In this document: positions 1 to 32,000 of the stretch, one piece after another | How the letters are laid out: every line of letters starts with the position of its first letter | Numbering within the stretch: the first letter of the stretch is position 1 | Source of the DNA: Candidatus Baldrarchaeum yapensis | Lineage (GTDB): Archaea; Asgardarchaeota; Baldrarchaeia; Baldrarchaeales; Baldrarchaeaceae | Assembly (NCBI GenBank): GCA_016840465.1 | Contig: JAEOSH010000003.1 | Location: 60,001-92,000 of the forward strand | Direction of reading: 5' to 3' | DNA length: 32,000 bases | Position numbers and translations under genes: made by a program | The notes under the pieces: model-generated | Databases searched by the model: none | What the model saw: the letters and a program-made list of their open reading frames with translations, nothing else | Told to the model about the DNA's origin: nothing

Positions 1-1
1 A

Positions 2-1216
2 AGACTTCCACTTGGAATCGCGCAGATAGGGAAGGTCCTAAGAAATGAAATCAGTCCGCGAAAAGGTCCAATCAGGCTGAGAGAATTCACAATAATGGAG
101 GTAGAAGTGTTCATAGATCCCGAGAACATAAACTCGTGTCCCTATTTTGACGAAGTAAAGGATGAAGAGCTAAGATTACTGACCGCTGATATGCGTATGA
201 AGAACGAGAAGGAGCCCATCGAGGTCACAGCAGAAGAGGCCGTAAAGAAAGGCCTCATACTTACCGAATGGCAGGCGTACTTTATGGTTATTTCCAAGTT
301 CTTCTTGCTGGATCTAGGAATTCCTTGGGAGAAGCAGAGATTCAAAGAACAGTTGCCGTGGGAGAAGGCCCACTATTCGAAGCAGACATACGACCATGAG
401 GTACTTTTACAAAGATTTGGGTGGGTTGAAGTCGCGGGGCATGCCTACAGAACAGATTATGATCTCTCCAGACACATACAACATAGCAAAGAAGACCTCT
501 ACGCTTTTAAAGAATTTCCTGAGCCTAAAATCGTAGAAAAGACTGTAGTGAAACCACTTAAGCATGTTATCGGGAAGGAGTTCAGAAAAGATGCTGCAAA
601 GGTCATCGAGGCTATTTCTAAAACTCCCCCTGAGGAGATAATCAAGGCGTTTGAAACAAAGGGCTACTTTGAAGTTGACGGCATAAAAGTAGAGCCGCGG
701 CATGTGAGTATAGAAAAAGTCAAAGAGAAGATAAGTGGGAAGAAGTTCATCCCACATGTGGTGGAGCCAAGTTTCGGTGCAGATAGACTGGTATACGCAA
801 CATTAGAACACGCGTACACAGAGAAGGATGGAAGGGTGGTTCTGAGATTACCTATTGATTTGGCACCAATACAGGTTGCTGTATTCCCACTGGTATCAAA
901 GGATGGACTTCCCGAGGTTGCGAAGAGGGTCTACCGTATGTTAAAGGACGAGGGCTTCACGGCAATTTATGACGAGACGGGGTCCATCGGCAGAAGATAT
1001 GCCCGTGTTGACGAAATAGGTGTGCCTATCGCAGTAACCGTTGATTATATGACCCTAGAGGATAATACAGTGACATTAAGAAATAGAGATACTTGGAGCC
1101 AGGTTAGAACCCGTATTAATGACCTTCCCGAACTCCTGCATAAGTACTTCCGCAAGAAGATAAAATTCGAAAATCTGGGGATCCCGTACACACCGACCGA
1201 AGAAGGGGGTGGTTAG
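2..1216 (+). CDS. glyS: Glycyl-tRNA synthetase (class II, archaeal/eukaryal alpha2 type), 5'-truncated by the window edge
   Basis: The frame is open from base 2 (RLPLGIAQIGKVLRNEISPRKGPIRLREFTIMEVE = motif 2), upstream of the ORF-track ATG at 95. Also has AHYS, GWVEVAGHAYR, motif 3 VVEPSFGADR and the anticodon-binding domain GSIGRRYARVDEIGVP. Confidence 0.96.
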   Translation, partial: RLPLGIAQIGKVLRNEISPRKGPIRLREFTIMEVEVFIDPENINSCPYFDEVKDEELRLLTADMRMKNEKEPIEVTAEEAVKKGLILTEWQAYFMVISKFFLLDLGIPWEKQRFKEQLPWEKAHYSKQTYDHEVLLQRFGWVEVAGHAYRTDYDLSRHIQHSKEDLYAFKEFPEPKIVEKTVVKPLKHVIGKEFRKDAAKVIEAISKTPPEEIIKAFETKGYFEVDGIKVEPRHVSIEKVKEKISGKKFIPHVVEPSFGADRLVYATLEHAYTEKDGRVVLRLPIDLAPIQVAVFPLVSKDGLPEVAKRVYRMLKDEGFTAIYDETGSIGRRYARVDEIGVPIAVTVDYMTLEDNTVTLRNRDTWSQVRTRINDLPELLHKYFRKKIKFENLGIPYTPTEEGGG

Positions 1217-1492
1217 ATGGGAGTTCCGCAGAGGAGATTGAGATTACGATATAAGGATGTCAAGGAAGGCGAGGCGTATATGAACCCTGAAATGATGAAG
1301 ATGCTTGGTCTCGAAGATGGCGATGAGATAGAAGTCGTGGTTGCAAAGAGAAAGTGGTTTACCTTCAAGGCACATCCGAGAGAAGAGGTTCCTAGAAACG
1401 AGGTCTGGACAAATCCCGACATTCTAAGGTCAAACGGAATTGCAGACAATTCGATAGCAACCGTTAGGAAATACGTACCAGAATCGGATTAG
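1217..1492 (+). CDS. Small stand-alone double-psi beta-barrel protein (CDC48/VAT N-domain-like)
   Basis: Two related halves, GEAYMNPEMMKMLGLEDGDEIEV and NEVWTNPDILRSNGIADNSIATV, match the CDC48_N pattern. The ATG immediately follows the glyS stop (TAGATG) with a GGGTGG SD. Confidence 0.7.
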   Translation: MGVPQRRLRLRYKDVKEGEAYMNPEMMKMLGLEDGDEIEVVVAKRKWFTFKAHPREEVPRNEVWTNPDILRSNGIADNSIATVRKYVPESD

Positions 1493-2817
1493 ATTTCAAA
1501 AACCTCCCCCATCTTCGGCGCTTGCGCGTTTATATTTCTTTGCCTCAGTCTTTCGCTTAAATCCTCAACCTTATGTTCTTCCCCATGTATGCAGAAAACA
1601 TACTCCAGATCTTCAAACATTGTGACAAACCTGAAGAGATTAGGCTGATCTGCGTGAGCACTGAATTCGAAAAGCTTAACATCCGCGTTCACGTCAATAG
1701 AGGTGCCATCCGGAAGAGTTACGCGTTTGTTCCTGTTCAGTAATTGCCAGCCTATGGTTCCGGGAACTTGATAACCTGTAAGGCAAATCAGGTTGTTGGG
1801 ATCTTCACCAAATTCCTTCAAGTAGAAAAGTGCAGGCCCTCCCTCAAGCATTCCAGAAGTTGTAACTATAACGAGGGGTTCCTCACTCCGGACGATGTCT
1901 TCCCTTCGGCCAACATACCTAAAAATCTCGGATCTGAAAGGATCATACCCCGTATACCTTATTGAATTCCTTATTTCCCTGCTGAGGTAAATCCAATACC
2001 TTCGATAAAGGTCATTCACCTGCTTTATCATTCCATCTATGAAAACCGATCGCAATTTCGTATTTTCCTGAGAAGTACACCTAATTCTCGACTCTAAAAC
2101 CAGCATCACCTCCTGAGCGCGGCCGACCGCAAACGCGGGAATTAATACTTTACCCCCAGACTCCACAACCTCCATCACACTTCTGAAAAACTCCTGCTCT
2201 ATTCTCTTTCTGCTCGGATGCCTGTCAGTGTGATGACCGTATGTCGATTCCATAAGCAATATATCAACATCGCCAACTGCAGTATCTGCCTTCTCTAGAG
2301 TTTTAGTATTCGTAACCGAGAAATCCCCAGTATACAGCACCGAAACGTCGCCAACCTTAATTTTTATCATAGAGGATCCCAATATGTGCCCCGATCTGAA
2401 AAAAGTAATGCAAACATCGTCATTAAGCCTGTAGGGTACACGATACTCGGCATCGAGAAAATACTTCCTCAAGTCCATGATGTCCTGATTCGAATATGGA
2501 GGCTCCAAACCGCGCTCCTTGTATAATTTAAGCATATCTCTATTTAATAGCTCAGCGAGGTCCTGCGTCGGCATCGTTGCCAATACGGTGCATCTATACT
2601 TTTTCACAAGAGCGGGTAAATACCCGACATGATCGAGATGTGCATGTGATATTAGGACGACATCTGGAGGGACCGGCGGATCGAGGGGAAAAATATCATC
2701 GCCTCCTCCCAGCTTGACTCCGCAGTCGATAAGTATGTTCAAGGACCTGGTTTCGAGTAATATAGAAACCCTACCGACTTCCCTCGCACCCCCTAGGAAG
2801 TGTATTCGCATTCTCAA
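1489..2817 (-). CDS. Metallo-beta-lactamase / beta-CASP ribonuclease (aCPSF-like, no KH domains)
   Basis: Motifs FLGGAREVGR, SHAHLDH, SGHILGS, ESTYG, GRAQE, SGMLEGG, FSAHAD, HGE. TTG start at 2817 (or ATG at 2811) with a GGTGGGTG SD. Confidence 0.92.
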   Translation of the reverse strand: MRMRIHFLGGAREVGRVSILLETRSLNILIDCGVKLGGGDDIFPLDPPVPPDVVLISHAHLDHVGYLPALVKKYRCTVLATMPTQDLAELLNRDMLKLYKERGLEPPYSNQDIMDLRKYFLDAEYRVPYRLNDDVCITFFRSGHILGSSMIKIKVGDVSVLYTGDFSVTNTKTLEKADTAVGDVDILLMESTYGHHTDRHPSRKRIEQEFFRSVMEVVESGGKVLIPAFAVGRAQEVMLVLESRIRCTSQENTKLRSVFIDGMIKQVNDLYRRYWIYLSREIRNSIRYTGYDPFRSEIFRYVGRREDIVRSEEPLVIVTTSGMLEGGPALFYLKEFGEDPNNLICLTGYQVPGTIGWQLLNRNKRVTLPDGTSIDVNADVKLFEFSAHADQPNLFRFVTMFEDLEYVFCIHGEEHKVEDLSERLRQRNINAQAPKMGEVFEI

Positions 2818-2834
2818 ATATCGACACCCACCGC

Positions 2835-3812
2835 TCAGGTGGGTATGAACTCCTCTTCAAATAAGTATCTTGCAACTTTCCTCAGCTGCTCAAGTCCTCT
2901 TACCTCGTTGGGAAACAAAGGTAAGTACACTATTGAAAAGTCATCGTAATATTTTACGATTTTCTCTAGGTTCCTACGTTGCATCTCATACCTTGACCTA
3001 CAAAAACTGCAGTCCGGAACCTTGGGATGTATCATGTTCACAATCACGTGTGTCACCGGGATTTCGTACTCATACAATGATCTTAACAGCCTCTCGGTCT
3101 CGTAAATTGCCATCATCTCCGGAATCATCACAGGAACGAATCGTGTCTTCTTAAGATCACTAAGTTCCTCCTTTGCCCGTCTTATGGTTTCTTTTAACGC
3201 CTCAAGAACTTCAAGTGAGCGATCCTCTTCCTCCTCCCTTCTGCTAAATAGCCTTTTTATGAAAGAAGCCGCCTTCGAGAACCAAAGGCGAATTTTTATT
3301 AATTTGCCGATCCAACTATCCAAAACATCAGGTAAACTCAGAAGTCTTAATGTGTGTCCAGTTGGCGCAGTGTCAAACACGATCACGTCATACTCGGGCT
3401 TCTCTATGAATTCAAGAACCTTAGCAAATGCGAGTGCCTCGTCAACTCCCGGCGCGGTTACCGAAAACATATCCTCAAACTCTTCTATCCCCATACCCAT
3501 ACTCATTGACAATTCAGCTTCCGCGTACCCGCTCATCTTGCTCCTAAAGTCCTTCATTGCCTTGTTTGGGTCCACTTCTAACGCATATAAGTTTTTTATT
3601 CCGCTTATTTTCCTAATCTCTCCTCCTATTTTTTGGTCAAAGCTGTCAGAAAGGCTATGAGCCGGATCCGTGCTTATAACAAGTGTCTCCATGCCCCGCT
3701 CTGCTAACCACAGTGCAGTTGCTGCAGCACATGTTGTCTTCCCTACACCTCCCTTTCCTCCGAATAGAACGAATCTTATTTTCTCCTCAAATATTGGCGA
3801 TAGGAGCCCCAT
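2835..3812 (-). CDS. Single-domain ArsA/Get3(TRC40)-family ATPase
   Basis: GGKGGVGKTT P-loop, STDPAHSLSD switch I, DTAPTGHTLRLL switch II, Met-rich insert and C-terminal CSFC. Confidence 0.93.
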   Translation of the reverse strand: MGLLSPIFEEKIRFVLFGGKGGVGKTTCAAATALWLAERGMETLVISTDPAHSLSDSFDQKIGGEIRKISGIKNLYALEVDPNKAMKDFRSKMSGYAEAELSMSMGMGIEEFEDMFSVTAPGVDEALAFAKVLEFIEKPEYDVIVFDTAPTGHTLRLLSLPDVLDSWIGKLIKIRLWFSKAASFIKRLFSRREEEEDRSLEVLEALKETIRRAKEELSDLKKTRFVPVMIPEMMAIYETERLLRSLYEYEIPVTHVIVNMIHPKVPDCSFCRSRYEMQRRNLEKIVKYYDDFSIVYLPLFPNEVRGLEQLRKVARYLFEEEFIPT

Positions 3813-4072
3813 ACCGATCCTCTCGATAGTTTCTACACCAGTGAAAAGTCGATGGCCACTAGTATCACATAAGTTCAGACACCCTCTAAAATGCTTTGTT
3901 TAAAGTAGTATGCGATCTCATGTCCTTCATTTGAAGTGCACGGGAGTGGTCACCCGCATGGTCGGAGCATTTCTCGGCATCTGTAATCAGAAGCGTCACG
4001 AGCCCGAATCTTGATAGCGTTAAAAATAAGTGATAATGTGTAAAGTGCACTTTGAGACGAGGTGGATAAAAG

Positions 4073-4393
4073 TTGGCACTGGATGTGCTCGAAGCTATTA
4101 GGGCGGCGGAAAAGGAGGCGGAACAAATAATACAAAAGGCAGAGGAGGACGCGAAGAAAATTATAGAGGAAGCAAAAAGAAAGGCAATGGAAGAAGAGAA
4201 AAAGATAGTCGAGGAAGCGAAGAAGAAAGTCGATGGGATGATGAATGCCGCGGTGAAGGAGGCAGAGGAGGAGATTAAGAAAATAGAGACAGAAACGAAG
4301 GATAAAATAGAAAAACTCGCAAAAAGTGCAGAAGGCAGGTTGCCTGATGCTGTGAATTTAATTGTAAGAACAATAACGGGGGGAGTGTTATGA
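4073..4393 (+). CDS. atpH: A/V-type ATP synthase peripheral-stalk subunit H (G-like)
   Basis: E/K/A-rich coiled coil (IRAAEKEAEQIIQKAEEDAKKIIEEAK) of 106 aa. TTG start after a GAGGTG SD; ATGA overlap with the subunit E gene. Confidence 0.75.
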   Translation: MALDVLEAIRAAEKEAEQIIQKAEEDAKKIIEEAKRKAMEEEKKIVEEAKKKVDGMMNAAVKEAEEEIKKIETETKDKIEKLAKSAEGRLPDAVNLIVRTITGGVL

Positions 4394-5010
4394 GCGAGGA
4401 GGAGAAAATAAAGAAAATTAGAGACAGGATAATTGCGCAGGCGAAGAAGAAGGCCGATGAAATAATAAATGAGGCTGAGCGTGAGGCAAAAAGGATAATC
4501 GAGGAGGCAATCTCCGAAGCAAAGCATAAGGCTGAAGTTATTCTCAGAAGGGGGGTCGAGGAATCCCAGGCATATAAACGTAGAAAGATAGCGGAGGCAA
4601 CACTGAAGTGGAGGATCGAATACATAAAGTCTCGTGAGAAGTTCATAGAGGAAGTCTTCAGAAAGGCAAATGAGGAACTTCAGAATCTCGTCAGGACCGA
4701 CAAATATCGCAAAGTGATCAAGAACCTGATACTTGATGCGCTTAATGTTCTCGGCAGCGGCGAATATGAGGTAATAATTGCAGGAGACACCGCGGTCAGC
4801 ATAGATTTGAATGAAATAGCCAGATTATCCAAAGAGAAACTGGGAATCGATGTAAAGTTGTCGATGGCAAGCGAACGCGTAAGATCGATGGGAGGCGTCA
4901 TCGTCAGAACAAAGGACTTGTCATTCGTGGTGGACAATACGTTTGAGGCAAGATTAAAGAGAATGTATGAGCCTCTTAGAGTCCAAGTGGCTCGAATGCT
5001 CTTTAAATAA
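4390..5010 (+). CDS. atpE: A/V-type ATP synthase subunit E
   Basis: N-terminal coiled coil plus the C-terminal signature MGGVIVRTKD...VDNTFEARL. Confidence 0.9.
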   Translation: MSEEEKIKKIRDRIIAQAKKKADEIINEAEREAKRIIEEAISEAKHKAEVILRRGVEESQAYKRRKIAEATLKWRIEYIKSREKFIEEVFRKANEELQNLVRTDKYRKVIKNLILDALNVLGSGEYEVIIAGDTAVSIDLNEIARLSKEKLGIDVKLSMASERVRSMGGVIVRTKDLSFVVDNTFEARLKRMYEPLRVQVARMLFK

Positions 5011-5182
5011 AGACTTGCATGATAATATCGTTTGATATTCATCGATGAAGATAACAAGCTTCCGCAAATGATTATACTTGGTTGGAGTTTTGTCTATCTC
5101 AATCCAATTTTTAACACAAATTAATGACTGGAAGGTTGGTTTATTTTCCCAAATCGTTCACTCTCGACCCGGTAGGGGTTCT

Positions 5183-5197
5183 CGAAAAGCTTAAACG
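5183..5197 (+). promoter_or_regulatory. Candidate BRE+TATA promoter of the hydrogenase membrane-arm operon
   Basis: cgaaaag-cttaaac in the intergenic gap. It would place the transcription start downstream of the ORF-track ATG at 5201. Confidence 0.45.
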
Positions 5198-5248
5198 CCT
5201 ATGTTATCTAAAAACGACCGCCGAGAAAGAATAATGGGGAGCACACCA

Positions 5249-5494
5249 ATGTACGAACTGTTACATATAACACTGTTAGTGGCGGCAATAATTTTCGCAC
5301 TGCTATCTATCGAGGCAAAGAGGTTGCATCGCGCGGCAATGGCTTTTTGCATTTTCAGTGTGATACTTGGAATAATTTTCTACATGCTAGCAGCTCCATA
5401 CGTCGCTGTGGCTCAACTGGTAATCTATGCGGGTGCGGTGACCGTTCTCCTGCTGGTTGTAATAAGTTTGACTAGGGGTGGGTGGGAAGAATGA
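5249..5494 (+). CDS. NuoJ N-half / MbhD-like small membrane subunit
   Basis: Three hydrophobic segments and APYVAVAQLVIYAGAVTVLLL (NuoJ-like YAGA motif). Start chosen at ATG 5249 (alternative 5234). Confidence 0.75.
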   Translation: MYELLHITLLVAAIIFALLSIEAKRLHRAAMAFCIFSVILGIIFYMLAAPYVAVAQLVIYAGAVTVLLLVVISLTRGGWEE

Positions 5495-5763
5495 AGATAA
5501 GCGCAACTGGGGCGTTCTTCACGATAGTGTTCCTCATAGTTGTACTATGGACACTACTAATGGTAAAACCCGTATTAGAGCCCGGAGCTTTCCTTGCACT
5601 TCCGCATTTCGTTAAAAGCACAGAAATCTCGGCGATAGTCCAAGATACAAGTATGCTACTGTGGAACGAGAGAGGATTGGATGTTCTGGCGCAGGCAGCA
5701 ATGTTACTAGCAACCGCCGCCGGAGTATCCGCTTTGTTTAGAAGAAAGGAAGTTAGAGAGTAG
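5491..5763 (+). CDS. MbhE / MnhB-N-terminal-like small membrane subunit (NuoJ C-half equivalent)
   Basis: LWNERGLDVLAQAAMLLATAAGVSALFR resembles the MnhB/MbhE 'RGFDTLGE' helix. ATGA overlap at 5491-5494. Confidence 0.68.
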   Translation: MKISATGAFFTIVFLIVVLWTLLMVKPVLEPGAFLALPHFVKSTEISAIVQDTSMLLWNERGLDVLAQAAMLLATAAGVSALFRRKEVRE

Positions 5764-5776
5764 TGGAGGTGGTTAG

Positions 5777-6097
5777 ATGGCCATAGATTTATTCTCTTGG
5801 TATATTGGAACCGTAGTAGTACTGTATTCAATAGGCCTCTACTGCCTAGCATCTAAGAGAAATCTGGTGAAGATGGTCATAGCAATAGAAATACTGCTGG
5901 CTGCGGCAAACCTGAACTTCATCGTGATGAGCTACTTCATGAGAACAGGATACGTACACACACTGGCTCATGCCATAGTCATAATCTCGATGGCAATCGG
6001 CGCATGTGTGGCCGCAATAGCCCTTTCGCTTGTTATGAACGCGTATAGGCATTATAAGACTCTGGATACCCGTAAGATGAGCAGACTCAGATGGTGA
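5777..6097 (+). CDS. nuoK: NuoK / MnhC / MbhG-like subunit
   Basis: GLYCLASKRNLVKMVIAIEILLAAANLNF and the C-terminal TLDTRKMSRLRW; three TM helices. Confidence 0.88.
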   Translation: MAIDLFSWYIGTVVVLYSIGLYCLASKRNLVKMVIAIEILLAAANLNFIVMSYFMRTGYVHTLAHAIVIISMAIGACVAAIALSLVMNAYRHYKTLDTRKMSRLRW

Positions 6098-6111
6098 GGG
6101 GTGGTCGGGAG

Positions 6112-8133
6112 ATGTTACCGTACGCCCCTTGGTTGTGCTGGTTAATTCCACTCGGATTTGCAGTACTCATACCGCTGGCGGATAAAATTCACCCAAGAGT
6201 AAGAGATGGACTTGCAATACTCGGATCGTTCTTAGCGATGGTGTTTGCTGCCTCTATGATACCGGATGTGTTCGCAGGAAAAGTAACCATTTGGCCGGAT
6301 GGAAAAGTCGTAGGCGAAATACCATATGGCCAATCAGTTTCTTGGATCAATGCGACCGTCTATGTGAATGGAAATGAAACCAGAATAACACTTGGCGCGG
6401 GAGTTCTGGTCGATCCATTGAGTGTGTTCATGGCAAACATTGTTGGAATAATAGGGTTCCTCATAATGGTCTATAGCCTCGGATACATGGCTGGAGAGCC
6501 AGATATGCGACGATACTGGTTCTGGATGTCGACGTTCATAGGCTCCATGATCCTCCTAGTGATGGCTGATAACCTAATACAGATGTTCGTCGGATGGGAG
6601 TTAGTAGGTCTATGCAGCTGGCAGTTGATCGCTTTCTGGTTCAAGGCAACAACGCCCAGCCCAGTGCCCGACTTTAAGACCGAAGGCGAATACAATGCAC
6701 ATTGTGGAATGAAAGCATGGATAATGACAAGAGCTGGTGACATATGCCTCCTAATAGCAATTGCAGCAATTGGTTGGGCACAATTAAAGGCCGGTCAGCC
6801 GTTAACATTCAAGTTCATGGACCTTCAGGAATCTACTGGCTGGCTGAGGGTACTAGCAGACGTGGGATTGCTTGTACCTATTAGTGTGTTGATGTTTGGA
6901 GGACCAGTGGGTAAGAGTGCACAATTCCCGTTACACGAGTGGCTACCTGAGGCTATGGCGGGTCCCACAACCGTTAGTGCACTGATACATGCCGCCACGA
7001 TGGTTAAGGCTGGAGTATACCTAGTGGCAAGAATGGTACAAGTGTTCTACCTTGCCGGAGAAAGTGCCGGTATGTTGGTTGCACTCAAGCCGCTCTTCAT
7101 AACCGTCGCGTGGATAGGTTGCTTCACGGCATTTCTGGCCGCAACACAGGCAATGGTTTCTATGGAGCTTAAGAAAGTCCTCGCATACTCGACAATAAGC
7201 CAAATAGGGTATATGATGCTGGGTCTTGGTGCTGGCGCGTTGCTACTGATACCAGCCCATGGTTATGTTGCCGGAACATTCCATCTCATGTCTCATGCTG
7301 TCTTTAAGGCATTACTCTTCCTCTGTGCAGGATCGGTACTTCATGCGACCGAGACAAAGTACATGTATGAAATGGGCGGCCTTAAGGAGGATATGCCTAT
7401 AACCTACTGGACAATGGTTATAGGTGCGGCCTCTCTTGCCGCAGTTCCCGGACTGGCAGGATTCTTCAGCAAAGAACTAATACTTGAAATATTATGGAAG
7501 GAAGGACAACTTGCGCTCTTCACTCTCGCGACGGTCACCGCCGCATTGACCGCATTCTACAGCTTCAGAATGATAGGACTTACTTTCCACGGACCGAAGA
7601 GCGAGTACATAAAGAAGAGAGAGGAGGAAGGAAAACACGTCCACGAGGCTCCTCCAGTCATGTGGGTACCATTGGTGATACTTGCCGTAGCATCGATAGT
7701 CCTAGGATGGCTGGGTCCGTACTACGAGGCCTTTGCAACGAGCGGCAGATTCTGGGTAGCTCATGAGCTTGGTTCCGAAGTAACGCTCGAGAAGTATGCT
7801 CACTATTTGACAGAGGTCTTCGCAACACCAACTGCGGCCCTCTCGCTACTCATGCTAGTGATCGGAATAGTTCCCGCGTACTACATTTACATAAAGCGTA
7901 AGATCGATCCTGCCGAACTAGTAAGTAAGAACGTCGTACTAAGAGCGCTTTACACGTTCTTGTACAACAGATGGTACATCAATCCGTTCTACTACAAGGT
8001 GTTCCTTAATGGAACTCAGGCATTCTCCCAGAGATTCCGAAAGTTGCAGACAGGGATACTCAATGTCAACGTTATCCTGATGCTCATAGGATTTGTGGCC
8101 TTCATTGCGTATCTGGTGTTTTACCTCCTGTGA
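6112..8133 (+). CDS. nuoL: NuoL/MrpA-like antiporter subunit with a C-terminal lateral helix
   Basis: VDPLS, FVGWELVGLCSW, GKSAQFPLHEWLPEAMAGPTTVSALIHAATMVKAGVY, KKVLAYSTISQIGYM, HAVFKALLFL, GFFSKE, LQTG. Start at ATG 6112 after a GGGGTGG SD. Confidence 0.93.
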   Translation: MLPYAPWLCWLIPLGFAVLIPLADKIHPRVRDGLAILGSFLAMVFAASMIPDVFAGKVTIWPDGKVVGEIPYGQSVSWINATVYVNGNETRITLGAGVLVDPLSVFMANIVGIIGFLIMVYSLGYMAGEPDMRRYWFWMSTFIGSMILLVMADNLIQMFVGWELVGLCSWQLIAFWFKATTPSPVPDFKTEGEYNAHCGMKAWIMTRAGDICLLIAIAAIGWAQLKAGQPLTFKFMDLQESTGWLRVLADVGLLVPISVLMFGGPVGKSAQFPLHEWLPEAMAGPTTVSALIHAATMVKAGVYLVARMVQVFYLAGESAGMLVALKPLFITVAWIGCFTAFLAATQAMVSMELKKVLAYSTISQIGYMMLGLGAGALLLIPAHGYVAGTFHLMSHAVFKALLFLCAGSVLHATETKYMYEMGGLKEDMPITYWTMVIGAASLAAVPGLAGFFSKELILEILWKEGQLALFTLATVTAALTAFYSFRMIGLTFHGPKSEYIKKREEEGKHVHEAPPVMWVPLVILAVASIVLGWLGPYYEAFATSGRFWVAHELGSEVTLEKYAHYLTEVFATPTAALSLLMLVIGIVPAYYIYIKRKIDPAELVSKNVVLRALYTFLYNRWYINPFYYKVFLNGTQAFSQRFRKLQTGILNVNVILMLIGFVAFIAYLVFYLL

Positions 8134-8144
8134 GGTGATTTGTC

Positions 8145-9668
8145 ATGTGGGGTCAAATAGCTGGCAAATATTTGCCGGCGGCTCCCATTATGGTACCAGT
8201 GGCGTTTGCGATTCTGGTATTCATAGTAGGGTATTTTGCCGAGGAAACTCGTGCTAGAAAGGTAGTAGACTGGCTTGCAACACTAGGAATGTTCTGCACT
8301 CTTGCGATCGCGATCAAAATTCTATACAAGGTGGTGTTCGGGGGATTTGTGCTCCAGTTCACGTACCCAATCGCAACTCTTTCCATGCTCGGAACGGGCT
8401 TAAAGGTAGATGCTCTCAGCGCATTCATGGCAGTTATATTCTCCTCAATAGGTTTCGCCGCATCTCTTTACAGCGTGAGATACATGGAACACGACACAGG
8501 TCTGACACAGTACTATGTGCTACTGCTACTCCTAGTAGCATCGCTGAACGGCGTAGCATACGCTGCTGACCTGTTTACACTGTTCGTGTTCTATGAGATG
8601 ATGGGCATATCCTCATATTCGCTGGTTGCCTTTAGAAAACACCAGTGGGAACCTGTCGAGGCAGCAATGAAGTACCTCTTCATGGCAGCAATTGGAAGCA
8701 CGGCTGTCCTCTTAGCAATGTCCATGCTCTATGGACTCACGGGAACGTTAAACTTCGAGGGGATAGCCAATGCCCTTAAGAACGCGGAGGCACCAACGGG
8801 TTACTTATACCTAGTAATTGCTCTACTGATAGGAGGATTTGGAGTAAAGGCGGCAATTGTGCCTATGCACTCATGGCTGATCGACGCACACCCTGCCGCA
8901 CCGACAAGCATAAGTGCAATGCTGTCAGGAGTTGTGATAAAGGGCGGAGTATACGCACTGGTCAGAACGCTATTTATGTTCTTCCCAGTCACGGTCTACC
9001 ATTGGGACTGGATGCTCGCGGTAATAGGCGTCGTCACGATGACGGTCGCAAACATAATCGCCCTCGTGCAGGAGGATATCAAGAGACTACTGGCGTACTC
9101 CAGTATATACAACATAGGCCTGATAATGCTGGGCGTATCAATAGGACACGTGAGCGTCCTTGGACTCACGGGTGCCATGTTCCATGTGCTGAACCACGCA
9201 ATCATGAAAGCACTCGCTTTCTTATGTGCAGGGTGCTTCCTTCACGTTGTAGGCACTAGGATGCTCTCTGATCTTAAGGGAGTTGCGAGAAGAATGCCAA
9301 TAACTGGAACATGCTTCGGAATAAGCCTACTGGCTCTGATGGGAGTTCCGCCGCTGAACGGGTTCTGGTCAAAGTTCTGGATAATACTCGCAGTGTTCCT
9401 ACTACCAGACCCCGTGTACGGTGGAATCCTTGGAATGCTCGCGCTAATCAACGTGCTCCTGGCGACGGGCTATTATGCGAAGGTTCTAAGGATAGTGTGG
9501 ATGGATCCGGAGTCCGAAAAAGTCAAGGAGGCGAAAGAGGCACCACCCGAGATGCTAATCGCACTGATAATACTGACACTGGCGATACTCGTGATAGGAG
9601 TATATCCGCAACCGTTCTTCGAAATCTCAGAAAAGGCAGCAGAAAGCGTTATAGGAGTACTCGGCTAA
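8145..9668 (+). CDS. MrpD/MbhH/NuoN-type antiporter subunit
   Basis: FVFYEMM, VKAAIVPMHSWLIDAHPAAPTSISAMLSG, KRLLAYSSI, NHAIMKALAF, PPLNGFWSK. Confidence 0.9.
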   Translation: MWGQIAGKYLPAAPIMVPVAFAILVFIVGYFAEETRARKVVDWLATLGMFCTLAIAIKILYKVVFGGFVLQFTYPIATLSMLGTGLKVDALSAFMAVIFSSIGFAASLYSVRYMEHDTGLTQYYVLLLLLVASLNGVAYAADLFTLFVFYEMMGISSYSLVAFRKHQWEPVEAAMKYLFMAAIGSTAVLLAMSMLYGLTGTLNFEGIANALKNAEAPTGYLYLVIALLIGGFGVKAAIVPMHSWLIDAHPAAPTSISAMLSGVVIKGGVYALVRTLFMFFPVTVYHWDWMLAVIGVVTMTVANIIALVQEDIKRLLAYSSIYNIGLIMLGVSIGHVSVLGLTGAMFHVLNHAIMKALAFLCAGCFLHVVGTRMLSDLKGVARRMPITGTCFGISLLALMGVPPLNGFWSKFWIILAVFLLPDPVYGGILGMLALINVLLATGYYAKVLRIVWMDPESEKVKEAKEAPPEMLIALIILTLAILVIGVYPQPFFEISEKAAESVIGVLG

Positions 9669-9700
9669 CAAAAAATAACAATTTTTTCCTTTTGTTTGTC
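9666..9700. terminator. Bidirectional oligo-T terminator between convergent operons
   Basis: The + strand has ttttttccttttgtttgt after the 9668 stop; the - strand has tgttattttttgtt after the 9701 stop. Confidence 0.55.
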
Positions 9701-10273
9701 TTATTCTTTCTGCTTTTTATTTTGTGCAAAGAATCTTTTTGAAATGACGTCAAGAGCCCTTTTGACAAACTCCTTTTTGCCAGAAATCCTAATAGTATTT
9801 TCACTTTCTGCCTCAATCATCGCTCCCGTCTTTTTTTCAATACCCTTAAGCTCGTCGAAACTAGCTGCTCTCGGCAGTACTATCCTCACAAAGTCGACGT
9901 CTTTATCTCGTGGAATTCCCGGTATAAATGTCCCACCAAGTTGTGGTAGTGGTACGCGGAATTCCCCGCTCTTGGCCTTCCTTAAAAGCTCCTTCCATTT
10001 ATTAACGTAGTCTTCTCCAAGAACCGTAGATGCATGTTCAAAGAGAATCTTCCTTGCACTATCTAAGAGCATATCAATATCTGCAATGAATGCCTCCTCC
10101 GTGGCTTTACCCCTCGCGAGATGAAGTTGCCAATGAGAAATTAAAAGACGAGAGTGGCGAAGATCTGCATTCACCTGTAGTGATGGTGGAACTCCCTTTG
10201 AGGTAAGATCTCCCAGCATCTTATTCAAAACAGTCCATATGGAGTATCTTATTTCAAGGTCCCTCTGAGACAA
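9701..10273 (-). CDS. Conserved archaeal protein, DUF2096-like
   Basis: N-terminal WTVLNKMLGDL, central FIPGIPR..DFVRI and C-terminal IRISGKKEFVKRAL resemble DUF2096 as recalled. TTG start with an AAGGTGA SD overlapping the hdrB stop. Confidence 0.55.
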   Translation of the reverse strand: MSQRDLEIRYSIWTVLNKMLGDLTSKGVPPSLQVNADLRHSRLLISHWQLHLARGKATEEAFIADIDMLLDSARKILFEHASTVLGEDYVNKWKELLRKAKSGEFRVPLPQLGGTFIPGIPRDKDVDFVRIVLPRAASFDELKGIEKKTGAMIEAESENTIRISGKKEFVKRALDVISKRFFAQNKKQKE

Positions 10274-10282
10274 GGTATCACC

Positions 10283-11173
10283 TTAGAGACCGATTTTTCT
10301 CAATAGAGGTCTCACGGGTATAATATTGTACTGAAGACCTAATACATGTGGCGATGCACCAAGTGCCAACATTATCAACTGGGTTATAAACACAACCGGA
10401 AGTCCTAACTTCACTCCCATACGGTCCTCTATTTCCTTCTGTCCCCTATCGAATTGCAGGTGGCAGAACACGCAAGGTGTGGTCAGGCAATCGGCGCCTG
10501 CTCTCATCATGTTCTGAACTTTTTCCCTCGTCATGTCTAAACTCACATCTATCGATCCTGCTCTCACCCCGCCACCCGCTCCACAGCACATAAGCTTATC
10601 CCTGTAATCTATACTTATGGCGTTCGTGGTTTCGATAATCCTGTCAAGGATCGTTGGTCGCTCGGGATGCTCATGCCGCCTAACCTCTCTGGGCTTTAAG
10701 AAGTGGCAACCATAATGAGCGGCCACTTTCAAGCCGCTGAGATCTCTTTCTATCTCGCTCCTTATTCTATTCAGCCCTATGTCATGCTCTATCACTTCAA
10801 TTACATGCTTGACCTCTATGGTCCCCTTAAACTCTTTGTCGATGTTCTTTAGGATTTCATTAACCCACTCCCTGAGTTCCTTGTTCTCCTTTAAAAGATG
10901 ATTTGCCTCCTGCAAACTTCCATAGCAGCCGTTACAACATGTTACTATGTCAGCGCCTAGACTCTCGGCAATGCACAGGTTTCTTGCAGCTATAACGATC
11001 CAAGTGTAGAGATCAAAGGATCCAAACACTCCGGGTGCTGGGCAGCAGGAGGCTCCCTTCATATCTAGAAGTTCTATGCCATATCTTGTCATAAGGTATC
11101 TTGTCGAGGCCTCAACGCCCGGGTACCTGTTGGGCATTATGCATCCGAGGAAAAACGCATATTTCTTCGCCAT
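10283..11173 (-). CDS. hdrB: Heterodisulfide reductase subunit B (canonical methanogen type)
   Basis: FFLGCIMPNRYPGVE, CCPAPG, CNGCYGSL, HYGCHFLKP, CCGAGGG and PCVFCHLQFDRGQ give two complete CCG domains. Confidence 0.96.
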   Translation of the reverse strand: MAKKYAFFLGCIMPNRYPGVEASTRYLMTRYGIELLDMKGASCCPAPGVFGSFDLYTWIVIAARNLCIAESLGADIVTCCNGCYGSLQEANHLLKENKELREWVNEILKNIDKEFKGTIEVKHVIEVIEHDIGLNRIRSEIERDLSGLKVAAHYGCHFLKPREVRRHEHPERPTILDRIIETTNAISIDYRDKLMCCGAGGGVRAGSIDVSLDMTREKVQNMMRAGADCLTTPCVFCHLQFDRGQKEIEDRMGVKLGLPVVFITQLIMLALGASPHVLGLQYNIIPVRPLLRKIGL

Positions 11174-11734
11174 TTAACCACTCTCCTGATAACCAACCAT
11201 TTGATCGAATTTCATAATTTTTATCAACTTTCTGACTTCATCCAGCGCCTCGGGATAAGAATGAACCGTGGGTGGCAATTCACTTAAACCTAAAGCCTTT
11301 CTGATCTCTTTAAACTCGTCGGTGATCGGAACTGCGTGACCAAATCTTATAAGAAGCCTTGCAACTCGTTTGTGTTGCTCTTTCATCCTGCCGCTTTTTG
11401 CAGCAATGTTTCTGATCACTCTGATGATGTCCGTAGTTCTGACGCCGCGCGGACACCTCTCATAACACGTATAACAGGTGGTGCAGTACCAGAGCTCTTC
11501 ACTTGAAAGCACCTCATCCTTGAGCCCAAGAAGAGCCTTGCGCATAACTAGACGCGTCCTATAAGCAGTTCTTCTGCCAGATGGGCAACTTCCACTGCAC
11601 GTTCCGCACTGGAAACATGCAGTGATGGTTTCCATATGTTCTCTTCCGAAAATCTTGGACCCGTACTCTATTATCTCCTCAACAAACTTAGGATCGGTTT
11701 TTTCGAGTTGTATGACCTGTTCGGAAGCACTCAT
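11174..11734 (-). CDS. hdrC: Heterodisulfide reductase subunit C
   Basis: CFQCGTCSGSCPSG, CTTCYTCYERCPRGV and GHAVP. ATG at 11734 preceded by GGGTG; the stop abuts the hdrB ATG. Confidence 0.95.
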   Translation of the reverse strand: MSASEQVIQLEKTDPKFVEEIIEYGSKIFGREHMETITACFQCGTCSGSCPSGRRTAYRTRLVMRKALLGLKDEVLSSEELWYCTTCYTCYERCPRGVRTTDIIRVIRNIAAKSGRMKEQHKRVARLLIRFGHAVPITDEFKEIRKALGLSELPPTVHSYPEALDEVRKLIKIMKFDQMVGYQESG

Positions 11735-11854
11735 CGCGGACACCCATTACGGATCAGCCGGGAATTACATACCCGGTGTCCTTTATTTGTTCTTTCCCAA
11801 GAAAAGAGGTATCCTCCAGTTATTCTGGTTATTACGTAAAAAATGTATTGGGGG

Positions 11855-12949
11855 TCAATGCGCATTATACGCGGTCAAAATCGCGTTAACAAAGTCTTCA
11901 GGTGAGGTGCCGCTAGTTCTTATTTTTTTACTCTCAAAGACTTCCACAAGTGCGGACTTTAGGAGGTTCTTATCTAAGCGTAGACCCTTTAATGAGTTTT
12001 CCAAATCGGCTATTGCATCTCGAGGCTCGAGCCAAAAGTCCCCGCTTATCAAAATATCCCTGATCACTTCATCCTCCATCTCGAAAGTCACCCTGATTAA
12101 ACCACCAGGGGACTTATAGACCCCCTCAACGATGTAAGTATCGCCTGCCACCTTAACTTTCCTTGTAGCAAGATTCGGATGTCTCTCCTCGTGTATAAAT
12201 AGCCACTCATGCGAAAGATACTGCTCTCTGAGTTCCCGTATGATTTCCTCCTCTCTTCTCGTCAATTCACCTCTTTCAAGCTTAACATTGAGGTACTTCT
12301 CAAAATTCTTCACTAACAAGTCAACAACTCTGCTTCTATCCGGTACGTACCCTAACTCTCTCCTCAATGAGGTGACCCTTTCCTTCAGACTTTTTGCAAA
12401 CTTGTCCCTGAACTTCTCACTGGGTACCCTGAGAACCTTAACCATTATATCGTAATTAAAGTCGAGAATTATGTTGCCGACGAAGACAAATGCTTTCTCT
12501 ATTTCCCCACCGCCGTTTCCACTGATCTTCCTACCGTTAACCTCTATGTCATTAACGGGTCTAAAGTACGCGTCGACCCCTAACTCCCTATACGTTTGCA
12601 CAGGAGCCCTTAAGAAGTACTCAAATCTACCAACGGTGTCCGCGGGGACATCTGACCAGTCCTGGGGAATCACCAGTTGATAAAATATCTGATTTTCGTC
12701 TAAGTATACGGCCCCGCCGCCAATAACTCTCCTCACTATTGGTATTCCCATTTTCCTGCAAAATTCTATGTCTACCTCCTTTGAAACCTCCTGAAAATAC
12801 CCGCAGGAAACCAGAGGTGATGCCGGCCAGTCTATGAAAAGTGTCGGTGGAATGTCCCCCTCGCTTAGAGCAATCGCCGCTGCATGCCATATTACCTGCG
12901 TCAAAACGGGATCTATCGGCCCAAGAAAAACGTATCGCAGCTTCTTCAT
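11855..12949 (-). CDS. lplA: Lipoate/octanoate:protein ligase with C-terminal accessory domain (LplAB, sLpl(AB)-like)
   Basis: GYFQEVSKEVD, RRVIGGGAVYLDENQIFYQL, VNDIEVNGRKISGNG and the C-terminal KSPGGLI...ISGDF domain. Confidence 0.92.
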   Translation of the reverse strand: MKKLRYVFLGPIDPVLTQVIWHAAAIALSEGDIPPTLFIDWPASPLVSCGYFQEVSKEVDIEFCRKMGIPIVRRVIGGGAVYLDENQIFYQLVIPQDWSDVPADTVGRFEYFLRAPVQTYRELGVDAYFRPVNDIEVNGRKISGNGGGEIEKAFVFVGNIILDFNYDIMVKVLRVPSEKFRDKFAKSLKERVTSLRRELGYVPDRSRVVDLLVKNFEKYLNVKLERGELTRREEEIIRELREQYLSHEWLFIHEERHPNLATRKVKVAGDTYIVEGVYKSPGGLIRVTFEMEDEVIRDILISGDFWLEPRDAIADLENSLKGLRLDKNLLKSALVEVFESKKIRTSGTSPEDFVNAILTAYNAH

Positions 12950-13392
12950 CTCAACTCTCCCTTCTTAAGCTTCTCCTCGTCCTCCTTGATCCACTTCTCT
13001 ATGTTCTCGACACCATGAATTAGATTTTTCAAGTCCTCCTCTAAGTTCGTCGGTTCTATTACCGCGATCCACCCCTCACCGTACGGATCCTCATTTAATA
13101 ACTCGACTCTTTTCTCCTTAACGAGTTTTTCATTCACCTCTATGATCTTCCCGCTGACTGGCGAATACAGAGTTCCGCGCCATTTCCCACTCTCAACAAC
13201 CGCAAGAGGCTTTCCTTGCTCGACATGCCGCCCAACGGGGAGTACTCGTATTGCTATTGCTCGCCCTAAGGCCTGTTGCCCCCAGTCATCTATTCCCACA
13301 CGAACCTTCCCATTTTCAATACGTGCCCACGTGTGCCTTGGATGATAGTAGAGATCCTCGGGGAATTCATATTTTCCGAGTATTTTTACCAA
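12946..13392 (-). CDS. gcvH: GcvH-like lipoyl carrier protein (ESGKW type)
   Basis: FPEDLYY..HTWARIE...VRVGIDD, lipoyl-Lys motif VESGKW, SPVSGKIIEVN and DPYGEGWI. TTG at 13392 follows a GGAGG SD (ORF track uses GTG 13407). ATGA overlap with lplA. Confidence 0.92.
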   Translation of the reverse strand: MVKILGKYEFPEDLYYHPRHTWARIENGKVRVGIDDWGQQALGRAIAIRVLPVGRHVEQGKPLAVVESGKWRGTLYSPVSGKIIEVNEKLVKEKRVELLNEDPYGEGWIAVIEPTNLEEDLKNLIHGVENIEKWIKEDEEKLKKGELR

Positions 13393-13438
13393 TATGCCGA
13401 CCTCCACAATTTCTGAAGAGAAGTCACCGCATTGAGAA

Positions 13439-13444
13439 TATAAA
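13439..13444 (-). promoter_or_regulatory. Candidate TATA box for the gcvH-lplA(-hdrCB) transcript
   Basis: TTTATA on the - strand about 47 nt upstream of the TTG start. Confidence 0.4.
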
Positions 13445-13628
13445 TGATGTACAGAGACTTGTTAGGGTGTATCATCCCAATATGCTTTTTCCAAAATAAA
13501 ACGCAAAGTTGCTGGAAAAATCGAAATTTTGTCCCTGTGGGTTTATTGTTTAAACCCTTTTAATTGACGTATGATTTATATTGGGTACCTTTCGAATAGT
13601 TAGCGACTCGCGGAACGAGGGAAGACGG

Positions 13629-13952
13629 ATGAGCGACGCGCTAACTGTCATAATAGCGTTTGTGGTCTGCCTTCTGACTTCAGCGTTCCTTTACGCGCTC
13701 GGACGGAAATTGGCACCACGGGGCAAAGAGAATGACGAGAAAGTAACACCATACGCATGCGGAGAAGACTACCCGGTCGAATACATACAGTATTACATCC
13801 ACTGGTTCTACTACGCGGTCTTCTTCACAATACTTGAGGTTGCAGCGATACTCATAGCGTTCTCGCTGTTCGCACCAAGCGTGGCGCTCGTGGTGGTAAT
13901 AATATACACGATTATGGCCCTAATTGCCGCGTTTATGGCACCGCGTGAGTAG
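13629..13952 (+). CDS. nuoA: NuoA-like subunit
   Basis: K..PYACGED loop, YYAVFFTILEV and three TMs. ATG at 13629 after a GAGGG SD. Confidence 0.85.
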   Translation: MSDALTVIIAFVVCLLTSAFLYALGRKLAPRGKENDEKVTPYACGEDYPVEYIQYYIHWFYYAVFFTILEVAAILIAFSLFAPSVALVVVIIYTIMALIAAFMAPRE

Positions 13953-13962
13953 GTGATGTGAT

Positions 13963-14400
13963 ATGGGAATACTAGATCGTATGGTCAAGTGGGCGCGTAT
14001 AAGATCACCCTGGATACTCCACTTCAACACGGGAGGATGCAACGCGTGTGACATAGAGGTACTAGCAGTATTAACTCCAAGATTTGATGTTGAGAGGTTC
14101 GGAATACTCCTAAAGGGAAGCCCCAGACATGCTGATGTGCTCGTAGTAACAGGTCCCGTGACGAGACAAGTTGCTAAGCGGCTAAAAAGAATTTATTATC
14201 AAATGCCTGAGCCTAAATTCGTAATGGCAGTAGGTGCATGCGCAGTCAGCGGTGGGGTCTTCAGGGGGGCTTATAACGTACATATGGGACTCGACCAAGT
14301 ACTTCCGGTCGATGTATACGTTCCCGGATGCCCACCAAAGCCGGAGGCCATCATTGATGGTGTTGTTAAGTTGTTAAAGAAGTTGGAGGAGGGTGGTTAG
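13963..14400 (+). CDS. Group 4 [NiFe]-hydrogenase small subunit (NuoB-like)
   Basis: GGCNACDIE, SPRHADVLVVTG, GACAVSGG and VPGCPPKPEAI supply four Cys for a [4Fe-4S] cluster. Confidence 0.93.
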   Translation: MGILDRMVKWARIRSPWILHFNTGGCNACDIEVLAVLTPRFDVERFGILLKGSPRHADVLVVTGPVTRQVAKRLKRIYYQMPEPKFVMAVGACAVSGGVFRGAYNVHMGLDQVLPVDVYVPGCPPKPEAIIDGVVKLLKKLEEGG

Positions 14401-14401
14401 T

Positions 14402-14899
14402 GTGAGCGAACTAAAAGCGGAACAGGAACTCGTCGAGGATGTAAAGAAACAGCTCGGTGACAAAATTGTGGACACCAAGATCCAGAGGGCAAAGAGGGTG
14501 TATATAAGGGTAAAGGCTGGAGATCACCGTGACGTTATAAAGTACCTCAAGGAGAAATGGGACGCATATCACGTATCGACAATCACTGGCGTTGACTTGG
14601 GCGAAAATATAGAACTTCTTTATCACCTGTTCGCCTATCGGGGAAATGTTACGGTCACCGTGCGAACCGAGGTTCCAAAGTCGGATCCCAAGATACAGAC
14701 AATTGTTGACATAATTCCGGGCGCAACGCTCTATGAGAGAGAAGTTCATGACTTGCTGGGTGTGGTTTTTGAGGGACATCCTGAGCTTGAACGTTTAATA
14801 TTACCGGATGACTGGCCAGAGGGGGTATATCCCCTAAGAAAAGAATACAAACTCGAAGTTGAGGAAGTTGAAGAGGTTAAGGAGGAGGGTGAGGCATGA
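14402..14899 (+). CDS. NuoC/MbhK/EchD-like subunit
   Basis: HVSTITGVD, ELLYHL, YEREVHDLLGVVFEGHP.L.RLILPDDWPEGVYPLRK. GTG at 14402 after a GGAGGGTGG SD. Confidence 0.9.
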   Translation: MSELKAEQELVEDVKKQLGDKIVDTKIQRAKRVYIRVKAGDHRDVIKYLKEKWDAYHVSTITGVDLGENIELLYHLFAYRGNVTVTVRTEVPKSDPKIQTIVDIIPGATLYEREVHDLLGVVFEGHPELERLILPDDWPEGVYPLRKEYKLEVEEVEEVKEEGEA

Positions 14900-16110
14900 G
14901 CGAGGAGAGGATGTTTAGAATTCCCGTTGGTCCTCAGCATCCCGCTCTTAAAGAACCGATAAACTTCACATTCATAGTTGATGGAGAAAGGGTCGTGGAT
15001 GTCAAGCCACGGATAGGATACAATCACCGCGGAATAGAGAAACTCATGGAATCGAAGACGTACATTCAAGGGCTTTATCTCATCGAGAGAATTTGCGGAA
15101 TATGCTCGGCGGCGCATCAGGGATGTTACGCTCAGAACATAGAGGAGGCCGCAGGCATCGAGGCACCCCCACGTGGTGTATACCTCAGAACGCTAATCTG
15201 GGAGTTAGAAAGAATTCACAGCCATCTCCTGTGGGTAGGTGTCGCATACCACGAGATAGGGTTTGATACGCTATTCATGTATGTATGGCGTGACAGAGAG
15301 CGGGTTATGGACATATTGGAGATGATATCGGGTAACAGGGTCAACTACGCAATGAACACCATAGGTGGAGTTCGTAGGGATGTTACTCCCGAAATTGTAG
15401 ACAATGCCCTAAAGGCCCTCGACTACTTGGAAGAGAGAACGAAGTACTACAAGAAGGTCACCGAAGAGGACGACAGCATCCTTGCAAGGACCGTCAACGT
15501 CGGAATACTGAAGACAGAAGATGCTAAGAGATTATGCGCCGTCGGCCCGACGGCAAGGGCATCAGGACTGAAGGTTGATGTGAGAAGAGACGACCCATAC
15601 GGTGCTTACGACGAGTTGGACTTCGACGTCGTAGTTTATGACACCTGCGACCTTACCGCGAGAGTACTCGTACGTATAGACGAGGTTCTCGAAAGTATAA
15701 AAATGTGCCGCCAGATTCTCCAGAACCTCCCATCTGGGCCCGTTAGAGTGAAATTCAAGAGAAAGGTTCCAGAAGGAGAGTCAATAAGCAAGGTGGAGGC
15801 CCCTCGTGGAGAGGACTTACACTATGTCAAGGCAAATGGCACTGAAAAACCGGAGAGGTACAAGGTGAGAGCACCTACACTTGCGAATATACCGTCGGTC
15901 TGCGAGATGCTAAAGGGAGGATACATTGCCGACATCCCAATAGTATTCGCTGGTATCGATCCCTGTATTGCGTGCACCGACAGGATGTTGTTCATAGATG
16001 TGAATACTGAGCGAAAGTGGATGTGGACGGAAGAGGAGTTGAGGATGTACGCGCGTAAGTGGTATAAGAAACATCTTAAGGAAGTGGTGAGGGAAAGATG
16101 GAAGTGCTAG
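14896..16110 (+). CDS. Group 4 energy-converting [NiFe]-hydrogenase large subunit (NuoD homolog)
   Basis: GPQHP and HRGIEK, plus both Ni-Fe motifs intact (L1 ERICGICSAAH, L2 IDPCIACTDR), followed by a C-terminal extension. Confidence 0.94.
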   Translation: MSEERMFRIPVGPQHPALKEPINFTFIVDGERVVDVKPRIGYNHRGIEKLMESKTYIQGLYLIERICGICSAAHQGCYAQNIEEAAGIEAPPRGVYLRTLIWELERIHSHLLWVGVAYHEIGFDTLFMYVWRDRERVMDILEMISGNRVNYAMNTIGGVRRDVTPEIVDNALKALDYLEERTKYYKKVTEEDDSILARTVNVGILKTEDAKRLCAVGPTARASGLKVDVRRDDPYGAYDELDFDVVVYDTCDLTARVLVRIDEVLESIKMCRQILQNLPSGPVRVKFKRKVPEGESISKVEAPRGEDLHYVKANGTEKPERYKVRAPTLANIPSVCEMLKGGYIADIPIVFAGIDPCIACTDRMLFIDVNTERKWMWTEEELRMYARKWYKKHLKEVVRERWKC

Positions 16111-17114
16111 AACTCATACTCCTTATATTGGCAACTGTGTTGTTCCCCGGTGTTGTGTTCTGCACGTATTACGCCCTATTTCTAGAGTGGGTTGATCGAA
16201 AGTTCTTTGCAAGGCTCCAGAACAGAGTGGGGCCTTGGATAACTGGGCCAAAAGGAATACTGCAGCCCATTGCGGATATAATAAAGTTACTCGCAAAAGA
16301 GGACATAACTCCAAATGGGGTTGATAGAGCCGGTTTCGTCGGTGCACCTTTCTTCGCATTAACCTTAGCGCTGTTCTCATTGATGTTCGTGCCAATAGCA
16401 TCAACAAGCGGAATACTCTCATTTAAAGGAGATCTGCTCATAGTGCTGTTCATATCCACGGTATTCGGCATCATAATAATATTCGCCGGGTACGTCTCTG
16501 CAAGCAGATTCTCGATAGTCGGCACTGCAAGAGCGGGGCTCCAGTTCGTGGGGTACGAAATCCCGCTCTTTGTGTCAGCAATTATTCCCGCACTTATAGC
16601 CAGGTCTCTGACATTGAAGGAAATAGTGGAGTGGCAGATTGCACATTACCCACTGATACTATGCTTCCCTGCAATGATAGCATTCGGAATCTTCATAGTA
16701 TGTTCCCTTGCGAAACTCGAAAAACTGCCGTTTGACATACCCGAAGCAGAAACGGAGATAGTTGCAGGGTGGGCAACAGAGTTCAGCGGAAAGAAGTTGG
16801 CCCTCTTTAGACTTTCAACGGACCTGAAAATGTTGCTTCTTGCCGGATTGGCGACTGCATTGTTCCTTGGTGGACCTGCACCCTGGGGCTTCACACTTCC
16901 GGCAGATCTAAATCCGTACCTTGCGGCGCTCATATACTCGATATGGTTCGTGATAAAGACAATAATCGTTGTGCTTATAATGTCCACGTTGAAAGCGGCA
17001 TTTGCAAGGTACAGGATAGATCAGGCACTTAGGGGCTTCTGGAGATATCTAACGCCCCTATCGCTTGCAATACTAATACTTACGCCTATAGTCGCCTATC
17101 ATTTCTACTGGTAG
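16098..17114 (+). CDS. NuoH/MbhM/EchB-like membrane subunit
   Basis: DRKFFARLQNRVGP, LQPIADIIKLLAKE, RAGLQFVGYE, PFDIPEAETEIVAGWATEFSG and ARYRIDQ. Confidence 0.94.
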   Translation: MEVLELILLILATVLFPGVVFCTYYALFLEWVDRKFFARLQNRVGPWITGPKGILQPIADIIKLLAKEDITPNGVDRAGFVGAPFFALTLALFSLMFVPIASTSGILSFKGDLLIVLFISTVFGIIIIFAGYVSASRFSIVGTARAGLQFVGYEIPLFVSAIIPALIARSLTLKEIVEWQIAHYPLILCFPAMIAFGIFIVCSLAKLEKLPFDIPEAETEIVAGWATEFSGKKLALFRLSTDLKMLLLAGLATALFLGGPAPWGFTLPADLNPYLAALIYSIWFVIKTIIVVLIMSTLKAAFARYRIDQALRGFWRYLTPLSLAILILTPIVAYHFYW

Positions 17115-17124
17115 GTGATGTAAG

Positions 17125-17481
17125 ATGAGATTACCCGCAAGGTTCTCACCCGAATTGCTGAGGCATGTGCCGCGCAAGCCGGCAACAGTAATGTATCCGT
17201 TTGTCCCCGTGGAAGCACCGGAGGGCTTCAGGGGAAAACATGAATTTGATATAGAGAAGTGCGTTGGATGCGGCCTGTGCGCAAGGGATTGCCCCTCAGG
17301 AGCAATAGAAATGGTTCCCGATGAGAGAACAAAGGGCAAAAAGCGTCCTGTGATCCACTTGGACAGATGCCTCTTCTGTGCCCAGTGCGAGGAGTCATGC
17401 CCAAGAGGGGCGATAAAGCTAACAAAAGTGTACGAAATGGCGGGCTACAAGAGGGAAGAAATGGTAGTCACCGCCCCCTGA
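17125..17481 (+). CDS. NuoI/MbhN-like 2x[4Fe-4S] subunit
   Basis: PATVMYP, FRGK, CVGCGLCARDCP and CLFCAQCEESCP. Confidence 0.93.
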   Translation: MRLPARFSPELLRHVPRKPATVMYPFVPVEAPEGFRGKHEFDIEKCVGCGLCARDCPSGAIEMVPDERTKGKKRPVIHLDRCLFCAQCEESCPRGAIKLTKVYEMAGYKREEMVVTAP

Positions 17482-17503
17482 TGCTTTTCCTCAAATATTA
17501 TCC

Positions 17504-17518
17504 ATTTTCTTATTTTTA
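17504..17518 (+). terminator. Oligo-T terminator candidate after the hydrogenase operon
   Basis: ttttcttattttt about 25 nt after the nuoI-like stop. Confidence 0.45.
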
Positions 17519-17623
17519 TCCTAAGACTGACATATTCTTCCCTCCTCGAAGGCCTAATGGTTAGATTTATTCACATTACGGTCAGGATTTTTCCAGTATC
17601 CACACCCCCCGCGGACAGAGAGA

Positions 17624-18646
17624 GTGCTCCACATGTGTAAAAAGGAGAGTTTGTACAGGCTTGCAAAGGAAATAAAGGAATTCGTTGGAGTTTCTAGAAA
17701 GAGGCCAATCATAAGAGTGACTTCCGCATTAACCGATACCCTAGAATTTTCCGATGCAAAGATTATAAGAAGCTTCGGGGAGGATGCAGCAATACTCGAC
17801 ATAGGTAATGGAAGACTCCTCTTATTTGCGGCAGACGGAATATGGTATAAGTTGGTATCAGCGGACCCATTCTTTGCTGGATATTGCGCGGTATTGGTTA
17901 ACGTGAATGATATTGTGTGTAAAGGCGGGGATCCTTTAGCGCTGGTCGATATACTCGGCGTTCCGAAGGAGTGCGATATCGATAAAGTTGTGAGGGGAAT
18001 AATACGGGGATGCAAGAAGTTTGGTGTTTCCTGCGTAGGAGGGCATTTGCACCCGGATCATCCGATCCCCGAAATCTCCGCCGCAATCATAGGAGTTGCG
18101 GAATATAATAAGGTGATATTCAGCGATCTTGCAAGACCCGGTGACCTAATAATCATAGGGATAGATCTGGACGGGAAGTTTCATGAAAAGTTCAAATTGG
18201 CGTGGGACACAACATCGCACAAGTCTCCTAAGCAGATCAGAGATATGTTCCAAGCAATGTATATAATAGCGGACGAGGGACTAGCAACCGCAAGCAAGGA
18301 TATAAGCAATCCTGGAGTCCTCGGATCTCTCGGGATGTTGCTCGAAGCAAGCCAAGTTGGCGGATACGTGTATCCTGATAAGATACCTATTCCGGAAAAC
18401 GTGTCAATATATACATGGGTCAAGACGTACCCCGGATTTGGGGTTGTGCTCACATCACCCGAGGATCTTGCAAATAAATGTGTGAAAATACTGGAAGACC
18501 ATGGAATATCAGCATCCATAGTCGGAAAGGTGATCTCTGATCCTCTTCTTCTCCTAAAAAGCGATAATGAAATGGCTGAGGTCTTTAACTTCTCAAGAGA
18601 CAAAATTTCGGGGAGACCTAACAGAGGGCAATTAAAACAAATTTAA
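17624..18646 (+). CDS. AIR-synthase/PurM-fold protein, methanogenesis marker 2-like
   Basis: FGEDAA, LLFAADGIW..L..ADP..AGYCAVLVNVNDI, VGGHLHPD, IDLDG, WDTTS, KDISNPG.LG.LGMLLE and YPGFG. The start may be the TTG at 17651 after AAGGAG. Confidence 0.8.
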   Translation: MLHMCKKESLYRLAKEIKEFVGVSRKRPIIRVTSALTDTLEFSDAKIIRSFGEDAAILDIGNGRLLLFAADGIWYKLVSADPFFAGYCAVLVNVNDIVCKGGDPLALVDILGVPKECDIDKVVRGIIRGCKKFGVSCVGGHLHPDHPIPEISAAIIGVAEYNKVIFSDLARPGDLIIIGIDLDGKFHEKFKLAWDTTSHKSPKQIRDMFQAMYIIADEGLATASKDISNPGVLGSLGMLLEASQVGGYVYPDKIPIPENVSIYTWVKTYPGFGVVLTSPEDLANKCVKILEDHGISASIVGKVISDPLLLLKSDNEMAEVFNFSRDKISGRPNRGQLKQI

Positions 18647-18654
18647 ATTTAAAA
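18642..18654 (+). promoter_or_regulatory. TATA box of the tRNA gene
   Basis: tttaaatttaaaa, with TTTAAA at 18648-18653 about 24-29 nt upstream of the mature tRNA 5' end. Confidence 0.6.
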
Positions 18655-18676
18655 TCATATAGATAAATTGGGCCGT

Positions 18677-18771
18677 GGGCCCGTGGCCTAGTCTGGATAG
18701 GGCGCCGGCCTCCGGTCAAATTGTTGGGAGAAAGCCGGAGGTCCCGGGTTCAAATCCCGGCGGGCCCGCCA
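18677..18771 (+). tRNA. tRNA-Arg(CCG) with a 17-nt intron at 37/38 (18716-18732) and encoded CCA
   Basis: Acceptor GGGCCCG/CGGGCCC, anticodon stem CCGGC/GCCGG, T arm CCGGG-TTCAAAT-CCCGG. Bulge-helix-bulge: CTCC pairs with intronic GGAG, with two 3-nt bulges and an intron hairpin CAA-attg-TTG. Confidence 0.96.
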
Positions 18772-18837
18772 CGCAATATAGAGCTCATCATCGGCCATTT
18801 AAATACTTGAACGAAGCTATGCAGATGAGGTACTTAT

Positions 18838-19674
18838 TTAAGGATATGCGAAGATCCACGTTCTAGTTCTAATAATTCTATAACCAAGTCTCCTGTAGAC
18901 CCTTATAGCGGGCTCGTTACCTACCTCTACGTGGAGGCCTGCAGGGATGCTCGAAGCCATCGCTTCCCTTGTCAACGCTGAGGTTACGGCCTTAGCAAAA
19001 CCCTTTCCTCTGTACTCTTTCCTCGTGAATACACCACCTATTACATGGATTTGTGGAAGGGTTATGTATCTCGCAGCTATAGAGGCAAGAGCATTATCGA
19101 TTATTACACCATAATGGGTGTACTCTCTAATGATTTCTCTGGCCTCATCCACGCTCATCTCTGTCCCCCTTTCCAACTCCAAGTCCCTATATAGGAGTGC
19201 ATGCTCCTCCTTCAGCCTCACAGCCATCCTTTCAAGGGGACTAGGCCTGAAATTTTCTGGATCACAGATCATATCATGGAACTCCTCGACATTAAACCTT
19301 TTAAAACCGAGACTTCTAAAGTGATCGGTAATCATTTCTATATCGCTAGAAGTGCTATTATATAGCTGTATATCCGCCATCTTACTTGGAGAGATCTTGA
19401 TTTCCAATATTATGTCGCTAGTAGGATTCCATATGTGGATCTCGTAAATATCTTGAATAGTGAACCTACCACCATGCCATATGAGGGCATAGGACTTGAT
19501 GTCGTCATGCGAAGCAAGCAATAATACCTCGGTTTTATCAGGCTCACGCGTGAGGTAGTAGGTGGCGTAGCAGTGTGCTGATAAGGGGTCACTCCTACAG
19601 AGATCGCTTAGTGCGTTCATCAATCGATTTTGGGCAGAAAGTTGCAAGCCTTTAAATCTAAGTACGGTATTCAT
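18838..19674 (-). CDS. GNAT-family acetyltransferase (C-terminal GNAT domain, N-terminal accessory region)
   Basis: IGGVFTRKEYRGKGFAKAV (motif A) and NEPAIRVYRRLGY (motif B). Confidence 0.88.
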   Translation of the reverse strand: MNTVLRFKGLQLSAQNRLMNALSDLCRSDPLSAHCYATYYLTREPDKTEVLLLASHDDIKSYALIWHGGRFTIQDIYEIHIWNPTSDIILEIKISPSKMADIQLYNSTSSDIEMITDHFRSLGFKRFNVEEFHDMICDPENFRPSPLERMAVRLKEEHALLYRDLELERGTEMSVDEAREIIREYTHYGVIIDNALASIAARYITLPQIHVIGGVFTRKEYRGKGFAKAVTSALTREAMASSIPAGLHVEVGNEPAIRVYRRLGYRIIRTRTWIFAYP

Positions 19675-20180
19675 ACCGATTCACTTCCGCCAGTCTGCCT
19701 GGTCCTGCTTGCTGATGCGCTCCTAACAATTTGTAAAGCAAATCTTCGTCTTTTTACATTTTCTGCTTATTCTGCTTATTATTTTAGCAATCTTCACAAA
19801 TAACTGAATTGCCTAAAGAACTTCTCATAATATTCGATGAAACTTAGTACCTCTAAACTACTTACCAGTGTATGGACTCTTTACGGGGAGTACTGGCTTT
19901 GTATGTCAAGTCGAACCCTAATAACTTCAGTAACCATTCTCCTATCAGCTATAAGGCGTGCACTGCACATCCATTGTAGTTCATTTATAGCGGATAGGAT
20001 GGCCATAGAAAATAGTGCGTTGAGAACAAGCGTCATACGCCAAATAGGTCTCTAAAATGTTTATTTTTAGTTTCGGGTTTCTAAGCTGGAAGTCCTAGGT
20101 TTAAATTCCAACAAGCTCACCGATTTGTTTAGGGAGTTTAAATAAAAGGAAAATATGAAATTTGCACTGCTAGAAAGATA

Positions 20181-21119
20181 TTAAATTTTCACCCAGATTT
20201 CTTTAATCTTTTCGAGCAGAGGTTGCGTACTTATTGCGTGTAGATGTAAGCATAACTGGGTACGAGGATTTAATCCCAAAACTAGTCCTATTAACTGGCT
20301 GAGGTGGAGAACGGGTATTTGAAAATCTATCTTCCCACTTTTGTACAGATCTCTTTGGCAAATATCAAGCCTGTACATACACGCAGGGCACCACACGACT
20401 ATCATATCTGCACCGACTCTATGGATACTTTCTAACTTCCTTATGCATATATTTTCCGATAACTCGTAATGGACTCGTGACTGTATGCCGGATCCCCCGC
20501 AACACAAGTTTTTCTCCGAGTAATCCACGACCTCGGCCCCTAAATCGCTTAATAACTCGTCTACAAATCTTGGGTTCTTGTGGTCATCGAATTTCCTGAA
20601 CATCAACTCGCGACGATAATGACATCCATAATGCACTGCAACTCTCAGCCCTTCTAGCGAGAATCTCATCCGACGCAGAATTTCATCCTTAAATGCATAA
20701 AACATCTCAGGTACATGGAAGATGTCAACATCTAAGTCGTTTACATCATCGGGAGTCCGACCAATTATCTCAGCTATCCTCCGAGCCAGATCCTCGTTAT
20801 TACTTAGTTCTCGAAGAGCATGATTAAACGCAGTGTAGCATGCGTTACAAACAACAAGTACTGCCTTGCAAGCGAGACTCTTTGCTAGGAGCATATTTCG
20901 GGCGCAGAGGGAAACCATGACTTCGGGTGGCGACATATTCCAAAAGAATGTGGGAAAGCCGCAACATGTCTGGTCATCTGACATCAGGAAGGGTATGTCG
21001 AGAAACTTGAGCACAAAGTACGTGGCCACCTCTATCCCAGGATGGGCCTGCACGCAAGGCCGGAAGAGGAAGAAGGGCACCGTCTCTCTAATAATGCTGA
21101 AGTCCCTATCATTAGACAT
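20181..21119 (-). CDS. hdrB: Divergent heterodisulfide reductase subunit B paralog
   Basis: RPC..AHPGIE, CCGFP, CNACY, HYGCHY, CCGGSG and CPACMYRLD: all ten CCG cysteines are present. Confidence 0.88.
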   Translation of the reverse strand: MSNDRDFSIIRETVPFFLFRPCVQAHPGIEVATYFVLKFLDIPFLMSDDQTCCGFPTFFWNMSPPEVMVSLCARNMLLAKSLACKAVLVVCNACYTAFNHALRELSNNEDLARRIAEIIGRTPDDVNDLDVDIFHVPEMFYAFKDEILRRMRFSLEGLRVAVHYGCHYRRELMFRKFDDHKNPRFVDELLSDLGAEVVDYSEKNLCCGGSGIQSRVHYELSENICIRKLESIHRVGADMIVVWCPACMYRLDICQRDLYKSGKIDFQIPVLHLSQLIGLVLGLNPRTQLCLHLHAISTQPLLEKIKEIWVKI

Positions 21120-21645
21120 TTCTACTCACCTTTTTCATGTATTCTAAGGCTTCTGACTTCTCAAATATGCGCTTAACGTCTCTAAGCGCATCTTCTGAAA
21201 CAGACCTTGGTGGTATACCGACCTCCCTCTGGAGATTTATCAGATTATCTGTTAGCGGAACAGAAAGCCCCGTTTCCATGATGTTTTCCGCGAATTTTAT
21301 TATCTTGCTCATCTTTAATAGCGTGTTTATGTCCTGTAAGAGCACGCCAGCGTATCTGAGATTTATTATGAACAACGCCGGGTTTATCGACCGCGGGCAC
21401 TTCATCGCGCATTCAAAACACAGCAGGCAGTCCCAAATGTTCTCACGTTCAAATATATCACCTAATGAGCATAAAAGGAAACGCCCGACGATCCTTCGGA
21501 TATTAAAGTTGGAAAAGCGTGCCGCTGGGCAATCGCCGACGCACATCCCACACTGGTAGCAGGTTTCTATATTGCCCGCTCTTTTTCTCAAGTCCTCCTT
21601 TATTGCCCGTTCCACGGATTCGGGGATCGTCTGCGATCCTCTCAA
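21112..21645 (-). CDS. hdrC: Divergent heterodisulfide reductase subunit C paralog
   Basis: CYQCGMCVGDCP and WDCLLCFECAMKCP. TTG start; overlaps the hdrB paralog by 8 nt. Confidence 0.87.
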   Translation of the reverse strand: MRGSQTIPESVERAIKEDLRKRAGNIETCYQCGMCVGDCPAARFSNFNIRRIVGRFLLCSLGDIFERENIWDCLLCFECAMKCPRSINPALFIINLRYAGVLLQDINTLLKMSKIIKFAENIMETGLSVPLTDNLINLQREVGIPPRSVSEDALRDVKRIFEKSEALEYMKKVSRNV

Positions 21646-21825
21646 TACACTTCACACCTTAAGGGGGCGTCGTGATATAGTTACATAACGCAATTTAAAT
21701 AATATGGCATGATTGAAAGTATGCTTAGCGGAATATGAGGCGATTTGCGTGATTACTCTCGCATGTACAAAGTTTTTCGTAGGATCTCCAAGAATTTGTG
21801 AGAGAAGATTATAGGAGGTGTCCAT

Positions 21826-22221
21826 TTGTCAATTTTCAAATACTTAAAGCCAAAAATCACGTATAGGGTCATTATAGCTAGAATGCGTCCGAAAGAGGAA
21901 CGTTCCGAGTACGATAGACTCTCAAATGGATATATGGAAATTGCCGCAGTTGCATATTTTAATCCGAGTGATTACGACTCCCTGATAGGTAAGGAGGGTG
22001 GTAATGTTAAGGTGAAGGGCAGGGGAGGGGAGGTAGTACTTAAACCGCTAAAGGACGAAAGAGTTCCCAAGAACACAATAATCATACCGCCGGGACCTTG
22101 GGCTAATGCGTTGATCGATGAGAGTGGCCATGGCGGCATTCCTCATTTTAAGTCCTTAAATGTCGAAGTGATGGTTGTCAAAGAGCCCGTTACCAAGGTA
22201 GAAGAGATTTTAAAAAGGTGA
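21826..22221 (+). CDS. fwdD: FwdD-like molybdopterin-dinucleotide-binding subunit (divergent)
   Basis: FNPSDY...G.NVKV....GEVV, IIIPPGPWANALI and GIPHFK. TTG start after a GGAGGTG SD. Confidence 0.8.
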   Translation: MSIFKYLKPKITYRVIIARMRPKEERSEYDRLSNGYMEIAAVAYFNPSDYDSLIGKEGGNVKVKGRGGEVVLKPLKDERVPKNTIIIPPGPWANALIDESGHGGIPHFKSLNVEVMVVKEPVTKVEEILKR

Positions 22222-22225
22222 TGAT

Positions 22226-23776
22226 ATGTCATCTGGAGCGCCTGAAAAGCTTATTATAAAAGGCGGCGTGGTCGTGGATCCGATTAATGAAATTCGAGGA
22301 GATAAACTCGATATTTTCGTTTCTAATGGAAAGATTTGTGAAGAATTCGATGAAAAGAATGCAAAGATAATAGATGCGGCTGGAAACATCGTTGTTGCCG
22401 GGGCCATCGACCCTCATGCTCATCTCATCACAACAGGATCATTTCTGAGATACTTGGTTCCTGTAGCCCGCAAAGCACCAACTTATGAAATAATAAGAGA
22501 GTATGTGAGGCTGGGATGGACGACGATATCGCTGGTCGGTCCCTCGATTCCCGAAGTACTGCATGTACACACGATCTTACGTAATATTGGTTTCATGGAT
22601 TACGCGATATTTCCCCGCATCGACAATGATCAGATGTTTCTTTCTCTTGTCAGAACGCTGGACATCGCCGGACTTGCGACCTATTTGAGCATCATCGCTA
22701 AGAACTTACAAACGCTCGGTTTTTACATGGTACCGCCTGGCATCCTAGAGGGACAGGTCGCAGGACAAGATATAAAATCCTTGAAAGAAAAAATCAGAGT
22801 GCTGGACATCTCTCCCCTCGAAGCAATTATGGCACTTTTCGATTCCATAAAGAGAATAGGGTCTTTTGTTCCGGTGCAAATAGAGGCGCCTGGACTGACA
22901 AATAGCCCCATCGAAGAATTAAAGGAGATAATTGACGTACTTGGTGATGCAAGTATATTTGTGCCTCATTTATCGTATCATCTTCTGGGAGAGGACATCA
23001 GCACTGAGGAATTGCTGAAGCTTTTCGAGGGTGGCAAAATCTTCGGGGACATCGGAGTGTGCGTAGATAGAAGTATTTCGGTAGCGCCCATAAAAAGGGT
23101 AGATGGATACAAGAATATACGGTGGTTTGCATCTTATGCTTGTGAAATGGAATCGTTTTCCCTCTATGGTCTTTTGGACGAAGAGTTTGCAGAGAAGCAG
23201 TCTTATGAAATTCTCAAAAACGCCTTAATGCTAGCAATTAAGGGAGGTAGGAAGGATAATTTGTCAATTTCAGGAGATATTCCACTATGCTCAGAACCTA
23301 AAGACCTTGCGATATTTATGTGTTCAATTCTTAGTAAGGAGTGCAGAAAGGAGGTTATAGGTCGGCATGCCACAGATGACCTGTCAGCATTACCGGATGT
23401 CAATCTTATAGACGTCATACAAATGACCAGGGCGTCTCCTGCTAAAGCTTTAGGAATCGTAGAGAAAAAGGGACATTTAGGAATCGGCGCAGATGCAGAT
23501 ATCGTAATCTATGACTTTGACATAGAGAGGCAGGACCCGTCGAGAGACTGGAAGGCATTCATGAAAGCGCTCCTGAAGCCGAAATATGTCATAAAGAGTG
23601 GTCAAGTAGTAGTGGTGGACGGCGAAATTACGAGTTCCGCCAATTCTTCTCCCATAATTGGCCGGGCAAAAGATATCGACCAAAAAGAGTTCGAAGAATT
23701 TATTAACAGAGTGAGGAGAACCACAGGCCTTTACTACTCTTGCGTCGTTGAGAATAGATACAGAAGTGTCATGTGA
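22226..23776 (+). CDS. fwdA: FwdA-like amidohydrolase-fold subunit with an altered metal site
   Basis: IIKGG.VVDP.N, IDPHAH, GWTT, MTRASPAKALG..KGHLGIGADADIVIYD and YVIKSGQVVVVDGEI. Colinear with FwdA but divergent in the middle. Confidence 0.8.
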   Translation: MSSGAPEKLIIKGGVVVDPINEIRGDKLDIFVSNGKICEEFDEKNAKIIDAAGNIVVAGAIDPHAHLITTGSFLRYLVPVARKAPTYEIIREYVRLGWTTISLVGPSIPEVLHVHTILRNIGFMDYAIFPRIDNDQMFLSLVRTLDIAGLATYLSIIAKNLQTLGFYMVPPGILEGQVAGQDIKSLKEKIRVLDISPLEAIMALFDSIKRIGSFVPVQIEAPGLTNSPIEELKEIIDVLGDASIFVPHLSYHLLGEDISTEELLKLFEGGKIFGDIGVCVDRSISVAPIKRVDGYKNIRWFASYACEMESFSLYGLLDEEFAEKQSYEILKNALMLAIKGGRKDNLSISGDIPLCSEPKDLAIFMCSILSKECRKEVIGRHATDDLSALPDVNLIDVIQMTRASPAKALGIVEKKGHLGIGADADIVIYDFDIERQDPSRDWKAFMKALLKPKYVIKSGQVVVVDGEITSSANSSPIIGRAKDIDQKEFEEFINRVRRTTGLYYSCVVENRYRSVM

Positions 23777-25076
23777 GTTTTTTGAATTTCCCCCGCTCTA
23801 TAAGTCTTCTTATTCCTATTTTCGATATCTCGTCCTCTAGACGCTTTAACCTCTGTTGTAACTCGTCTTTGACATCTTCAGGTACACTTGGAACTTCTCG
23901 TAACTCTTCCGCTGGAATTCTCTCCTCAATTTCAATTTTCGCATACCGCTGATGCTTTGGTGTTTCACGATTGATAGTTGCATCTATTATTGCTCTTTTC
24001 CTAGACCCTGCCCACAGAGATGGAACCTCCGGATCAATAATGTTCACCGATGTTATCTCGACTTTAATTATATTTTCCGGGCATGCTCTCTCACAAGACC
24101 CGCAGAATATGCATAGACTCTCATTAACGGCTATCTTGCCTTCCCTTTCTGGGTCCTTTGGAATATACCAGCAATTTACGGGACATATGTTTATACAGGC
24201 CTTACAACCAAGCGGATCGCACTTCTCTATATGGAAAAGCTTTATCTTTCCCTCGAAGCGCTTTTTTACCTCAATGGCGTTTCTGGGACAAGTATTGGTA
24301 CACCATCCGCAGTAAATGCAGTTTTCCTCGTTTATAACCACGTCTCCCGTGATGCGTGGTATTTCTATTTCTCTTTCAACTGGTGTTATGCACTTCACCT
24401 CTATTGCCTCATCAGGACAAATCTCTGCACAGAGGCCACAAAAATCACATTTCTCCAAGTTCACACTTATTGAGGAGGCAAAAGTGAGATCTGAGGGATC
24501 CGGCTTTTTCCACTCAATTACTATTGCATCGCACAATTCTGCACAAATACCACAAAATGTGCACTTTTCTTCGTTTATTTTTATTTCACCTTCGATTTTT
24601 TCGGGCATCTTCTTATATCTTACCAGATCTTCCTTCTTTTTAAGTTGAATTCTGACCTCTATACACCTCGTTGGGCAAATAGTCTCGCAAATCCTACAAG
24701 GAATGCACTTCTCTTTATCAATTCTTATACTTCCTACAATCCTCGGATACTCTTTCAGTGTCTCGATTCTCTGACCATTTATTTCGAAAATTATCGCATT
24801 GATAGGACAGATTTCGGCACAAAGACCGCAAAACTGACATTTATCTTGATCAAAGGTTATTTTCGCAAATTTTCCATCCATTTTCCCTGTAGCTATCTGG
24901 GGTATCGGTCCAAGAGAAATAGCACCCGTTGGGCATACCTCTACACATAATCCACATCCGACACACGTGTCCGTATTGTAAATTAGCCTTTTCTTATAAT
25001 TACGCCCAATCCACGTAACTATCATTTCGTTCTCCGTGAAGTCCAATAATATTTGGGGAGAAAACTCATCCGGCAC
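23769..25076 (-). CDS. fwdF: FwdF-like polyferredoxin (8 x [4Fe-4S] motifs)
   Basis: Eight CxxCxxCxxxC motifs, one with the FwdF-typical CDPLGCKAC insertion. The GTG start overlaps the hdrA 3' end. Confidence 0.88.
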   Translation of the reverse strand: MPDEFSPQILLDFTENEMIVTWIGRNYKKRLIYNTDTCVGCGLCVEVCPTGAISLGPIPQIATGKMDGKFAKITFDQDKCQFCGLCAEICPINAIIFEINGQRIETLKEYPRIVGSIRIDKEKCIPCRICETICPTRCIEVRIQLKKKEDLVRYKKMPEKIEGEIKINEEKCTFCGICAELCDAIVIEWKKPDPSDLTFASSISVNLEKCDFCGLCAEICPDEAIEVKCITPVEREIEIPRITGDVVINEENCIYCGWCTNTCPRNAIEVKKRFEGKIKLFHIEKCDPLGCKACINICPVNCWYIPKDPEREGKIAVNESLCIFCGSCERACPENIIKVEITSVNIIDPEVPSLWAGSRKRAIIDATINRETPKHQRYAKIEIEERIPAEELREVPSVPEDVKDELQQRLKRLEDEISKIGIRRLIERGKFKKLT

Positions 25077-27447
25077 TTTTCATCACCAACTCGGAACCTA
25101 TCGGACCCAACTTCTTGAGTTCTTCAACAAACTCCCTGACTATGTTTGCGAATCTCTCTCCTTCGGATGCCGAAGTGCTTGCGATTTTCAATCTGCGTGG
25201 ATTAATCCCCACATTCTCAAGATACTTTTTGAGCGCAGAAATTCGTCTCTCGGCCTTTGAAAAACCTGTCCTGTAATGGCAATCCTGAGGATGACAACCA
25301 ACCACAAGGACTCCATCAGCTCCCGCCTTAAACGCCTCTAATATCATGAGGGGACTGACCCTTGCTGTGCACATGACCCTTATCGGTCTAATGTTGGTTG
25401 GGTATTGTATTTTTGTGGTTCCTGCGAAATCAGCAGCCGCATAACCACACCAATTGCATAAGAATGCAACTATGAGGGGGAATTCGCATTTGTTTTCCAA
25501 TGTTGCATGTATTTGGGCAATTATCTGTTGATTTGTGAAGTAAGGCATATCTAACGCGCCTGTGGGACAAGCGGCAACACAGGCGCCACATCCCAAGCAG
25601 GCACTTGAGTTTATGATAACCCCTTTCTCTTTATCGAATGTCAAAGCCCCCCAATCGCAGGCCTCCTCACAAAGCCTGCATCGCTTACATAGATCTGGAT
25701 TATACGTCGGGACGTAGGGATCCAATTCTATTTTTTCGTGTAGCACAAAGTTCGCTGCATCGAGTGCGGCAGATTTGGAGTGTGCAACCGTGTCCTGAAT
25801 GTCCTTAGGACCTTGAATTGTACCCGCAATGTAAATTCCCTGTATCATGGTCTCTGAAGGGGCAAGCTTCGGATGCCGCTCGAGGAGAAACCCATCAGAG
25901 GATTGAGAAATTCCTAGCATTCGTGCCAAGTCCTCGGTATCAGAGGGAGGAACCAGTCCCACGGACAATACCACGAGATCAGCATTTATTTCCATGATTT
26001 CCCCAGTAAGCGTGTTCTCTGCTCTAACTATGAGATCATCGCCGTTTTCATTTGCGGTGACCGAACTCGCCCTACCTCTTATTATCTTTATTCCGAAATC
26101 TCTCATTGCTTTCAGCAAGAACTCCTCATACCCCTTTCCATACGTTCGTATATCCTGGAAGAGTATGAACACCTCGGCATCAGGTATCCTTTCCTTAATG
26201 CAAATAGCCTCCTTTATGCTGGCCGTACAACAGATCCTAGAACAATAGGGGTTGCCTACGCTTTCGTCCCTACTCCCAACACACTGGATGAACACGATCC
26301 TTCTGGGTTCCTTTCCGTTCGATAACCTGACCACACGTCCGCGCGTTGGGCCACTGGGGCTGAGCAACCTTTCGAGTTCTAGTGATGTTATAACATCGGG
26401 ATACCTTCCGTAGCCGTACTCGCTCTTAAGTCGGGCATCAAAGGTTTCATAACCCGTGGCCACAATAATTGCACCAACATGAATCCTTATCCTTTCTGGC
26501 GTTTGATTGAAATCTATTGCATCGCGTTCACACGCATCTTCACAGTTTCTACAACCTATGCAATGATCTGGGTCTATCACCGCGAGCAGAGGGACTGCTT
26601 GCGGAAACGGTAGATATATTGCCTTTCTTGGCCTCAGTCCCATGTCAAACTCGTTAGGGACCTCCACAGGACATGTTTTTGAACAAATTTCTATGCATCC
26701 GACGCATTTCTCCTCATTTACGTAACGTGGTCGTTTCAGTATCTCTACCTCGAAGTCCCCCGGTCTTCCCTTAATGCTTGTTACCTCCGATAACGTTAGG
26801 ACTTTTATCATAGGATGCTCCGAAACCTCGCTCATGAGAGGGGCCAGTATGCAAATTGAGCAGTCAAGAGTCGGGAAAAGCTTGTCGAGCATAGCCATAT
26901 GCCCGCCCAGCGTCGGTTGCTTTTCGACGAGATAAACCTCAATTCCGAGACTTGCAAGGGAGAGTGCAGCCGTTATTCCAGCGACTCCTCCGCCTATTAC
27001 TAGAACTCTTTTCTTCGCACGTGCGTATCTGCGCTGTATTGGGGTTAGAAGCCTTGCCTTTTCGATTCCCATCTTTATCAGAGCAATAGCCTTGTTTGTC
27101 GCGGCGGTTGGAGAATACATGTGAGGCCAAGAGCATTGTTCACGAATATTCACAAATTCTACCAGAAACGGATTCAAACCCGCCTCTTCTGCTGCTCTTC
27201 TAAAAAGTCTCTCATGAAGCCGCGGGCTGCATGCCGCTATTACAACTTTTGATAATTTTTCCTCTGCTATTTTCCTTTTCAACTCATTAAGCCCTTCCTT
27301 GCTACATAGGTACGTGTGATCCATCACGAAAACGTTGGGGGCCCTCGCTATTTCGTTTAGAACCCGCTTGATGTCTATTACTCCGGCAATGTTCGATCCG
27401 CAATGGCATATGAAAACTCCTATTTTGTCGCTGTCCATATACTTCAT
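25066..27447 (-). CDS. hdrA: HdrA-MvhD fusion (flavin-bifurcating HdrA plus C-terminal [2Fe-2S] MvhD domain)
   Basis: GVFICHCG, CSPRLHE, NIREQCSW, GGGVAG, FPTLDCSIC, inserted and C-terminal ferredoxin pairs, IQCVGSRD and CSRICC. MvhD part: FLCNWCGY, RVMCTARV, GCHPQDCHY. Confidence 0.95.
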   Translation of the reverse strand: MKYMDSDKIGVFICHCGSNIAGVIDIKRVLNEIARAPNVFVMDHTYLCSKEGLNELKRKIAEEKLSKVVIAACSPRLHERLFRRAAEEAGLNPFLVEFVNIREQCSWPHMYSPTAATNKAIALIKMGIEKARLLTPIQRRYARAKKRVLVIGGGVAGITAALSLASLGIEVYLVEKQPTLGGHMAMLDKLFPTLDCSICILAPLMSEVSEHPMIKVLTLSEVTSIKGRPGDFEVEILKRPRYVNEEKCVGCIEICSKTCPVEVPNEFDMGLRPRKAIYLPFPQAVPLLAVIDPDHCIGCRNCEDACERDAIDFNQTPERIRIHVGAIIVATGYETFDARLKSEYGYGRYPDVITSLELERLLSPSGPTRGRVVRLSNGKEPRRIVFIQCVGSRDESVGNPYCSRICCTASIKEAICIKERIPDAEVFILFQDIRTYGKGYEEFLLKAMRDFGIKIIRGRASSVTANENGDDLIVRAENTLTGEIMEINADLVVLSVGLVPPSDTEDLARMLGISQSSDGFLLERHPKLAPSETMIQGIYIAGTIQGPKDIQDTVAHSKSAALDAANFVLHEKIELDPYVPTYNPDLCKRCRLCEEACDWGALTFDKEKGVIINSSACLGCGACVAACPTGALDMPYFTNQQIIAQIHATLENKCEFPLIVAFLCNWCGYAAADFAGTTKIQYPTNIRPIRVMCTARVSPLMILEAFKAGADGVLVVGCHPQDCHYRTGFSKAERRISALKKYLENVGINPRRLKIASTSASEGERFANIVREFVEELKKLGPIGSELVMKSAG

Positions 27448-27554
27448 CTCTTGAAAATAGTGGATTGTGTGCCACCTTGTTGAAAGTAAATAAATGGAAC
27501 CATATACGTATTTCTGACACTGACCTCCGGTTCATATTCCAGAGGTGTAAGAGT

Positions 27555-28019
27555 TTGAAGCCGTCTCCTCTCGAGATATATAAACTACTTCCGAAGACAA
27601 ATTGCAAAAAATGTGGTTTGCCAAACTGTATGGCATTTGCCGTGAGATTACTGAGCGGTCAGGCAAAAATAGAGGACTGCCCCGACCTCGTAGAGAGGGA
27701 GGAGTTCAGAGAGAATTATGAAAAACTTAAGGAGTTGCTGGGAGAAAGACCAGCAGCAGAAGTATCATTACCGAGAATAGATAATGAGGAGGCATGCAAT
27801 GGATGTGGTATCTGTGTGGTGGTTTGCCCTGCGAATGCTAGGGCAGACCCGGAGGTTGGTAGCGGAAAGGGGGCATCCCGAAAGGAAGGTCTCATTTTCG
27901 TGGTTGTTAATGGAAAAGTCAAGATAATGGATATAAGTAAGTGCAGGAGACAGGAAGATTTGACAACGTGTCGTGTGTGCGAGGAGTTCTGCCCAAATAA
28001 TGTCATAAAAATAGGTTAA
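27555..28019 (+). CDS. fwdG: FwdG-like 2x[4Fe-4S] protein with an N-terminal AcsC/RnfB-type Fe-S domain
   Basis: IYKLLPKTNCKKCGLPNCMAFA, then CNGCGICVVVCPANA..PEVGSGKG and C..C.EFCP. TTG at 27555 after a GAGGTG SD (the ORF-track start at 27465 is too far upstream). Confidence 0.82.
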   Translation: MKPSPLEIYKLLPKTNCKKCGLPNCMAFAVRLLSGQAKIEDCPDLVEREEFRENYEKLKELLGERPAAEVSLPRIDNEEACNGCGICVVVCPANARADPEVGSGKGASRKEGLIFVVVNGKVKIMDISKCRRQEDLTTCRVCEEFCPNNVIKIG

Positions 28020-28041
28020 AACATAGGAGGTATGCAAAAAT

Positions 28042-29334
28042 ATGAGATCATTTCACAATGTCATATGTACGGGCTGTTCTCTCCTCTGTGATGACATACA
28101 GGTCACTGTCGAGGGCTCGCACATAAAAGAGATTTTAAACGCATGTTCAAAAGGATGCTCAAGGTTCGTTTCGGATCCAAAAGAGGGCAGATTATTGTCT
28201 CCCTTAATAAAGAGGAATGGTCGAGCCGAAAAGGCAAGCCTCGAGGACGCCGTAAAAGAGACCGTTGAAATACTAAAGACTTCCGATAGACCTCTGCTTT
28301 ATGGCTGGAGCAACTGCGTATCGGAAGCTCAAATACTGGGGATAAAAATAGCACGAAAAATCAGAGGAGCAATAGACGCAACATCCAGCTTTTGCCAAGG
28401 CGTCGTATACCTCGCAGCGTGCGAGGCAAAGGGGTATCACACAGTATCCTTGGGCGAGGTATTTAACAGAGCGGATCTACTCGTGTTTTGGGGATGTAAC
28501 CCTGCTGATGCTCATCTCAGGCACTTCAGTAGGTATACTTTCTTTCCACGTGGTAGATACAGACAAACGGGGTTTGAAGAGCGAGATAGTATCCTTATCG
28601 ACGTTAGGGAAAGCGGATCAGCAAAAATTGCAAGGACACCATTGATCATAGAGCCAGAAACTGATTACGAGTTAATACAGACAATAAGGGCGATTATTAA
28701 GGGACACGAAATTCTACATGGAAAAGTCTCCGGTGTAGACTTTGAAAAAGTAAAATCCATTGCGGATAAAATGGTCAACTCCAGATTTTGTGTAATATTC
28801 TATGGGCTGGGCCTATCCGGAACGAAAGGTACTTATAGAAACGTCTCCGCCCTTCTCTCCCTCGTTGACGACATAAACAGGAGAGGAACCCGTTGCGCAG
28901 TAATTCCTATGGCGGGGCATTTTAACATGGTTGGATTTAACAGGGTGCTCCTCGAGTTGACCGGATACCCGTATGGTGTGGACTTTCATGACGGTAGCGC
29001 TTACTGGAACCCAGGTGAAACCACCGCTTTTGATCTATTGAAAAAGGAAGAAGTCGATGCTCTCGTGGTCGTAGGTGCGGATCCTGTCTCCCACTTTCCG
29101 CGGAAAATTGCAAAGTACATATCAGAAATTCCAACTATCTACATAGGGCCTCACGTGACGCCCACCTCAGCCGTAAGCAGAGTCTCTATACCGGCGACAA
29201 TAGCCGGTATAGAACAGGAGGGGGTTGCGTATAGACTCGATGGTCTTCCGCTAAAACTTAAAAAGATAGCAGATCCGCCGGATGGCGTAATTCCCGACGT
29301 AGCCATACTTGAGGCGATCCTTAAGCGCCTATAG
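28042..29334 (+). CDS. fwdB: FwdB-like W/Mo-bis-PGD subunit with altered substrate-pocket residues
   Basis: CTGCSLLCDD...C, PLLYGWS, WGCNP..AH.RH.SRY..FPRG, GADPVSHFP, GIEQEGVAYRLDGLP. The metal-ligand Cys is in SSFCQG. Confidence 0.88.
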   Translation: MRSFHNVICTGCSLLCDDIQVTVEGSHIKEILNACSKGCSRFVSDPKEGRLLSPLIKRNGRAEKASLEDAVKETVEILKTSDRPLLYGWSNCVSEAQILGIKIARKIRGAIDATSSFCQGVVYLAACEAKGYHTVSLGEVFNRADLLVFWGCNPADAHLRHFSRYTFFPRGRYRQTGFEERDSILIDVRESGSAKIARTPLIIEPETDYELIQTIRAIIKGHEILHGKVSGVDFEKVKSIADKMVNSRFCVIFYGLGLSGTKGTYRNVSALLSLVDDINRRGTRCAVIPMAGHFNMVGFNRVLLELTGYPYGVDFHDGSAYWNPGETTAFDLLKKEEVDALVVVGADPVSHFPRKIAKYISEIPTIYIGPHVTPTSAVSRVSIPATIAGIEQEGVAYRLDGLPLKLKKIADPPDGVIPDVAILEAILKRL

Positions 29335-29356
29335 GTAACATTGCACGGGAACGAAA

Positions 29357-30319
29357 ATGAAGCTAAATCCCCCAATAAGTATTAAAGATGCTAAGAAGAT
29401 TCTGTCTGCACCGGATCAGGAGTTAAAGGCTCTCATGGAACATGCGAGGAAAGTCGCGGAGGATATCCATGGGCCGAACATTACTTTCTATGTACCAGGT
29501 AATAGCTTCCCAGCAATTTCGATAACTGGAACGAAGTGCTGGCTGCTATGTAAGCATTGTGTTGGGCATTACTTAAAGGGAATGATACCAGCAACAACTC
29601 CAGACGAGTTTCGAGAACTCTGTGTAAGACTCTGGAAAAGGGGGGCAAAGGGCTGTCTCATAAGTGGTGGTTACACACGCTTCGGTGCACTTCCAATAGA
29701 ATCTTTCTTTGAGGCAATAAAGTATGTGAAGAAAAACACAAAATTGCTACTAAATGTCCATCCCGGGTTTTTATCACGTAATTCAATAATGCGTTTGGTG
29801 CAATGCGGCATCGATGCGGCATCGATAGATGTTGTGGGAAGTGAAGAAACAACAAAACAAGTATATGGCATCAGTAAGGATCCTCAAAGCTATGATAAAT
29901 TATTATGCGAATTTAAAACGGCAGGAGTACCAATATTAGCCCCACACGTCTGTATAGGATTACATTTTGGTAAGCTACTCGGGGAACTTCATGCTCTTTC
30001 AATAATAAGGAATCATGAACCATCGGTTCTCGTATTCATAATCTTTACACCGACTCGTGGAACTCCCATGGAGGCGTGCAGTCCTCCGAACATTAAGGAT
30101 GTTATCAGGCTCATTGTAGCCGCACGTCTGATGATGCCAGGTGTTCCGATATCCCTAGGATGTATGAGACCTAAGGGAACGTATAGAAGGGTTCTAGACG
30201 AAGTGTGCATGAGGGCAGGCGTTAACAGAATAGTTATACCGAGTGGGGTTGCATTAGATGTGGCTCGCGATCTGGGCTATGAGGTGTTAAGTAAAGATTT
30301 ATGTTGTGTTTTCGCATGA
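29357..30319 (+). CDS. Biotin-synthase-like radical SAM enzyme, archaeal lipoyl synthase LipS1-type
   Basis: FPAISITG..CWLLCKHC (CxxxCxxC), GCLISGG, APHVCIGL.FG, LGCMRP and a C-terminal CC. As recalled, GC(M/A)R plus CC characterise LipS1 of the two-protein Thermococcus lipoyl synthase. Confidence 0.78.
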   Translation: MKLNPPISIKDAKKILSAPDQELKALMEHARKVAEDIHGPNITFYVPGNSFPAISITGTKCWLLCKHCVGHYLKGMIPATTPDEFRELCVRLWKRGAKGCLISGGYTRFGALPIESFFEAIKYVKKNTKLLLNVHPGFLSRNSIMRLVQCGIDAASIDVVGSEETTKQVYGISKDPQSYDKLLCEFKTAGVPILAPHVCIGLHFGKLLGELHALSIIRNHEPSVLVFIIFTPTRGTPMEACSPPNIKDVIRLIVAARLMMPGVPISLGCMRPKGTYRRVLDEVCMRAGVNRIVIPSGVALDVARDLGYEVLSKDLCCVFA

Positions 30320-30525
30320 GGCCTCGAAGACGGTTCTCCGAATAAAATAACCGCATCCGTTGGGCAAACAGCCTTACACACTCCGCATTCTAAACATGCA
30401 TCTGGTTCTTTCACAACCGCCTTTGACGGGCATCCGACAAGTTTAATTGCCGGAGGAACTGATGGACAAAGGTCTACGCACTTACCGCATCCGGAGCACT
30501 TCTCTGGTATTATGATTGGTGGCAA
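30277..30525 (-). CDS. Small 2x[4Fe-4S] ferredoxin
   Basis: CSGCGKCVDLCP and CLECGVCKAVCP. TTG start with a GAGGT SD; overlaps the radical SAM 3' end by 43 nt. Confidence 0.85.
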   Translation of the reverse strand: MPPIIIPEKCSGCGKCVDLCPSVPPAIKLVGCPSKAVVKEPDACLECGVCKAVCPTDAVILFGEPSSRPHAKTQHKSLLNTS

Positions 30526-30548
30526 GGGTTATACCTCTAATTTAAGCA

Positions 30549-31007
30549 CTACGTTTTTCCGAGAAGTTGCTTAAACTCTTTTAACAGGTCCTTGTATAGT
30601 TGCCCTCTAGAGGGAGATGGAGGAGCTTTAGGAGCTGGAGGTGGTGAGGGTTGAGGCGCTGCTGGCGGGGGTGAAGGCGTAGTGGTTTGAGAAGATTGTG
30701 TTTGTGCAGGGCTCATGGAAGCAGGTGAAGCGGATGGAGAAGGTGGAATCGTGACTTGGCTTTGAGCCCGAGGCATTGCCGGTGCTGTGGCATATTGAGG
30801 TGTAGCTTGTGGCTGGGGTGATTGTTGCGGCGATACTCTAGTTTCGAGCCCTCTCAACCTCTTCTCTATGGAATCTATCCTTTGGGAAAATTCATTGCGC
30901 ATTTCCATCATTATTTCTCCGAGTAATGGTACGATTATATTTCTAACTACCTCCAACATCTGTTCCATCACTATTTTCTGTACCCTTTTTTCTAGATCCT
31001 CGGACAT
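30549..31007 (-). CDS. Hypothetical protein: N-terminal helical/coiled-coil, Pro/Ser/Gln-rich linker, C-terminal amphipathic helix
   Basis: 152-aa ORF with an ATG start, GGAG upstream and protein-like segmental composition. It ends 23 nt before the ferredoxin start. Confidence 0.75.
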   Translation of the reverse strand: MSEDLEKRVQKIVMEQMLEVVRNIIVPLLGEIMMEMRNEFSQRIDSIEKRLRGLETRVSPQQSPQPQATPQYATAPAMPRAQSQVTIPPSPSASPASMSPAQTQSSQTTTPSPPPAAPQPSPPPAPKAPPSPSRGQLYKDLLKEFKQLLGKT

Positions 31008-31310
31008 TTATAACAGACTCCATTCACTTGGATAAGCCAGCAAACATCGATTTAATGGGGTTACTCCAACTGTAAAATATAATGCTATTCGCCTAATTAA
31101 TTTTCTCCAAGTGAACGAGATTGTAAACTGAAGAATCTGGGGCCGCTAGTAGGTAATAAGATCCAGCATTAAAGTGTCTAAATGACAAAATGAGTCGATG
31201 TGCCACCTCTTCACTTCGTAAAAATCTTTTAAAGCCGTTTGTCACAATTTCGATTTGCGCGCGGAACAACGATTGTAAAAGAAAAATAAGCAGATGCTTG
31301 GGAGTGTGAA

Positions 31311-32000
31311 ATGACGCACAAGGAATGTTTTTCACATGAAAAGCACGACATATACTCGAATTTCAAAAAATTCGAAATGTTTTCGGTCATTTATGCACCA
31401 CCAGACACCCCGTGTATTGTGAGATGTGACGGTAGAAACTTCCATCGACTGACAGATGAGGTTGGATTCTCGAAGCCGTATGACCTGAAATTCATGAAGA
31501 TAATGGTTGAAAGTGCAAAAGCCGTGTTTAAAGAGGGCTTCAACCCGATACTCGCTTATATTTTCTCGGATGAGATAAATTTCCTCTTTCGAGATCTTCC
31601 CTTTAATAGAAGAGTTGAGAAAATAGATAGCATCTTGGCAAGTATTGTAAGTAGTGCCTTCTCACTAAAATTACTTGAATCTATGAGCATTAGGAAGATA
31701 ATAAGTTTTGACGCACGTATAGTACCTCTGCCCGAAGAATTAGTACCTGCATACTTTATATGGCGGCAATCAGAATGCTGGCGGAACCTTCTAAATTCAT
31801 ACGCCTTCTATTCTCTCTTAAAACTCGGATACAGCAAAAGAAAGGCAGCAAACACACTAAAGGGTATGAAGAGCGACAAACTTCACGAAATAATATTCAA
31901 AACCTCTGGAATAAACCCGGCACGAACCCCCCTGTGGCAACGAAGAGGAGTTATGCTACACTATGTAAAAGTAATAAGACGGGCTCTTGACAAGAGGACC
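31311..32000 (+). CDS. thg1: tRNA(His) guanylyltransferase / Thg1-like 3'-5' polymerase, 3'-truncated by the window edge
   Basis: Hand translation from ATG 31311 (GGAGTG SD) is open to the window end: IVRCDGRNFHRLT..GFSKPYD, FSDEINFLF, FNRRVEKI, SFDARIV, WRQSECWRN, WQRRG. It is absent from the ORF track because there is no stop in the window. Confidence 0.93.
   Translation, partial: MTHKECFSHEKHDIYSNFKKFEMFSVIYAPPDTPCIVRCDGRNFHRLTDEVGFSKPYDLKFMKIMVESAKAVFKEGFNPILAYIFSDEINFLFRDLPFNRRVEKIDSILASIVSSAFSLKLLESMSIRKIISFDARIVPLPEELVPAYFIWRQSECWRNLLNSYAFYSLLKLGYSKRKAANTLKGMKSDKLHEIIFKTSGINPARTPLWQRRGVMLHYVKVIRRALDKRT

Follow-up and report, generated by a model that had tools for sequence, protein, structure and literature searches.

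Could a protein-bound lipoamide be the disulfide on which an archaeal Hdr acts? The question is raised by five genes in the window (the whole 32,000-nucleotide stretch of DNA analysed), in which a lipoyl carrier and a lipoate:protein ligase are encoded directly ahead of hdrC, hdrB and a DUF2096 gene, all co-oriented on the minus strand. The host is an uncultured, non-methanogenic Asgard archaeon with the gene content of an anaerobe.

Gene content and junctions of the run

The LbpA-type (GcvH-like) carrier (12946..13392, minus strand) matches Pfam GCV_H at 1.6e-34, bears its lipoyl-Lys in VVESGKWRG and contains no Cys. TTG 13392 is most likely its start codon, because the resulting MVKILGKYEFPEDLYY fits the family consensus; GTG at 13407 is the alternative. 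The sequence places the carrier stop and the ligase start in an overlapping ATGA. The ligase (11855..12949, minus) is of the Lpl(AB) type, joining a catalytic domain to a C-terminal domain that resembles LplB (PF21948, LplA-B_cat; PF10437, Lip_prot_lig_C), and scores 68 bits against the LplB model NF053749 (cut-off 65). A 111-bp spacer (11744..11854) separates it from the gene for HdrC, the two-[4Fe-4S] subunit (11174..11743, minus; alternative start, ATG at 11734), and the hdrB ATG directly follows the hdrC TAA. HdrB (10283..11173, minus), the catalytic disulfide-reducing subunit, has two CCG domains (CCPAPG and CCGAGGG) and is followed after 9 bp by the gene for the DUF2096 protein (9701..10273, minus; PF23100, DUF2096_N, and PF09869), a four-helix bundle plus a KH-like domain, whose model has a pLDDT of 82 and only weak fold matches, to KH domains.

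Both Hdr subunits pass the NCBI CoB-CoM reductase models, HdrC with 234.5 bits against TIGR03290 (cut-off 160) and HdrB with 438 bits against TIGR03288 (cut-off 345). HdrC matches PDB 8rvu_c at E = 1e-61 and HdrB matches 5odc_B over its full length at E = 9e-119; by our reading of the alignment, HdrB shares about 64% identity with that of 5ODC, a true CoM-S-S-CoB reductase. These results support the conclusion that HdrBC is genuinely of the methanogen type.

Elsewhere in the window lie genes for LipS1 (29357..30319, plus; NF053742, 270 bits versus 230), which together with LipS2 makes up the sulfur-insertion pair of lipoyl synthase, and for a 793-aa HdrA-MvhD fusion (25066..27447, minus; Pfam); the window holds two HdrCB pairs and one HdrA in total. 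A LipS2 candidate was found on another contig (C35:24859-25869), with 35% identity to the rSAM gene of a lipS1-lpl-rSAM run at an sHdr locus (L116). The HdrA-MvhD protein is the best match in its own genome to the HdrA of contig L077, which is contiguous with orthologous hdrCB in the sister family; this assignment is weak, at 646 bits against 614 for the next paralogue. The preliminary description, which had listed the five same-strand genes with the ATGA overlap, a carrier ending at 13392, the motifs ESGKW, CCPAPG and CCGAGGG, a Cys-less carrier, methanogen motifs in HdrB, a LipS1-type gene and no gcvP/T/L or 2-oxoacid dehydrogenase gene in the 32 kb, is borne out on all of these points by Pfam, NCBIfam and the sequence itself, and its carrier coordinate agrees with the preferred TTG start.

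The run is flanked on both sides by a group-4 [NiFe] hydrogenase or complex-I-like complex on the plus strand (Pfam). Genes A, B, C, D, H and I occupy 13581..17481, with the NiFe Cys motifs of D intact in translation (RICGICSAAH and DPCIACTDR), and the membrane half (J-like, K, L-like of 680 aa and N-like of 507 aa; 5201..9668) is convergent with the DUF2096 gene. A putative divergent promoter region (13393..13580), recognised by sequence and hexamer statistics, would be common to the carrier-ligase pair and the A-B-C-D-H-I genes; it contains TTTATA at 13439-13444, about 49 nt ahead of TTG 13392, and promoter hexamers in this genome are TTTAAA/TTTATA-like with a centre near -50. The ligase-hdrC spacer contains TTTTTT at 11838-11843, 11 nt past the ligase stop, and a weak TATA-like box, AAATAAA, at 11782-11788, about 50 nt ahead of the hdrC ATG at 11734. 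Gaps of 100-150 bp account for 61 of 1150 same-strand neighbour gaps in the genome. Given the T6 run and the weak box in the gap, and given that hdrC-hdrB-DUF2096 recurs alone, separate transcription of carrier-ligase and hdrCB is judged at least as likely as co-transcription. The ligase-hdrC junction is spanned in two independent public assemblies, so the gene order is no assembly chimera. The run consists of two adjoining modules, A (carrier and ligase) and B (hdrC-hdrB-DUF2096).

Relatives of the carrier and their neighbourhoods

We asked where the carrier stands among GcvH-like proteins. It falls below the cut-off of the gcvH equivalog TIGR00527 (94.9 versus 115.85 bits) and marginally above that of the broad subfamily model NF002270 (121 versus 117 bits), and its pI is 5.9 versus 4.4 and 4.5 for the two canonical GcvH copies of the genome. 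In the tree, a canonical GcvH clade of 60 rows, including those two copies and nearly all gcvT/P-linked genes, was separated from the rest with an SH-aLRT of 98, and the window carrier lay outside that clade with an archaeal GKW group and bacterial sHdr-linked LbpAs. ESGKW is common to 100 of its 120 best database matches. One of the two canonical copies is the H gene adjacent to its own gcvP1P2-T set on contig C1; the other is the third GcvH of the genome. The carrier is thus supported as an extra LbpA-type paralogue, not the H protein of the glycine-cleavage system (GCS). The ligases found beside non-canonical carriers were all of the window type, and those in gcvTHP operons were of the C12 type, that of the second ligase of this genome.

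The co-oriented gcvH-lplA-hdrCB order was found in no other genome examined, with hdrC/hdrB next to the ligase orthologue in 0/29 cases, and the ligase or carrier within 1.5 kb of the HdrB orthologue in 0/19 cases, in other Asgard genomes. Within the same taxonomic order, an orthologous carrier (59-62% identity) adjoins hdrC-hdrB-hdrA in three genomes (G005-G007) and three contigs (L077-L079), ending 31-70 bp from hdrA, and the HdrB and HdrC of this cluster have the window genes as their best match. In the sister family (f2), the carrier is convergent with hdrCBA, so the two are not co-transcribed, and no hydrogenase lies nearby.

Across prokaryotes, a CCG (HdrB/HdrD) protein was encoded within 5 kb of 12/20 non-canonical carrier loci versus 2/58 canonical GcvH loci (Fisher p = 2e-7). 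A second, motif-targeted metagenome sample gave 23 loci of ESGKWVGP carriers flanked on each side by 3 kb or more of sequence; a CCG protein was present in 20, no farther off than 1.2 kb in 19, and gcvT/P was nearby in none of the 23. Cys-less carriers in this sample had a CCG protein at 8 of 15 loci, and four Cys-less loci (L223, L224, L226 and L230) have the carrier-ligase pair without a CCG gene. The genome of the window holds about 18 CCG proteins, and the probability that one lies nearby by chance is roughly 3% for a distance of about 1.2 kb and 9% for 5 kb. Among Asgard families, the carrier occurs in 6 of 7 with a window-type HdrB orthologue versus 8 of 26 others (p about 0.014 by our own hypergeometric calculation). 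Families f13, f14, f15 and f16 have both carrier and hdrCB on different contigs or far apart (1.3 Mb between hdrCB and the carrier-ligase pair in the complete genome G116).

The arrangement of partners varies, and the pairing returns in other architectures of anaerobe type. On contig L229, lpl-carrier-rSAM-lpl-lipS1-hdrC-hdrB-mvhD-hdrA lie on one strand; in Bathyarchaeia the arrangement is narI-like/hdrD-like/ubiA/carrier/ligase; carrier loci of Methanomethylicia and Terraquivivens contain HdrD-like and GlcD-like genes. The DUF2096 gene adjoins hdrC-CCG or hdrA in 9/19 other Asgard loci, and other Asgard genomes also have hdrC-CCG-DUF2096 as a free-standing module. Three or four further Asgard lineages have the carrier-ligase pair embedded in a group-4 hydrogenase cluster that lacks Hdr. 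In f14 (G116, G118, G119 and G121) and on L194, a contig on which the carrier bears the name Freyarchaeota and which may belong to f13, the pair separates the ABCDHI half of an orthologous hydrogenase from the JKLN half; in three f13 genomes (G112-G114) the carrier lies 0.65-1 kb from a hydrogenase B gene. None of the f13, f14 or Freyarchaeota-named nests includes a CCG gene, their hdrCB lying elsewhere.

The proposed substrate and its rivals

Neither mcrA nor ComA was found in the genome, which leaves the organism without a known source of CoM-S-S-CoB. E2 was not found either, nor was E3 (Lpd), for which the best TIGR01350 match reached 135 bits versus a cut-off of 409; the only Pyr_redox_dim protein is CoADR/Nox-like, and E3 is also absent from the other four genomes of the taxonomic order. 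From the absence of Mcr, ComA and E3 we propose that a protein-bound lipoamide replaces CoM-S-S-CoB and that Hdr replaces E3. Module A supplies the carrier and, through translational coupling, the Lpl(AB) ligase dedicated to it, and LipS1 and the LipS2 candidate would complete the lipoyl group; module B supplies a canonical methanogen-type HdrBC together with DUF2096, an accessory protein associated with Hdr. In HdrB, the two non-cubane [4Fe-4S] clusters would act on the dithiolane disulfide of the carrier, HdrBC reducing lipoyl to dihydrolipoyl or running in reverse, and an HdrA-MvhD flavoprotein, for example the product of the gene 14 kb distant, would feed electrons through HdrC to HdrB. 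The gene identities, the carrier clade, the ligase type, the CCG enrichment around the carrier family and the adjacency within the order are shown, whereas we infer the carrier-HdrB interaction, the direction of electron flow and the co-expression of modules A and B. Judged from sequence, the chances that HdrBC uses the lipoylated carrier as its disulfide substrate in place of CoM-S-S-CoB are about even. The original suggestion is partly supported: the carrier clade, the ligase type, the methanogen-type HdrBC, the lack of mcrA, ComA and E3, the CCG enrichment and the adjacency within the order strengthen it, and the unique gene order, the hydrogenase nests with hdrCB elsewhere and the features of the 111-bp gap weaken it.

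Other features also count against a lipoyl substrate. The identity of HdrB to a CoM-S-S-CoB reductase fits a small molecule, and in a CCG-rich genome chance proximity is not negligible. It is possible, if rather doubtful, that the modules are merely juxtaposed, the carrier-ligase pair serving a general or relay lipoylation step or another enzyme, and hdrC-hdrB-DUF2096 being transcribed apart and acting on a low-molecular-weight disulfide. The order confined to this genome, the T6 run and A/T box in the gap and the independent hdrC-CCG-DUF2096 module tell against the lipoyl substrate and for juxtaposition alike, and juxtaposition also draws on the abundance of CCG proteins and on the carrier-ligase pairs that lack a CCG gene (f13, f14, the Freyarchaeota-named contig and the four Cys-less loci). 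However, it is at odds with the family-wide excess of CCG neighbours (12/20 versus 2/58, and 20/23), with the sister family, where the orthologous genes adjoin in another arrangement, and with the pairing of the carrier with three different archaeal Hdr architectures.

We consider it unlikely that the carrier partners the flanking hydrogenase, perhaps with HdrBC as an adaptor passing electrons between the hydrogenase arm and the lipoamide disulfide, in an energy-converting H2:lipoyl-protein oxidoreductase. The positions of the carrier in f14, L194 and G112-G114 would fit such an enzyme, as would the location of the window hdrCB in the same nest, the common divergent promoter region, a second complex-I-like cluster, on contig C1, whose NuoC-like and NuoD-like genes enclose one of HdrB type, and another Bathyarchaeia locus in which CCG-NuoD-NuoB lies beside a GcvH-like gene and HdrA genes. 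Yet outside the Asgard lineages with hydrogenase nests no Nuo-type neighbours of ESGKW carriers were seen (0/23 full-context loci), so that inherited synteny may account for the link; CCG genes are lacking from the nests in f13, f14 and on the Freyarchaeota-named contig, and the f2 carrier sits at hdrCBA away from any hydrogenase. An sHdr-like system, in which an Hdr-like complex would oxidise sulfane sulfur bound and presented by the carrier to sulfite, or catalyse the reverse reaction, is very improbable. The clade side, the ESGKW motif, the ligase-LipS1/LipS2 set and the two HdrCB pairs with one HdrA all recall such systems, but the carrier has neither of the two Cys conserved in most LbpAs (Cao et al. 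2018, PMC6067878), both HdrB and HdrC score above the cut-offs of the CoB-CoM equivalogs, HdrA is not the short sHdrA, TusA, DsrE and rhodanese genes are missing from the window (the sole DsrE pair in the genome is on another contig), the samples that contain the window DNA are, by their records, metagenomes of sediment, seawater and hydrothermal vents, and the genes present are those of an anaerobe. That the carrier is the glycine-cleavage H protein is scarcely credible; the Pfam GCV_H match and the marginal NF002270 score favour it, and the 0/23 ESGKWVGP loci with gcvT/P speak against it. This identity was rejected on the C1 gcvH adjacent to gcvP1, gcvP2 and gcvT, the TIGR00527 failure and the tree position.

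Comparison with known systems

If the lipoyl-substrate proposal is true, a non-methanogenic Asgard archaeon would possess an Hdr with a lipoyl-protein substrate, as comparative genomics suggests without proving. The sHdr-LbpA-sLpl(AB)-LipS1/S2 system is known from sulfur-oxidising bacteria and Sulfolobales (Cao et al. 2018, PMC6067878; Tanabe et al. 2023, PMC10332631; Kumpel et al. 2026 preprint, 10.64898/2026.10.01.755906). The window shares with it a single-domain GcvH-like carrier outside the canonical clade, with the ESGKW site and less acidic than GcvH, an adjoining dedicated archaeal-type Lpl(AB) ligase, the LipS1/LipS2 pair and hdrC-hdrB alongside. It differs in its Cys-less carrier, methanogen-type HdrB and HdrC, a long, MvhD-fused HdrA of the bifurcating type, the lack of the shdrC1B1AHC2B2 order and of TusA, DsrE and Rhd neighbours, and an anaerobe-type Asgard host. 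With methanogen HdrABC-MvhAGD (PDB 5ODC, 8RVU and 7BKB), both HdrB and HdrC can be aligned from end to end, every CCG and ferredoxin Cys motif being present, and the window also has an HdrA-MvhD gene; unlike methanogens, this organism lacks mcrA and ComA, and the genes on either side of its hdrCB are those of a lipoyl carrier and ligase ahead and DUF2096 behind.

In DsrMKJOP, the CCG-domain catalytic subunit DsrK acts on a sulfur-sulfur bond held by a small protein, DsrC, with no free cofactor, which is a precedent for the proposed reaction; however, the trisulfide of DsrC is Cys-based, in contrast to the lipoyl-lysine of the window carrier, and DsrMKJOP is membrane-bound and quinone-linked. 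With the GCS H protein the window carrier has in common the fold and the lipoyl-lysine hairpin, although it is not the GCS-linked copy. The L protein of that system (E3), a flavin/NAD enzyme absent from this genome and the other four of its order, carries out the same chemistry as that proposed here for Hdr, the interconversion of lipoamide and dihydrolipoamide.

The gene run and its surroundings

Five genes are present on the minus strand within 9701-13407, and their order and junctions agree with the preliminary description. Pfam and NCBIfam assigned them to a GCV_H protein (12946-13392 or 13407; hereafter the carrier), a lipoate:protein ligase whose catalytic domain is joined to an LplB-like C-terminal domain (11855-12949), HdrC (11174-11743), HdrB with two CCG domains (10283-11173), and a DUF2096 protein (9701-10273). 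In the sequence, the carrier and ligase genes overlap by ATGA, 111 bp separate the ligase from hdrC, the hdrB ATG lies directly after the hdrC TAA, and the spacing between hdrB and the DUF2096 gene is 9 bp. The ligase/hdrC junction is bridged in two independent public assemblies, and the gene order is thus real. The start of the carrier is ambiguous, TTG at 13392 being more likely than GTG at 13407, and for hdrC the start may be ATG 11734 instead of GTG 11743. A TTTATA box is located about 49 nt upstream of the carrier TTG, where the promoter hexamers of the genome peak. In the ligase-hdrC gap, TTTTTT follows at 11 nt from the ligase stop, and the one box ahead of the hdrC ATG, AAATAAA at about 50 nt, is weak; same-strand gaps in this genome measure 100-150 bp in 61 of 1150 pairs and less than 20 bp in 567 pairs. 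Co-transcription of ligase and hdrC across the 111-bp gap is possible, but in our estimate less likely than separate transcription.

Over its full length, HdrB aligns with that of Methanothermococcus (PDB 5ODC, E = 9e-119), and HdrC matched chain c of 8RVU (1e-61). Both proteins scored above the CoB-CoM equivalogs (TIGR03288, 438 versus 345 bits for HdrB; TIGR03290, 234.5 versus 160 bits for HdrC), HdrB contains both of the canonical methanogen motifs that had been noticed before, CCPAPG and CCGAGGG, and the other HdrB paralogues of the genome, which encodes about 18 CCG proteins, are just 29-46% identical to it. Judged by its sequence, with two CCG domains and equivalog scores of a CoB-CoM reductase, this HdrBC is of the methanogen type. 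The HdrA of the window (25066-27447, minus strand), 14 kb from hdrCB, is a protein of 793 aa with Fer4 and FlpD/MvhD domains; the shdrC1B1AHC2B2 order with a short sHdrA devoid of ferredoxin and MvhD domains was not found in the window. The DUF2096 protein consists of a four-helix bundle and a KH-like domain. A word-based homologue search with it detected the protein itself alone, and a fold search gave weak KH-domain matches only (E at least 0.013), none of which indicates a function. At 9 of 19 other Asgard loci (L196-L215), a DUF2096 gene adjoins hdrC-CCG or hdrA, and hdrC-hdrB-DUF2096 is thus a module in its own right, with DUF2096 as an unrecognised companion of Hdr genes.

The five genes lie inside a group-4 [NiFe] hydrogenase/complex-I-like set and divide it into two halves, identified with Pfam as J, K, L and N genes (5201-9668) and A, B, C, D, H and I genes (13581-17481), the large subunit of which keeps both NiFe Cys motifs. 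Beyond these, the window has genes for methanogenesis marker 2, another HdrC-HdrB pair, Fwd-like proteins, a polyferredoxin, the HdrA-MvhD fusion and LipS1. The marker-2 gene (17624-18646, plus strand), right after hydrogenase I, belongs to the AIR-synthase family and barely reached TIGR03267 (365.3 versus 365 bits); it is not HypE, and it is not orthologous to the gene that family f14 has between ligase and hydrogenase, which is selD. In f14 (L037:11272-12006), selD lies between the ligase and hydrogenase J as an ORF without its N-terminal part, probably shortened by an in-frame Sec codon. Outside the window, contig C1 of the same genome carries a second complex-I-like/group-4 hydrogenase-like cluster (locus L216, 1-8012), in which an HdrB-type CCG gene (4002-4886) is located between NuoC-like (4899-5570) and NuoD-like (2829-3989) genes and no NuoB gene is present. 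In a Bathyarchaeia locus (L093), CCG, NuoD and NuoB genes again lie in a row, with a GcvH-like gene and three HdrA genes next in line.

Assignment of the carrier and lipoylation genes

The carrier has the GCV_H fold with its lipoyl-lysine hairpin (PF01597, 1.6e-34), and in an alignment with PDB 1onl the Lys of its VVESGKW sequence matches the lipoyl Lys. Translation bore out the ESGKW lipoyl site and the absence of Cys; ESGKW is common to 100 of its 120 best database matches, among which the closest named homologue comes from Candidatus Baldrarchaeota. Of the traits compared, the fold is the one that the carrier shares with GcvH in the strict sense. Its score against the gcvH equivalog TIGR00527 is 94.9 bits, below the cut-off of 115.85; Pfam detected neither gcvT nor gcvP in the 32-kb window; and in a tree of 121 rows it lies outside a 60-row canonical clade (SH-aLRT 98) that takes in nearly all gcvT/P-linked proteins together with the other two GcvH-family proteins of the genome, encoded on contigs C1 and C86. 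The carrier falls on the same side as an archaeal group and the bacterial carriers of sHdr loci (L088, L095 and L116), the support being for the split and not for the deep branching within that side. The pI of the whole protein, calculated without a surface map, is 5.9 versus 4.4 and 4.5 for the two canonical copies, and the group medians are 5.15 for non-canonical carriers and 4.25 for canonical GcvH. This difference has the same direction as that reported for LbpA, the surface of which is less acidic or more basic than that of GcvH (Kumpel et al. 2026 preprint, 10.64898/2026.10.01.755906). Because the matches in a PDB sequence search with the carrier were all named GcvH and none was labelled LbpA, the LbpA reference sequences were drawn from sHdr-type loci. 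Four lines of sequence evidence, namely the equivalog score, the tree, the shared ESGKW motif and the pI, agree that the carrier is of the LbpA type and is not a glycine-cleavage H protein.

The genome has two lipoate ligases, one in the window and one on contig C12. All ligases beside non-canonical carriers are of the window type, and the ligases found in gcvTHP operons belong to the C12 type, a split that mirrors the published one between sLpl(AB) and Lpl(AB). The LipS1 of the window (29357-30319, plus strand) was matched by NF053742, and a candidate LipS2, recognized by similarity, is encoded on contig C35. The carrier thus comes with a dedicated sLpl(AB)-type ligase and with LipS1/LipS2, as LbpA does, LipS2 being a candidate.

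The preliminary description had pointed to mcr, CoM and gcvPTL genes elsewhere in the genome as a check. Neither mcrA nor ComA was found in this 2.27-Mb genome, which is 96% complete, and as judged by these two genes Mcr and the ComA route to CoM, marks of a CoM-S-S-CoB maker, are lacking. A complete gcvP1-gcvP2/gcvT-gcvH set is present on C1. The genome has no 2-oxoacid dehydrogenase E2 and no E3 (Lpd, the L protein), the best TIGR01350 match scoring 135 bits versus 409. That match, the sole Pyr_redox_dim protein of the genome (447 aa, contig C96), was rejected as the L protein since it has the single-Cys motif of the CoADR/Nox type. None of the 5 genomes of the order, nor any of the 5 in family f13, has an Lpd-like gene, in contrast to most other Asgard families; in this genome and its order gcvP1P2-T-H is present, with neither E3 nor E2 found. 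Lpd and the carrier do not exclude each other cleanly across Asgard archaea, since f1, f2 and f13 lack Lpd-like genes but f14 has them, and a possible anticorrelation of the two was dropped.

Neighbours of the carrier in other genomes

The gcvH-lplA-hdrCB synteny, a check proposed in the preliminary description, was not found in other Asgard genomes: hdrC or hdrB adjoins the ligase in none of their 29 best ligase orthologues, 7 of which have a carrier upstream. The 19 HdrB orthologues (55-60% identity) are nearly all arranged hdrC-hdrB and 11 of their loci include hdrA, while ligase, carrier and DUF2096 genes occur in none of the 19 (1.5 kb fetched on each side). In the complete genome G116, 1.3 Mb separate the carrier-ligase module from hdrCB. 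In f14 and in a contig with a Freyarchaeota-named carrier, carrier and ligase lie between the hydrogenase halves with no CCG gene, and three f13 genomes have a hydrogenase B gene at 0.65-1 kb from the carrier. Within the order, the genes also occur in three further genomes (G005-G007; likewise on contigs L077-L079). There, an fdh-like/hdrC/hdrB/hdrA-mvhD cluster converges on the orthologous carrier (59-62% identity), with 31-70 bp between the ends of the carrier and hdrA genes. Compared with the Baldrarchaeum genome, HdrB and HdrC of this cluster match the window proteins best, and its HdrA matches the window HdrA-MvhD best, by a narrow margin. In another Asgard genome (G004, L043:9210-11502), a window-type ligase gene and an HdrD-like CCG gene converge with 41 bp between them; no carrier gene was found within the 20 kb fetched.

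A scan of a genome collection yielded GcvH of all kinds and with them a built-in control. A CCG protein was encoded within 5 kb of 12 of 20 non-canonical carriers versus 2 of 58 canonical GcvH genes, which mostly sit with gcvT/P; Fisher's test gave p = 2e-7, a value that overstates the evidence since the loci are related to one another. The CCG-positive loci came from at least eight phyla. In a second scan, of metagenome contigs with the motif E[ST]GKWVGP, 23 loci extended 3 kb or more to either side of the carrier; a CCG protein was found within 5 kb in 20 of these and within 1.2 kb in 19, and a window-type ligase in 14; gcvT/P and Nuo-type genes were found in none of the 23. Among the Cys-less, archaeal-looking carriers of this metagenome sample, 8 of 15 had a CCG neighbour. 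Neighbours were annotated by phmmer after simple ORF calling, and because the references were the Baldrarchaeum proteins, very divergent CCG or ligase genes could be missed.

The Hdr partners vary by lineage, being classical sHdr in bacteria, narI-like/hdrD-like/ubiA in Bathyarchaeia, and GlcD-like plus HdrD-like in Methanomethylicia and Terraquivivens and, more loosely, in Thorarchaeota. The Bathyarchaeia-type operon is conserved (L080, L195, L219 and L222) and consists of genes for a narI-like cytochrome b, an HdrD-like CCG protein, a UbiA prenyltransferase, an ESGKW carrier and a ligase. Several GcvH-like genes, each beside genes for an HdrD-like CCG protein and a GlcD-like FAD oxidase, are present in Candidatus Terraquivivens (L083:1-10678) and in Methanomethylicia (L090:5700-11200), the latter locus also having lipS1. 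One metagenome contig (L229:1-8620, Ga0209635_10007475) carries on a single strand the end of an lpl gene, a Cys-less ESGKW-type carrier, a 345-aa radical-SAM-like gene, a 338-aa gene, lpl, lipS1, hdrC, hdrB, mvhD and hdrA; here a whole lipoylation set is joined to a non-sHdr Hdr operon.

Possible partners of the carrier and related systems

HdrABC-type enzymes are widespread in non-methanogenic anaerobes such as Asgard archaea, Bathyarchaeia, sulfate reducers and acetogens. These organisms are not known to make CoM-S-S-CoB. Here a genuine HdrBC of the methanogen type has for a neighbour a lipoyl carrier equipped with a ligase of its own, and this carrier is a specific candidate for the disulfide substrate of such enzymes, one that can be purified and assayed. 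The reading that we regard as most likely, and hold with about equal confidence and doubt on evidence that is genomic throughout, is that the HdrB active site has the lipoylated carrier as its disulfide/dithiol partner. The two juxtaposed modules, carrier with ligase and hdrC-hdrB-DUF2096, would then operate together: electrons would pass from an HdrA-MvhD flavoprotein to HdrC and on to HdrB, the lipoyl carrier would replace CoM-S-S-CoB in an organism without mcrA and ComA, and Hdr would take over the work of the absent E3. A complex prediction with HdrB (alignment A2) and the carrier (alignment A1) gave a score of 0.00, which speaks neither for nor against a contact.

The ligase orthologues without adjoining hdrC or hdrB and the distance between the modules in G116 would be expected if two independent modules had been juxtaposed by chance; the recurrence of CCG genes near non-canonical carriers in at least eight phyla points the other way, and we consider chance unlikely, if a serious contender. 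Nesting within the hydrogenase set, seen also in f14, could mean that the carrier is functionally tied to the hydrogenase, with or without HdrBC as an adaptor; the Nuo-free metagenome loci do not favor this, and it seems to us quite improbable. An sHdr-like role with sulfane sulfur would suit the position of the carrier in the tree, but the TusA, DsrE and rhodanese genes that keep company with LbpA are all missing from the 32-kb window, the DsrE pair of the genome being on contig C41 only, and we give this role very little credence. Plain glycine cleavage, for which the GCV_H fold would speak, is the least probable of all: the gcvP1P2-T-H set on C1 has its own H protein.

Should the carrier indeed be the partner of HdrB, this would account for lipoyl-protein cycling without E3 in this lineage and bear on models of energy metabolism in the archaeal relatives of eukaryotes. 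It would also tie the sHdr-LbpA of sulfur oxidisers to an anaerobic archaeal ancestor, in keeping with the co-transfer of hdr and lipoylation genes from archaea suggested by Tanabe et al. 2023 (PMC10332631), who note as well that LipS1/S2 are common in Asgard archaea. A more general proposal, which we advance tentatively and consider rather unlikely as a whole, is that LbpA-bound lipoate is the general disulfide of CCG enzymes (HdrB and HdrD) outside methanogens, that it here serves an HdrA-MvhD-fed HdrBC, possibly docked to the membrane-bound hydrogenase around it, in place of CoM-S-S-CoB and E3, and that sHdr-LbpA is a derived branch of an older anaerobic partnership between lipoyl carriers and Hdr. 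The literature searched describes LbpA for sulfur oxidisers only, and no link between canonical HdrB or HdrD of anaerobes and a GcvH-like carrier is drawn in it.

Among described systems, sHdr-LbpA-sLpl(AB)-LipS1/S2 of sulfur oxidisers (PMC6067878, PMC10332631) comes closest. The window differs from it in the methanogen-type HdrBC, the long bifurcating-type HdrA-MvhD, the missing sulfur-transferase genes, the anaerobic host, and the carrier without Cys; LbpA has two conserved Cys residues near its N and C termini, some archaeal LbpAs being exceptions (Cao 2018, PMC6067878). Like LbpA, the carrier is distinct from GcvH, is less acidic, and has hdrC 111 bp after its overlapping ligase gene, and the two systems have in common the carrier clade, the ligase type, the synthase pair and the position beside hdrC-hdrB.

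Follow-up and report, generated by a model that had tools for sequence, protein, structure and literature searches.

The window, a 32,000-nucleotide stretch of one contig of Candidatus Baldrarchaeum yapensis, comes from an Asgard archaeon whose genome lacks Mcr, so that the methanogen setting in which the initial annotation had placed it does not apply. Positions 20181 to 30525 hold ten open, tightly packed reading frames for Hdr proteins, non-canonical Fwd-like proteins (marked here by an asterisk), a lipoyl synthase and a small ferredoxin, and both the coordinates and the family matches bear out the contiguous block that had been described. The genes hdrB2 and hdrC2 overlap by 8 bp, the start of the FwdF* gene overlaps the end of hdrA2, and the LipS1 gene begins 22 bp 3′ of fwdB*. 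The block is identical across the assemblies of four samples, with contigs of the same population being ~100% identical. Its lack of fwdC, mvhAG and fdhAB had also been read correctly: FwdC is missing, the genome's sole full FwdC being located on another contig (C56), and neither MvhAG nor FdhAB occurs among the annotated ORFs of the window.

The Hdr module begins on the minus strand with HdrB2 (20181–21119), a protein with two CCG domains (PF02754, 85.7 bits; TIGR03288, 189.6 bits, cut-off 345). Both of its CCG/CxxC cysteine sets are visible in the sequence, and its nearest relative, 35% identical, is an Asgard HdrB that adjoins a gene for FeSFd, a protein described below. HdrC2 (21112–21645, minus strand; TIGR03290, 86.6 bits, cut-off 160) is a 2×[4Fe-4S] protein with two CxxCxxCxxxCP motifs. 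The HdrA2-MvhD fusion (25066–27447, minus strand) is of the flavin-based bifurcating type (NF040770, 1106 bits, cut-off 1100; PF02662, 174.8 bits), scores 725–758 bits against solved HdrA chains, and belongs to the methanogen, MvhD-fused type, unlike the minimal sHdrA type. It keeps K412 and E359, the equivalents of K409 and E356, two HdrA residues used as a bifurcation signature (PMC12054007).

Electrons would be carried by several iron-sulfur proteins. FwdF* (23769–25076, minus strand; NF042909, 292.9 bits, cut-off 375) is a polyferredoxin which, as initially proposed, has wiring for eight clusters, made of seven CxxCxxCxxxC motifs and one variant, Cx4CxxCxxxC. It shares a BLAST cluster with the polyferredoxin adjoining HdrA2 in Methanosarcinaceae. 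The gene first read as fwdG (27465–28019, plus strand) does contain a FwdG-like 2×[4Fe-4S] domain, its C-terminal half aligning with the organism's own canonical FwdG, but this domain is fused to a PF04060 FeS domain (55.5 bits, alongside Fer4), and translation may start at 27465, 27477 or 27555. We call this three-cluster protein FeSFd. The small 2×[4Fe-4S] ferredoxin that closes the block (30277–30525, minus strand; Fer4 families) is a singleton cluster and is not conserved beside it.

In FDH/Fwd enzymes, CO2 or formate is bound and activated by a histidine and an arginine. Both are replaced in FwdB* (28042–29334, plus strand), a protein of the W/Mo-pterin type (TIGR03129, 480.4 bits, cut-off 327.8): when aligned to M. 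wolfeii FwdB (5t5i_B), its SSFC-Q-G and PM-A-GHFN stand against SVC-H-G and PM-R-GHYN, meaning that His119 has become Gln and Arg288 has become Ala (Ala291 in FwdB*). FwdB* retains its metal ligand, Cys118, its [4Fe-4S] cysteines and 50 of the 57 canonical near-invariant positions (88%), and four of the seven altered ones fall within these two active-site motifs. Judged by its sequence, the window's FwdB* is thus nearly canonical apart from the missing CO2/formate-binding His and Arg. The same substitutions recur in related genomes. Every one of the 61 FwdB* family members examined lacks the Arg; 48 of 61 rows keep Cys118 and 13 have lost it, while the four [4Fe-4S] cysteines are present in every FwdB* aligned. 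One large Asgard family (CQ/G) and the Methanosarcinaceae (CQ/V) share the Cys-Gln signature. A quick tree recovers an Arg-less clade of 29 rows (SH-aLRT 96), and in a careful tree a single branch (support 100/99) parts 32 FwdB* rows from 17 canonical rows, with the organism's own canonical FwdB nesting within the canonical side.

FwdA* (22226–23776, plus strand; TIGR03121, 184.5 bits, cut-off 392.75) has an amidohydrolase fold with a degenerate binuclear metal site. It retains the HxH pair, one later His and the Asp; the carboxy-lysine is missing, the IHxH histidines are lost and one His ligand is gone, and a canonical di-zinc site cannot be expected to form. With 68 of 181 canonical near-invariant positions kept (38%), it is more degenerate than any other of the 20 FwdA* examined, and for this reason could be on its way out in the window. 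FwdA* is also degenerate in family f8, and has its Asp changed to Asn in a large Asgard family (f9); all loci with FwdA* keep Cys118 (20/20, four families). Neither FwdA nor FwdC was found beside the Methanosarcinaceae versions in 20 loci sampled. In fold models FwdA* docks onto FwdB* with an ipSAE of 0.91, versus 0.00 for the best of three controls; at least 48% of contacts agree between runs and the partner pLDDT is at least 79. Of 80 solved complexes, 58 reach the ipSAE mark used, and so do 2 of 110 mismatched pairs. Docking is therefore supported by the models, although solved Fwd complexes exist and the pass may reflect likeness only. PDB 6s6y, the Fhc complex, is among the FwdA matches. 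FwdD* (21826–22221, plus strand) is a small pterin-capping protein (Molydop_binding; PF01568, 29 bits; NF042908, 66.6 bits, cut-off 175) in which ARMRPKEE takes the place of TGRxxxQG and PWAN is retained. Of the motif substitutions initially listed for subunits A, B and D, those in FwdB* and FwdA* are thus real, and that in FwdD* is judged against three comparators only.

A separate canonical fwd is present in the genome. Contig C56 carries a FwdF-G-D-B / HdrA-MvhD / FwdA-C cluster (FwdB 647.9 bits, FwdA 860.2 bits), and canonical FwdB and FwdA also occur in the five other FwdB*-bearing genomes checked (5/5). The earlier suggestion that the block is probably not a CO2-fixing Fwd is thereby supported.

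Gene neighbourhoods were clustered for 64 other loci, 61 of them scored as having the marker gene, FeSFd; the loci were chosen among the matches with the best scores, and genomes that are related do not count as independent. FeSFd comes before FwdB* in 38/42 Asgard loci and in 20/20 Methanosarcinaceae loci sampled, the FwdD* cluster is present in 29/42 and 19/20, and HdrA2-polyferredoxin is found upstream of FeSFd, in divergent orientation, in 13/42 and 12/20, respectively. HdrC2B2 adjoins in the window, in G002, G316, G006 and G303 and at locus L167. At least five Asgard families have HdrB2C2 beside the FwdB* locus, in one case within a single operon: in a sister family, the genes FeSFd-FwdB*-HdrA2-FwdF*-HdrC2-HdrB2 all point the same way and overlap or abut. 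Borrarchaeum shares a six-gene synteny with the window, in a version that retains His119 and an intact FwdA site. The genomes of several lineages thus couple the Fwd-like module with HdrA2-polyferredoxin and with HdrB2C2, although gene adjacency does not prove a physical complex. Together, the canonical fwd on another contig, the deep Arg-less clade and the conserved loci support changes in FwdB* that are family-wide, rather than decay or a one-off, and the concentration of these changes in the active-site motifs, along with the recurring Cys-Gln signature, points to selective change. By these comparisons of sequence, the block is a member of an old paralogous family of Asgard archaea and Methanosarcinaceae, and not the new system first suggested. 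The genes 'fwdG2B2D2' and 'hdrA-pfd' of M. acetivorans were named in 2010, without characterisation (PMC2838876), and judging from annotation names and family-wide presence, FeSFd-FwdB*-FwdD* probably corresponds to the 'fwdG2B2D2' cluster.

Like known Hdr-Fwd complexes, the block co-encodes HdrA (with MvhD), HdrBC, a polyferredoxin wire, a FwdG-type ferredoxin and the FwdB/D/A folds, with intact [4Fe-4S] motifs and the HdrA bifurcation-signature residues. Unlike them, it lacks both a donor module (Mvh or Fdh) and FwdC, its FwdB lacks the His and Arg, its FwdA di-metal site is incomplete, its FwdG has an extra PF04060 FeS domain, and its Mcr-less host has a separate canonical Fwd-Hdr cluster. 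The original reading of a conserved scaffold with changed chemistry is supported, the changes being family-wide. M. acetivorans HdrA2B2C2 has an operon-linked polyferredoxin (MA2868/MA2867; PMC5296606), and the block resembles it in passing the HdrA2 model and in the polyferredoxin BLAST cluster. The Methanosarcinaceae loci have FeSFd-FwdB*(-FwdD*) in succession, with the Cys kept and the Arg lost; they differ in having no FwdA* and usually (15/20) a thioredoxin and FTR-catalytic-subunit gene, rather than HdrB2C2, upstream of FeSFd. As with the 'Molybdop' subunits of ANME and Methanosarcinales (PMC12054007) and methylotroph FhcB, an FDH/FwdB fold stays in an Hdr/Fhc cluster after loss of catalytic residues, and in some FwdB* relatives the Cys ligand is lost too. 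Contrary to these, the FwdB* of the window still has the Cys ligand and almost all of the conserved canonical positions, is of the FwdB and not the FdhA lineage, and has its own FeS-FwdG partner.

The initial annotation rightly placed a group 4 hydrogenase nearby, as indicated by the NiFe motifs RICGICSAAH and DPCIAC in the Nuo-like large subunit; the role of ferredoxin sink suggested for it is speculative. As for the electron donor, no Mvh-type (group 3c) large subunit is among the three NiFe large-subunit genes found, and the search for donor modules detected no FdhA-like frame. M. acetivorans HdrA2B2C2 has been shown to use F420H2 as donor; this role is doubtful here, since CofH was looked for and not found.

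The proposed link to lipoylation did not hold. LipS1 (29357–30319, plus strand; NF053742, 270.1 bits, cut-off 230) forms a cluster of its own when neighbourhoods are clustered, being beside FwdB* in 0/64 other loci; its adjacency is lineage-specific and the protein is probably not part of the complex. A lipoate-dependent sulfur system, in which the target of Hdr would be a lipoyl carrier or protein-bound sulfur as in sHdr-LbpA (PMC6067878, PMC10332631), is accordingly very improbable, even though the nominal inventory is present: within 20 kb, the window has two HdrBC pairs and a single HdrA, together with LipS1, a fused Lpl(AB) ligase and a GcvH-like protein that shows a lipoyl-lysine context, with LipS2 on contig C35. 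The gene order differs from sHdr-LbpA, HdrA2 is not of the minimal type, and no DsrE or TusA sulfur-transferase genes were seen in the window. The gcvH-like/lpl/hdrC1B1 module lies 7 kb upstream of the block, and the link once drawn between hdrC1B1 and lipoylation fails in relatives, where lpl/gcvH adjoin hdrC1B1 in 0/29 loci with HdrB1 orthologues, three same-order genomes included; lipoate genes are conserved beside neither Hdr module. Nor is a dedicated client supported: the ordinary glycine cleavage system (GcvPA/PB/T/H) of this genome requires lipoylation.

We consider the block to be a second, non-canonical 'Fwd2-Hdr' assembly that likely acts on another substrate (probability about 0.6). 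All its Fwd2-Hdr proteins would join in one complex, in which the HdrA2 flavin would split or merge pairs of electrons passing between the disulfide site of HdrB2C2 and an iron-sulfur wire running from the polyferredoxin through FeSFd to the FwdB* cluster. FwdB*/D* would no longer make formate for formyl-methanofuran and would most likely convert a different substrate at the retained Cys-ligated W/Mo centre, with FwdA* as a docked structural subunit; the sulfur compound or aldehyde first suggested as that substrate would be a guess. It is improbable that the block is instead an ordinary isoenzyme, a second (e.g. W versus Mo) formylmethanofuran dehydrogenase still reducing CO2. FwdB* does exceed the curated FwdB cut-off, public records name it and its Methanosarcinaceae relatives FwdB, and the Borrarchaeum version has His119 and an intact FwdA site; yet every member lacks the Arg, the window's FwdB* has also lost the His, FwdC is absent here, as are FwdA and FwdC beside the Methanosarcinaceae versions, and the genome carries a full canonical set elsewhere. 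Drift of a duplicated fwd/hdr cluster towards pseudogenes, to which the strong divergence of FwdA* might point, is scarcely credible and already largely refuted by the ten open, packed frames, their identity in four samples, the conservation of the remainder of FwdB*, and the deep clade marked by the same changes with gene order conserved across phyla.

The serious rival, less probable than the Fwd2-Hdr assembly, is a scaffold-only role, with FwdB*, FwdD* and FwdA* as a catalytically dead Fe-S/structural platform for HdrA2-HdrB2C2-polyferredoxin. The complex would then merely couple ferredoxin/polyferredoxin to disulfide reduction, much like NuoG in complex I, FhcB in Fhc or the cofactor-less molybdopterin-like subunits of other Hdr clusters. 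Such a role fits the loss of Cys118 in 13/61 rows with the four [4Fe-4S] cysteines always retained and HdrA2-polyferredoxin or HdrC2B2 still alongside, the fate of FwdA* (degenerate in the window and f8, Asp→Asn in f9, absent in Methanosarcinaceae), and the precedent of Cys-less 'Molybdop' subunits in hdrA clusters (PMC12054007). Against it, Cys118 and 88% of near-invariant positions persist in the window's FwdB*, whose changes cluster at catalytic motifs, Cys-Gln is conserved over the sampled Asgard and Methanosarcinaceae loci, most loci retain the pterin-capping FwdD*, and Cys118 persists wherever FwdA* is found. For the family as a whole, the shared function may be structural or electron transfer, and not catalysis, since the 13 FwdB* without Cys118, spanning at least five Asgard lineages, still sit in HdrA2-polyferredoxin clusters. 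What the locus brings to light is a widespread, uncharacterised FwdB* family that also reaches relatives of Methanosarcina.

Much current work on how anaerobes use bifurcated electrons to fix CO2 centers on Hdr-Fwd supercomplexes, and the block at 20181-30525 is a variant of their architecture whose family is widespread, annotated and uncharacterised. Its genes are tightly packed in four transcription units, with several overlaps. On the minus strand, HdrB2 (20181-21119) carries two PF02754 stretches and two CCG cysteine motifs, while two [4Fe-4S] motifs can be read in HdrC2 (21112-21645, minus strand); with 189.6 bits against 345 and 86.6 bits against 160, respectively, both lie under the curated CoB-CoM HdrB and HdrC cut-offs. 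They are followed on the plus strand by FwdD* (21826-22221), which scores far under the curated Fwd cut-off, and FwdA* (22226-23776; TIGR03121, 184.5 bits against a cut-off of 392.75), the asterisk denoting the divergent paralogues of the block. The minus strand then encodes the polyferredoxin FwdF* (23769-25076), in which seven cluster motifs are canonical and an eighth is a variant, and HdrA2 with its fused MvhD domain (25066-27447), which passes the HdrA2 model NF040770 with 1106 bits and matches PF02662 with 174.8 bits. Back on the plus strand are FeSFd, the “fwdG” gene (27465-28019, start codon uncertain), in which a PF04060 FeS domain is fused to a FwdG-like dicluster domain; FwdB* (28042-29334), which passes TIGR03129 with 480.4 bits against a cut-off of 327.8, as compared to 647.9 bits for the FwdB of the organism's own canonical set; and, downstream of FwdB*, LipS1 (29357-30319). 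A small ferredoxin (30277-30525, minus strand) comes after LipS1. Family profile scores bear out these ten genes and their coordinates as initially annotated, and both family searches and annotated ORFs agree that FwdC, MvhAG, and FdhAB are missing from the block; it likewise holds no two-electron donor module (Mvh hydrogenase, Fdh, or F420H2). Contigs from four samples that carry an identical FwdB* are ~100% identical across the whole block, with 0-2 differences per gene.

In this gene set, the Fe-S wiring and the cysteine ligand are retained, and it is the CO2/formate pocket and the di-zinc site that have been dismantled. When aligned to FwdB of M. wolfeii (5t5i_B), FwdB* keeps the N-terminal [4Fe-4S] cysteines and the metal-ligand Cys118, and shows Cys-Gln in place of Cys-His (His to Gln119) and PM-A-GH in place of PM-R-GH (Arg to Ala291). 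The His and the Arg are both present in all 17 canonical FwdB sequences used as the reference. FwdB* retains 50 of the 57 positions that are near-invariant in this set, and four of its seven changes (positions 119, 121, 291, and 296) fall in the two active-site motifs. The role of the Arg is established in formate dehydrogenases, where it belongs to the CO2/formate pocket. The substitutions reported by the initial annotation at catalytic or cofactor motifs of FwdB and FwdA are real, the metal site of FwdA* being incomplete as well: FwdA* retains the HxH pair, one later His, and the Asp, while the IHxH histidines and the carboxy-lysine are lost, the column of the latter being occupied by Y, with M adjacent. 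Only 68 of 181 canonical near-invariant positions are kept, the lowest figure among the 20 FwdA* examined. In the Fwd/Fmd enzymes studied, the four His, the Asp, and the carboxy-lysine of the FwdA binuclear site are perfectly conserved, and the His adjoining the Cys has been proposed to be a gate of the active site (PMC11656701). In the largest Asgard family, FwdA* keeps all of its His and its Lys, the catalytic Asp is replaced by Asn, and the next residue is Tyr or Phe rather than His (15/16). A fold model docks FwdA* on FwdB* with an ipSAE of 0.91 vs. 0.00 for the best of three controls (the ipSAE mark is reached by 58 of 80 solved complexes and by 2 of 110 mismatched pairs). At least 48% of the contacts agree between runs and the partner pLDDT is at least 79, although solved Fwd complexes exist, so this pass may reflect mere likeness.

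A separate canonical Fwd is present in the source genome (2.27 Mb, 96% complete). The check for such genes found FwdF, G, D, B, an HdrA-MvhD, further HdrA-like genes, FwdA, and FwdC together on another contig (C56), which means that the organism has two parallel Fwd-Hdr gene sets. The sole FwdC match above cut-off in the genome (C56:69844-70611) lies beside the canonical FwdA. Within the same region (C56:52000-72000) are found an HdrA-MvhD fusion of 837 residues, a separate MvhD, and an HdrA-like frame of 1029-1054 residues, and hence several HdrA types in one organism. Neither McrA nor CofH (FO synthase) nor an Mvh-type hydrogenase large subunit was found in the 96%-complete genome. The NiFe large-subunit genes that were found number three: one of the group 3b sulfhydrogenase type, that of the window's group 4 enzyme, and one further gene. 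Nor was an FdhA-like frame found in the source genome, where the FwdB family search matched FwdB and FwdB* only; run on three further Asgard genomes, that search picked up additional frames of 677-691 residues, taken as FdhA-like. The genome thus has Fwd and several HdrA although no CofH, Mvh-type large subunit, or FdhA-like frame was found. Two actin-family genes (C7:22542-23660 and C70:1317-2393; 439.8 and 311.6 bits to PF00022), matched in none of four archaeal control genomes, mark the host as an Asgard archaeon, as judged from these family matches. The best named matches of its GlyRS are to Odin-, Hod-, and Promethearchaeota, with Bathyarchaeia and Thermoprotei at similar identity. A profilin search had zero matches anywhere, control genomes included, and is hence uninformative.

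FwdB* forms its own representative in a library clustered at 50% identity, with next matches at most 43% identical, and a 29-row clade lacking the Arg is found among its top matches. In a careful tree, 32 FwdB* and 17 canonical FwdB sequences are split by one branch (support 100/99, one label change), and the organism's own canonical FwdB sits within the canonical side. A related-locus search from a six-sequence alignment mostly returned canonical FwdB (76 of 80 loci), the other four being Arg-less. Across the family, the four cluster cysteines are kept in every FwdB* aligned. Where Cys118 is kept, the motif residues vary with lineage: the window reads CQ/A, the largest Asgard family CQ/G, and Methanosarcinaceae CQ/V or CL/V, while the sister family shares CH/A with two others and Borrarchaeum shares CH/I with two further families. 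FeSFd, the marker gene, has matches in 243 of the 400 genomes sampled from the phylum (E <= 1e-10, a threshold that also lets in matches to the FeS domain only) and in 50 of the 61 sampled from the family called Methanosarcinaceae by NCBI. Neighborhoods were compared by ORF clustering over 65 loci, 62 of them with FeSFd (42 Asgard, 20 Methanosarcinaceae); these are best-scoring matches, related genomes are not independent, and the family names of genome groups are inferred. FeSFd is followed by FwdB* in 38/42 Asgard and 20/20 Methanosarcinaceae loci, and the block has the same pattern, with the PF04060-FwdG fusion gene directly upstream of FwdB*. Judging by annotation names and its presence throughout Methanosarcinaceae, this FeS-FwdG/FwdB*/FwdD* family is probably the fwdG2B2D2 type of M. 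acetivorans, reported to be transcribed constitutively in a study that put forward no function for it (PMC2838876).

The linkage of the family to HdrA2, the polyferredoxin, and a disulfide reductase is conserved. The six-gene arrangement of the window (FwdD*, FwdA*/polyferredoxin, HdrA2/FeSFd, FwdB*) recurs in Borrarchaeum, and a divergent HdrA2-polyferredoxin pair stands upstream of FeSFd, as in the window, in 13 of the 42 Asgard loci and 12 of the 20 from Methanosarcinaceae. Besides the window, four Asgard genomes from different families have HdrC2B2 next to the cluster, as does the genome of the nearest relative of HdrB2, where FwdB* has lost the Cys, the His, and the Arg. In the sister family of the window's order, CooT, FeSFd, FwdB*, HdrA2, FwdF*, HdrC2, HdrB2, and a CooC-like ATPase are all encoded on a single strand, their frames overlapping or abutting. 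This operon (locus L183, G002:C6:115000-134999, positions 2148-10673) is flanked by genes for a CooT-like nickel chaperone and a CooC/NifH-like P-loop ATPase; an ORF between fwdF* and hdrC2 in it (c157) has zero similarity to FwdD* and is probably spurious. Unlike the window, the Methanosarcinaceae loci have no HdrC2B2 beside FeSFd. Instead, FeSFd-FwdB*-FwdD* is usually preceded immediately, on its own strand, by a thioredoxin gene and an FTR catalytic-subunit gene (15 of 20 loci for the latter; L223-L241, L031), FTR being a different [4Fe-4S]-dependent disulfide reductase. HdrA2, which has an FAD domain and Fe-S domains, matches the solved bifurcating HdrA chains with 725-758 bits, and its K412 and E359 fall at the positions of K409 and E356 in 5odc_A, whose equivalents serve as a bifurcation signature (PMC12054007).

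Other neighbors were also seen. Two other Asgard families, in which FwdB* lacks Cys118, have a CooC-like gene immediately after FwdB*. A DUF2099 gene follows the FeSFd-FwdB*-FwdD* trio in several Methanosarcinaceae loci, and is found in Borrarchaeum and Sifarchaeum too. In the largest Asgard family (L185-L195, L218-L222), a NifX-like gene (PF02579) and two genes for MinD-type ATPases with inserted ferredoxin domains lie upstream of FeSFd-FwdB*-FwdD*-FwdA*, with a Mrp/NBP35 Fe-S carrier gene divergent to them; together these may be a metallocofactor-maturation set. Within the window itself, the stretch at 17624-19674 holds an AIR-synthase-like gene that scores 365.3 bits, exactly at the “methanogenesis marker 2” cut-off of 365, in a genome that lacks Mcr. 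This gene is matched by the sll0787 family too, and its pairing with an adjoining GNAT acetyltransferase gene is reminiscent of the fused MSMEG_0567 family. In contigs of the same strain, another AIRS-like gene is located ~9 kb downstream of FwdB*. An orphan of 152 residues (30549-31007, minus strand), matched by no family, combines a helical N-terminus with a long tract rich in Pro/Ser/Gln/Ala, and its gene is not conserved next to the cluster. A 91-residue protein (1217-1492, plus strand), encoded directly after the glycyl-tRNA synthetase gene, has a weak likeness to the Molydop_binding/CDC48_N barrel (25 bits, under cut-off). Finally, a module at 9701-13407 (minus strand) with a gcvH-like gene, a fused lipoate-protein ligase (lpl), a second and canonical-type pair hdrC1 and hdrB1, and a DUF2096 gene lies between the NuoJ/K/L/M-like membrane-arm genes (5201-9668) and the NuoA/B/C/D/H/I-like genes (13581-17481) of the group 4 [NiFe] hydrogenase.

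What, then, does the block do? That it is an ordinary CO2-reducing Fwd isoenzyme is improbable, the Arg being present in 0 of 61 FwdB* rows. Decay is scarcely credible: the changes are common to a supported clade rather than unique to this genome. A lipoate system of the sHdr-LbpA type would make use of the hdr genes, the gcvH-like gene, and the lipoate genes of the window, and the initial annotation had joined the block to lipoylation; this adjacency is however not conserved. LipS1 follows FwdB* only in this lineage, as seen by neighborhood clustering of FeSFd loci, and gcvH-like/lpl genes stand beside hdrC1B1 in 0 of the 29 loci that carry an HdrB1 orthologue; three of the genomes concerned belong to the window's own order, and in these an hdrA gene adjoins the pair in their place. 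At one other Asgard locus (L201), FwdB* does have a GcvH-like gene nearby, which is surrounded by unrelated genes. Since the genome moreover encodes a standard GcvPA/PB/T/H set, with LipS2 elsewhere, the lipoate genes are best taken as neighbors and not as parts of the system. The hdr/lbpA/lipoate-gene linkage is absent from all other FeSFd loci as well, and family searches of the window revealed neither DsrE nor TusA, the sulfur transferases, leaving the sHdr-LbpA reading very unlikely. The initial interpretation is partly supported: it stands for the conserved scaffold and Fe-S wiring, the changed chemistry, and the view that the block is probably not a CO2-fixing Fwd, and falls for lipoylation.

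The main rival, in which the Fwd-fold subunits are scaffold only, is doubtful but draws on the relatives of FwdB* that have lost Cys118: 13 of 61 rows, from at least five Asgard lineages, the ligand being kept in the other 48. In the reading that we prefer, the block proteins would form one complex, in which the flavin of HdrA2 would join the HdrB2C2 disulfide site to an iron-sulfur wire ending at FwdB*/D*. That FwdB* still turns over a non-CO2 substrate is predicted at somewhat better than even chances. A bolder reading, with a probability of about 0.35, is that FwdB*/FwdD* and the FeS-FwdG fusion make up an enzyme that remains active on a non-CO2 substrate with W/Mo (or another metallocofactor), and that acts as a low-potential electron sink or as the missing donor module of a disulfide-reducing machine made of HdrA2-MvhD/HdrB2C2 (or of FTR-thioredoxin); as a donor module, FwdB*/FeSFd would feed the MvhD domain.

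The Hdr-Fwd architecture exists in a second form, ancient and widespread, with the CO2/formate pocket specifically dismantled. For several Asgard families, most of the genomes sampled have this form, and so do most of the Methanosarcinaceae sampled. As a consequence, not all of the “formylmethanofuran dehydrogenase subunit B” annotations in Asgard archaea and Methanosarcinales are CO2 reductases, which affects reconstructions of the Wood-Ljungdahl pathway. Two questions become testable: what is the role of the HdrA2-linked polyferredoxin and of “fwdG2B2D2” in the genetically tractable Methanosarcina, and how is a bifurcating flavoprotein of the HdrA2 type fed or used in Mcr-less Asgard archaea, which here have neither Mvh nor an FdhA-like gene and apparently do not make F420? 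If the block does encode a living non-CO2 enzyme, it would represent a new functional class of Hdr supercomplex extending from Asgard archaea to Methanosarcinales, and would provide a physiological role for the long-orphan HdrA2-linked polyferredoxin and the Methanosarcina fwdG2B2D2 genes, while the recurring CooC-like, CooT, NifX-like, and MinD-ferredoxin neighbors, which are maturation-type ATPases and chaperones, would indicate an unusual metal center.

Follow-up and report, generated by a model that had tools for sequence, protein, structure and literature searches.

An eroded FwdA paralog in a second, FwdC-less Fwd-like module of an Asgard archaeon

The FwdA paralog studied here, FwdA', is probably a non-catalytic structural subunit under relaxed constraint that docks on FwdB'. 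It is encoded by an Asgard archaeon of the order Baldrarchaeales (genome 2.27 Mb, 96% complete), within the window, the whole 32,000-nucleotide stretch that we analysed. The fold of FwdA has been kept, two of the six metal ligands, Lys64 and the methanofuran (MFR) pocket have been lost, and an intact Fwd is encoded elsewhere in the genome. In addition, the FwdB' of the same cluster is without His119 and Arg288, the metal site has decayed in varied ways in the paralogs, and A' is absent from the corresponding cluster of a relative. FwdA' could be viewed as a pseudo-formylhydrolase that serves as A subunit in an ancient second Fwd-like module, one that does without FwdC. An earlier note on this DNA had offered a remodelled site with new chemistry or a non-catalytic scaffold, and the second of these branches is the better supported. 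That note had not picked up the intact paralog, the loss of Lys64 and of the MFR pocket, or the corresponding losses in FwdB'.

Fold, metal site and substrate pocket of FwdA'

Among solved structures, the product of fwdA' is matched best by FwdA chains (E from 1e-39 to 1e-32) and then by FhcA, and it scores below the cut-offs of both family models, at 184.5 bits for TIGR03121 (cut-off 392.75) and 183.1 bits for NF042911 (cut-off 950). An AlphaFold model built from 116 sequences has a pLDDT of 86, with a low-confidence region at residues 289-306, and superposes on FwdA (PDB 5T5I) with TM 0.85, Z 39 and an rmsd of 2.8 Å over ~505 residues. In the structure search the top eight matches are all FwdA/FhcA chains (Z 38-40), other amidohydrolases reach at most 27, and the model displays the amidohydrolase barrel and β-sandwich with the FwdA-specific additions. 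The protein is ~50 aa shorter than FwdA/FmdA, to which it is 21-28% identical, and its C-terminus is shortened. Sequencing or assembly error is ruled out as the cause of the changes, by contigs from two other studies that span fwdA' with one difference, synonymous by codon check, and by four other assemblies, all of the same species, that encode the identical 516 aa. In every assembly the reading frame has its full length and no interruption, and its codon GC3 is like that of the neighbouring genes. A protein database, a library of 50% clusters and a scan of metagenomes contained relatives at 31% identity or below and at 99% or above, with none in between, and all the near-identical ones are of one species. 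DNA of the organism occurs in metagenomes of sediment, seawater and hydrothermal vent.

FwdA' residues were placed on the numbering of the Methanothermobacter wolfeii enzyme (5T5I) via the genome's own canonical FwdA. Four of the six metal ligands are kept, H64, H66, H248 and D351 being equivalent to His57, His59, His271 and Asp385, while Y167 stands at Lys178 and E220 most likely at His231; all six residues occur in the motifs that the earlier note had quoted for them. Its claim that the bridging lysine is lost was borne out. The replacement of Lys178 by Tyr167 is firmly indicated by the alignments, since it lies in an ungapped block with top HMM posterior on which BLAST, MAFFT and hhalign concur. 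There is no compensating Lys or Glu near β4, the nearest lysines being K159 and K184, and neither β4 (GFYMV) nor β3 (DYAIF) has a Glu in the bridging position. The β5 histidine is also absent under either alignment, there being no His between H115 and H248. The exchange of His231 for E220 is likely, although less certain than that of Lys178 for Tyr167: the β5 loop is short of ~5 residues, and a gap falls there in two alignments, whereas three others and the model strand 217-219 put E220 at the His231 position. A Glu-bridged site with new chemistry found no support: the bridging position is occupied by Tyr, and E220 lies on β5, not β4. Neither Y167 nor E220 recurs in any of 30 other Asgard FwdA', so that the conservation check named in the earlier note fails, and the remodelling, as aligned, is a singleton better read as decay than as design.

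In the AlphaFold model the kept ligands and Y167/E220 sit on the expected barrel strands, the kept residues at strand ends. Retention of four of six ligands, against a background of 31% for the barrel (binomial p about 0.07), is a weak hint that a metal may be kept. The formylmethanofuran dehydrogenases (FMDs) studied so far all share the six ligands (four His, one Asp and the carboxy-Lys), which a review calls 'perfectly conserved' (PMC11656701).

Lys64 is the gate of the tunnel and Leu235, Phe274 and Met323 are residues of the furan pocket (PMC11656701). FwdA' has neither Lys64 nor H229, and the equivalents of Leu235, Phe274 and Met323 are deleted or replaced. The loop after the HxH motif has 24 residues compared with 43 in the canonical protein, a ~19-aa deletion, and the motifs TTMTADGP, PHxIHLH-NxLG and TDHPN are gone. 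This erosion is concentrated in the barrel. Among 131 positions unchanged across 143 canonical FwdA, FwdA' keeps 57, namely 28 of the 36 that fall in the β-sandwich part and 29 of the 95 that fall in the barrel (Fisher p=1e-6), so that 66 of the 95 barrel invariants have been lost and the sandwich part keeps 78%. By the measure of its sequence, FwdA' belongs outside catalytic FwdA.

Table 1. Features of the second Fwd-like cluster and of the FwdA' metal site (positions in the window)
Feature	Position	Strand	Remarks
hdrB' and hdrC' paralogs	20181..21645	-	divergent from fwdD'
fwdD', divergent FwdD	21826..22221	+	4 nt upstream of fwdA'; motifs kept: Arg, GPWAN, PxFK
fwdA'	22226..23776	+	516 aa, eroded FwdA paralog; TIGR03121 184 bits, cut-off 393
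HxH motif H64/H66 (= His57/His59)	22415..22423	+	alpha-metal ligands, kept
Tyr167 (TAC)	22724..22726	+	at carboxy-Lys178 position
Q218-I219-E220	22877..22885	+	at His229-Leu230-His231 by alignments and model strand; gap placement varies
His248 (= His271)	22967..22969	+	kept
Asp351 (= Asp385)	23276..23278	+	kept; SGDIP replaces TTDHPN
fwdF-like polyferredoxin	23769..25076	-	convergent with fwdA'; stop codons overlap by 8 nt
hdrA-mvhD fusion	25066..27447	-	HdrA2 model above cut-off
fwdG' ferredoxin	27465..28019	+	additional N-terminal FeS domain
fwdB'	28042..29334	+	4Fe-4S cysteines and Cys118 kept; His119 to Gln, Arg288 to Ala

The second module and its A subunit across archaea

The second cluster has the order hdrB'-hdrC' (minus strand), fwdD'-fwdA' (plus), fwdF and hdrA-mvhD (minus) and fwdG'-fwdB' (plus), in which fwdD' and fwdA' would form one operon (Table 1). 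His119 and Arg288 of FwdB, both replaced here, have been described as catalytically important (PMC6926001), and Arg288 is missing from every module-linked FwdB' examined. There is no fwdC in the second cluster, and each of the five genomes tested encodes one full-length FwdC; FwdA' may make use of this canonical FwdC in trans. HdrB' (20181-21119) keeps its CCG motifs, and 19 of the 23 listed differences in hdrB' of a divergent strain (run X7) fall on third codon positions, a bias that suggests purifying selection. A sigma-70 promoter scan was discounted, the host being an archaeon.

An intact fwdA-fwdC-mch set, whose canonical FwdA has all metal ligands, lies on contig C56, which refutes the idea that fwdA' is the organism's sole FwdA. 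Nearby are fwdG-D-B and ftr-, mtd- and cdh-like genes, the last three labelled from N-terminal sequences alone. No McrA was detected in the genome, which is 96% complete, and a methanogenesis marker 2 protein, at its family cut-off, is encoded at 17624-18646 of the window. A LipS1-type lipoyl synthase gene (29357-30319) follows fwdB', and a second hdrB-hdrC pair adjoins lplA and a gene for a glycine-cleavage-H-like lipoyl carrier (9701-13407); these genes hint at lipoate-linked Hdr chemistry. Split around the hdrBC-lipoate genes are genes for Nuo/Mrp-like membrane subunits and a group-4-hydrogenase/complex-I-like core (NuoA/B/C/D/H/I-like), at 5777-9668 and 13581-17481.

How widespread is the A' subunit? 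A profile search of 400 Asgard genomes found second FwdA copies in 5/5 Jordarchaeales, 6/6 genomes of the Freyarchaeum family, 4/5 Borrarchaeota and about 100 genomes from a single Lokiarchaeota family. From fwdD' to fwdB', gene order and strands in Borrarchaeota (G315/G316) are identical to those of the window; the order is D'A'G'B' in Jordarchaeales and G'B'D'A' in Lokiarchaeota, and Freyarchaeum has the pairs D'A' and G'B' about 30 kb apart. All 30 tabulated Asgard FwdA' lack Lys64 and have a shortened HxH loop (23-32 residues vs 43), and the window's FwdA' shares with the family the HxH-loop deletion, the missing Lys64 and the short C-terminus. The metal site itself varies. All six ligands are intact in Borrarchaeota and Freyarchaeum, Asp385 is Asn in all 15 Lokiarchaeota-family proteins examined, and in Jordarchaeales D385N occurs in 4/5, with H57N, K178E or H271N in some. 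The Borrarchaeota (L046:9097-10821) and Freyarchaeum (L045:9261-10862) proteins have no Lys64, have L235A and mostly F274L, and their sequences make them the best candidates for an active enzyme with new specificity. One Jordarchaeales protein (G010, L044:9278-10834) has Glu at the carboxy-Lys position and Asn at His57, and is the only candidate for a Glu-bridged site.

Alkane-oxidising archaea, other Asgards and Deltaproteobacteria have eroded FwdA-like proteins that are more distant; among these, Lys178 is replaced by R/S/T/F, and as many as all six ligands may be missing. In the Deltaproteobacteria (L171/L172:1-12409) hdrA-mvhD, hdrA, fwdG', a Cys-less fwdB' and an eroded fwdA' are adjacent, and the gene after them is of the Prismane family (832 aa, CODH-alpha-like); a bacterium here has a module of archaeal type. 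In Ca. Alkanophaga (L173:88-3300) an eroded FwdA-like gene is divergent from an mcrA/acrA gene across a 48-nt gap. Lone degenerate FwdA copies far from fwdB are found in other archaea. A literature search that reached few subscription papers returned nothing relevant on FwdA-like or FmdA-like paralogs.

Phylogenetic analysis places the window's FwdA' in one clade of 19 sampled A' (support 100/98), at the end of the longest terminal branch in the family, 3.3 compared with 0.3 for the genome's canonical FwdA. An AU test did not reject a grouping of FwdA' with its own canonical copy, which would mean recent duplication (p=0.21), and its membership of the A' clade therefore also rests on the shared deletion and on synteny. 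Amino acid signatures for its placement split 7:7, and the FwdB tree is weakly informative. FastTree put FwdA' outside the A' clade, a result attributed to long-branch attraction and set aside in favor of the more careful tree. FwdA' is 29% identical to its Borrarchaeum ortholog; the corresponding values are 61% (canonical FwdA), 43% (B') and 55% (HdrA). FwdA' is best seen as a strongly eroded, lineage-specific form within an Asgard paralog family of which we found no published description.

The cluster can also exist without the gene. Genome G002, of a sister family, has hdrB'-hdrC'-fwdD'-fwdF-hdrA/mvhD-fwdB'-fwdG' and no fwdA'; its fwdD' overlaps the end of fwdF at the exact place that fwdA' takes in the window, and no second FwdA was found in this 91%-complete genome. 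FwdA' appears to be dispensable in the sister lineage. The G002 cluster (C6, L187:7952-15200) is located between CODH/ACS genes and the region of the canonical fwd operon.

What FwdA' might do

What might explain why a protein that has lost so much of its active site is still encoded beside fwdD'? The G'-B'-D'-A' module, which here is accompanied by FwdF, HdrA-MvhD and HdrB'C', would no longer run the formate-tunnel/methanofuran reaction. Its working part would be the Fe-S wire of FwdF and G' together with the W/Mo-pterin subunit pair B'D', and electrons would pass between a substrate at the B'D' pterin site and the bifurcating HdrABC. FwdA' would still be docked on FwdB' as a cap or stabiliser at the former tunnel opening, binding at most one metal ion and having no formyl-MFR activity. 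With structural constraint alone left, its barrel could have drifted quickly and its loss would have become possible. A model of the A'+B' complex scored 0.93, compared with 0.01 for the best control, with runs sharing at least 97% of contacts and partner pLDDT of at least 87; the mark used is reached by 58 of 80 solved pairs and by 2 of 110 mismatched pairs. The pass of A'+B' may reflect mere likeness to the solved FwdAB complex. Residues of the predicted interface are not enriched for conservation (10/43 vs 63/332, p=0.54) and, since they are not preferentially conserved, sequence gives the scaffold role no independent support. The separation of D'A' from G'B' in Freyarchaeum also counts against this explanation, as does the occurrence of the A-less cluster in just one of four sister-family genomes. 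Nor need the A' family as a whole be dead, because the Borrarchaeota and Freyarchaeum orthologs have a full metal site.

Mononuclear amidohydrolases such as adenosine deaminase have a β1 HxH, a β5 ligand, a β8 Asp and a β6 His. A comparable set can be discerned in the FwdA' sequence, with E220 replacing the β5 His, and FwdA' might be pictured as an active hydrolase or deformylase that uses a single metal and acts on a new substrate, in which H64, H66, D351 and E220 hold one Zn or Fe and H248 positions the water. The alpha-site ligands and the catalytic Asp have been kept despite the branch of 3.3 (p about 0.07 against the barrel), the kept residues end the expected strands in the AlphaFold model, and the altered pocket of the intact-site orthologs (L235A, F274L, no Lys64) suggests an early change of substrate. 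Nevertheless, none of the other sequences found shows the Y167/E220 pattern, relatives in the range between 31% and 99% identity are missing, the Asp has been lost in most paralogs, and the G002 cluster persists without A', which together make such an enzyme unlikely. It is improbable that a single-metal hydrolase (His64/His66/Glu220/Asp351) is coupled to a FwdC-less G'B'D'A'(F)-Hdr complex that is itself a new electron-bifurcating W/Mo enzyme acting on a non-formate substrate.

The longest branch in the family, the missing A' in the sister-family cluster, and the lone degenerate copies in other archaea would also be expected of a functionless relic nearing deletion and outside any complex. 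That is decidedly improbable for a gene whose ORF is intact in all assemblies with GC3 like its neighbours, which is coupled to fwdD', and whose product gives a confident model (pLDDT 86) and retains 78% of the sandwich-part invariants, unlike neutral decay over such divergence. In amidohydrolases, carboxy-Lys mutants can be rescued by carboxylate, and this background, the fold closest to FwdA/FhcA, and the Glu at the Lys position of one Jordarchaeales ortholog would favor a site that still has two metals, with Glu220 or a small carboxylate (formate, for example) as the bridge, in a second enzyme of Fwd/Fhc type acting on formyl-methanofuran or a closely similar compound. A bulky Tyr in the bridging position, E220 on β5 rather than β4, the missing Lys64, MFR pocket and FwdC, a FwdB' without His119/Arg288, and the six ligands 'perfectly conserved' in studied FMDs (PMC11656701) make this very unlikely.

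Known systems and meaning for Asgard carbon metabolism

A structural subunit docked on FwdB', which we prefer for FwdA', can be set beside several known systems. FwdA' resembles FwdA/FmdA (5T5I/5T61, 8RJA, 7BKB) in fold, in four of six ligands, in the adjacency of fwdD and fwdA, and in a modelled contact with a FwdB-type subunit, and differs in the missing carboxy-Lys, β5 His, Lys64 and MFR pocket and in a cluster without fwdC. The Fhc complex of Methylorubrum extorquens (6S6Y; PMC6926001) is likewise derived from Fwd and has turned one once-catalytic subunit into a scaffold, although there it is Fhc A that is fully active and Fhc B that is the scaffold, without pterin or FwdD. The window's module is the mirror image, B'D' keeping the cofactor ligands and A' being eroded. 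This is also reminiscent of the pseudo-dihydroorotases (pDHO/PyrC' of Pseudomonas ATCase, yeast Ura2; PMC7053772), inactive structural subunits of the amidohydrolase superfamily, which belong to another subfamily and have another partner; pDHO of P. aeruginosa is essential for the activity of ATCase, unlike the seemingly dispensable FwdA'.

Uncharacterised second Fwd sets occur elsewhere in genomes that also have canonical FwdABCD. In the methanonezhaarchaeial YNP3N, FwdBD(G,F) lies next to HdrABC in a Fwd-Hdr cluster proposed to couple formate oxidation with heterodisulfide and ferredoxin reduction (PMC12700198), and the A-less Methanosarcina set fwdG2B2D2 stands on its own (PMC2838876). Compared by description, these have B, D and G (and F) only, whereas the Asgard clusters still have an A, decayed to varying degrees.

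The A' subunits can be arranged in a series, from intact (Borrarchaeota, Freyarchaeum) through an Asp-to-Asn change (Lokiarchaeota) and multiple losses (Jordarchaeales, FwdA') to absence (the sister Baldrarchaeales genome). The series suggests that a CO2-fixing machine has been reduced to an Hdr-attached pterin/Fe-S redox module, mirroring the route taken by bacterial Fhc. Automated annotation counts genes like fwdA' as a second formylmethanofuran dehydrogenase, and the CO2-fixation capacity of Asgard archaea is thereby overstated. FwdA' is probably the least functional part of its module; the main interest lies in the second module as a whole, and the substrate of B'D' is the question worth pursuing.

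Follow-up and report, generated by a model that had tools for sequence, protein, structure and literature searches.

The closest described systems to the locus presented here are the formylmethanofuran dehydrogenases (Fwd/Fmd) and the Hdr supercomplexes that contain them. The catalytically important residues of FwdB are Cys118, His119 and Arg288 (PMC6926001). In metal-dependent formate dehydrogenases (FDH) the Arg is the formate/CO2/azide site and the His moves in turnover, while nitrate reductases of the same fold have Thr and Met at the Arg and His positions, and exchange of these residues in R. capsulatus FDH altered activity (PMC10385643). FhcB (6S6Y), a member of the bacterial formyltransferase/hydrolase complex, is a FwdB homologue without formate/CO2 redox chemistry. 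In the solved supercomplexes the polyferredoxin FmdF/FwdF links HdrA to the Fwd BD module and carries low-potential electrons (PMC13518236). For Methanosarcina, fwdG2B2D2 was described as a constitutively transcribed cluster without an assigned function (PMC2838876), in M. acetivorans the polyferredoxin linked to HdrA2 was left without a settled role or partner (PMC5296606), and direct HdrABC-Fwd/Fmd coupling has been called unclear (PMC13518236). Hdr gene clusters were surveyed in 2025 in a study that dealt with a different, Cys-less molybdopterin protein and classed FwdB-like genes linked to Hdr as ordinary Fwd (PMC12054007).

We analyzed a 32,000-nucleotide stretch from Candidatus Baldrarchaeum yapensis (GCA_016840465.1 JAEOSH010000003.1:60001-92000), referred to here as the window. 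Positions 28042..29334 on the plus strand encode a FwdB paralog of 430 aa (P0001), hereafter the variant FwdB. It is 42-44% identical to M. wolfeii FwdB/FmdB (5T5I/5T5M) and shares with it the [4Fe-4S] motif, Cys118, Gly-His293 and a separate FwdD-type cap subunit, yet differs in having His119 replaced by Gln, Arg288 by Ala, Val296 by Met and Pro121 by Val. The N-terminal [4Fe-4S] motif C9-x2-C12-x3-C16 (aa 9-16) was placed by script at 28066..28089 on the plus strand, and the fourth cluster Cys, C35, is encoded at 28144-28146 (plus); these four Cys are 100% kept across all sequence groups compared. Ser13, inside the motif, takes the place of the canonical Gly and is a mark of the family described below. 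Within SSFCQG (aa 115-120) the codons of Cys118-Gln119 lie at 28393..28398, and within PMAGHFN (aa 289-295) those of Ala291-Gly292-His293 lie at 28912..28920, where canonical proteins have Cys-His and Arg-Gly-His, respectively. Met296 follows at 28927-28929, all three on the plus strand. Ala291 is the aligned equivalent of canonical Arg288. The original prediction had located both motifs in 28042-29334 and had given Cys118-His119 and Arg288 for M. wolfeii FwdB; translation and script placement reproduced the positions exactly, and the residues given are right according to 5T5I_B and PMC6926001. Its statement that CxxCxxxC and the ligand Cys are retained holds as well, with C9, C12, C16, C35 and C118 all present.

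A phmmer search against the PDB aligned the variant FwdB over its full length with M. wolfeii FwdB 5T5I_B (E 1.6e-113), gap-free near both motifs and with gaps of one or two residues elsewhere. TSSFCQGV and PMAGHFN align with TASVCHGP and PMRGHYN, and Cys118 with the W/Mo-ligand Cys118. The same search showed canonical residues at both motifs in 9SFI_Q, which has Sec at 118, and in 8RJA_B. Among the canonical relatives aligned, His119 and Arg288 are each found in 80/80 sequences, and the variant FwdB has neither. Such invariance places the substitutions beyond ordinary variation, and the predicted changes of His to Gln and Arg to Ala are real, backed both by the 5T5I_B alignment and by the 80 canonical relatives. 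The protein passes the curated NCBIfam profile for FwdB (TIGR03129) with 480.4 bits, as compared with a cut-off of 327.8, and automatic annotation would therefore label it as FwdB.

The genome, 2.27 Mb in size and 96% complete, harbors a second FwdB on contig C56, which scores 648 bits against TIGR03129 and is canonical (CH...RGH). The only canonical FwdA and FwdC of the genome are both located on C56, and the variant FwdB is a paralog separate from the canonical CO2-fixing formylmethanofuran dehydrogenase of this organism. Both FwdB copies have their closest relatives among Asgard proteins, and McrA was not found in the 96% complete genome. That the variant might still be a CO2 reductase, i.e. 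a formylmethanofuran dehydrogenase isoenzyme with a different proton relay, would agree with its TIGR03129 score and its fold, with the kept Cys118 and His293, with Hdr wiring as in true Fwd and with the FwdD- and FwdA-like partners in its gene block; it is nonetheless made quite improbable by the invariance of Arg and His in 80 canonical sequences and three solved FwdB/FmdB, by the identity of this Arg as the substrate site in FDH (PMC10385643), by the altered condensation site of the FwdA-like neighbor, and by gene content. The block lacks FwdC, of which this genome has one canonical gene, and a canonical copy coexists with the variant in every genome checked, including 5/5 other variant-bearing genomes. 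At C56:56529-70611 a full HdrA paralog and several HdrA-like fragments lie among the canonical fwdG-D-B, fwdA and fwdC genes. Linkage to Hdr genes is therefore not specific to the variant, and the genome seems to possess a canonical as well as a variant Hdr-Fwd set.

Contigs of other metagenome runs covered both motifs of the variant FwdB and had them unchanged. The differences observed numbered 19, 14 synonymous and 5 non-synonymous, one of them a silent change within the Gly292 codon. The variant FwdB is accordingly a real gene, and the 14:5 ratio is that of a gene under purifying selection. Only one near relative was found among about 15 billion proteins, at 69% identity on a 2.3-kb contig. 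It carries the same C-Q...A-G-H signature, and its gene order (Fe-S gene, FwdB-like gene, LipS1) is that of the window.

More distant relatives are numerous. A list of homologs, free of the scan bias noted below, comprised 71 proteins with the signature C-H-R-H and about 40 with C-Q-[AVG]-H or C-H-A-H, and so showed the same split between C-H-R-H and C-Q/H-small-H as the family loci; representatives of 50%-identity clusters added many further non-canonical signatures. The original prediction had proposed searching for a clade with the CQG/AGH signature, and more than 100 sequences with CQG/xGH were found in ANME-2, Methanoperedens, Methanolobus and Asgard archaea. C-Q-[AVI]-H occurs in Methanoperedens, ANME-2 and Methanolobus, C-Q-G-H in Loki-, Hod-, Thor-, Hermod- and Odin-type Asgard archaea, C-H-A-H in Jord- and Freyarchaeia, Bathyarchaeia and Thermoproteota, and C-L...V-G-H in two Methanolobus-family genomes (L126, L127). 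A variant ortholog is present in 32 of 41 sampled Methanolobus-family genomes. Arg is replaced in 82/82 family loci, a count that is biased by a scan pattern demanding [AVG]GH; 80 of these loci came from the scan of species-representative genomes and two had been fetched earlier. In the Arg-less family, position 119 varies among H, Q and L and position 291 among A, G, V, I and S. The variant FwdB shows all of the derived states common to the family, namely Ser13, a non-basic residue at 119, non-Pro121, a small side chain at 291, Met296 and Gly345. Judged by these sequences, Arg-less FwdB is a widespread and conserved paralog family.

In a quick maximum-likelihood tree, a branch with 88% SH-aLRT support puts all Arg-less rows on one side, with the variant FwdB and P0152 on a basal fork of unresolved order. 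The change from His to Gln must have taken place at least five times on this tree. A single origin of the Cys-Gln signature was considered and rejected, as one C-Q clade failed the AU test (p 4e-6; the C-Q group tested was named only after inspection of the tree).

Individual members depart further from the canonical site. A same-order relative (G007, L123:5444-6724) reads C-H...A-E-N and is without His293, and a Helarchaeota sequence (L015) reads T-T...D-G and is without Cys118. Losses of this kind, together with the variable positions 119 and 291, resemble catalytic-site decay, and the variability at 119 and 291 also speaks against one defined new chemistry. In contrast, strict conservation of C-Q-G and G-H-x-N-M inside large clades argues for function. 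Among the Cys118-keeping variants (n=132), G120, G292 and H293 are each kept in at least 90%, but in Cys118-less sequences they drop to 48%, 41% and 24%, respectively. This co-variation with Cys118 suggests that the metal site is still under selection in the Cys-keeping members, the variant FwdB included. Overall retention of canonical-conserved positions was also tried as a test for cofactor binders and was rejected, since it gave no separation (77% in P0001, 58-74% in Cys-keeping and 67% in Cys-less sequences).

One alternative to an active enzyme is that the pterin has been lost or is non-catalytic, leaving the variant FwdB as an Fe-S or scaffold subunit of an Hdr complex, i.e. a pseudo-enzyme or redox relay. 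Comparable cases are NuoG and the inactive FdhA-like subunits found in certain Hdr complexes. Such a role would account for cluster Cys that are 100% kept while the catalytic positions erode by lineage, and it has precedents in FhcB (PMC6926001), in Hdr-linked Molybdop proteins predicted to be unable to bind cofactor (PMC12054007) and in Elp (PMC13518236). Damage is also apparent in the FwdA-like neighbors, with the catalytic Asp changed to Asn in 38 of 44 FwdA-like genes of Asgard FwdB-variant operons, in which all metal ligands are kept, and with the carboxy-Lys gone in the window. Harder to reconcile with an empty site are the joint retention of Cys118, G120, G292 and H293 in the Cys-keeping variants and their loss together elsewhere, the strictly conserved clade motifs, the retained FwdD-like cap, and a backbone without FhcB-type loop remodelling. 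All told, we give the pseudo-enzyme appreciable weight, well short of even odds.

The backbone evidence comes from modeling. The AF2 model of the variant FwdB (pLDDT 95.6) superposes on 5T5M_B with TM 0.96 and an rmsd of 1.4 A over 429 columns, as compared with TM of only 0.70 against cofactor-free FhcB, although the AF2 alignment held canonical sequences, which pulls the model toward a canonical backbone. With only one- or two-residue gaps in the sequence alignment, the cofactor-expelling loop changes of FhcB are not seen. FhcB has dispensed with Cys118, its Fe-S domain, the FwdD cap and the cofactor; the corresponding sequence features are all kept in the variant FwdB. From the Cys118 co-variation, the FwdB-like backbone and the FwdD-like partner we infer that a pterin-metal cofactor may still be bound. 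The original prediction, which is partly supported overall, envisaged a larger pocket and a different substrate; the exchange of Val296 for Met may, however, fill the space. A Gln/Ala/Met site would be neutral and without an acid-base group, which makes formate/CO2 turnover unlikely, and as the whole family is without the Arg a normal formate/CO2 site is unlikely throughout. NapA/Nas and R. capsulatus FDH H387M/R587T have the same two second-sphere positions replaced, with changed specificity (PMC10385643). Both have the Cys-ligated Mo-bisPGD fold. Nap carries Met and Thr at these positions and binds the anion with a further Arg; in the variant FwdB no basic residue that could compensate was identified, and nothing in it points to nitrate.

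A complex model of the variant FwdB with the Fe-S subunit encoded directly upstream scored 0.90, against 0.00 for the best of three controls, and the mark applied to this score was reached by 58/80 solved complexes and by 2/110 mismatched pairs. Contact agreement between runs was at least 95% and the pLDDT of the partner at least 83. The predicted interface joins residues 30-39 of the variant FwdB, around the fourth cluster Cys, with ferredoxin motif 111-120 of the Fe-S subunit. The pass may reflect likeness to solved FwdB-FwdG.

The genes around the variant FwdB form a block rich in Hdr components, and this context, on which the original prediction was silent, is the strongest clue to function. 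At its left end, HdrB2 (20181-21119) and HdrC2 (21112-21645), both divergent, are located on the minus strand. A FwdD-like molybdopterin-cap domain protein is encoded at 21826..22221 on the plus strand and scores 66.6 bits, under the cut-off of 175; it is the likely partner of the variant FwdB. The next plus-strand gene (22226..23776) encodes a divergent FwdA-like amidohydrolase with the site residues H,H,Y,Q,E,H,D, in which HxH, one His and the Asp are kept, the carboxy-Lys is Tyr, and two His are Gln and Glu. On the minus strand there follow a FwdF-like polyferredoxin (23769..25076; NF042909, 293 bits) and an HdrA2-type HdrA fused to MvhD (25066..27447; NF040770, 1106 bits, cut-off 1100). 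The FwdG2-like Fe-S subunit, on the plus strand at 27465..28019, combines a PF04060 4-Cys domain with a 2x[4Fe-4S] ferredoxin domain and ends 22 nt upstream of the variant FwdB. Its ORF as called begins (27465-27560) with a TTG start 17 nt from the start of hdrA2 on the opposite strand. Since every one of the 17 homologues starts some 32 codons further on, the true start is probably downstream, near codon 33, which would probably leave about 110 nt of divergent promoter region between the Fe-S subunit gene and hdrA2. A LipS1-type radical SAM lipoyl synthase is encoded at 29357..30319 on the plus strand, 22 nt 3' of the variant FwdB. This adjacency is kept in the 69% relative (L110:1571-2356; LipS1 58% identical), and no other LipS1-like gene of the genome was recovered by tblastn with the window LipS1 as query. 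FwdC is absent from the window, the sole canonical copy of the genome being that on C56.

Much of this arrangement recurs in other archaea. The PF04060-plus-ferredoxin gene is directly upstream of the FwdB-like gene in 79/82 family loci, and a FwdD-like gene is usually next after it, to which Loki-type Asgard archaea add a FwdA-like gene. In the window no FwdD-like gene is directly downstream; LipS1 is found there instead, and the FwdD-like gene lies 6 kb away, a placement that matches L013, L014 and L123. Without the FwdA-like gene and LipS1, the layout of the block recurs in L013 (Bathyarchaeia) and L014 (Hodarchaeota); the same-order relative (L123) is similar, but has the Fe-S and FwdB-like genes upstream of HdrA2 on the same strand. 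HdrA2 and/or polyferredoxin genes are found within 9 kb of the Arg-less FwdB gene in the window, in the same-order relative and in Bathyarchaeia, Thermoproteota, Hodarchaeia, Loki-type Asgard archaea, Methanolobus and two Methanolobus-family genomes. In the latter two (L126:3628-11190 and L127:8545-18053, from genomes of 4.2 Mb and 3.7 Mb) a G-B-D cluster is located 1.7-3.5 kb from an hdrA2-polyferredoxin pair, a linkage we did not find mentioned in the Methanosarcina literature examined.

Methanosarcina fwdG2B2D2 shares the order Fe-S gene, B, D with the Arg-less family loci, and the variant FwdB is 36-39% identical to B subunits of this type. The Methanosarcina cluster probably belongs to the Arg-less family, as judged through the Methanolobus-family genomes and not from the M. 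acetivorans genes themselves. Unlike in fwdG2B2D2, B is followed by LipS1 in the window and D is found with the A-like gene 6 kb upstream.

Fdh-Hdr-Fmd (7BKB) and Hdr-Vhu-Fwd (PMC13518236) hold HdrA, polyferredoxin and Fwd BD in series, and the same genes are present in the block. In these complexes, however, the B subunit is canonical and CO2-reducing, whereas in the window the B, A and HdrBC components are each a divergent paralog, and the block adjoins neither a hydrogenase nor an Fdh donor module. Also unlike canonical Fwd, the block has no FwdC and its FwdA-like protein has no carboxy-Lys. The best explanation, to which we assign a probability of roughly 0.55, is that the variant FwdB is the B subunit of a second Fwd-like module in an Hdr-type flavin-based electron-bifurcating complex. 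The module would consist of the Fe-S subunit, the variant FwdB, the FwdD-like protein and, here, also the FwdA-like protein, and the complex would add HdrA2-MvhD, the FwdF-like polyferredoxin and HdrB2C2. Electrons leaving HdrA2 would travel via the polyferredoxin and then the three-cluster Fe-S subunit, reach the [4Fe-4S] cluster of the variant FwdB and continue to a Cys-ligated W/Mo-bis-pterin capped by the FwdD-like protein; the opposite direction is also possible. A site without the anion-binding Arg and the acid-base His should neither bind nor convert formate/CO2. The protein might then either reduce an uncharged low-potential substrate or do no more than relay or store electrons at the low-potential end of the complex.

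The steps of this proposal differ in strength. The odds lean, if slightly, towards an Hdr-linked, Fwd-like module that has given up formate chemistry. A pterin site acting on a new, neutral substrate is a more tentative proposition, rated somewhat below an even chance. As far as sequence can tell, decay of the site into a redox relay would fit the H/Q/L and A/G/V/I/S states and the losses of His293 and Cys118 about as well as new chemistry would. Repeated linkage of the Arg-less family to HdrA2 and polyferredoxin genes offers a concrete candidate partner for that polyferredoxin, and in its fullest form the proposal would make the variant FwdG-B-D(-A) module the missing HdrA2-polyferredoxin partner, a neutral-pocket W/Mo-pterin reductase using bifurcation-derived electrons on an uncharged substrate, a reading to which we give a chance well short of even. 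If true, it would represent a new enzyme activity hidden under the name 'formylmethanofuran dehydrogenase subunit B', from Asgard archaea and Bathyarchaeia to Methanosarcina.

In the literature searched on fwdG2B2D2, Asgard Fwd and HdrA2-polyferredoxin-Fwd, taken outside subscription journals, neither the altered site nor the HdrA2-polyferredoxin link was found described, and within the same scope the Arg-less family appears only as the annotated cluster fwdG2B2D2. Because these proteins bear the FwdB name in databases and pass the curated profile, a CO2-reducing enzyme may be counted wrongly when metabolism is reconstructed for Asgard archaea, Bathyarchaeia, ANME-2 and Methanosarcina. As Methanosarcina is genetically tractable, the question of what the variant FwdB does is directly testable there.

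Several further features of the window were noted. Two minus-strand ORFs situated between annotated genes, at 18838-19674 (278 aa) and 30549-31007 (152 aa), have no significant NCBIfam match; the second has no Pfam match either and is Pro-, Ser- and Gln-rich. A second HdrB/HdrC pair, canonical-scoring, is located on the minus strand within 10283-13407. Genes for a lipoate-protein ligase and for a lipoyl carrier resembling GcvH follow it on the same strand, an association of HdrB/HdrC with lipoate genes that is reminiscent of the sHdr systems, which depend on lipoate, in sulfur oxidisers.
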